DNA of 53,039 nucleotides from Nemertoderma westbladi (taxonomy: Eukaryota > Animalia > Xenacoelomorpha), in assembly GCA_032718475.1 (NCBI GenBank), contig JAUCBJ010008301.1:1-53039 (forward strand), read 5' to 3'. How positions within the stretch are numbered: the stretch's first letter is position 1; each line of letters begins with the position of its first letter. The notes under the pieces were generated by a model. The model worked only from the letters and a program-made list of their open reading frames with translations. It made no database searches and was not told where the DNA came from. The translations under genes and the position numbers were made by a program. This document shows positions 1 to 53,039 of this stretch, in pieces.

Positions 1-168
1 AACCACAGCCACAGCCACAGCCACAACCACAGCCACAACCACAGCCACAGCCACAACCACAGCCACAACCACAGCCACAGCCACAACCACAACCACAGCC
101 ACAGCCACAGCCACAGCCACAGCCACAGCCACAGCCACAGCCACAGCCACAACCACAGACCACAGCCT
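1..168. repeat. (CCACAG/CCACAA)n hexamer array, cut by the window start
   Basis: Tandem CCACAG/CCACAA units seen directly; reverse complement of the array at 1763-2002. Confidence 0.95.
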
Positions 169-271
169 CACCTTCACCCACTTTATTGTCAAATACGCCT
201 GAGAAAAATTCAAGAAACATCTGGTTTACAATAGATTATTCTTTTTTCACAACTCCATTCTAGCCTCCCTC

Positions 272-310
272 TATAAAAGCCCCCATTCACCGCATTCTCA
301 TTCATTCTCT
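272..310 (+). promoter_or_regulatory. Putative TATA box and initiator-like CATT motifs for ORF 419
   Basis: TATAAAAG at ~273 followed ~25-30 nt later by CATTCTCATTCATTC; AATAAA at ~1543 downstream of the ORF. Confidence 0.5.
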
Positions 311-418
311 AATTTTTATTTTTAAAAGTTTTATTTATTTTCATAAAAGTTTTATTTATTTAAAATTTTGTAAAATCATTCAGCGAAAATTCATAATATC
401 AATTGACATTGCTATATA

Positions 419-1177
419 ATGCCTAGCTATGAAAGATGTTTGGTTTGTAATAAAGAAATGAGACGAGACAGTATATCCCGACATATGAGTATACATAGAA
501 AGGAAGGTGTAATGGAACCTTCCCCAAAGAAATTAAAAAAAAATGATGATATTTTTAGTGAAGAAGAGAACAAAAAGAGAGTTGAGAGTGATTTTCTAGA
601 GATTAAACAAATGATGAAACATAAATTCGAGAAAATCATGAATATTTTGAAGAATATACAGAAACAGCCACATAGTGAAAAGGACGATGAGAGTGAGGAA
701 GAGAATAAATCAGAGGAAAGTGAGAATGATGAAACGGAGAGTGAGATAGAGAAAGAAGAAAATGAGAGTGGTGGTGAAGAAAATGAGAGCGAGAAAGAAG
801 TCGAGGAACATGAAAGTGGTGAGGATAATGACTCAGATAATGAGGAGATATTAAGACATGTATTAGGAAATAAAAATAAATTGCAGAAAATAATTAGACA
901 ATTGAATGAAATGCAGAAACATTCGCATAAGGAGAGTGATAATGATGGAAATGAGAGTGATGAGGATGAATCGGAGGAGAGTAGCGATGACAGTGAGGAA
1001 GAATCAAAGGAGAGTAGCGATGACAGTGAGGAAGCATCAGAGGAGAATGACAATGAAAATGGACAGAAAATCAGAGTAGGGAATGGAAAAGTTATATCTC
1101 CAGCAACTGTTGTATATCGACCTAGGATTATGAACAGTAACAGTCGTACAGTTAGTGCGAGACAGTGCAGAAGATAA
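419..1177 (+). CDS. Unknown intronless protein: N-terminal C2H2-like finger, NLS-like motif, long Glu/Asp/Ser tracts, basic tail
   Basis: CLVC-x12-HMSIH spacing, PSPKKLKK, acidic tracts; ATG in AT-rich context after a TATA box. The 3' end is altered by a 284-bp tandem duplication. Confidence 0.6.
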   Translation: MPSYERCLVCNKEMRRDSISRHMSIHRKEGVMEPSPKKLKKNDDIFSEEENKKRVESDFLEIKQMMKHKFEKIMNILKNIQKQPHSEKDDESEEENKSEESENDETESEIEKEENESGGEENESEKEVEEHESGEDNDSDNEEILRHVLGNKNKLQKIIRQLNEMQKHSHKESDNDGNESDEDESEESSDDSEEESKESSDDSEEASEENDNENGQKIRVGNGKVISPATVVYRPRIMNSNSRTVSARQCRR

Positions 1178-1448
1178 TTAGACAATTGAATGAAATGCAG
1201 AAACATTCGCATAAGGAGAGTGATAATGATGGAAATGAGAGTGATGAGGATGAATCGGAGGAGAGTAGCGATGACAGTGAGGAAGAATCAGAGGAGAGTA
1301 GCGATGACAGTGAGGAAGCATCAGAGGAGAATGACAATGAAAATGGACAGAAAATCAGAGTAGGGAATGGAAAAGTTATATCTCCAGCAACTGTTGTATA
1401 TCGACCTAGGATTATGAACAGTAACAGTCGTACAGTTAGAGCGAGACA
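882..1448 (+). repeat. 284-bp tandem duplication of the 3' part of the ORF
   Basis: 882-1164 repeats almost identically at 1166-1448. The offset is not a multiple of 3, which produces the separate ORF 1165-1452. Confidence 0.9.
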
Positions 1449-1762
1449 TTAATTATAACTGAAATATTGTATATGTTTGAAATATTTATTATATTTAGTC
1501 GTATTAATTATGTAATTTCATAATAATATGCTTAATTAAACAAATAAAGTCGACTTGATCCTGAGTTCTGAGTCGTTTTGTGTGGTGGCGGGTATTTGTA
1601 TTTGTAATTTTAATTTGTGTAATGGTCTAATATATTATAAACCACTATAAATGATCAGTCCTGTCTGATCCTATTTTAAATGCATAATGAATGAGTAACC
1701 AAAACATCAAATTAGTTAAACATTTTGACAACAGATAAACAAATATTCTCCTGTGGGGAGAA

Positions 1763-2002
1763 GTTGTGGCTGTGGTTGTGGCTGTGGTTGTGGCTGTGGC
1801 TGTGGTTGTGGCTGTGGCTGTGGCTGTGGTTGTGGCTGTGGTTGTGGCTGTGGCTGTGGTTGTGGCTGTGGCTGTGGCTGTGGTTGTGGCTGTGGTTGTG
1901 GCTGTGGCTGTGGCTGTGGCTGTGGTTGTGGCTGTGGTTGTGGCTGTGGCTGTGGCTGTGGTTGTGGCTGTGGTTGTGGCTGTGGCTGTGGCTGTGGTTG
2001 TG
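1763..2002. repeat. (CTGTGG/TTGTGG)n hexamer array
   Basis: About 40 tandem hexamers, inverted relative to 1-168. Confidence 0.95.
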
Positions 2003-2068
2003 GGGAGTGCCTCAGGTCTTAAATCAGAGTCTTACAAATTCGAACGTTAACGAACAAATTCAAACGTT

Positions 2069-2158
2069 GTTCCACCTTGGTGTAGTGGTTGCTTTGAATT
2101 CACATCTCCAATAGGTTGTGGGTTCAATCCTCACATGGACCAGGGCAGTTTTCGTTCG
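2069..2158 (+). mobile_element. Truncated tRNA-derived SINE (head only)
   Basis: A box TGGTGTAGTGG and B box GGTTCAATCC; aligns with the head of the element at 40083. Confidence 0.75.
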
Positions 2159-2731
2159 ATCAGCAATAGGCCTAACTATACAAAATGTAGTATTATTGCC
2201 TAGTAACCAATTCATAGCTACCGTATGGTTTTTACTTTGAGACATTTCACCCTCTAGCAGCAGACTCGGATCTTCAGACTACTCTGAGACTCCGCAAAAA
2301 GATATAGCCTATATTGTAATAGATATCGACTGGGGGGTCAAAATTAAGTAATAATATATCTAAAAAAGTCTCAAACATCTTACCTCATGGCTCGCCCCTC
2401 AGAAATCTTAAGCAATATAGCTTCATATTTTTTAAGGAAAACTGGTAAACGAGATTTGTTACTTACGCATACCTCGCAGACTTAAGTAATTAATTATACA
2501 GTAGGTTAGATCGTTTTGAGAGTAGGACCATTGGAAACAGCGCCTTCGAAAACCTCAGTACAAATAAAAGTAATAAGATTAACAGGATATAGCTTGTTAT
2601 AATAAAACTTAAATTATAATACAGTAGAACAATTAGGGTTGTAAATAAAACAAATTCAATAAATTGAAGATAAACTGTATATAACTTATGTATTAAAAGA
2701 GGGCCTTATTTAATTATGCGCGATCAGGCGC

Positions 2732-3984
2732 TGTAAAAGCTTTTGCGTCATTAACCGGTTATTTTCCCTTAAAGTACTCTGTAGTTGGTTTGCCAGGCAT
2801 AAAAAGGCCGTGTCCTTGCTGTACTGGTGTTTTAGAGGACATAAAAGTCATTTCTTCTGTATTTGAACTGTATTTGTACTTTAGAGGACATAATCTGCAA
2901 TTTCATGACGTAAAAAGCTCGATACTCTTGAAAACAGTGTCGCTACCATGACGACGGCTAACGGCTGGTATTGCCACGTTGCAGCTTTCTGTATCTGCCA
3001 ATAGAATTTGAGTTAGCTTTGATTTTGACCTATCACAGAGCTACTGAACTGAAATTTTCCTATCTCACTGCTCTTTCTCTGTGTTGAACGGGAGCTTCGT
3101 GGAATAAGGGTAGCTGGTATTCTTATAGTTATTCTTATCAGTGTTGTTGGTGATTCTAAGCCAGGAAGAACGGCTTTAGAGTATTTTGTGCTTTTCTGCT
3201 TTAGCCCTACACTAGTAGGCTTAATTATAAAGACATATATCCGTTATCTGATGTCTGCATACTGCAGTACTGCATACACTGCATACTGTGTAACACTGTG
3301 CATACTTTTATATTGTTATACTGCTATTTACTGTCAGTTCTTCATAATATGGTTGATGAATTATTATATTTGGAATAACGACAAATAACCCCGAAAACCC
3401 AATATTCTTGATATACCGAAGGTAAGAGAGAAAGGTTACAGATAAATGATTGCGACCTATGTTGAGTGGTTTGAAGTGAATCTAATGTTATTTGATAGAC
3501 CCTACATGATTCGGTCCGTGTTCCTTTTATATGTGACTAAAATCAGTGAAGATCGGCAGATCAGTGTGCAGTATTGTGCAGCATTGTGTATGAGTGAGAC
3601 TGATAACGAAGCATTTCCTAAAGAATGCGCCATATATGTGAATTGTAACTGGGCCATATCGTTGTGAGTAGTTTAAGTCATAACTCTGTTTATATAGATA
3701 GAGCGCCACGTCCTAAAGGAACTGTTAATATTTCCCGAAGGTGAATAATATTGTCAGAGATTATATAATACTGTCAGTCGAATAATACATTAGGCTTACA
3801 TAGCAATAAAATTAAGCCGTCGAACCCAATCTCCCGGGTATATCCAACGGGTGAATGATCGCGCACAGATTGGTTTCGACTAGTGTAGTGAATTAAATAC
3901 TTGTCATAGACTAAAGGTGATTTATTATCTAGAAGACATTCTAATTTGGCGGGTTAAACTGCCAAAGGTCTGAAAGCGCGAACA
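2732..3984 (+). repeat. 5' LTR of copy 1
   Basis: TGTAAAAG...GCGAACA, repeated at offset 9664; about 3 substitutions seen by eye. Confidence 0.95.
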
Positions 3985-3996
3985 ATAACGGATATA
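3985..3996 (+). promoter_or_regulatory. PBS position of copy 1, complementary to LTR 3236-3247 (candidate self-priming site)
   Basis: ATAACGGATATA directly follows the LTR-terminal CA; its reverse complement TATATCCGTTAT is at 3236-3247; no TGG start. Confidence 0.6.
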
Positions 3997-4355
3997 GCTT
4001 CTTTATTGCAGTAAGCAATAAAGTTGAAAGTACCGGTCAACCGGTAAACCTGAACGGTACATCTGTAGGTCAGTAGGCCCAACCGCCAGAACCGGTACTG
4101 CCGTAGGTCAGTAGGCCCAACTGCCAGAACCGGTACTTCTGTAGGTCCGTAGGCCTAACTGTCCCAACCGGTACTTCCCGTATAAGTACATTAGTATTAT
4201 TCGATTTGATAATTATATACCGGTAGGTCTTAATAATTAATCGGGGACGCCTGATTTTTATTGGGATTTTACTTAGGCCTATTTCTGTCAGTTTTATTTA
4301 TTTGTAGGCCAGTATTGAACAGAAGGCGTGTAAACCTGATCAGATTGTACAGACG

Positions 4356-4925
4356 ATTTGTAGGCTGAGCTGTTGTCTGATTGCTGTTAAGTCTGAACGA
4401 ATTGCAGTGTGTGTAGATCATTTGTCCGATTAAGTACGGTTAGGAAGTAGGGGCAGCGAATGCTGTAAGGTAAACCCCCAACTAAAGAATAAGTCGTACT
4501 ACTGGGTTAGAACGCATACTCCCTAATCATTTCGGAGTCTGCATGTCCTGTAGTTTATTTAGGCTTGAGAGTAGTCTGCCATCGTTTAGTCTGTACTTTG
4601 TTTGTGTAAGTCTGTACGGGTAGCGTATAATATTTATTTAGATAATTTGTAGGCTGGATAGTTGTCTGGCTGTTATTAGGTCTGAACGGATTGTAGTGTG
4701 TGTAGAGCCTCTGTCCGATTAAGTACGGTTAGGAAGTAGGGGCAGCCAATGCGGTAAGGTAAACCCCCAACTAAAGAATAAGTCGCACTACTGGGTTAGA
4801 GCGCATACTCCCTAATCATTTCGGAGTCTGCATGTCCTGTAGTTTGTTTAGGCTTGATGGTAGCCTGTCAGTGTTCGGTCTGTATTTTGTTTGAGTAGTT
4901 TGTACGCGTAGCGTAATATTTATTA
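4356..4925 (+). repeat. ~289-bp tandem duplication in the retroelement leader
   Basis: Units start ATTTGTAGGCTG at 4356 and 4645; counterpart in copy 2 at ~25280-25850. Confidence 0.85.
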
Positions 4926-5864
4926 TTCAGAGTTTATGCGATTATTCGCAACATTCATTCCCCAAGTTTGTTCCTACAGTAATTGTGTTTGTTATACATA
5001 CCGCTATAGTTAAATTAACCCCGGTACTACACGGGCTGCTTGGCGTAGGTAAAGACTGGTGATTTTGTGCATCGGTCACTCCAGCAGATGCCGTGGTTCT
5101 TTTAGCTGTTCAAGTATATTTAACTACTGATTATCTGTTGTACAAGTACTCGTACCTAATTTAGGGTTTAGTGTACAGTGCTTTCCGAAAGTAATTAGTG
5201 TAGGCATTATATTTGTGTTGTAAAGTGGTTAATAGGCACGTTCGATTAGCTCTATTAACTTCTAGGTAGGAACACTCCGTGATACATAACGTAGTACCTA
5301 TAGCGATACGGCTATAGGTCGTCAGGCGGTGGTATTTTTCTATCTGGACAACGCAGTGTATTTACTACTACTTATTATTTCAAATACCGCAGTACCCTGT
5401 CCGTTGTAATAACCAGTTTTCTAACCCTTTGTTAGGCTGGTTTGTAGACTTCTTGTAAAATTACCCTAAAAAATTCGTATTTTGTGTTTTTTGTAAATTT
5501 TTGTGTTTATTTAGAGATTGTAATCTCAACCCGAATCGTACGTAATTTGTAGTATTAAGTAACTTAGGTAAATTAGAATTATTTGTTTTAGTGTCCTATA
5601 AGTAACACTTCATTGAAAGCGCACCGCTTTGTGTAGTGATTACTTCCCAGAAATAATAACATTTATTTCAAACATTGACAAAACCCATTAAAACGGGTAT
5701 ATATATATTATAAATCAAATCTAACGATTTATAAATAGTAGGCCTACCATACAACCATTAGGTCTCAATATCAGTTCGATTACTGCTCAAATAACGGTAG
5801 TAAAGTAAGTAAAGTAATCAAGTAACCCTAAAATACAGAAATTCAATTATTTAAAATAATTGAT

Positions 5865-6230
5865 ATACCGGTATTTACGATAGGCCTATTATCTTTATTT
5901 CTATAAATTTCGGCTGAAATTATACCGGTACTTGTAATTAATTCTAGTTTGTAATTATACTTATATATATACACTATAAGTGTAAACTGCATACCGGTAT
6001 TTACGATAGGCCTATTATCTTTATTTCTATAAATTTAGGCTGAAATTATACCGGTACTTGTAATTAATTCTAGTCCAGAATTATATATACTACAAACTGT
6101 AAGCTGTATACCGGTATTCCGATAGGCCTATTATATATTTATATATATTTGTGCTAAAATTATACCGGTATTCTGTGATAAACCTAGTCTGTAATAATAG
6201 TTATATATACTATAAGCATACCGGTATTCT
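5865..6230 (+). repeat. Degenerate ~120-bp repeats with ATACCGGTAT and TAGGCCTA palindromes upstream of gag
   Basis: Repeated ATACCGGTATTTACGATAGGCCTATTAT blocks; copy 2 has one unit fewer. Confidence 0.75.
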
Positions 6231-6362
6231 AATATATTATATATATCACGCTACACTGAGTAGCAGTACCGGTAATTAATTACTAGGCTAGCAGTTAATA
6301 CTGAGTTACTAGACTTGCTCAGACTGTAATACAGCAGTAGACATTCAACTGTACACGTAAGC

Positions 6363-7580
6363 ATGTCGGACACAAAACGGGCACTGTCAGATAGTCTTTT
6401 GGAAGGTGTTAGAATGAGTCTTAGACTTGGACAGGGTCTTGAAAGGAAGATGGCAGAGGCAATGGCAACAGCAGAAGCGGAAAGAAAGGCAGCAGAGGCA
6501 ATGGCAACAGTAGAAGCGGAAAGAAAGATAGAGACACCTGTACTCCCAGAACCTGCCTATAAATTCCCTTTGTACAGTACTAAACTACCTGTGCCCAGTA
6601 GGACTGTTCCCGAGTCCGAACCCATCCTGGACGCCGAGCGAGATATTAAGAATTTATCTCCCGTCGTCTCTCGCTCGCCCGCTACAACGTTGGCGACTCC
6701 CGCTTCGGCGGTTGAGTGGGTAGCTGAGGGACGACGGGAGATGGGTCTCCTGCTCGAGCAGCTGAGGGAACACTGTTTGTGCTCCTCTCAGCAGGTCCGG
6801 GAAATGGAAGAGACTGTCCAGCAGCTCAAGGGAACAGTCAGGGAAAGTAGGTTAGAGTTGCAAAAGGTGCAGCAAAGTATCGCGTTAGAACGCGTTAAAT
6901 TAGTCAATTTACAAAAGGGTATACCACCACCCCCTGTAACAATGTGTCAACCCGTTAGGTCTGAAGTATCTCATGCGCAAGGTGTAGAGCCTACACGCAT
7001 CTATACTGCTAGTGAAGTAGAAACTCCTATAGTAAACCCTATTCAGGATGATTATAAACCTGTTGATAATAATATTCCATATAGACCTGATCATAATCCG
7101 AGAAACTTATATACCGATAATTCTATATTCAATAATACGATGGCTCAAGAAAGTTTTACGCGTCAAATGGCTAGAACCGAAGCTCGGCAAGCGGTAAAGG
7201 TGGGAGAGATCGTCAAGTTCAATGGAGATGAGATGAAATGGTTACCTTTTAATGAATATTACAAAGATAACATACAGAACTCTGTGCTATCTAATGGAGA
7301 GAAACTTAGATACCTCATCGAGTGCTTGGAAGGATCTCCCAAGTTAATGGCGTTAAAATTTATTGGACATCCAGATGGATTAAGACAAGTTTGGGATACA
7401 CTAAACATCAGGTATGGTAATAGGACTAACATAGCTAGGTATTTATATGCGAAATTAATGGCGCCCCGAAAGTTTCTTAGCAGCGGGATCATAGAGTTTT
7501 CCGATGAGATTCAGGAGATCTGTAGACAACTAGATTGGTTAGGTAAGTCTCATGAATACCATTCGGGCCCCACCGTTTAA
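6363..7580 (+). pseudogene. BEL/Pao gag, N-terminal part, internally deleted relative to copy 2
   Basis: KFNGDEMKWLPF...EKLRYLIECLEG...L..RYG resembles the BEL gag (DUF1759-type) region. The ORF ends at a frameshifting ~0.5-kb deletion at ~7561. Confidence 0.85.
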
Positions 7581-7630
7581 ATGCGTGTGATAAATTCCTG
7601 AGGAAATCACTAAAGGATAGACGTGAAGTC

Positions 7631-9334
7631 ATGTGGGATAAGCGGTTGTGTTATAATTGCCTCAGACGAGGACACCAACGGCGAACCTGTAACTCCGACG
7701 CAAGGTGTGCAAAGTGCGGCGCAAAACATCATATCTTGTTGCACACGGAATTCGAACGAAACAGCCCGAGTCAGGTAAGTGAGTCCGAACTACATGTCCA
7801 ATTCAGTGATGTGAACGACACTGATCAATCTGAGATGGAAGGATTCTATACGGACGAATTCTCCGACCAAAGTTCTGAAATGGAAGGATTCTATACGGAC
7901 GAATTCTCCGACCAAAACGAAACCTGTTACCTAATAAACACCACCGCAGTGTATCGAGCACTCGTGCATGAGAAAGACACAGACAGCGACCTTACCTTAA
8001 CTACTTCCGATCAACAACCATCTTGGAAAGCGCCAACTTCCAATATAGGAATCCAAGAATTTCCTGTAGTCCAGTTACGGGTCCACGGACCTCAGAAGAG
8101 CTATATAGTGAACGCCCTCCTGGACTCCGGCAGCACAGGAACATTCATCGATAAAGAACTAGCCGAAGACATCTTTGCTGGACAACCCAAGTTCCGAACC
8201 AAGATAAACATGTCAGGGATCATGCAGGTTTGGAAATCTGCTGTGGCTGCCGACTATTATATAGGTGAGTTGTCCACTCCACAGGATAAACTAGGAGAAC
8301 ACAGTATAAGGTCAGTCAAAATGGTGGCAATAAAGAACTTCGCTACTACTCAAGCAGACCTTTATAATTGGGACGAGGATGAGAGCATCCAACATCTTAA
8401 GATACCTCGATTCCAGACTGATTATCCTGGAGTGCAAATACTCATCGGCCAAAACGCGCATGAGGCGCTGGAGACATTAGAGAAACGACCTACTCAACCG
8501 CAACCACTTCAGACCTATGCGGTAAGAACTAGAGTAGGTTGGTACCTTACTGGACCTTCCCGTAGAACGCTCAGGGAAAGACTGCTTCAAGATCGTGTCT
8601 GCCAGGTGAGTGAATGGGAAGACGATACTAGTGAGGGAGACGACCCAACTGAGGGAACACCACACTCCTCAGATAATGACAATCTTAACTCCAATGTAGA
8701 TCAATGGAGATATTGCCCCAAGACGATGAATACAGCCGACATCTCTTCCAGAGGAACAACTCCTCAAGAACTGACAGATACTACAGACCGGTTAGGTGAA
8801 CCCGACTTCCTGAGTAAGGAGGATGAATGGCCTCCCCATCTTACTCCGACTGAGATTAGACCAGCCAAGAGAGCGGAGAAAGTCAAACCAAAAACCCGGA
8901 CGGGTGGAGCGGAGTTATTTGAACCCGGGATAGATCTGTCGGTATTACATATTGCCAGAGACGACGCCGTGGATCTGAACCTCCCCACCGCGAGTGGATC
9001 CTTCATGAAGATCAAAGAGAGCGATTGGAGCTCTGGAACATCAGACGTCTCGCAGGGACTCTCACCTCTCCTGCAGGGAGCGACGGACCACTATAGCCCC
9101 TGGAATCGGCTTTGTAAGGCCGTCGTGTACCTAGAGCGATGTTTCTATCGTCACTATTCCAGGACGAAGAGGAAACCTGGAATTGTATTCGGGATGCAGC
9201 GACTCAATCACCCAGTCGGTCGTTTGTGTTTACCGGAAGGGAATGGAGGACTCTCCGGAAACTGTGGAAGGCAAGATTCTCTTCCCACGACCACCTCCCT
9301 AATCCTTCAAACATCTAGGGACTCCATAACGTAA
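7631..9334 (+). pseudogene. gag zinc knuckles, aspartic protease and fused pol remnants
   Basis: CYNC-x4-H-x4-C and CAKC-x3-HH..LH knuckles; ALLDSGS protease motif; then directly QWRYCP..N.AD.SSRG...PDFL...WP and WNRLCKAVVYL, which follow RNase H in Pao pol; no YxDD or DDE core. Confidence 0.85.
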
Positions 9335-10642
9335 CAACATATGGAGTGGGTGTGTGACTCTATTATTTTATATTATTTTATTAATTTTATATTTCTGTAT
9401 GTATTAATATGTAATTTTATTATAATCGTTTTCTTTAATTTTATTCAGTAGAATGTTATTTTAGCGATTATTTAGTAGATTAGTGCAATATATATTCGCG
9501 TTTATTACTTAATTACGTATATATTATATTTAATGCGACGGCAAGAAATAATTCTTTTTCTCTTTCCTTACTGTCCGTATCATATTATAAATACGTGACT
9601 ACAGTAAGATGAAATGTCCGTACTTATTAAAGTACAATAAAGCCACTACTATATTAAAGTATTATTGGTAGGCAGAGTATTAGGAATGCAAAGTTCAGAT
9701 CCTCGTGTCTCGGCTAAACCAAGCTCTGGGTAGACCTTGGAAACGACTTGCCTCTTCACACTGACATTGCTTCGTGCGATATTGCTCTCATACCGTATAT
9801 TAAATAATACATATAGTAGCGTGATGTCCCTTTAACAGTAGCGTATAACGCAAAATAAATCTGTTAAACCCTTTGACCATCTGTAATTCTAGTCGATTAA
9901 GATATCGCGGCACCCACCGATATACTTGAAAGACAAATTCTAGAATCAGTGGTTAACGTCCCCAGACAAGTTCTGGAATAAATCGGTGCCCATCTCAAAT
10001 ATTAATTATTTAATATTTGCACATCTAATAAATCAAAATCTGTAAATTCAGATCCTTCAACAATTCTAGTCAATTAAGATATCGTAGCATTTACCGATAT
10101 TCTTAAAAAAGACAATTGTCATAGAATTAAGGATCTTGTGTCCCCAGACATGTTATAGAATCAAAATATGTCCATTTAATTATCAAATAATAAAATTTCA
10201 GGGAATCAATTTAAATTCATGCCTTTTAATGAATTTAATAAATTGCCATTTTTACGCAATTTATAACATTCCCAAAATTCCATTAATTAATAGATCAAGG
10301 GAGCGGAGATTTATCTTATTATGCATATGAGTGTGCGAAAGTCTCCCAAACATAGTCAATAGCCGATAAAATTCATAAAGTCATGTATAAAACAGAACAT
10401 TGACTATTAAAGAATACTATTAAATAACATCCCAGATCTGTATGCATCGGAACTACCATAATTCTACCGCTAGCTTTGCATAATGTCACCATAGCAACAA
10501 CCACGCTAGAATTAGAATTGAGTTAAAAGAACAATAGAAAGCTTGTCCCATTGAATAGCATAGGGAATAAATAGCGCACTACTAGTATCCAAGGATACAT
10601 AATAATACAGTGACATTCTGGAAGGCATTGACTAACGGACAA

Positions 10643-12292
10643 ATGGCCCGAATGTGCGTAGTTGTGACCAGTTGTGTGGTATTTGTGAGTTTATAGGTGA
10701 ATGTTACTGCTAAGGTGTGTTTACAGTAGCTAGTCGCAATCGTAAATGTAACCTAACTGTCCAAGGAAAACCTGAAGTACATCTAAGCCTTTGGGACGGA
10801 CAGTTGAGTGACTTGTGCCGGTTGTCGTTGTCGTTGTGCGGCTACGTCGTTGGCGAAAGTACAGTGGCGACGACACATCGGCGCTGAGGATCTCGTACTG
10901 TCCGGGGGTTGATTGTGGTAGGCAGCGACGCCCGCTCGCCTAAATATAAACTCATTATAATATGGATAAACTCATATATAGCAGATGTGACGGAGTTGAT
11001 AGAAAATGGTCTTGGTATCGGGGAGCGATATACTCTACTTTTACAAGCGTTTGTTGATAGCTTAATACGCGGCGACGTTAGTCCAACTGCTGCGGAGGAC
11101 GATGGTCGTTATATCGAATCGACAATGTCCCAAGTGCAGCTCTCGCGAGAGTTGGACTATAGAAAATTTGCTGCTCGATATACGCAGCGTAATGGTACGT
11201 ATATGGGCTTCTTAACTACTGATCATCCTATCGATTTACACCATACGGACTATGTCGACTATATATCCTGCCCAGCGGAGTCGGAACCATAAATTGAAAT
11301 TCGAATGCGAAAATTCTATTCGAAATCGGCTAAAAAGAAAAGGCATTAACGAAACAAATAAACGCGGTAACTCCAACATATATTTGGAATTCTTGATAGA
11401 AGCATTGTAACAACAAATAAATATCATCCACGTTTCCCCTACCAGACGTGCGTCTTTGGTATTATTATGATAAATGCCCTAGACCCAACTAATAAACGGA
11501 AAGACATAAACATCCACGGAAACGTTATGTTAAACACAGTTGTGCTCGTTATATTTACTGGAGTTTCGAGCGAAACTTGTTTGACGTATCACCTATGCTC
11601 ACTCGGCTCGAACGATCCTGGAGTAAACCTACGATCAGAGTCCCGGAATACTCGGTCAAACCTCCTCATTCCTTAGTTGGACCTCAGACCTGCGATCCTG
11701 GTGGTGTCGCGGATCCTCGCGGACGGTATTCACTGTTCAAGATCTAGTGCTACCCTAACAATTAATCGGTAACACTCCGACAGTGATTTCTAGCTAGCCG
11801 CCCATCTTACCTAGCTGGATTATGACGCAGACACCTAATATCACTATCCAACCGTATGGTCGTCCCGTTTAACGCGATACAACCCTTCATCAAGGTGAAG
11901 GAGAGCGTTGTACGAAACGAGTTAAACGCTATTCTATAAAGATCAAAAAAGAAACCTGCGTTTGTTCAGATAAATGTAAGTTATAACAGTAAGTCCAATC
12001 GATAAACGAATTGGCCTTATCTCAGTTCGATTGGAAAATCTCGAATCTCAAAGAAGATATCGAACTTAAGCAACCCCATTCTCTGCGAGAGTTTTTGGAT
12101 GAACGTATCCAGCTACGAGCGGAGGAAAATCAGCTCGAGGAGAAGCATATCGAAACGGCGGATACCCCGACCATAATCCTACACCTTCTGATGCAATCAT
12201 ATTGTACCCTTCACCCAGGATTTATAGCCCTCCTAGTAAAGAGGCTCGCCCCAAAGAGAAAAGGACTCTTGCTAGCCCCAAAAACTGCGTAA
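10643..12292 (+). pseudogene. Decayed env-like (class I fusion-like) ORF of copy 1
   Basis: Position before the PPT; hydrophobic N-terminus (MARMCVVVTSCVVFVSL); NVT sequons; RTVR|GLIVVG cleavage/fusion-peptide-like motif; Cys-containing middle; hydrophobic C-terminal stretch; many stops and frameshifts. Confidence 0.5.
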
Positions 12293-12395
12293 ACGCCGTC
12301 TGCGTAAGAAAGACTAACTGTTTAGAGTATCTTTATATTTTAGAAACTGTGATTTGTTATATTTTATAGACTTAAATCCCATTTTCTGGGAGCGG

Positions 12396-13648
12396 TGTAA
12401 AAGCTTTTGCGTCATTAACCAGTTATTTTCCCTTAAAGTACTCTGTAGTTGGTTTGCCAGGCATAAAAAGGCCGTGTCCTTGCTGTACTGGTGTTTTAGA
12501 GGACATAAAAGTCATTTCTTCTGTATTTGAACTGTATTTGTACTTTAGAGGACATAATCTGCAATTTCATGACGTAAAAAGCTCGATACTCTTGAAAACA
12601 GTGTCGCTACCATGACGACGGCTAACGGCTGGTATTGCCACGTTGCAGCTTTCTGTATCTGCCAATAGAATTTGAGTTAGCTTTGATTTTGACCTATCAC
12701 AGAGCTATTGAACTGAAATTTTCCTATCTCACTGCTCTTTCTCTGTGTTGAACGGGAGCTTCGTGGAATAAGGGTAGCTGGTATTCTTATAGTTATTCTT
12801 ATCAGTGTTGTTGGTGATTCTAAGCCAGGAAGAACGGCTTTAGAGTATTTTGTGCTTTTCTGCTTTAGCCCTACACTAGTAGGCTTAATTATAAAGACAT
12901 ATATCCGTTATCTGATGTCTGCATACTGCAGTACTGCATACACTGCATACTGTGTAACACTGTGCATACTTTTATATTGTTATACTGCTATTTACTGTCA
13001 GTTCTTCATAATATGGTTGATGAATTATTATATTTGGAATAACGACAAATAACCCCGAAAACCCAATATTCTTGATATACCGAAGGTAAGAGAGAAAGGT
13101 TACAGATAAATGATTGCGACCTATGTTGAGTGGTTTGAAGTGAATCTAATGTTATTTGATAGACCCTACATGATTCGGTCCGTGTTCCTTTTATATGTGA
13201 CTAAAATCAGTGAAGATCGGCAGATCAGTGTGCAGTATTGTGCAGCATTGTGTATGAGTGAGACTGATAACGAAGCATTTCCTAAAGAATGCGCCATATA
13301 TGTGAATTGTAACTGGGCCATATCGTTGTGAGTAGTTTAAGTCATAACTCTGTTTATATAGATAGAGCGCCACGTCCTAAAGGAACTGTTAATATTTCCC
13401 GAAGGTGAATAATATTGTCAGAGATTATATAATACTGTCAGTCGAATAATACATTAGGCTTACATAGCAATAAAATTAAGCTGTCGAACCCAATCTCCCG
13501 GGTATATCCAACGGGTGAATGATCGCGCACAGATTGGTTTCGACTAGTGTAGTGAATTAAATACTTGTCATAGACTAAAGGTGATTTATTATCTAGAAGA
13601 CATTCTAATTTGGCGGGTTAAACTGCCAAAGGTCTGAAAGCGCGAACA
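12396..13648 (+). repeat. 3' LTR of copy 1
   Basis: Near-identical to 2732-3984; followed by TSD GGCGC. Confidence 0.95.
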
Positions 13649-15667
13649 GGCGCGCAGGTTTAAATTAACATATGCGCTCGCATATGCGGTAATTAATGGT
13701 TGTAGTTGGCCTATGTGCGATTGAGGTGATGCTGGCGCGTAAGATGCAAACCGAAGGTTTCCAATCTTACATGATAACGAAGCTAAAGGCTATCAAGGCA
13801 ACATACCAAGGCAGTCCCCACCCACAGCTGGAGGTTTGAATAATTTAAACTCTATCGCAGGTCCCATTCACGCGTTGACGTACAGTATAGGATTGAAGGG
13901 GATTAGTCATACCACATCTAATAAGAGCCCAACGACCGCAGATGTTCGATGGCGTGGGGAGAAGAGGTGTGGGATTGAAGTTGGTATGCGCGAGAAAAAC
14001 TACAGTAACTAGTATAGAGAAGGTTGGGGTTAATTTGAGACATGGTGTTTGGGTATTGCCTTTGTTGTTGAGCTAATGCAACGACCGCAGATTATTGATG
14101 GATGACTCAGGGCCAAACTGGTCCACTTTATTTTCGGGTGAGGGTAATTTATGTTTTGGGTCCCGCTCGTGTCTTTATATTTAATTCTACCTTTACCTAC
14201 TGTATGGCAAAAATAATACAAATGTATTGTATATTATATTGCACAGTGCCTATTGTGTTGTATATTTCGTTTGTTATAGTACAATTTATTCATCTCGCGT
14301 CCCTATCTGATTGATTTGTATCAAATTAAATTGCCTTTGGCAACATTATTTGATACAAATCGATTGATTAAACAATTAATTAATTGTTTAATCGACCAAT
14401 TAATTAATTGATTAATTAATTAATGACCTACTTAACACCCAAGGTGCGAAGTTGGACTAAACTGTCGCCGAGGATGGCATACTATTACTACTGATTATAA
14501 TCGAAAACGGTTTCGAAATATGCAATCAGCGCATCGATATATTGACCAAAAAAGTGTTTTCGGGCAAATTTTTTTTGCGCAAATCACCAAAAATCGACAA
14601 ATCTCGTAAGGGGGGTTTAGCACCGCGATTTTTGGCCAAAAATAAAAAACGCTGAAATTTGGCGAAAAGTTGCGCAAGAATAAATAGTTTAATAAGTTAT
14701 TGGACAGCATTTTCGATAAAAACCATTTTTGGCCAATTGATGGCCAATTTAGTAAAAAAAAATTGGCCCTTTTTTAAAAAGTTTGTCCCCCCTGTGGCCC
14801 CTGAAGATTAATGTTATTTAAAAAAACAATGTATAGCAGATTTGTAGATTTGGAACCCATAGACCAACGGTTCTCGAGATATTGGCTTCCGAAAATTTGC
14901 GTTTCTTTGACAAAAATATAATTTTTGGAGGACAAAAATTTCCGTCGTCCATTTACACCCAGAAGGAAGGTCTTTTAGGCTTAACGTTCTATACGCAGGA
15001 TGTAGTACTTGAGTAGATCTATAAGATATTTGAGTTACAGAAAATTTAAATGATAGGCGCGCGAGAAAATGAAGTTCCCCAAAGTGGTTTTTTTTACGAT
15101 TTCGAGAGTTCCCCCCTTTCCCCCCCTTAAAATTAACCAAGGTCCGGATCTGAAATATCGAGAAAAAACTCTCGGTTTCCCTTCTTTTCTTTCTAACTGT
15201 CCGCATGCAAAATTTCAGTTCGTGAGGTGTATCCCTTATGGGTGCTATAGCGAACTGCGAGACGAATCCTATATATAGGGATGTGTACACATGCTGGTCG
15301 GCCGACTCAGGGTCGGCCTCCATGGTTATCTGTTTTCTATTTTGCGAGGGGCGCGAATCAAACCAGTTCACCTGTAGGCCTACACACTCCCCGGGCTGCG
15401 CTACTTGCCAGACAGTCAGTGTACAGTGTGCATATTTCCAATTGGGGTTACGTTTCTGCCTATGGAGGTATTTCTGGGCTTCTAATTGGTTGTTTCTTCA
15501 ATAAGCTCACCTCATTGGCTAACACTCTCCCATAGCCAAAAGGTGTGCAAAGTTCATCCCAATTGCAAGAAGGGGTGTCGCTTAGGGGAAATCACTTTTA
15601 TTACTTGTAAATTGTACTTAGGCCTGCCTACTCCTCCCGTATTAAACAGGTAAATCACAATTATATT

Positions 15668-16891
15668 TGTTCGCGCTTTCAGACCTTTGGCAGTTTAACC
15701 CGCCAAATTAGGATGTCTTCTAGATAATAAATCACCTTTAGCCTATGACAAGTATTTAATTCACTACACTAGTCGAAACCAATCTGTGCGCGATCATTCA
15801 CCCGTTGGATATACCCGGGAGATTGGGTTCGACGGCTTAATTTTATTGCTATGTAAGCCTAATGTATTATTCGACTGACAGTATTATATAATCTCTGACA
15901 ATATTATTCACCTTCGGGAAATATTAACAGTTCCTTTAGGACGTGGCGCTCTATCTATATAAACAGAGTTATGACTTAAACTACTCACAACGATATGGCT
16001 TAGTTACAATTCACATATATGGCGCATTCTTTAGGAAATGCTTCGTTATCAGTCTCACTCATACACAATGCTGCACAATACTGCACACTGATCTGCCGAT
16101 CTTCACTGATTTTAGTCACATATAAAAGGAACACGGACCGAATCATGTAGGGTCTATCAAATAACATTAGATTCACTTCAAACCACTCAACATAGGTCGC
16201 AATCATTTATCTGTAACCTTTCTCTCTTACCTTCGGTATATCAAGAATATTGGGTTTTCGGGGTTATTTGTCGTTATTCCAAATATAATAATTCATCAAC
16301 CATATTATGAAGAACTGACAGTAAATAGCAGTATAACAATATAAAGTATGCACAGTGTTACACAGTATGCAGTGTATGCAGTACTGCAGTATGCAGTATG
16401 CAGACATCAGACATCAGACATCAGTGTGTAATATGCAGATAACGGATATATGTCCTTATAATTAAGCCTACTAGTGTAGGACTAAAAACTGAAAACACGG
16501 AGGTGCCAAAAGCCGGTTCTTAGGCTCTGGGCAAAACATAACACTGAACTACTGAGTTTCTGTATACACCTCTAACACAGAGACAACAAACGCTCTGATT
16601 GGTCAACCTGAACAACGAGAGAACAAAGAAACAAAGAAACGTCGACGTGGCAATATCAGCTGCTAGCCGTCGTCATGGTAGCGACACTGTTTTCAAGAGT
16701 ATCGAGCTTTTACGTCACGGAATTACGGATTATGTCCTCTAAAGTACAAATACAGAAGAAATAGCTTTTATGTCCGCTAAAACACCAGTACAGCAAGGAC
16801 ACGGCCTTTTTATGCCTGGTAAACCAACTACAGAGTATTTTACGGGAAAAATACGGAAAAATAACCGGACAATTCAGCAAAAGCTTTTACA
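15668..16891 (-). repeat. 3' LTR of copy 2
   Basis: Adjacent to CCGCTCCC (PPT on the minus strand); matches 26138-27375 apart from a 14-bp indel and one substitution seen. Confidence 0.95.
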
Positions 16892-16994
16892 CCGCTCCCA
16901 GAAAATGGGATTTTCAGTCTATAAAATATAAAAATCACAGTTTCTAAAACATAAAGATACTCTAAACAGTTAGTCTTTCTTACGCAGACGGCGT

Positions 16995-18598
16995 TTACGC
17001 AGTTTTTTGAGGCTAGCAAGAGTCTTTTTCTCTTTGGGGGGAGCCACTTTACTAGGAGGGCCATAACTCCTGGGTGAAGGGTGCAATATGATTGCATCAG
17101 AAGGTGTAGGATTGTGGTCGAGGTATCTGCCGTTTCGATATGCTTCTCCTCGAGCTGATTTTCCTCCGCTCGTAGCTGGATACGTTCATCTAAAAACTCT
17201 CGCAGAGAATAGGATCGTCCAAGTTCGATAACTTCTTAGAGATTCTGGATTTCCCAATCGAATTGAGATAAGGCCAATTCGTTTATCGATTGGACTTACT
17301 GTTATAACTTACGTTTATCTGAACAAACGCAGGTTTCCTTTTTGATCTTTATAGAATAGCGTTTAACTCGTTTCGTACAACGCTCTCCTTCACCTTGATG
17401 AAGGGTTGTATCGTGTTAAACGTGGACGACCATACGGTTGGATAGTGATATTAGGTGTCCGCGTCACAATCCGGCTAGGTAAGATGGGCGGATAGCTAGA
17501 AATCACTGTCGGAGTGTTACCGATTAATTGTTAGGGTAGCACTAGATCTTTGAACAGTGAATACAGTCCGCGAGGATCCGCGACACCACCAGGATCGCAG
17601 GTCTGAGGTCCAACTAAGGAATGAGGAGGTTTGACCGAGTATTCCGGGACTCTGATCGTAGGTTTACTCCAGGATCGTTCGAGCCGAGTGAGCATAGGTG
17701 ATACGTCAACAAGTTTCGGTTTACGTGGATGTTTATGTCTTTCCGTTTATTAGTTGGGTCTAGGGCATTTATCGTAATAATACCAAAGACGCACGTCTGG
17801 TAGGGTAAACGCGGGTGACATTTATTTGTTGTTACAATGCTTCTATCAAGAATTCCAAATATACGTTGGAGTTACCGCGTCCATTTGTTTCTTTAGTGTC
17901 TTTTCTTTCGAGTCGATTTCGAATAGAATTTTCGCATTCGAATTTCTGTTTATGGTTCCGACTCCGCTGGGCAGGATATATAGTCGACATAGTCCGTATT
18001 GTGTAAATCGATAGGATGACCAGTAGTTAAGAAGCCCATATACGTACCATTACGCTGCGTATATCGAGCAGCGAATTTTCTATAGTCCAACTCACGCGTG
18101 AGCTGCTCTTGGGACATTGGCGGTTCGATATAACGACCATCGTCCTCCGCAGCAGTTGGACTAACGTCGCCGCGTATTAAGCTATCAACAAACGCTTGTA
18201 AAAGTAGAGTATATCGCTCCCCGATACCAAGACCATCTTCTATCAACTCCGTCATATCTGCTATATATGAGTTTATCCATATTATAATGAGTTTATATTT
18301 AGGCGAGCGGGCGTCGCTGCCTACCCCAATCAACCCCGGACAGTACGAGATCCTCAGCGCCGATGTGTCGTCGCCTCTGTACTTTCGCCAACGACGTAGC
18401 CGCACAACGACAACGACAACCGGCACAAGTCACTCAACTGTCCGTCCCAAAGGCTTAGATGTACTTCAGGTTTTCCTTGGAGAGTTAGGTTACTTTTACG
18501 ATTGCGACTAGCTACTGTAAACACACCTTAGCAGTAACATTCACCTATAAACTCACAAATACCACACAACTGGTCACAACTACGCACATTCGGGCCAT
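16995..18598 (-). pseudogene. Decayed env-like ORF of copy 2
   Basis: Homologous to 10643-12292; GLIGVG variant of the motif; shares early stop codons with copy 1. Confidence 0.5.
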
Positions 18599-19905
18599 TT
18601 GTCCGTTAGTCAATGCCTTCCAGAATGTCACTGTATTATTATGTATCCTTGGATACTAGCAGTGCGCTATTTATTCCCTATGCTATTCAATGGGACAAGC
18701 TTTCTATTGTTCGTTTAACTCAATTCTAATTCTAGCGTGGTTGTTGCTATGGTGACATTATGCAAAGCTAGCGGTAGAATTAGAGTAATTCCAATGCATA
18801 CAGATCTGGGATGTTATTTAATAGGAATTCTTTAATAGTCAATGTCCTGTTTATACATGACTTTACGAATTTTATCGGCTATTAACTATGTTTGGGAGAC
18901 TTTCGTACACGCATACGCATAATAATATAAATCTCCGCTCCCTTGATCTATTAATTAATGGAATTTTGGGAATGTTATAAATCGCGTAAAATGGCAATTT
19001 ATTAAATTCATTAAAAGACATGAATTTAAATTTATTCCCGAAATTTTATTATTTGATAATTAAATTGACATATTTTGATTCTAGAACATGTCTGGGGACA
19101 CAAGATCCTTAATTCTATGACAATTGTCTTTTTAAGAATATCGGTAAATGCTACGATATCTTAATTGACTAGAATTATTGCAGGATCTGAATTTTACAGA
19201 TTTTGATTTATTAGATTTTGCAAATATTAATTAATTAATATTTGAGATGGGCACCGATTTATTCCAGAACTTGTCTGGGGACGTTAACCACTGATTCTAG
19301 AATTTGTCTTTCAAGTATATCGGTGGGTGCCGCGATATCTTCATCGACTAGAATTACAGATGGTCAAAGGGTTTAACAGATTTATTTTGCGTTATACGCT
19401 ACTGTTAAAGGGACCTCACGCTACTATATGTATTATTTAATATACGGTATGAGAGCAATATCGCACAAAGCAATGTCAGTGTGAAGAGGCAAGTCGTTTC
19501 CAAGGTCTACCCAGAGCTTGGTTTAGCCGAGACACGAGGATCTGAACTTTGCATTCCTAATACTCTGCCTACCAATAATACTTGAATATAGTAGTGGCTT
19601 TATTGTACTTTAATAAGTACGGACATTTCATCTTACTGTAGTTACGTATTTATAATATAATACGGACAGTAAGGAAAGAGAAAAAAGTAATTATTTCTTC
19701 GCCGTCGCACTAAATATAATATAAGTAATTACGTACGTAATAAACACGAATATATATTGCACTAATCTACTAAATAATCGCTAAAATAACATTCTACTAA
19801 ATTAAATAAAACGATTATAATAAAATTACATAGTAATACATACATAAATATAAAAATAATAAAATAATATAAAATAATAGAGTCACACACCCACTCCATA
19901 TGTTT

Positions 19906-20540
19906 TTACGTTATGGAGTCCCTAGATGTTTGAAGGATTAGGGAGGTGGTCGTGGGAAGAGAATCTTGCCTTCCACAATTTCCGGAGAGTCCTCCATTCC
20001 CTTCCGGTAAACACAAACGACCAGCTGGGCGATTGAGTCGCTGCATCCCGAATACAATTCCAGGTTTCCTCTTCGTCCTGGAATAGTGACGATAGAAACA
20101 TCGCTCTAAGTACACGACGGCTTTACAAAGCCGATTCCAGGAGCTATAGTGGTCCGTCGCTCCCTGCAGGAGAGGTGAGAGTCCCTGCGAGACGTCTGAT
20201 GTTCCAGAGCTCCAATCGCTCTCTCTGATCTTCATGAAGGATCCACTCGCGGTGGGGAGGTCCAGATCCACGGCGTCGTCCCTGGCAATATGTAATACCG
20301 ACAGATCTATCCCGGGTTCAAATAACTCCGATCCACCCGTCCGGGTTTTAGGTTTGACTTTCTCCGCTCCCTTGGCTGGTCTAATCTCAGTCGGAGTAAG
20401 ATGGGGAGGCCATTCATCCTCCTTACTCAGGAAGTCGGGTTCACCTAACCGGTCTGTAGTATCTGTCAGTTCTTGAGGAGTTGCTCCTCTGGAAGCGATG
20501 TCAGTTGGATTAAACTTCTTGGGGCAATATCTCCATTGAT
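19906..20540 (-). pseudogene. pol remnant (post-RNase H segment) of copy 2
   Basis: QWRYCPKKFNPTDIASRG...SSWNRLCKAVVYL; out of frame with the gag-protease ORF because of an extra CA at ~20575. Confidence 0.8.
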
Positions 20541-23500
20541 CTACATTGGAGCTAAGATTGTCATTATCTGAGGAGTGTGTGGTGTTCCCTCAGTTGGGTC
20601 ATCTCCCTCACTAGTATCATCTTCCCATTCACTCACCTGGCAGACGCGATCTTGAAGCAGTCTTTCCCTGAGCGTTCTACGGGAAGGTCCAGTAAGGTAC
20701 CAACCTACTCTAGTTCTTACCGCATAGGTCTGTAGTGGCTGCGGTTGAGTAGGTCGTTTCTCTAATGTCTCCAGCGCCTCATGCGCGTTTTGGCCGATGA
20801 GTATTTGCACTCCAGGATAATCAGTCTGGAATCGAGGTATCTTAAGATGTTGGATGCTCTCATCCTCGTCCCAATTATAAAGGTCTGCTTGAGTAGTAGC
20901 GAAGTTCTTTATTGCCACCATTTTGACTGACCTTATACTGTGTTCTCCTAGTTTATCCTGTGGAGTGGACAACTCACCTATATAATAGTCGGCAGCCACA
21001 GCAGATTTCCAAACCTGCATGATCCCTGACATGTTGAGCTTGGTTCGGAACTTGGGTTGTCCAGCAAAGATGTCTTCGGCTAGTTCTTTATCGATGAATG
21101 TTCCTGTGCTGCCGGAGTCCAGGAGGGCGTTCACTATATAGCTCTTCTGAGGTCCGTGGACCCGTAACTGGACTACAGGAAATTCTCGGATCCCTATATT
21201 GGAAGTTGGCGCTTTCCAAGATGGTTGTTGATCGGAAGTAGTTAAGGTAAGGTCGCTGTCTGTATCTTTTTCATGAGTGAGTGCTCGATACACTGCGGTA
21301 TTTATCATGTAACAGGATTCGTTTTCGTCGGAGAACTCGTCCGTATAGAATCCTTCCATCTCAGATTGATCAGTGTCGTTCACATCACTGAATTGGACAT
21401 GTAGTTTGGACTCACTTACCTGACTCGGGCTGTTTCGTTCGAATTCCGTGTGCAACAAGATATGATGTTTTGCGCCGCACTTTGCACACCTTGCGTCGGA
21501 GTGACAGGTTCGCCGTTGGTGTCCTCGTCTGAGGCAATTATAACACAACCGCTTATCCCACATGACTTCACGTCTATCCTTTAGTGATTTCCTCAGGAAT
21601 TTATCACACGCATTTATACGGTGGGGCCCGTCGCACAGCACACATTTCGGCTTGATGTTACTTACTTTAACCTGTGCTATGTGGTGCACACTTGTTCTTT
21701 CCTCGGGCTTTCTCACCTGAATTCTTTTAGGAGACGTAGGAAGGGTTTTTTGTACCGGTTCCCTTCTGTCATTGGGTCGAGACTCGGATTTACTTACCTG
21801 ATCTTTAGGCATTTTATTGACATAATAAGATCTGTCAGTGTCTTTCCCGCTGTCCTCTCCTTGAGAAGTTTGGCTTTCACCGTCGTCGGTATAACATACT
21901 GGTGTTACCCTTCTCCTAGAAATGGGTTTCTCACTTACCTTGTTTTCCAATGTCTTCTCTCTGGACTGCCTTAGGAGCTGTAATTTCACTTCTCTATCTA
22001 AGAATGACATGAGATCAGTCATGGTAGGGTCTCGTCGTTGTTGTTCCATCATATATAACACCTTCTTGTCCCAGCGTGTACCTACTCCACCCTTGGGCAA
22101 AGTAGATGCTAAGGCTCCTACAACCATAGAATTCTGGTATTCATGAGACTTACCTAACCAATCTAGTTGTCTACAGATCTCCTGAATCTCATCGGAAAAC
22201 TCTATAATCCCGCTGCTAAGAAACTTTCGGGGCGCCATTAATTTCGCATATAAATACCTAGCTATGTTAGTCCTATTACCATACCTGATGTTTAGTGTAT
22301 CCCAAACTTGTCTTAATCCATCTGGATGTCCAATAAACTTTAACGCCATTAACTTGGGAGATCCTTCCAAGCACTCGATGAGGTATCTAAGTTTTTCTCC
22401 ATTAGATAGTACAGAGTTCTGTATGTTATCTTTGTAATATTCATTAAAAGGTAACCATTTCATCTCATCTCCATTGAACTTGACGATCTCTCCAACCTTT
22501 ACCGCTTGCCGGGCTTCGGTTCTAGCCATTTGACGCGTAAAACTTTCTTGGGCCATCGTGCTATTTAATATCGAGTTATCGGTATATAAATTTATCGGAT
22601 TATGATCAGTTCTATATGGAATATCATTATCAACAGGTCTATAATTACCCTTAATAGGGTTCACTATAGGAGTTTCTACTTCGCTAGCAGTATAGATGCG
22701 TGTAGGCCCCACACCTTGCGCATGCGATACTTCAGACCTAACAGGTTGACACATTGTTACAGAGGGTGGTGGTATACCCTTTTGTAAATTTACTAATTTA
22801 TCGCGCTCTAGCGCGATATTTTGCTGCACTTCTTGCAACTCTAACTTACTTTCCCTCACTGTTCCCTTTAAATGTTGGACAGTCCCTTCCAACTCTCGGA
22901 CCTGTTGGGAGGAGAGTCTCCGATTCTCCTTCATCTCTCCGAGGAGAATATCCATCCCCCGCCGTCTCTCGTCTACCCAATCAACCACCGAAACGGGATC
23001 CGCCAACGTCGTAGCGGGCAGACGAGGGACAACGGGCGACAAATTTGGAATATTTCGCTCTGGGTCCAGGATCTGAACTGTCTCCTGGGCAGTTCTACGG
23101 GGCACAGGTAGCTTAGTGCTATGCAGAGGGAATTTATAGGTAGCTTCAGGGAGCACAGGCGTATCTATTACCGAAGGGGTGATTTCAAGAACAGGCCTAC
23201 TTATTTCAGGCTCATCTACTATAGTAGGGAGTCTTTCTATTGTAATCATTTGGTCTGTGGGTTCTGTACTCTCTAAATTGGTGTTATTTAGTTGCCTTCT
23301 AACAGCTGGAGGCAAATCAGGCAATTTCTGACGGTGGAATGTTCTTTTACGTCTACTTAGACGAGATCTATTTCCCTTGCCTTCAGTATCGGTGGTATCG
23401 CCTTCCTCAGATGATGTATATCCCTGTCTTTTGGGAGTAGATCGATTCATCATCTGCATATTACTAGCTGTTAACTGTTTATTTATGCAGTCTTGATTCT

Positions 23501-23966
23501 CCTGAATGTTTTCCAATTCTAATTGGGTGGTTTCTTCAGTCGCTCTCCGTTCGGCTTCTGCCACTGCCTCCGCCGCTTTTGCCTCTGCCGCTGCCACTGC
23601 CGCTGCCGCTTTTGTTTCTACTTCTGCAGCTGCCACTGCTGCTGCTACTGCCGCTGCCTTTCTGTCTTCTATACGTTTTTTCTTTACTTGTTCTTCCTGG
23701 ACTCGTGTGATGCGGAGTTGTTCATCAAATTTAGCCTGATTCGCAGCCCTCATTTCCACATCGATGGCATCCAACACAAGCTTGGTTCCTTCACTATTAG
23801 GACTAAGTCACTCTAACCTTCTCCTCAACTCGTCATCACCTAAAAAACGTTGATAGTCTGACAGATAGATGTCAATGGCATCCCTCTTATGCGGTTTCTC
23901 TGCCGTCACTTCGCTCTCGGTTGTATCTAGTAGACTGTCTGACAGGTTCTGCTTTGCGTTAGACAT
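20541..23966 (-). CDS. gag-protease polyprotein of copy 2 (homologous ATG at 23966, in-frame TGA at 23810-23808, then 1078 open codons from 23777)
   Basis: Coiled-coil N-terminus, DUF1759-like region, three BEL-type knuckles (CVLCDGPHRINAC; CYNCLRRGHQRRTC; CAKCGAKHHILLH), ALLDSGS. Confidence 0.85.
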
Positions 23967-26126
23967 GCTTATGTGTACAGTTGAATGTCTACTGCTGTAT
24001 TACAGTCTGAGCAAGTCTAGTAACTCAGTATTAACTGATAGCCTAGTAATTAATTACCGGTACTGCTACTCAGTGTAGCGTGATATATAATATATTAGAA
24101 TACCGGTATGCTTATAGTATATATAACTATTATTACAGACTCGGTTTATCACAGAATACCGGTATAATTTTAGCACAAATATATATAAACATATAATAGG
24201 CCTATCGGGAATACCGGTATACAGCTTACAGTTTGTAGTATATATAATTCTGGACTAAAATTAATTATAAGTACCGGTATAATTTCAGCCTAAATTTATA
24301 GAAATAAAGATAATAGGCCTATCGTAAATACCGGTATATCAATTATTTTAAATAATTGAATTTCTGTATTTTAGGGTTACTTGATTACTTTACTTACTTT
24401 ACTACCGTTATTTGAGCAGTAATCGAACTGATATTGAGACCTAATGGTTGTATGGTAGGCCTACTATTTATAAATCGTTAGATTTGATTTATAATATATA
24501 TATACCCGTTTTAATGGGTTTTGTCAATGTTTGAAATAAATGTTATTATTTCTGGGGAGTAATCACTACACAAAGCGGTGCGCTTTCAATGAAGTGTTAC
24601 TTATAAGACACTAAAACAAATAATTCTAATTTACCTAAGTTACTTAATACTACAAATTACGTACAATTCGGGTGAGATTACAATCTCTAAATAAACACAA
24701 AAATTTACAAAAAACACAAAATACGAATTTTTTAGGGTAATTTTACAAGAAATCTACTAACCAGCCTAACAAAGGGTTAGAAACTGGTTATTACAACGGA
24801 CAGGGTACTACGGTATTTGAAATAATAAGTAGTAGTAAATACACTGCGTTGTCCAGATAGGAAAATACCACCGCCTGACGACCTATAGCCGTATCGCTAT
24901 AGGTTCTACGTTATGTATCACGGATTGTTCCTACCTAGAAGTTAATATAGCTAATCGAATGTGCCTATCAACCACTTTACAACACAAATATAATGTCTAC
25001 ACTAATTACTTCGGAAAGTACTGTACACTAAACCCTAAATTAGGTACGAGTACTTGTACAACAGATAATCAGTAGTTAAATATACTTGAACAGCTAAAAG
25101 AACCACGGCATCTGCTGGAGTGACCGATGCACAAAATCACCAGTCTTTACCTACGCCAAGCAGCCCGTGTAGTACTGAGGTTAATTTAACTATAGCGGTA
25201 TGTATAACAAACACAATTACTGTAGGAACAAACTTGGGGACTTGAATGTTGCGAATAATCGCATAAACTCTGAATAATAAATATTGCGCTACGCGTACAA
25301 ACCACTCAAACAAAATGCAGACCAAATACTGACAGACTACTATCAAGCCTAAATAAATTACAGGACATGTAGACTCCGAAATGATTAGGTAGTATGCGTT
25401 CTAACCCAGTAGTACGACTTATTCTTTAGTTGGGGGTTTACCTTACAGCATTCGCTGCCCCTACTGCCTAACCGTACTTAATCGGACAGATGATCTACAC
25501 ACGCTGCAATCCGTTCAGACCTAATAACAGCCAGACAACTATCCAGCCTACAAATTATCTAAATAAAATTATACGCTACCCGTACAGACTTACACAAACA
25601 AAGTACAGACTAAACGATGGCAGACTACTCTCAAGCCTAAATAAACCGCAGGACATGCAGACTCCGAAATGATTAGGGAGTATGCGTTCTAACCCAGTAG
25701 TACGACTTATTCTTTAATTGGGGGTTTACCTTACAGCATTCGCTGCCCCTACTGCCTAATCGTACTTAATCGGACAGGTGATCTACACACACTGCAATTC
25801 GTTCGGACTTAACAGCAATCAGACAACAGCTCAGCCTACAAATCGTCTGTACAATCTGATCAGGTTTACACGCCTTCTGTTCAATACTAGCCTACAAACA
25901 AATAAAACTGACAGAAATAAGTAAGCTCCAAAAGAAACAAGGGGTGTACAGTCCCTAATCTCTTAAACAGCCTACCGGTATACAACAATCAAATCGAATA
26001 ATACTAATGTACTTATACTGGAAGTACCGGTTAGGACAGTTAGGCCTACGGACCTACAGAAGTACCGGTTAGGTTTACCGGTTGACCGGTACTTTCAACT
26101 TTATTGCTTACTGTAATAAAGAAGCA

Positions 26127-26137
26127 ATATCCGTTAT
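26127..26137 (-). promoter_or_regulatory. PBS position of copy 2, complementary to LTR 26923-26933
   Basis: Minus-strand ATAACGGATAT directly follows the 5' LTR; exact 11-nt inverted match inside the LTR. Confidence 0.6.
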
Positions 26138-27375
26138 TGTTCGCGCTTTCAGACCTTTGGCAGTTTAACCCGCCAAATTAGGATGTCTTCTAGATAATAA
26201 ATCACCTTTAGCCTATGACAAGTATTTAATTCACTACACTAGTCGAAACCAATCTGTGCGCGATCATTCACCCGTTGGATATACCCGGGAGATTGGGTTC
26301 GACGGCTTAATTTTATTGCTATGTAAGCCTAATGTATTATTCGACTGACAGTATTATATAATCTCTGACAATATTATTCACCTTCGGGAAATATTAACAG
26401 TTCCTTTAGGACGTGGCGCTCTATCTATATAAACAGAGTTATGACTTAAACTACTCACAACGATATGGCTTAGTTACAATTCACATATATGGCGCATTCT
26501 TTAGGAAATGCTTCGTTATCAGTCTCACTCATACACAATGCTGCACAATACTGCACACTGATCTGCCGATCTTCACTGATTTTAGTCACATATAAAAGGA
26601 ACACGGACCAAATCATGTAGGGTCTATCAAATAACATTAGATTCACTTCAAACCACTCAACATAGGTCGCAATCATTTATCTGTAACCTTTCTCTCTTAC
26701 CTTCGGTATATCAAGAATATTGGGTTTTCGGGGTTATTTGTCGTTATTCCAAATATAATAATTCATCAACCATATTATGAAGAACTGACAGTAAATAGCA
26801 GTATAACAATATAAAGTATGCACAGTGTTACACAGTATGCAGTGTATGCAGTACTGCAGTATGCAGTATACAGTATGCAGACATCAAACATCAGACATCA
26901 GACATCAGTGTGTAATATGCAGATAACGGATATATGTCCTTATAATTAAGCCTACTAGTGTAGGACTAAAAACTGAAAACACGGAGGTGCCAAAAGCCGG
27001 TTCTTAGGCTCTGGGCAAAACATAACACTGAACTACTGAGTTTCTGTATACACCTCTAACACAGAGACAACAAACGCTCTGATTGGTCAACCTGAACAAC
27101 GAGAGAACAAAGAAACAAAGAAACGTCGACGTGGCAATATCAGCTGCTAGCCGTCGTCATGGTAGCGACACTGTTTTCAAGAGTATCGAGCTTTTACGTC
27201 ACGGAATTACGGATTATGTCCTCTAAAGTACAAATACAGAAGAAATAGCTTTTATGTCCGCTAAAACACCAGTACAGCAAGGACACGGCCTTTTTATGCC
27301 TGGTAAACCAACTACAGAGTATTTTACGGGAAAAATACGGAAAAATAACCGGACAATTCAGCAAAAGCTTTTACA
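26138..27375 (-). repeat. 5' LTR of copy 2
   Basis: 1238 bp; two extra heptamers near 26870-26905 relative to the 3' LTR. Confidence 0.95.
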
Positions 27376-28864
27376 ATATTGTCATATTCACTAATGTTAC
27401 CACACCATTTGTATTGGGTGTAGTTAATTAACAAATACCACTGCCATATATAATTACTGTATATTATGTATTAATTCACAATAATAATTGCTCGAGCCAC
27501 CTACAGTAGTAGCTGAAGTATTTGCAACCTGACAGTGTTGTGTGGGGGGGGGGGGGGGGGGGGGGGGGTGGGGGTGGAGGGTGGGTCAATAAAGGGAAAT
27601 ACTTGTCATTAGTTTTTGTCGCCTTTAACTTAATAACTACTGAGTTTGATTTAAATCTTAAAGTTTGTAATATTTAGACATTAAATACGATCAAAATATG
27701 GGATTTTAGCCACCGCTAGCGGGTGAAATGTCTAAACATTAAACAATCTCGATTCTTACAGTTACAGTATTTGTCAATCGGTTCAAAACCTTGGAATATA
27801 AAAACAATTAACATCATTCGTTTGCAAAAGATTACAAATAATTTTTTAATGTTACTTTCTAAATGTTGCTGATTGGTACAGCAACAGGGTCGTGTGGGCG
27901 CATTGAGGATCCTGGCGCGCATATGGATGTCATGTACAGTAGGAGTAGTAGTGCACTGCAGCACTGGCAACATATCCACTCTACTGTACTTGAAATATAG
28001 CTCTACCAGTATGTTTAAAAAGAGTTAAAAAATTTTCGCTCGCTTCGCTCGCGTTTAAAAGTTTATACTTATACCGGTATTCTACTCATGTCCGTTATTT
28101 TAATATCTATTAGGGTGCTCTATCTGTTTATTTACCTTCATCAGTACATGAGTTGTTTCAAAAGTTTTTCAAATGTTCAAACCATATACAGTAAAACCGC
28201 ATTCTCATGCGCGCTATGCCCTCAATTTAATCTATAATCACATCTGTATTTAGTACGTTGACCTACTCTGACTAATACTGTATTAATGTTAATATTTCTG
28301 TAAAATTTATTTACTCGCTACGCTCGCCTTTTAATGTTAAAATACTGTAGGTCTGCTGCAGTATAAATAAACTGATAAATTATTACAATATAATACAGTA
28401 CCTAATAATTGCAAAATTTCATGGTGAATGGTTGGCGCGCATTGAATGTCATGGCTGGCGCGCTTTTCGTTTTACCAGAACCTGTGTGGCGCGCTGTTTG
28501 TCAATATTCCATATACCTAGGCCGACAGACAGACTGACAGATACCGTCAACCGTATTCAGGTATTGCTGTATTGTCTGTCAGTCCTGCAGTCTGCAGGTC
28601 TGTATTGTTGAAATACTGAAATATAGGCCTGGCTGCCTGGCCTACTGTAACTGCAGAACTGTCAGACTGTAATAGGCCTATCATAATTTCAAATTTCTGA
28701 ATTTAGAAATACGAATAGGCCCTACTTCCCTAAACTTATATATTACCGGCAACCGGTGCCGTATAACAGTATAACAGTACTGCAGTATAAAGTGAGGAAA
28801 TATTATTCAGTTATTACTGTCAGACTGTATTAGAACTACCCTACAGTGTATAAATCCTGAAATC

Positions 28865-29596
28865 ATGGTGAATACTGGCACCAAAAAACGTAAATCAACC
28901 AAGCAAAAAACTCTAAACGGTGGCGGATGTCCGGAAGGAGAAAAAATTAAACGACCGCGGACGAAAGACGTTAGTATCGAAGTTGAAAACGAGTGCGTTG
29001 ATGCTGAAATAGACAATAACGTCGAGGTTTCCAGCGGTTCTGATGATGAAACCCCATTAGTTTCCGACACGCACCCCGCGGAGAGCGACGGAAACAACTT
29101 CCTCCGGTTTATGCAGCGCGAATTCTCCGACGAAGATGCGGCGATTCTATCCGCGCGAAATCATCGGGAACTCGTGAAGACGACGGCGGAATGGCACGGG
29201 TTGGGTCGCTGCATTCACTTCGACCATCCAGACATATCGCGACCCATATCCCCGGACCTAAGCGTCGCAACAGTCGCCGGTGTCTCCATGGTAACACCGC
29301 TAACGAGCACCTGGGCTAAAGTAAACTCAGAGTTTGTTTCCTGCGATTCTGAGTTTTCCGCAACTCAAGGGCAACTCTATAAGTTACTCAACAGCTACAA
29401 AGACGTTCTCTACCCGAACTATACCTACAGACAGCGGAGTGAAGTACTGCCCGTCGTCTGCGCACACGTTGTTAATCACGTGATACGCAGTCGCGCGTTG
29501 GTTAAGGTTCACAATAGGTCCCTGGAAGAGGCAGCCGGTGTCGGTTCTACCGTAGAAACACTAGAGTATCGGGACCAGGGTCTGACCCGACCAAAG
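28865..29596 (+). CDS. UTP25: U3 snoRNA-associated protein 25 / digestive organ expansion factor, coding exon 1
   Basis: YKDVLY, HVVNHV, YRDQGLTRPK motifs; phase-0 donor AAG|GTAAAT. A further upstream exon cannot be excluded. Confidence 0.88.
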
Positions 29597-30215
29597 GTAA
29601 ATAAACACTCAGAAGGGATATAATAGTTAAAAAAATAAACAGCCAAATTGCGAGCCAAAATGAAAATGTCACCTGTCCAATTTCCTCTCGTTTATCCGTT
29701 TATTGCTTTGGTTAGAAAACCATGTTACTTTATTCTGTTACTTCCCGCTAATTTATAATTTAAATAGTTGATGTCTGGATGTTGTTTGCGCCACACCCCC
29801 CCCCCCCCCCATTTTCTTATTGCACAGTGGCAGGTAATTGTTCATATAAATTAGATTAGTATTATTTTTAACTAAAAAAAAATTTAAATGAATATTATTG
29901 TGTTCTTCTTCAACTCAGTTGAAAGTGGGACAAAGGTTTTGTTGATGGACTGCACATTGGCGACTAATTAAATTATTGTTATATTTTATTCTCGATAAAT
30001 CAAATAATGATAACATTTTAATTTTAAAATCTCACGTTGCTTATGCAACGTTTCTCATGACCCAGAATATAGTGTCGTAATTCAGTGACACCCCCCCCCC
30101 CCCAAATGTTTCTATAAATCTTAATGAGATTGCATGAAATTTGAAACAGAGATAGTTTCACTTCCCGACCACTGACTGGGTGAGCCAGAATTTTTTTTTT
30201 TACTTTTAATCTTTA

Positions 30216-30790
30216 GCTACAAGCGTTTAAAAAAAAGTGTCTCCAGCGATATTACACCAGTTACACTCCGGGTGTTCTTCTACCTTAAGCTGTTTGTTTG
30301 TACCAATGGAAAGCTGGTCATTCGAGGATTCCAAATACAGTATATAACTCAATTTGAATTTCGTTGAAAAATAGCTGAGATATGATCGTTCAAATGTTGC
30401 ATTGTTTTGCAACGACGCGAGGTTATTTTAATCTATTAATAAATAAACCATATTCTGGAACATTTTTTATATGTATGAATAGTTACGTAATAGTATGATT
30501 AAAGATGTAGTGCATTGTTGCCCAGCTACGTATTTGGATAAACAAAATATTCCAGAATATGATGCATTTTATTAAATAGAATATAATAGCCTCGCACCGG
30601 TGCATATCCGTGCAACATTTGAATGCCCAATCTCAGCTATTTTTCAACGAAATTCAAATTGTGTTATATATTTGGAATCCTTGCATGACCAGCTTTCCAT
30701 TGGTACCAACTAACAGCTATGAGGTTGAAGTAAAACTGCGGTGTAACTGGTGTAATATCGCTGGAGACACTTTTTTTAAACGCTTGTAGC
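30216..30790. mobile_element. Fold-back MITE in UTP25 intron 1, TA-flanked
   Basis: GCTACAAGCGTTTAAAAAAAAGTGTCTCCAGCGATATTACACCAGTTACAC is matched in reverse at the right end; the imperfect inverted match extends ~270 bp. Confidence 0.88.
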
Positions 30791-30984
30791 TAAATAAATT
30801 GTTATTAAATAGGTTGTAAGGTGTATTGCGATATTTTGCGTTGGTTATTGTTTGTAAATTATAATTTTCTTTAATAGGAAGTTTTCTATTTCAGTTTTAT
30901 TATGATCGAAAATTGTAGTAAATTCTACTGAGTTTGCATTATTTCTCTCAACTCTAATAATATGCTATCGATCCATTTATTTAG

Positions 30985-31563
30985 GTGCTGATCCTGTCTC
31001 CCCTTAGAGGCACAGCCCTGCGGATCGTTAACACGTTGACGTCATTACTGGAGACGTCGAGTAAAACCGACATCGGCAACAAACACCGGTTCCTCTCGGA
31101 GTTCGGCAGCGAACCGGCCAACTCCTCGAATAAACCCGAGGACTACCAGGACCTCTTCGCTTCCAACTCAGACGACGACTTCCGACTCGGGCTGGTTCTC
31201 TCCTCCCGCTCGTTGCGACTCTACTCCCAGTTCTACGATTCCGACGTTATCATCGCCTCTCCTCTAGGACTCCGTCGTAACATCGAGAAGTCCCTCGAAC
31301 AGGACTTCCTCAGCTCCATCGAGGTCCTCCTTCTCGATCACGCCGACGTCTTCCTCATGCAGAATTGGGACCATCTCCTGTTTGTACTCCGGTGTCTCAA
31401 CGAGCAGCCCAGAGAGCCGCACGGGGTCGACTTCAGCCGGGTCTGGTCTCACTGCGTCGCCGGTTGGAGCCGGCTGTTCAGACAGACAGTGGTTCTATCC
31501 AGTGTTATAACCCCCGAACTAAATAACATCGTCAGTAAACATTCAACAAGTTATAATGGAAAG
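30985..31563 (+). CDS. UTP25: UTP25 coding exon 2
   Basis: TTTAG| acceptor gives RPK-VLILSPLR; LYSQFYDSDVIIASPLGLR and DFLSSIEVL...MQNWDH motifs; donor AAG|GTAATT. Confidence 0.92.
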
Positions 31564-31749
31564 GTAATTCTTTGTACTAAAAGTAGATTAAAAATTATTA
31601 ACAACTCGTTTTTTAAATGGCTTTTGTTCATCCTTTTATTGATTAGTTATAAATCCACATCTAACTGTATTTCATGGTTTTTCTATCACCTTTTGGTCAA
31701 TTTCCTCTTACATTTAATGTAAATTAACATCACGCACAGCTGTCTTGTA

Positions 31750-32080
31750 CAGGGTGAGTTCAAAACAAAGACCCAATTAAGTAACCTGCATGCATAATCC
31801 TTGTAACATGTGTTAACTTTCATTTATTGTTTTGGCTCCCCCAAAACGCCTCTGTAACCTGCTCCTTTACTAACCTGCCCCTTTAAATGGCAATGGGACC
31901 TAACGCGCTTTGTGACCTGTACAAAATAAAGAGCGTTAGGTCCTATTGCCATTTAAAGGAGCAGGTTAGTAAAGGAGCAGGTTACAGAGGCGTGTTGGGG
32001 GAACCAAAACAATAAACGAAAGTTGACACATGTGTATTGTACAGGTCTTTGGGTCTTTGTTTTGTTTTGTACCCGTACTG
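31750..32080. mobile_element. Tc1/mariner-like hairpin MITE in UTP25 intron 2
   Basis: TA|CAG...CTG|TA ends; CAAAACAAAGACCCAA inverted at both ends; long internal palindrome ~31830-32010; related sequence at 53011-53032. Confidence 0.8.
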
Positions 32081-32230
32081 TACATAAATTAACATGAATG
32101 ATAAAAGTAATTCTAAATCTAAAAAAATAACGAATTTCAGTATTGTTAATCTATAAATTGTTTTAATATAATTCAATATAAGATATTGAAGCTTCATTTA
32201 CAATATCATTATATATCTGTTTGTAAACAG

Positions 32231-32836
32231 GTCGTTCTCAACAACCCCGTTGTCACCGGCACCATGCTCCAGGTCCTAGTGAATCTCTCTCACGTCTTCA
32301 ACTACATCGAGTGCGCCGACCACACTGAGCTGCCCGACACGCGTTTCGAGTACTTCACGCAACGCATCCTCCCTCTACTCAAGGACTCCCCGAAGTCCCG
32401 CACGCTCGTCTTCATTCCCTCCACCTTCGATTTCATCCGAGTTCGCAACCACTTCCGACACGAGGAGCTCAGCTTCGCCGTCGTCAACGAGTATTCGGAC
32501 AACAAAGAGATGGTCGAAGGTCGTAAGGATTTCTACAACGAGAGGAAAACCTACCTGCTGTACACCGAACGGTGCCACTTCTTCCGACGCTACCAACTCA
32601 AAGGAGTCCATCACATCATCTTCTACGAACTCCCCATGTACCCGCAGTTCTACGCGGAGCTCTGCAATCTAATTGGCCCTTCGGTCGCGAGGCAACCGCG
32701 TCTCGTCCCCACGGTAACGGTGCTCTACTCCCGGTACGAAGCTCACCGATTGGCTGGCGTCGTCGGCACACAACGAACTACTTTTATGCTCACTAAGGAA
32801 CAGGAAGTCAGTATGTTCGCTACTGGTGAACAGTAA
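32231..32836 (+). CDS. UTP25: UTP25 coding exon 3 (total ~638 aa)
   Basis: CAG| acceptor in phase 0; FIPSTFDFIRVRNHF, LLYTERCHFFRRY, FYELPMYPQFY motifs; TAA stop. Confidence 0.92.
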   Translation, partial: VVLNNPVVTGTMLQVLVNLSHVFNYIECADHTELPDTRFEYFTQRILPLLKDSPKSRTLVFIPSTFDFIRVRNHFRHEELSFAVVNEYSDNKEMVEGRKDFYNERKTYLLYTERCHFFRRYQLKGVHHIIFYELPMYPQFYAELCNLIGPSVARQPRLVPTVTVLYSRYEAHRLAGVVGTQRTTFMLTKEQEVSMFATGEQ

Positions 32837-35800
32837 TTACTTTTTTTTTATTATGTTCGTCCAGTTTAATTGCCTTTACACGTTTTTTTTCCTTAAATGT
32901 TGCCTTTTTTCAAACTTTTATTTTTTCAAGTCATTGTGCCAGCCAGAATGAGTTGTTTTTTTAGCTTGTATACGTCGTGTGGGGCGAGTCAGTGATCTAC
33001 ATGCCCTCCCGGCTTCCTTACCATAAAACTACCGTAATAATATTAATTTAAACAATAACTGTACTGTAAGTAGCTCTAATGCATTGTAATGTGCAAATTA
33101 TTATGTTTTATGATTATGTTCTGGAATATAATAATAGATTGCGGGTGTAGCTTGTGGTTATCATTTAATTGATTGTGTTTCTGGAAACCATTCAACAGGT
33201 TGTTGTTGGTTCGCCGGGGTGCGGAAGAGTGTTAAATAATAAATGGTAAGATCATTGTCTTAACATCTGCAGGAATTTATTGCAAGTAGTAAAGAGCTAT
33301 TAAATCGTTAACTATTTATGTAAATGTTATTTTGTTACTTCCGCATTCTGGTTGTGAAATTCGTCAGTCATTTAATAATATTGCGCTTTTAAATACGCTC
33401 AGCTCAGCATACTCAAAGCGTTTTTATTATTATTTTATTATTATTACCACAGCAAAGCCAGGTTCTCATTATACCCTTTATATTACGGTTAGACACAATG
33501 TCGCACTAAAGTTTAGTATGTTGGTTGTGTTTTCGTAATGTTACTATTTTGGAGTGTAACGAAACGACACGTTCTGCAGAAGTCCTTTACATCGAACCTC
33601 TTATCTTTTTTTTCACTTACTCACTATGTTCGTTCGTATAAGAACAAACCTTTCGGTACAACATACTGGAATGTTAGTTATTAAATGTTACTGAAAGCAA
33701 TTCAAATAAAAAAGCAACAATGGGATGAAGGGGGTTGCAATTTATTATTAAGATTATTTTATCCCCATTATACTTTATACGATACCTAATTCTGATATGT
33801 GTTATTTATCATCTACGATATTTGATTAATTATTAATAACGATAATCATAATAAAGGGCTAATATTAATGTTAATATTAATTATAATTAAAAATAATAAT
33901 TAGTGTAAAAGCTGAAATATTCATAATTGTAATATTTATAATAATAAGCTTGCTGTTTGGATTCTTGCATTTTATATTTTGTCATTACATAAACATTACT
34001 TTGGCATCATCATATAATTAATCACTTTATATAACATAACATCTATACTAGAAACGAACCTGATCCTCAAACCAGTACCGCAGTACCCTGAGTGAGCGAA
34101 AATGGAAACACGAAAATTGCCATCAACTCAACGATAGAAACACCTGCTGCTGGTACTCATGTGGGCCTAGTAAGCTACTGTACTACTATTTATTGAATGG
34201 ATAGCCCAAACTGCAGATAAGTATATTACTTGCCAAATTTATTACTATATCACTCTAACCCAGACAGTAATTAAACATCAACTGTAAGTTTGTATAATGT
34301 ATTACCCCACCAGATGAATAGCTCTTCCCAGTGAATCCTATGACAATAATCTATAAGGTTACTCACTGCACTGCTATGTTAGGTGGGAGGCCAACTGATT
34401 GAATTGTATAAGTACTGGGCTGTTTAAATGGTTTATAGGTTGATGATAATGAATGATGAGGGACCCAACTAACACTACGTTTGTCTATATGGACGGTCTC
34501 CTTATAGCCAGCTGGCTGGCTTTTCTAGTTGAATAATATTATTCTGCAACCAAATAATTTACTCTTTTAGACGAATTTGTGCGTTTTTTTGCCAGACTAA
34601 CTAATTTTGGCGACGTTCTGTGCGAGATTGGCGATATTTGAAAAGATTCTGAGGCTCAAATATGTTTCCCAGATGACTGAATAACTCAAATAAAAAAGTT
34701 GGTGCATATACTCGACGAGTTGAAATCGGTGAAATTCGACTATAAATTTTCAAAACCGCTATTTTTCAGTGACCCCGTGATCGAAACGCCACAAAAAATA
34801 TACAGTCTTGTGCGCAACAAAAATCTATGTAGAGTTTGTTTTTAAAATTTTTGCGTACCTTATTGAGTTTTTGAGATATTGGATGGTTATACATACATAT
34901 ATACACAACCACATCGTGTTTTTGAACAGCTCAACTCTTGACAAGAACTACCCTGGTCTATTAATAGGCAGGATCGTTATTATATTCATTATATTTGAGA
35001 TATAAAATACCTAATATTACAGCTACCGGTAACTAAATATGATTATTAATCATCAAAATATCGTTGATTCCATCCTTGGCGTGCCTTTCTTTCTATTTAA
35101 AGAAATGGTAATTGTGTCAGACAGACTTACGGAAGATCCACGTGGTGACCTATGGTATACACTATAATATAATAATAATATAATATTTATTTGGCGCCTT
35201 TCTGCAATGCATATTAAATGCAATCCAAATTTTAAAAAAGGTCTAGACCAAAAAAATATTATTTCTAGAAAATCAATTTATTAAAACAAAAAGCTGATAT
35301 TCCAGAACATTTTCTATACCAAAATTAAAAAAAAATACTAGTTTTGACCTATTTGCAGCAATTGATAATCTCTAGATAATATCTAAATTTTGCTTCTTGT
35401 ATACCTCCATCTCTCTACGAAATGTCTGGGTGAAAAATCCGAAACAAAAGTCCGGGACGAAATGCCCGGGACTATTATAGTCCGGGACGGAGAGTCCAGG
35501 GACAATATTAATGACGAAAAATCCCTAGACCAAAATGTCCGTATAACAGGCGGTTACTCACCCGTTTTGAGAAAGTTGCAGTCTCAGGGCCTGTATTGTT
35601 TTACACATAATAAAGTTAGTAGGCCTATATTAAAATGACAAACAAGCCAATTAGGGCTATTGTTGACGTTTCAAAACATATATGGCGCACAAATCAATAA
35701 TCAACAACACCGATCGGTAATCACAATATTTTACCATCAACATTAATATTATTATTCTAGTATTTAACACCTTATTTAATATACAGTATCTCAGTTGCTA

Positions 35801-36148
35801 TTGGCTGATTAGAGGAGCGGGAATTTTAATTGGGCTACGTTTTATACTGCTGTTGTACATTACAGTACTTCTGCTTACATCAGGCAGCATCAAACAGGCT
35901 GTGGATGGTGGTCTGCAATTTTGTTTAAACACTTTGATATCTGATTCATCTGTAGATTATACCTTAGTTTAAACAGCAGAGCCAGTCATTTTACCATCAG
36001 ACAGTCAGACACACATAATTAAATACAACATAATGCTTTTGCAGTGATTGTTAGCTGAAAAAATTATTAACTAACATTATTAGGCTACTGCATTAGTCTT
36101 ACCTTGTAAAATTACATAATTAGGTCACATCTTCACTAATCGGTGATT

Positions 36149-36456
36149 ATGAGTTCTGTTCCTACCACTTTTAGTAAGGAAGAAGCTTGCATGCAATTCT
36201 CTTCCATAACAAATTGCGATGTATCAGTTTCTGAGTTCTTCCTCAGCGAAGTGGAATGGAATCTGGAGAGAGCGCTGCAGGTTTACTTCGACCAGCCGAC
36301 TGCCGGAGGTTACCCACAGCAACGCGGATCGGGAACTACCGGGGATAATAAACAGACGTCGTCGGAAGTTGAAATCATCGACCTTGAAACAATCGACTCG
36401 CCGCAAACCAGTTCGACTTGTTTTCTCGGGCCGGACCAAGGAGGTTGCAGGGCAGG
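36149..36456 (+). CDS. TDP2: Tyrosyl-DNA phosphodiesterase 2, exon 1 (UBA-like domain)
   Basis: FSSITNCD...FFL...WNLERALQVYF UBA-like motif; EIIDL SIM-like motif; phase-2 donor GG|GTAGGG. Confidence 0.8.
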
Positions 36457-36708
36457 GTAGGGTGATATTTATCTTTCTTTCGTACATATTTCTTGCTAAT
36501 TGAGTTTAATGGCCTAAAGTAAAGAGTTTGAGTTTATGATGGTTTGATTTTGTGCAAAGGGATTCTTTCTTGTAATTTGAAAGTTTTGTAGCCATTGCAA
36601 AAAAAACCGCCTGGATTATATTATTAATTCCAATAGGGGTTGATAATATATCTCTACTTTTTCTCTCACTCTCCTCTTTTATGCATTGCCTATGAGCTAT
36701 GAACCCAG

Positions 36709-37585
36709 CAACCCTCGAGCTCCGACCCTACAAGACAAACTCGAATTCAATGTGACTGAATCAACGTATCCTAAGGAAACGAAACATCAGACAACAGCAG
36801 ATAAATCGAAATCGTTGAAATTAGTCACGTGGAATTTAGACGGCCTTGACGAGAAAAACTTATATTCCAGAACGACTGTGGCGTGTGACGTCATTCAGTG
36901 TCACGAACCGGATGTTGTGTTCCTGCAAGAAGTCACGCCTTCCACGTGGGAGGTAATCAACCAACGATTCACAAACTACGTGTGTCTCCAAAGCAACGAG
37001 TTGTTGTACTTCAATGCCATGTTACTGAGCAAACGCGCCGTACAGTATAAATCGCATTACGTTGAATCTTTCGAAACATCCCAGATGGGCCGAAATCTAC
37101 TCGTGGCTCATTGCACGGTGAACCAGCTCCCGTTTCAATTTATGACGTCACACTTGGAGAGCATGAAAGAACATCGTGGCGAGCGAGTGGGGCAACTCAT
37201 GAGATGCTTCGACGTGATGAAACAAGCGGATGGAAATCGGGTGGTTATATTCGGGGGCGATTTGAACCTGCGAGATCCCGAGTTGTCTGGGATGGGGGGT
37301 CAGCCTGCTGAGATCGACGATGTTTGGGAATTGTGCGGAAGGCCCATAGACGCAAAGTTCTCTTGGGATCTCGTTAAAAACACCAACTTACAAATGGGCG
37401 GTCCGTTTAAACCGAGGTGTCGATTCGACCGCGTTTACATCAGACAGAGCGGATGGCGGCATACAGTGAAACCGACAGCATTCAAATTTATCGGGACAGA
37501 AAAGTCCACCGCGGCCGATAACAGGTATCCCAGTGACCACTGGGGGATTCTTACGGAATTCCAGTTTAACGCCTCTCTACTTTGA
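36709..37585 (+). CDS. TDP2: TDP2 exon 2 (EEP catalytic domain)
   Basis: TWNLDGLD, FLQEV, MGRNL, TSHLES, GGDLN, RFDR, SDHWG motifs; phase-2 CAG acceptor after a pyrimidine tract (an in-frame alternative AG at 36696). Confidence 0.92.
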
Positions 37586-38132
37586 TTTGGAAATACAATC
37601 AATAGATTAACAATACTGACGTGGTGTCTCCTTAATCAAAGTTTCATACGGTGCGGTATGGTAACATTAGAAGTACTAAGTACATTAGAACAAAAATATT
37701 CTAGAAATGAATTAATAACAGATGTGTTACCGCACTAACCGGGCACGACTACTTGTCAGAAGTAACAATGTACAGTATGTTATAGTGTTTTCCCAAAATT
37801 GTATCATTACGAAGCGACACTTAATGAAAACTTACATGTTAAATTTTGGGTAAAAATTAGTGTAATACAGTAATTACTGTAGTAGTACGCCCTACATATG
37901 GTGGAATTTAACAATTTCATAAAGATTGCATCAGAAATTCAAAACATTAAAGTGGAACAAATTTCAACAAAACCTTAAGTTTAGCCGAAGAGTAACTTAT
38001 ACTTTTCTCTTTGAAAATTTAAACATTCTAGTATCCGTATCGCTACAGTACTCGTACAACGTCGGCTATCAGTTGCTTTTAATTTAATATTTTAATGATT
38101 TATTACAGTACATTTTTGACGATGCACCGTAA

Positions 38133-38396
38133 GCAAATTGCCAATTGGGGTGTCGTTTCAGCCTTCCCACAGGGTTAATGTTAAACAAATATAGAAAAAT
38201 TAGAAGTAAAAATTTTACTGTAAACTGTTTTCCTAAATTTAGTTTATTGTTTTGGTTAGAAATGAAATGCCTGCCATTATAACCTGCTACTTTTCTTTAA
38301 CAGGTACCTTGAATGGTGAGTATCGAAATTAAATATTCGCGAAATTAAATTAATATGTTAAAATAGGCTGAAACGACATCCCAATTGGTAATATAC
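38133..38396. mobile_element. Mutator-like MITE
   Basis: 9-bp TSD GCACCGTAA at 38124-38132 and 38397-38405; ~32-bp imperfect TIRs (CCAATTGGGrTGTCGTTTCAGCCT). Confidence 0.8.
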
Positions 38397-38624
38397 GCAC
38401 CGTAAACCATGTAATTGCAACCAACCAAGGCTTAGCTGTCGCCATCTGTCTGGCTGCCAATCCACATAACGATATCAACTATATTGGTGCTTGATGGCTG
38501 TTGTCATGGCGATGTCAAGCTTCAGCGTCCAGATTCATTTTACCCTCGTAGGGCGTAGTGTCACGCACAGTGGGTTTTCACGCTTCGGTATACTACTGTA
38601 TATCACCCAGGTCATTATTATTAA

Positions 38625-39278
38625 GGTTGTAGTGTACACCAACAATATTAAAAAAATTTCGTGTTTTTATAGGGATAGGATAAGACTAAGGTGCCCAAAT
38701 GTCTGTTAGTCTGTCGGTCGGTCTGTCTGAAAAGTGTGTTAAAACTGACAAACCGACAGACAGTGTACAGTAGATTTGGTAAACTCAAAAATGACATAAG
38801 AAATGAAATCACCGACCAATGCAGGAATACCCGTAGATCGGAATTTTTAGGCAGGTGGTGTACTTAATTATTTTTTATAACCAGTTTGAATAATACCTCG
38901 TTTTATAAAAAATATGGCGGGAAGCTTTGAAAACTTTGAATGTATTTCTCTCGAAAAGTATTTTTTTGTGTTTTTTAGACACAAAGGTACAGTTTTCTGA
39001 GAAACTACTGGAATGAAATTTTAAGGAAATGCTGACGACAACGATTGGCCTATGCATGACTAGAGAAATTATTAAGAACACAGTTGTTGAAATTTCGAGT
39101 TTTTAGTAAAAAAAACCGGTACAATTTTTAATTTCTTTTTAGTCTTGCTGATATCCGAATGGTTGCTACAGCTACCTGCAAAATTTCAGGAAATTTTATT
39201 TACGGGTTCTCTCAGAAAGGTACATTTGGTTTATACTGCAGTAAAACATTAGAGAAAACTTTAGGGTACCCTTCAACC
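38625..39278. mobile_element. Kolobok-like non-autonomous DNA transposon
   Basis: TTAA on both sides; 13-bp TIR GGTTGTAGTGTAC vs GGTTGAAGGGTAC (11/13). Confidence 0.65.
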
Positions 39279-40082
39279 TTAATAGTAAATTAAAGGACCG
39301 GCCATTTTATTTCAGTTCAATTTCAGTTTAGTTCAATTGATTGTACACAAGTAACTCTTCTTTATTTGCATAGAACTGTAAAGTCTACAGAAGTAAACTT
39401 CTATGGTGAAGGTACTGCTGTAGGCCTAATGCAATATGTTCGCATATACAGTAAAGTTGAATGAAATTAGTTTACAAGTAGTAAAAGTCTGTGCAATAGT
39501 TGCATTACTATTTTTATTTTCTGAATGATATATAATTCTGCGTTTAAAATAGAATAGATTTTGTACGAAAGTGTAGGCCTACAATAGTTAGTTAGTTTAC
39601 TGTAGTTGCCGATCACAAACATACTGTTCGTGAAAAGAAATTGCGGTACGACCTTTTATCGATGGCGATACACCTAACAGTAGATGCGCTCGGCGAACTC
39701 ATACAACATTAAGAATATACCTAGTTTGTTATGCATTGTGTTTATTCTTGAATATTATAATTTTAGAAATTACGTTCGTTAGTTTATAAATATATTTTTT
39801 TACTGCCACTTTTGACATGTAGGCATCATGGTGAAAATATCTTGGGAGGATATCCAACTTGGGGGCCCAGTTATTATATGTTTTTATGGACTACAGGCAG
39901 TGCCGTCGCTATGGGGAAGGGGACGTACCCCCCCCCCCCCCCCCCCCCACCCCCACCCCCCGGTTCGGTGTCCATGGCGTCGTTTATAGGGGGGTGGTGT
40001 AGTCCCCCCGGACCGCCTGATGGGGACCTCCACGAGGGTCTTAGCAAACGCAATTTTGTATATTGTTTTGGTTCCGGTCCAG

Positions 40083-40367
40083 GTTCCACCTTGGTGCAGT
40101 GGTTGCATTGAATTCCACATCTCCCGTAGGTCGTGGGTTCGATCCTCACATGGCCAGAGCAGAGCAGTTTTCGTTTCGGCACGAATGCTTTAAAGGGACC
40201 AGCCAGGGCGCATCTCTGCCTTGCATCCTTAAGTGGTAGCTGAATGAGTACTGGAGTTTACTTTGGGGAGTTAAGTTCTGGGGGGATCCACTCTGGAAAT
40301 AAGTCGTCAGACTTTGTGCGTAATCTCTGGCTTAGCGGCCGAATAAACTTTACTTTACTTATACTTT
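40083..40367 (+). mobile_element. Apparently full-length tRNA-derived SINE
   Basis: A box TGGTGCAGTGG, B box GGTTCGATCC, central GCCTTGCATCC...TGAGTAC segment, AATAA(ACTTT)n tail; partial second copy at 2069. Confidence 0.8.
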
Positions 40368-40714
40368 GGTTCCCCTAGAAAATAAAGTAAGTGAGTGAGT
40401 GTGTGAATAAGTGAGTAAAGTAAGTGAATACTATACCAGACTGCTTTAGCTACAGTATATCAATAATATATACAGTAGTAGATAACAGTAGTATTCCAAA
40501 TTCCTTCACTTTAAACTGCCAATCATGAGTGTTTGTTTCCGTTAATTTATGGTCCACCATAAATAATTATTCCAATGTTTAGGTTTTCTATTGACTGTCA
40601 GACTCTCAGATTGTGTATCATGTAGGCCTATTACAGTATTACAGTATTACTGAACTAAATTTAATAAGGACATGCCTAAGCCTACTCCAATGTGGCAGTA
40701 AAGACAGGAGGCAT

Positions 40715-41308
40715 ATGATGGAGAGAACTACACCACCTTCTACCATTACAGATGAAAGTTCACCCCGGACGGCAACGGAAGATAAATCCCAACGCCTTCG
40801 TTTCCAAATAGAACTGGAATTCGTACAAACACTCGCCAACCCTCATTACCTCAACTTCCTCGCCCAGAACGGATATCTAAAACAGGAAACCTTCGTGAAT
40901 TATTTGAGGTATTTGTTATACTGGAAGGAGCCCGTGTATTCTGTTTATCTAAAGTTCCCGCAGTGTTTACACTTCTTAGAACTGCTGCAGTACGAAACAT
41001 TCCGACGAGAAATAGCCAACCAGCAGTGCGTAAAGTTTATCGAGGATCAAGTTCTCTTACATTGGCAACATTACACAAAGAAACGAGTCCAACTACAGAA
41101 GTCCATGCAGCAGGCTCGAGACGTAGGTGCCACACTGGCTGCCCGAACCGACTCTACACCCCCGTCTACGGAGTCAGGCGCTCAGGAACCAACGGTTGCT
41201 AGAACACCCGTAGGTCACGGACTAGCGGCTGGGCGTCCCAGTCCGCTCGCCGGGGACACTCAAACTGTTACTAGGCAACAGCCGCCCAACACAAAATCTT
41301 TCTATTAA
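40715..41308 (+). CDS. MED31: Mediator subunit 31 (SOH1 family), single coding exon
   Basis: RFQIELEFVQTLANPHYLNFLAQ...YLLYWKEP.Y..YLKFPQCLHFLELLQ; first ATG at 40715; AATAAA at ~41379 and ~41409. Confidence 0.93.
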   Translation: MMERTTPPSTITDESSPRTATEDKSQRLRFQIELEFVQTLANPHYLNFLAQNGYLKQETFVNYLRYLLYWKEPVYSVYLKFPQCLHFLELLQYETFRREIANQQCVKFIEDQVLLHWQHYTKKRVQLQKSMQQARDVGATLAARTDSTPPSTESGAQEPTVARTPVGHGLAAGRPSPLAGDTQTVTRQQPPNTKSFY

Positions 41309-41799
41309 CAGAACTGCCGTTAATAATTATATCGGTTTTGTTTGAAGCACAAAGTGCGTCTATATTTATCGAATTTGCAATAAATTATGTTATATTTTGT
41401 ATTTTATTAATAAATTAGTTCACAAAACAAGGACACTGTTGTTTTATTGGCAGAATCAAAATTGTCACTTAATGTGAATTAATATTTATTACTGCTAAAT
41501 AGTACTAAATAACGGTGACATTCTAATGTAATATATAGCACATTAATAATTCAACCACTTAAATAGTTTATCGAGATATTTGTAAACAAATTTGGAGTAT
41601 CCTAAATGTCGTATAAAGCTTTACTTTTGATACGCAAAAAAGTATAGCAATTTCCCCAATATCTCGATATTTTTACGGAAACACTGTTTACAATAGCGCA
41701 AGTATCTCACAATTCGTTAGTCTGGTTTGATGCAAAAATAACAAATTACAACCGTTCCGATTATTTAGGTGTTCTCCCCCAGCTATATAGCTAAAACGT

Positions 41800-44700
41800 C
41801 AACTCAGGACCAAACTCCCGGTATGGCAGTTACTCGGGACCAACCTCCCGGTATGGCAGAGACTCGGGACCAACCTCCCGGTATGGCAGAGACTCGGGAC
41901 CAACCTCCTGGTATGGCAGAGACTCGGGACCAACCTCCCGGTATGGCAGAGACTCGGGACCAACCTCCCGGTATGGCAGAGATTCGGGACCAACCTCCCG
42001 CTATGGCAGTGACTCCGGACCAACCTCCCGGTATGGCAAGGACTCGGGACCAACCTCCCGGTATGTCAGAGACTCAGGACCAACCTCCCGCTATGGCAGT
42101 GACTCAGTACCCACCACTGGGTATGGCAGTGAGTCCGGACCAACCTCCCGGTATGGCAATGACTCGGGACCAACCTCCCGGTATGGCAGTGACTCTGGAC
42201 CAACCTCCTGGTATGGCAATGACCCGGGACCAACCTCCCGGTATGGCAGAGACTCGGGACCAACCTCCCTGTATGGCAGAGCCTCAGGATCAATCTCCCG
42301 GTATGGCAGTGACTCCGGACCAACCTCCCGGTGTGGCAATGACTCGGAACCAACCTCCCGGTATGGCAGTGACTCCGGACCAACCTCCCGGTGTGGCAGC
42401 GACTCAGGACCAACCTCCCGGTATGGCAGTGACTCGGGACCAACCTCCTGGTATGGCAATGACTCCGGTCCAACCTCCCGGTATGGCAGTGACTCAGGAC
42501 AAACGTCCCGGATTGACAGTGACTTGGGACCAACCTCCCGGTATGGCAATGACTCCGGACCAACCTCCCGGTATGGCAATGACTCGGAACCAACCTCCCG
42601 GTATGGCAGTGACTCAGGACAAACGTCCCGGATTGACAGTGACTTGGGACCAACCTCCCGGTATGACAATGACTCCGGACCAACCTCCAGGTATGGCAAT
42701 GACTCGGAACCAACCTCCCGGTTTGGCAATGACTCGGAACCAACCTCCCGGTATGGCAGTGACTCAGGACAAACGTCCCGGATTGACAGTGACTTGGGAC
42801 CAACCTCCCGGTATGACAATGACTCCGGACCAACCTCCAGGTATGGCAATGACTCGGAACCAACCTCCCGGTATGGCAATGACTCGGAACCAACCTCCTG
42901 GTATGGCAGTGACTCCGGCCCAACCTCCCGGTATGTAAGTGACTCAGGACAAACCTCCCGGTATGGCAGAGACTCGGGATCAACCTCCCAGTGTTCCAAT
43001 GACAGCGGACCAACCTCCCGGTATGGCAGTGCATCAGGACCAATCTCACGGTATGGCAGTGACTCCGGACCAACCTCCGGGTGTGGCAATGACTCGGAAC
43101 CAATCTCCCGGTATGGCAATGACTCTGGACCAACCTCCCGGTGTGGCAGCCACTCAGGACCAATCTCCCGGTATGGCAGTGTCTCAGGACCAATCTCCTG
43201 GTATGGCAGTGACTCCGGACCAACCTCCCGGTGTGGCAATGACTCGGAACCAACCTCCCGGTATGGCAGTGACTCCGGACCAACCTCCTGGTATGGCAGT
43301 TACTCGGGAGCAACCTCCCGGTATGGCAGCGACTCCGGACCAACCTCCTGGTATGGCAGTTACTCGGGAGCAACCTCCCGGTATGGCAGCGACTCAGGAC
43401 CAACCTCCCGGTATAGCAGTGACTCGGGACCAACCTCCTTGTATGGCAGTTACTCGGGAGCAACCTCCCGGTATGACAATGACTCCGGACCAACCTCCAG
43501 GTATGGCAATGACTCGGAACCAACCTCCCGGTATGGCAATGACTCGGAACCAACCTCCTGGTATGGCAGTGACTCCGGCCCAACCTCCCGGTATGTAAGT
43601 GACTCAGGACAAACCTCCCGGTATGGCAGAGACTCGGGATCAACCTCCAGGTGTTCCGATGACTGCGGACCAACCTCCCGGTATGGCAGTGCATCAGGAC
43701 CAATCTCACGGTATGGCAGTGACTCCGGACCAACCTCCGGGTGTGGCAATGACTCGGAACCAATCTCCCGGTATGGCAATGACTCTGGACCAACCTCCCG
43801 GTGTGGCAGCCACTCAGGACCAATCTCACGGTATGGCAGTGTCTCAGGACCAATCTCCCGGTATGGCAGTGACTCCGGACCAACCTCCCGGTGTGGCAAT
43901 GACTCGGAACCAACCTCCCGGTATGGCAGTGACTCCGGACCAACCTCCCAGTGTGGCAGCGACTCAGGACCAACCTCCCGGTATGGCAGTGACTCAGGAC
44001 CAACTTCCCGGTATGGCAGTTACTCGGGAGCAACCTCCCGGTATGGCAGCGACTCAGGACCAACCTCCCGGTATGGCAGTGACTCGGGACCAACCTCCCG
44101 GTATGGCAGTTACTCGGGAGCAACCTCCCGGTATGGCAGTGACTCCGTAACCAACCTCCCAGTGTGGCAGCGACTCAGGACCGACCTCCCGGTATGGCAG
44201 TGACTTGGGACCAACCTCCTGGTATGGCAGTTACTCGGGAGCAACCTCCCGGTATGGCAGCGACTCAGGACCAACCTCCCGGTATGGCAGTGACTCGGGA
44301 CCAACCTCCCGGTATGGCAGTTACTCGGGACCAACCTCCCAGTATGGCAGTTACTCGGGACCAACCTCCTGGTATGGCAGAGACTCCGGACCAACCTCCC
44401 GGTATGGCAGTGACTCCGGACCAACCTACTGGTATGGCACTGTGACTACAGACCAACCTCCCGGTTTGACAGTGACTCGGAACCAACCTCCCGGTATGGC
44501 AATGACTCAGGACCTACCGCAACCTCCCGGTATGGCAGTGACTCTGGACCAGCCTCCCGGTATGGCAGTGACTCAGGACAAACCTTCCGGTTTGACAGTG
44601 ACTCGGGACCAACCTCCCAGTATGGCAATGGCTCGGGACCCACCCCTGGATATGGCAGTGACTCAGGACCAACCTCCCGGTTTGACAGTGACTCGGAACC

Positions 44701-47700
44701 AACCTCCTGGTATGGCAATGACTCGGGACCAACCTCCCTGTATGGCAATGACTCCGGTCCAACCTCCCGGCATGGCAGTGACTCAGGACAAACCTCCCGG
44801 TTTGACAGTAACTCGGGACCAACCTCCCTGTATGGCAATGACTCGGGACCAACCTCCCGGTATGGCAATGACTCAGGACCCACCACTGGGTATGGCAGTG
44901 AGTCCGGACCAATCTCCTGGTATGGCAATGACTCGGGACCAACCTCCCGGTATGGCAGTGACTCCGGACCAACCTCCCGGTATGGCAATAACCCGGGACC
45001 AACCTCCCGGTATGACAATGACTCGGGACCAAACTCCCAGTATGGCAATGACTCGGGACCAACCTCCCGGTATGGCAGTGACTCCGGACCAACCTTCCGG
45101 TATGGCAGTGACTCCGGACCAACCTCCCGGTATGGCAATGACTCGGGACCAACCTGCCGATATGGCAGTGAGTCCGGACCAACCTCCCGGTATGGCAATG
45201 ACTCGGGACCAACCTCCCAGTATGGCAGTGACTCCGGACCAACCTTCCGGTATGGCAATGACTCGGGACCCACCCCTGGGTATGGCAGTGACTCGGGACC
45301 AACCTCCCGGTATGGCAATGACTCGGGACCAACCTCCCTGTATGGCAATGACTCGGGACCAACCTCCCTGTATGGCAATGACTCGGGACCAACCTCCCCG
45401 TATGGCAATGACTCCGGTCCAACCTCCCAGTATGGCAATGACTCCGGTCCAACCTCCTGGTATGGCAGTGACTCAGGACAAACGTCCCGGATTGACAGTG
45501 ACTTGGGACCAACCTCCCAGTATGGCAATGACTCCGGACCAACCTCCCGGTATGGCAATGACTCGGGACCAACCTCCTGGTATGGCAGTGACTCCGGACC
45601 AACCTCCCGGTGTGGCAATGACTCGGAACCAACCTCCCGGTATGGCAGTGTCTCGGGACCAACCTCCTGGTATGGCAATGACTCCGGTCCAACCTCCCGG
45701 TATGGCAGTGACTCAGGACAAACGTCCCGGATTGACAGTGACTTGGGACCAACCTCCCGGTATGGCAATGACTCCGGACCAACCTCCCGGTATGGCAATG
45801 ACTCGGAACCAACCTCCCTGTATGGCAATGACTCGGAACCAACCTCCCGGTATGGCAGTGACTCAGGACAAAGGTCCCGGATTGACAGTGACTTGGGACC
45901 AACCTCCCGGTATGACAATGACTCCGGACCAACCTCCAGGTATGGCAATGACTCGGAACCAACCTCCCGGTATGGCAATGACTCGGAACCAACCTCCTGG
46001 TATGGCAGTGACTCCGGCCCAACCTCCCGGTATGTAAGTGACTCAGGACAAACCTCCCGGTATGGCAGAGACTCGGGATCAACCTCCCAGTGTTCCAATG
46101 ACAGCGGACCAACCTCCCGGTATGGCAGTGCATCAGGACCAATCTCACGGTATGGCAGTGACTCCGGACCAACCTCCGGGTGTGGCAATGACTCGGAACC
46201 AATCTCCCGGTATGGCAATGACTCTGGACCAACCTCCCGGTGTGGCAGCCACTCAGGACCAATCTCCCGGTATGGCAGTGTCTCAGGACCAATCTCCTGG
46301 TATGGCAGTGACTCCGGACCAACCTCCCGGTGTGGCAATGACTCGGAACCAACCTCCCGGTATGGCAGTGACTCCGGACCAACCTCCTGGTATGGCAGTT
46401 ACTCGGGAGCAACCTCCCGGTATGGCAGCGACTCGGGACCAACCTCCTGGTATGGCAGTTACTCGGGAGCAACCTCCCGGTATGGCAGCGACTCAGGACC
46501 AACCTCCCGGTATAGCAGTGACTCGGGACCAACCTCCTTGTATGGCAGTTACTCGGGAGCAACCTCCCGGTATGACAATGACTCCGGACCAACCTCCAGG
46601 TATGGCAATGACTCGGAACCAACCTCCCGGTATGGCAATGACTCGGAACCAACCTCCTGGTATGGCAGTGACTCCGGCCCAACCTCCCGGTATGTAAGTG
46701 ACTCAGGACAAACCTCCCGGTATGGCAGAGACTCGGGATCAACCTCCAGGTGTTCCGATGACTGCGGACCAACCTCCCGGTATGGCAGTGCATCAGGACC
46801 AATCTCACGGTATGGCAGTGACTCCGGACCAACCTCCGGGTGTGGCAATGACTCGGAACCAATCTCCCGGTATGGCAATGACTCTGGACCAACCTCCCGG
46901 TGTGGCAGCCACTCAGGACCAATCTCACGGTATGGCAGTGTCTCAGGACCAATCTCCCGGTATGGCAGTGACTCCGGACCAACCTCCCGGTGTGGCAATG
47001 ACTCGGAACCAACCTCCCGGTATGGCAGTGACTCCGGACCAACCTCCCAGTGTGGCAGCGACTCAGGACCAACCTCCCGGTATGGCAGTGACTCAGGACC
47101 AACTTCCCGGTATGGCAGTTACTCGGGAGCAACCTCCCGGTATGGCAGCGACTCAGGACCAACCTCCCGGTATGGCAGTGACTCGGGACCAACCTCCCGG
47201 TATGGCAGTTACTCGGGAGCAACCTCCCGGTATGGCAGTGACTCCGTAACCAACCTCCCAGTGTGGCAGCGACTCAGGACCGACCTCCCGGTATGGCAGT
47301 GACTTGGGACCAACCTCCTGGTATGGCAGTTACTCGGGAGCAACCTCCCGGTATGGCAGCGACTCAGGACCAACCTCCCGGTATGGCAGTGACTCGGGAC
47401 CAACCTCCCGGTATGGCAGTTACTCGGGACCAACCTCCCAGTATGGCAGTTACTCGGGACCAACCTCCTGGTATGGCAGAGACTCCGGACCAACCTCCCG
47501 GTATGGCAGTGACTCCGGACCAACCTACTGGTATGGCACTGTGACTACAGACCAACCTCCCGGTTTGACAGTGACTCGGAACCAACCTCCCGGTATGGCA
47601 ATGACTCAGGACCTACCGCAACCTCCCGGTATGGCAGTGACTCTGGACCAGCCTCCCGGTATGGCAGTGACTCAGGACAAACCTTCCGGTTTGACAGTGA

Positions 47701-50700
47701 CTCGGGACCAACCTCCCAGTATGGCAATGGCTCGGGACCCACCCCTGGATATGGCAGTGACTCAGGACCAACCTCCCGGTTTGACAGTGACTCGGAACCA
47801 ACCTCCTGGTATGGCAATGACTCGGGACCAACCTCCCTGTATGGCAATGACTCCGGTCCAACCTCCCGGCATGGCAGTGACTCAGGACAAACCTCCCGGT
47901 TTGACAGTAACTCGGGACCAACCTCCCTGTATGGCAATGACTCGGGACCAACCTCCCGGTATGGCAATGACTCAGGACCCACCACTGGGTATGGCAGTGA
48001 GTCCGGACCAATCTCCTGGTATGGCAATGACTCGGGACCAACCTCCCGGTATGGCAGTGACTCCGGACCAACCTCCCGGTATGGCAATAACCCGGGACCA
48101 ACCTCCCGGTATGACAATGACTCGGGACCAAACTCCCAGTATGGCAATGACTCGGGACCAACCTCCCGGTATGGCAGTGACTCCGGACCAACCTTCCGGT
48201 ATGGCAGTGACTCCGGACCAACCTCCCGGTATGGCAATGACTCGGGACCAACCTGCCGATATGGCAGTGAGTCCGGACCAACCTCCCGGTATGGCAATGA
48301 CTCGGGACCAACCTCCCAGTATGGCAGTGACTCCGGACCAACCTTCCGGTATGGCAATGACTCGGGACCCACCCCTGGGTATGGCAGTGACTCGGGACCA
48401 ACCTCCCGGTATGGCAATGACTCGGGACCAACCTCCCTGTATGGCAATGACTCGGGACCAACCTCCCTGTATGGCAATGACTCGGGACCAACCTCCCCGT
48501 ATGGCAATGACTCCGGTCCAACCTCCCAGTATGGCAATGACTCCGGTCCAACCTCCTGGTATGGCAGTGACTCAGGACAAACGTCCCGGATTGACAGTGA
48601 CTTGGGACCAACCTCCCAGTATGGCAATGACTCCGGACCAACCTCCCGGTATGGCAATGACTCGGGACCAACCTCCTGGTATGGCAGTGACTCCGGACCA
48701 ACCTCCCGGTGTGGCAATGACTCGGAACCAACCTCCCGGTATGGCAGTGTCTCGGGACCAACCTCCTGGTATGGCAATGACTCCGGTCCAACCTCCCGGT
48801 ATGGCAGTGACTCAGGACAAACGTCCCGGATTGACAGTGACTTGGGACCAACCTCCCGGTATGGCAATGACTCCGGACCAACCTCCCGGTATGGCAATGA
48901 CTCGGAACCAACCTCCCTGTATGGCAATGACTCGGAACCAACCTCCCGGTATGGCAGTGACTCAGGACAAAGGTCCCGGATTGACAGTGACTTGGGACCA
49001 ACCTCCCGGTATGACAATGACTCCGGACCAACCTCCAGGTATGGCAATGACTCGGAACCAACCTCCCGGTATGGCAATGACTCGGAACCAACCTCCTGGT
49101 ATGGCAGTGACTCCGGCCCAACCTCCCGGTATGTAAGTGACTCAGGACAAACCTCCCGGTATGGCAGAGACTCGGGATCAACCTCCCAGTGTTCCAATGA
49201 CAGCGGACCAACCTCCCGGTATGGCAGTGCATCAGGACCAATCTCACGGTATGGCAGTGACTCCGGACCAACCTCCGGGTGTGGCAATGACTCGGAACCA
49301 ATCTCCCGGTATGGCAATGACTCTGGACCAACCTCCCGGTGTGGCAGCCACTCAGGACCAATCTCCCGGTATGGCAGTGTCTCAGGACCAATCTCCTGGT
49401 ATGGCAGTGACTCCGGACCAACCTCCCGGTGTGGCAATGACTCGGAACCAACCTCCCGGTATGGCAGTGACTCCGGACCAACCTCCTGGTATGGCAGTTA
49501 CTCGGGAGCAACCTCCCGGTATGGCAGCGACTCGGGACCAACCTCCTGGTATGGCAGTTACTCGGGAGCAACCTCCCGGTATGGCAGCGACTCAGGACCA
49601 ACCTCCCGGTATAGCAGTGACTCGGGACCAACCTCCTTGTATGGCAGTTACTCGGGAGCAACCTCCCGGTATGGCAGTGACTCCGTAACCAACCTCCCAG
49701 TGTGGCAGCGACTCAGGACCAACCTCCCGGTATGGCAGTGACTTGGGACCAACCTCCCGGTATGGCAGTTACTCGGGAGCAACCTCCCGGTATGGCAGCG
49801 ACTCAGGACCAACCTCCCGGTATGGCAGTGACTCGGGACCAACCTCCCGGTATGGCAGTTACTCGGGACCAACCTCCCAGTATGGCAGTTACTCGGGACC
49901 AACCTCCTGGTATGGCAGAGACTCCGGACCAACCTCCCTGTATGGCAGTGACTCCGGACCAACCTACCGGTATGGCACTGTGACTACAGACCAACCTCCC
50001 GGTTTGACAGTGACTCGGAACCAACCTCCCGGTATGGCAATGACTCAGGACCTACCGCAACCTCCCGGTATGGCAATGACTCGGAACCAACCTCCTGGTA
50101 TGGCAGTGACTCCGGCCCAACCTCCCGGTATGTAAGTGACTCAGGACAAACCTCCCGGTATGGCAGAGACTCGGGATCAACCTCCCGGTGTTCCAATGAC
50201 AGCGGACCAACCTCCCGGTATGGCAGTGCATCAGGACCAATCTCACGGTATGGCAGTGACTCCGGACCAACCTCCGGGTGTGGCAATGACTCGGAACCAA
50301 TCTCCTGGTATGGCAATGACTCTGGACCAACCTCCCGGTGTGGCAGCCACTCAGGACCAATCTCCCGGTATGGCAGTGTCTCAGGACCAATCTCCCGGTA
50401 TGGCAGTGACTCCGGACCAACCTCCCGGTGTGGCAATGACTCGGAACCAACCTCCCGGTATGGCAGTGACTCCGGACCAACCTCCTGGTATGGCAGTTAC
50501 TCGGGAGCAACCTCCCGGTATGGCAGCGACTCGGGACCAACCTCCTGGTATGGCAGTTACTCGGGAGCAACCTCCCGGTATGGCAGCGACTCAGGACCAA
50601 CCTCCCGGTATAGCAGTGACTCGGGACCAACCTCCTGGTATGGCAGTTACTCGGGAGCAACCTCCCGGTATGGCAGTGACTCCGTAACCAACCTCCCAGT

Positions 50701-51963
50701 GTGGCAGCGACTCAGGACCAACCTCCCGGTATGGCAGTGACTTGGGACCAACCTCCCGGTATGGCAGTTACTCGGGAGCAACCTCCCGGTATGGCAGCGA
50801 CTCAGGACCAACCTCCCGGTATGGCAGTGACTCGGGACCAACCTCCCAGTATGGCAGTTACTCGGGACCAACCTCCCAGTATGGCAGTTACTCGGGACCA
50901 ACCTCCTGGTATGGCAGAGACTCCGGACCAACCTCCCTGTATGGCAGTGACTCCGGACCAACCTACCGGTATGGCACTGTGACTACAGACCAACCTCCCG
51001 GTTTGACAGTGACTCGGAACCAACCTCCCAGTATGGCAATGACTCAGGACCTACCGCAACCTCCCGGTATGGCAGTGACTCTGGACCAGCCTCCCGGTAT
51101 GGCAGTGACTCAGGACAAACCTTCCGCTTTGACAGTGACTCGGGACCAACCTCCCGGTATGGCAATGGCTCGGGACCCACCCCTGGATATGGCAGTGACT
51201 CAGGACCAACCTCCCGGTTTGACAGTGACTCGGAACCAACCTCCCGGTATGGCAATGACTCGGGACCAACCTCCCTGTATGGCAATGACTCCGGTCCAAC
51301 CTCCTGGTATGGCAATAACCCGGGACCAACCTCCCGGTATGACAATGACTTGGGACCAAACTCCCAGTATGGCAATGAGTCGGGACCAACCTCCCGGTAT
51401 GGCAGTGACTCCGGACCAACCTTCCGGTATGGCAGTGACTCCGGACCAACCTCCCAGTATGGCAATGACTCGGGACCAACCTCCCGGTATGGCAGTGACT
51501 CCGGACCAACCTTCCGGTATGGCAGTGACTCCGGACCAACCTCCCGGTATGGCAATGACTTGGACCAACCTCCCAGTATGGCAATGACTCGGGACCAACC
51601 TCCCAGTATGGCAGTGGCTCCGGACCAACCTTCCGGTATGGCAATGACTCGGGACCCACCCCTGGGTATGGCAGTGACTCGGGACCAACCTCCCGGTATG
51701 GCAATGACTCGGGACCAACCTCCCTGTATGGCAATGACTCGGGACCAACCTCCATGTATGGCAATGACTCGGGACCAACCTCCCCATATGGCAATGACTC
51801 CGGTCCAACCTCCCAGTATGGCAATGACTCCGGTCCAACCTCCCGGTATGGCAGTGACTCAGGACAAACGTCCCGGATTGACAGTGACTTGGGACCAACC
51901 TCCCAGTATGGCAATGACTCAGGACCAACCTCCCGGTATGGCAATGACTCGGGACCAACCTCC
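41800..51963. repeat. 30-bp satellite (~340 monomers; consensus GACTCGGGACCAACCTCCCGGTATGGCAGT) with higher-order repeats
   Basis: Periodicity seen directly; diagnostic variants recur at offsets 3099 (42939/46038/49137), 660 and 999. Confidence 0.97.
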
Positions 51964-52236
51964 TAGTCATGGGTACACATACTGTAGTAGTGCTGTATAA
52001 ATCTAGCTACAGTGCTATCATTCATTATATTCATGATAAACTGAGTTTTATTTACAAATTTCGGGTCTGGGGTATTCCGCAAAAAATGCCGCTTACGGTA
52101 CCGGTAACCTGGTAACGGAATGCTAACAGCTGAAACATTGATTTGAAGATACCTTGGAATTTGAAGGTCCTACATGGCTACCTTGAAATTTATCTCGAAC
52201 CTTGACTTCAACACAAGTCAAGATTTTTTGTGTTAC

Positions 52237-52964
52237 CGCGGTAACACAAAAAATCTTATAATTATAATATGTTATATAATTAATGTTATGTTATTAATAT
52301 GATAATTTATAATTAATTATTGAGTGATAATTTCTAACTTGATATTATCATGATATGATCATGATAAGATCTGAAAAGATCTTCGTATGATATGTAATCT
52401 TATGTAAAACGCTGTGAAAGAGAGTACTCTGGTCGGTCAAATACGGCAAAAAAAATAATTATCATTATGGCCTCTGCCTCTGAATTTGGGCAGCCTCATT
52501 ATCTGGCCTGATCTTATCCTGATCGTAGTCTGATCGTAGCAGATATAATAGCCATGTTGTTACTTTCCAAGACAATAATTATAATGTTTATTGTAAAAAT
52601 GGTTTTTGATGTTTAACAAAATTGCAACCATACATTCAATAAATAAATATTTTTTTAATATTTTGTATATGTAAATTCTTAAAAGATTTTGTCATGATCA
52701 TTCTATGATCGTAGCAGATTTACAATGTATTATGATCATCGCTGCAGATGAATCAAGCACATAGCATGATCCGTATAGATCTTGGCAGATTCGTAAAGTC
52801 GCTTCGCTAGTCTAGGGCGGCTTGAAATTTCAAATTTACCTGGAGGAAAATCTTAAGTCTACCTTGAGGTAGACCTTTAAATATTTCAGGTGGGAATAAT
52901 AGTATAGTAAAATAGATTCAAGGTTAGTTTCAAGGTCAATCTCAAGATTTTTTGAGTTACTCGG
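52237..52964. mobile_element. Putative non-autonomous TIR element
   Basis: CCGCGGTAACACAAAAAATCTT at the left vs AAGATTTTTTGAGTTACTCGG at the right; internal repeated GATCGTAGCAGAT and CCTTGA/TCAAGG motifs; no clear TSD. Confidence 0.5.
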
Positions 52965-53039
52965 ACCAGGTCTGCTGGTATAATATATATACCAATTGCA
53001 GAATTGAGGGAAAGGAGCAGGTTACAGAGGCGGGCTTTT

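What the first reader, a model, noticed from the sequence alone, without database searches (positions are those of the whole stretch)
3236..3996. BEL/Pao-type element with a Tf1-like self-priming layout instead of a tRNA PBS
Seen: the bases right after the 5' LTR are ATAACGGATAT(A), with no TGG complementary to tRNA CCA. Their exact reverse complement lies inside the LTR (3236-3247, 12 nt). Copy 2 keeps an exact 11-nt match (26127-26137 with 26923-26933). The site sits just inside the LTR portion conserved between the two copies. Established: Tf1/sushi-group Ty3/Gypsy elements prime reverse transcription with the first ~11 nt of their own RNA annealed to the PBS. Inference: this BEL family may self-prime, which I do not know to be described for BEL/Pao. 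Caveat: TATAAA at 3226 in copy 1 would imply a start downstream of the site, though copy 2 has TATAAG there.
Basis: partly seen in the sequence, partly recalled or inferred. Interest (0 to 1): 0.85.

Follow-up and report, generated by a model that had tools for sequence, protein, structure and literature searches.

The report
Self-priming BEL/Pao retrotransposon lineage
Two young copies of an animal jumping gene lack the usual tRNA landing site and carry instead 11 bases that pair exactly with a spot in their own terminal repeat, a pairing kept with different letters in related elements, so they likely start copying themselves with a piece of their own RNA.

Summary
Observation confirmed. Two young, non-autonomous BEL/Pao-derived elements (gag and protease kept; RT and integrase not found) have no TGG after the 5' LTR. 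The next 12 (copy 1) or 11 (copy 2) bases are the exact reverse complement of an LTR site; 13 of 20,000 shuffles reach 12. An autonomous relative from the same species pairs its own 10-nt site at the homologous position, with 6 of 10 pairs changed on both sides (its LTR end is inferred). All 8 tested distant relatives with both LTR ends defined lack TGG and match their own LTR over 10-12 nt, 5 only across a GT-AG intron; 2 of 90 cross-pairings reach 10, none 11. Self-priming is the best reading (0.75 for a 5'-end primer). The transcription start is unmapped, a TATA-like motif 11 nt upstream allows a 3'-LTR primer instead, and the Tf1 three-duplex fold is not shown. ICTV describes the family as tRNA-primed; ten literature searches found no BEL/Pao self-priming. 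This scan reported the same signature earlier in BEL/Pao elements of other genomes.

The parts
2732..3984 (+). Copy 1 5' LTR (1253 nt, TG...CA)
   Evidence: 3 mismatches to the 3' LTR; 5-bp target duplication at 2727-2731 and 13649-13653
3207..3247 (+). Conserved island ending at the primer site, between variable U3 and a variable repeat tract
   Evidence: 40/41, 40/41 and 38/41 identical in the two copy 2 LTRs and L001, against 29-39/56 just upstream and 31/53 (L001) just downstream
3214..3236 (+). 23-nt block directly upstream of the primer site, with a TATA-like motif at 3226; role (promoter element) inferred
   Evidence: 17/23 identical to the block directly upstream of the primer site of relative L004; next best in 5.4 kb is 14/23
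3237..3247 (+). Predicted self-primer (11 nt; 12 with 3236 in copy 1 only)
   Evidence: exact reverse complement of 3985-3995; predicted pair probabilities 0.85-1.0, duplex -12.0 kcal/mol
3248..3300 (+). Short-repeat tract that begins at the predicted cut; length and sequence vary between copies
   Evidence: 7 CTG-started units in 75 nt against 1.4 per 75 nt elsewhere in the LTR; L004 has 4 CGG units against 0.09; an insertion directly behind 3247 in a run X1 contig
3805..3810 (+). AATAAA, likely poly(A) signal, 558 nt after the primer site
   Evidence: only AATAAA in the LTR
3859..3981 (+). Predicted U5 stem next to the PBS (3859-3869 with 3969-3981)
   Evidence: pair probabilities about 0.9 in both copies, but 19 of 200 shuffles reach the energy: not established
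3985..3996 (+). Primer-binding site, flush with the LTR end, no tRNA-type TGG
6330..9334 (+). Copy 1 gag and protease (broken), then a short remnant from the end of the RNase H region
   Evidence: DUF1759 E 1.6e-12; triple Cys-His box and LLDSG seen in the ORFs; tblastn with two full BEL proteins hits only gag/protease and about 50 residues near 1273-1365
12384..12395 (+). Purine-rich tract before the 3' LTR (PPT), nearly the same in relative L004
12396..13648 (+). Copy 1 3' LTR; second copy of the primer site at 12901-12911
15668..16891 (-). Copy 2 3' LTR; primer-site copy at 16439-16449
19906..23807 (-). Copy 2 gag-protease ORF (1088 aa between stops) and RNase H-end remnant
   Evidence: DUF1759 E 2.2e-13; homologs carry PF05380, PF03564, PF18701
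26127..26137 (-). Copy 2 primer-binding site (11 nt)
26138..27375 (-). Copy 2 5' LTR; predicted self-primer at 26923-26933

Best explanation
This BEL/Pao-derived element has no tRNA site, the 11 bases after its 5' LTR pair exactly with a site inside that LTR, and it likely primes reverse transcription with that piece of its own RNA, which a helper element's RNase H would cut free. Steps. Shown: the layout, the exact complementarity, its conservation with changed letters in relatives, the loss of RT and integrase in these copies, and the presence of pol-encoding relatives in the same species. Inferred: RNA polymerase II starts at the site (3237) or up to about 25 nt before it; the 5' end folds onto the PBS across a 737-nt R-U5 loop; RT/RNase H supplied in trans cuts at 3247/3248; the new 3'-OH sits opposite base 3985, so minus-strand DNA begins exactly at the LTR's terminal CA. 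Plus-strand synthesis would copy the primer back into the PBS, which would explain why PBS and LTR site change together. The repeat tract that begins at 3248 may record slippage at the cut end of the template (speculative).
For: Match beyond chance. Position 12 of the duplex is lost in copy 2, leaving 11 nt, the Tf1 length (PMC7175516 passage). Relative L004/L002 (gag-protease 45% identical, full pol): PPT, LTR from 914, CA at 1893-1894, then 10 nt that match 1215-1224; 6 of 10 pairs differ from the window on both sides; 38 of 5,000 shuffles reach 10; contiguous cross-matches are 6 and 4 nt; the site follows the same 23-nt block although the LTRs do not otherwise align. 8 of 8 tested metagenome relatives with both LTR ends defined lack TGG and match their own LTR over 10-12 nt; 2 of 90 cross-pairings reach 10 and none 11. 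They and L002 fall in one RT-RNase H clade (FastTree support 0.929), apart from three insect-labelled BEL proteins. In 8 of 10 elements an AATAAA/ATTAAA lies after the primer site and none before it, as in a primer-R-U5-PBS order; one relative has TATATAA 31 nt before its primer start.
Against: No start site, cleavage product or strong-stop DNA was seen. A TATA-like motif 11 nt before the site is kept in all four LTR types; if it is the TATA box, the start is near 3255-3259 and the site is in U3. No TATA lies about 30 nt upstream in the window. In L004 the predicted duplex is fragile: probability 0.79, 0.52, 0 and 0.29 for four choices of RNA ends; its LTR end is inferred from one copy. The Tf1 three-duplex fold is not shown: the U5 stem is reached by 19 of 200 (window) and 14 of 200 (L004) shuffles, and no 3'-flank duplex is shared by both copies. 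One run X1 contig differs at PBS bases 3985 and 3989 and its LTR partner was not seen. Of 7 further loci with only the LTR start known, 3 gave no match of 10 or more. Only one other family of the host species could be read. The metagenome loci were chosen by likeness to L002, and no tRNA-primed BEL with a defined LTR end was in the set as a control.
Confidence: 0.75

Rival explanations
1. Still self-RNA priming, but from the 3' LTR: the TATA-like motif at 3226 sets the start near 3255-3259, the site lies in U3, and the copy at 12901-12911 of the same or a co-packaged RNA pairs with the PBS and is cut to give the primer.
For: TATA-like motif kept at -11 in copy 1, copy 2, L001 and L004; no TATA at -30. 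All covariation evidence fits this too.
Against: The motif decays to TATAAG and TATAGA while the site is kept; the implied start falls in the variable repeat tract; the 8 metagenome relatives have no such motif at -11 and one has a TATA at -31. The cut would remove the R acceptor of the priming RNA, so a second RNA would be needed (inference).
Confidence: 0.15
2. The RNA ends at the site: TATAAA at 3226 acts as a poly(A) signal and the RNA's own 3' end primes.
For: TATAAA lies 16 nt before 3247 in copy 1; an earlier scan note proposes this for other BEL elements (e1-7468529; unchecked).
Against: Copy 2, L001 and L004 lack the hexamer; a canonical signal lies downstream of the site in 8 of 10 elements.
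Confidence: 0.04
3. A host tRNA fragment or small RNA is the primer, and the LTR-PBS duplex only regulates access or dimerisation.
For: Half-tRNA priming exists in copia lineages (PMC6317226 passages). The host tRNA set could not be searched.
Against: Ten elements have ten different PBS sequences, each matched by its own LTR and not by the others'. No tRNA or tRNA-like element in the window.
Confidence: 0.05
4. Chance complementarity or a one-off inverted duplication of the PBS.
For: 4 other internal positions reach 11-12 nt against this LTR.
Against: The match is flush with the LTR end, recurs at the homologous place in L004 with other letters, and in 8 of 8 tested relatives.
Confidence: 0.01

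Closest known systems
Tf1/Tf2 (Schizosaccharomyces pombe), Tj1 and the Tf1/sushi group of Ty3/gypsy chromoviruses
   Same: No tRNA PBS; about 11 nt after the 5' LTR pair with a site inside the LTR. In Tf1 the first 11 bases pair with the PBS and RNase H cuts between bases 11 and 12 (PMC7175516 passage; PMC4600332 passages).
   Different: Different superfamily (BEL/Pao proteins). The loop between primer and PBS is 737 nt. The three-duplex 'pretzel' (bioRxiv 10.1101/2022.12.06.519325 passage) is not shown here. The copies are non-autonomous. Five relatives have the primer split by an intron. Start site unmapped.
Belpaoviridae (BEL/Pao LTR retrotransposons) as described by ICTV
   Same: Gag with DUF1759 and triple Cys-His box, DSG protease, TG...CA LTRs, 5-bp target duplication; relative L002 has RT, PF05380, integrase zinc finger and DUF5641 in BEL order.
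   Different: ICTV gives an 18-nt PBS for host tRNA-Arg or tRNA-Gly (PMC8742986, whole text); here there is none. RT-RNase H is at most 43-45% identical to anything found outside the host. The named subgroup (Sinbad, Suzu, Dan, Flow...) was not determined.
Plant TAR (Ty1/copia) and Tcn1 lineages
   Same: Self-priming predicted from sequence alone (PMC6317226 passages), a precedent for the mechanism outside Tf1/sushi proper.
   Different: Other superfamilies and hosts; no splice-split primers in the passages read.

Membership tests
BEL/Pao (Belpaoviridae) | LTRs with TG...CA ends, target duplication and PPT | tested here: met
BEL/Pao (Belpaoviridae) | Gag with triple Cys-His box and DUF1759; DSG-type protease (PMC554778 passages) | tested here: met
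BEL/Pao (Belpaoviridae) | RT, RNase H, integrase of BEL type after the protease | tested here: not met
   Absent from both window copies apart from a short RNase H-end remnant; present in relative L002. The copies are therefore filed as BEL/Pao-derived and non-autonomous, not as complete members.
BEL/Pao (Belpaoviridae) | 18-nt PBS complementary to the 3' end of tRNA-Arg or tRNA-Gly (ICTV description) | tested here: not met
   No TGG in the 30 nt after either 5' LTR; none directly after the LTR in L004 or in 8 of 8 tested relatives
Named BEL/Pao subgroups (Sinbad, Suzu, Dan, Flow, Pao, BEL, Tas) | Placement with reference elements in a Pol tree | not tested
   No named reference sequences came from the tools; 1 of 20 top hits looked up had an organism name, a limpet. 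The tree has no subgroup references.
Tf1/sushi group | Ty3/gypsy chromovirus Pol | tested here: not met
   Proteins are BEL/Pao type. Works like Tf1, is not a member.
Tf1-type self-priming | PBS flush with the LTR end and complementary to about 11 nt inside the LTR | tested here: met
Tf1-type self-priming | Primer is the 5' end of the RNA | not testable with these tools
   Only assembled contigs of one run were offered; they cannot show a start
Tf1-type self-priming | Three-duplex 'pretzel' fold around the PBS | tested here: inconclusive
   Central duplex predicted; U5 stem predicted but 19 of 200 shuffles match it; third duplex not shared by both copies
Tf1-type self-priming | RNase H cut at the 3' end of the primer | not testable with these tools
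   Indirect only: variable repeats begin at 3248

The most novel reading that the evidence does not exclude
A broad clade of BEL/Pao retrotransposons has dropped tRNA priming altogether and primes with its own RNA, independently of Tf1/sushi. In many of its families the primer exists only after the host spliceosome removes an intron from the LTR, so splicing licenses reverse transcription; this host's lineage is an intron-free form with a 700-nt loop, and non-autonomous copies use it with a helper's RNase H.
Probability: 0.65. Interest if true: 0.82.

Novelty: new variant of a known kind. Interest (0 to 1): 0.68.

Why it matters
How Belpaoviridae start reverse transcription is, by the ICTV profile, poorly understood and assumed to need a host tRNA. 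A self-primed clade would change the family description, add a third superfamily to Tf1-type priming, and point to repeated origins of the mechanism or to an RNase H that cuts RNA-RNA duplexes in BEL elements. It also means PBS-based annotation misses these elements. The claim can be tested with standard RNA-end mapping, because the predicted primer end (3247/3248) is exact. The splice-split primers of the relatives would tie the start of reverse transcription to host splicing.

Tried and rejected
No whole genome is held for the window and the loci of genome B1 are not searchable as records, so no genome-wide family census and no host tRNA search. Sequencing runs: no RNA holder listed; the one run offered is contigs of uncertain kind and shows no start, end or splice joint at the 3422 donor-like motif; this is no evidence either way. 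Three scans of viral contigs found no relative. The genome index did not answer six requests (one search was answered on repeat as 33), so further host families on contigs C6, C7, C9, C11 and C13 and the PBS variant were not read. An unconstrained scan of 43 of the 80 metagenome loci had too much background to use (own 21 of 43, cross 38 of 124). Rows dropped: of 80 loci, 23 had a flanking repeat; 8 with both LTR ends clear were tested; L022 was left out because the alignment overshot its end (it later showed an 11-nt spliced match); 7 with only the LTR start known were tested (4 of 7 reach 10-11 nt; 1 of 42 cross-pairings does; two of the 7 are near-copies of tested families); the other 7 of the 23 were not tested this way. 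An initiator at 3214 was considered; L004 has a purine before that A, so it is weak. Rfam found nothing real in 2700-6400; ARAGORN found no tRNA in the window. The Med31 search showed only that the host is an animal. The ORFs in the 3' region have no credible Pfam match.

Full report
1. Observation. The window holds two copies of one LTR element in opposite orientation. Copy 1 has LTRs at 2732-3984 and 12396-13648 (1253 nt, 3 mismatches) and a 5-bp target duplication; copy 2 has LTRs at 27375-26138 and 16891-15668 and its own 5-bp duplication. The LTR end is fixed by the point where 5' and 3' copies diverge. Bases 3985-3996 are the exact reverse complement of 3236-3247; copy 2 keeps 11 of them. 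There is no TGG in the next 30 nt of either copy. In 20,000 order-2 Markov versions of the LTR, 34 give 11 nt or more and 13 give 12 or more; 6 of 8,381 internal positions reach 11, two being the real site.

2. What the element is. Gag carries DUF1759, a triple Cys-His box and is followed by an LLDSG protease; its homologs are BEL/Pao polyproteins. Two full-length BEL proteins hit the first 41 kb of the window only in gag/protease and in about 50 residues at the end of the RNase H region: RT and integrase are missing, so the copies are non-autonomous, yet their near-identical LTRs show recent movement. The host is an invertebrate. A short-contig assembly of the same species (B1) holds 12 or more related stretches. 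One (L002) has gag, protease, RT, RNase H and integrase, with an assembly gap in RT.

3. Conservation within the family. A third LTR version (L001) and copy 2 differ strongly from copy 1 upstream of 3207 (29-39 of 56 identical) but keep 3207-3247 (38-40 of 41); L001 diverges again right after (31 of 53). From 3248 on lies a tract of short repeats that start with the bases following the site; its length differs between copies and even between the two LTRs of copy 2, and a contig of run X1 has an insertion directly behind 3247. L004 has a comparable tract. This marks 3247/3248 as a boundary; reading it as slippage at a cut template end is inference.

4. Covariation in the same species. Reading upstream of L002 (L004) gave a PPT almost the same as the window's, a TG at 914, and at 1895, after CA, 10 bases that are the reverse complement of 1215-1224. 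The LTR end is inferred, since only one LTR copy is on the stretch read. Six of the ten pairs differ from the window's on both sides (register taken from the PBS start). 38 of 5,000 shuffles reach 10. The site follows a 23-nt block 17/23 identical to the window's 3214-3236, the best match in 5.4 kb (next 14/23), while the LTRs otherwise show no significant alignment. So a homologous position carries different, self-matched letters.

5. Distant relatives. A metagenome scan gave 80 loci, 37-45% identical in RT-RNase H. 23 had a flanking repeat and 8 had both LTR ends clear. None of the 8 has TGG at the LTR end. All match their own LTR over 10-12 nt within 0-4 nt of the end: 3 contiguously, 5 only across a GT-AG intron. 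I tested spliced joints because earlier notes of this scan reported them in other genomes; those notes are leads, not support. In the 10 x 10 matrix (8 relatives, window, L004) own matches are 10-12 nt, while 2 of 90 cross-pairings reach 10 and none 11. Of 7 more loci with only the LTR start known, 4 reach 10-11 nt, against 1 of 42 cross-pairings; 3 gave nothing. An unconstrained scan was too noisy. In an 88-sequence FastTree of RT-RNase H (matches shorter than about 300-330 residues left out) L002 lies on a long branch in a clade (support 0.929) with all 8, apart from aphid-, moth- and wasp-labelled BEL proteins; the sample was chosen by likeness to L002 and has no named subgroup references.

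6. Folding. For RNA from 3237 the duplex is predicted with probabilities 0.85-1.0 (-12.0 kcal/mol), and it also forms if the RNA starts at 3200. In L004 it depends on the ends chosen (0.79, 0.52, 0, 0.29). A U5 stem next to the PBS is predicted in both window copies but is matched by 19 of 200 shuffles; a third duplex is not shared by the copies. The Tf1 'pretzel' is therefore not shown.

7. Where the RNA starts. Not measured: no RNA holder was listed and the one run is contigs. A TATA-like motif lies 11 nt before the site in all four LTR types, as TATAAA, TATAAG or TATAGA; none lies at -30. If it is the TATA box the site is in U3 and the primer must come from the 3' LTR (rival, 0.15). Against this, the motif decays while the site is kept, the 8 relatives lack it at that place, one has TATATAA at -31, and 8 of 10 elements have a poly(A) hexamer after the site and none before. 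Tf2 is reported to have a downstream default start and an upstream start that includes the self-primer (PMC5341516 passages), so two starts are possible.

8. Mechanism. Most likely (0.75): transcription from the site or shortly before it, fold-back over 737 nt, a cut at 3247/3248 by a helper's RNase H, and minus-strand synthesis from the LTR's terminal CA. Any form of self-RNA priming: about 0.94. Shown: layout, complementarity, covariation, non-autonomy. Inferred: start, cut, priming, helper.

9. What is known. Tf1 self-priming with an 11-nt primer: PMC7175516 (passages), PMC4600332 (passages), bioRxiv 10.1101/2022.12.06.519325 (passages). Predicted self-priming in plant TAR and Tcn1 lineages: PMC6317226 (passages). 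Belpaoviridae primed by tRNA-Arg or tRNA-Gly: PMC8742986 (whole text). Word searches of the main texts of the BEL/Pao surveys PMC3118150, PMC6238403 and PMC8556966 found no mention of primer, PBS or tRNA; PMC554778 (passages) and PMC8220671 (passages) do not describe a BEL PBS; PMC3601003 and PMC13524379 (passages) gave nothing on BEL priming. Ten searches (listings only, apart from the papers named) showed no report of BEL/Pao self-priming. The library lacks most subscription papers, among them the original Tf1, Tf1/sushi and early BEL papers, and I read no supplements or GyDB/Repbase entries, where such a note could stand. From recall only, a C. elegans BEL-type element was proposed to encode its own tRNA-like primer; one search did not find it.

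10. Verdict. A real feature, best read as Tf1-like self-priming in a BEL/Pao clade: it works like Tf1 but is no member of that group. New variant of a known kind. The scan has reported the same signature in BEL/Pao elements of other genomes; this window adds another host lineage, an intron-free long-loop form, a non-autonomous family and an independent cross-controlled test on metagenome loci. Interest 0.68.

Noticed in passing
L020, L021, L032, L074, L081 (metagenome loci, LTRs): The PBS matches the LTR (11-12 nt) only across a 77-186 nt GT-AG intron with a near-consensus donor; 4-6 primer bases lie before the intron. Splicing itself was not observed.
   Followed up: partly
window 3244-3247; L004 1221-1224; eight metagenome LTRs: 9 of 10 predicted primers end in A plus a pyrimidine although the rest differs; possibly a cleavage or initiation preference.
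   Followed up: no
window 3985 and 3989 (run X1 contig): One contig (depth 16.6 of 22.3) differs at two PBS bases; its LTR partner was not seen and 23 rows of the table were hidden.
   Followed up: partly
window 2732-3206, 26980-27375; L001: Three mosaic U3 versions join the same R-U5 just upstream of the conserved island, like the U3 mosaicism described for fission-yeast Tosmo elements.
   Followed up: partly
window 3422-3427: Strong splice-donor-like motif inside the LTR, downstream of the primer site; no joint seen in the one run.
   Followed up: partly
window 10888-11292 and 11993-12292 (+); 17950-18429 and 16840-17235 (-): Open frames of 99-159 aa in the 3-kb region before the 3' LTR, kept in both copies, without a credible Pfam match; possible accessory genes.
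   Followed up: partly
window 2732-27375: The two copies lie tail to tail, 2,019 bp apart, forming a 25-kb near-palindrome; each has its own target duplication, so they are separate insertions.
   Followed up: yes
L003; L002/L004: Pol-encoding relatives in the same species (L003 about 70% DNA identity to copy 2 over 1.8 kb, with RT pieces in two frames; L002 with an unusually long Gag N-terminus) are candidate helper families.
   Followed up: partly
window about 41700-52000: GC-rich tandem array with a 30-bp period and long open frames on both strands.
   Followed up: no
window 28796-32836 (+), 40595-41308 (+), 36647-37585 (+): Host genes UTP25 and Med31, and an endonuclease/exonuclease/phosphatase-family ORF, perhaps from a LINE.
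   Followed up: no
window 1-181 and 1757-2003: Inverted arrays of short repeats flanking about 1.6 kb with an internal 283-bp duplication; possibly a foldback or DNA element.
   Followed up: no
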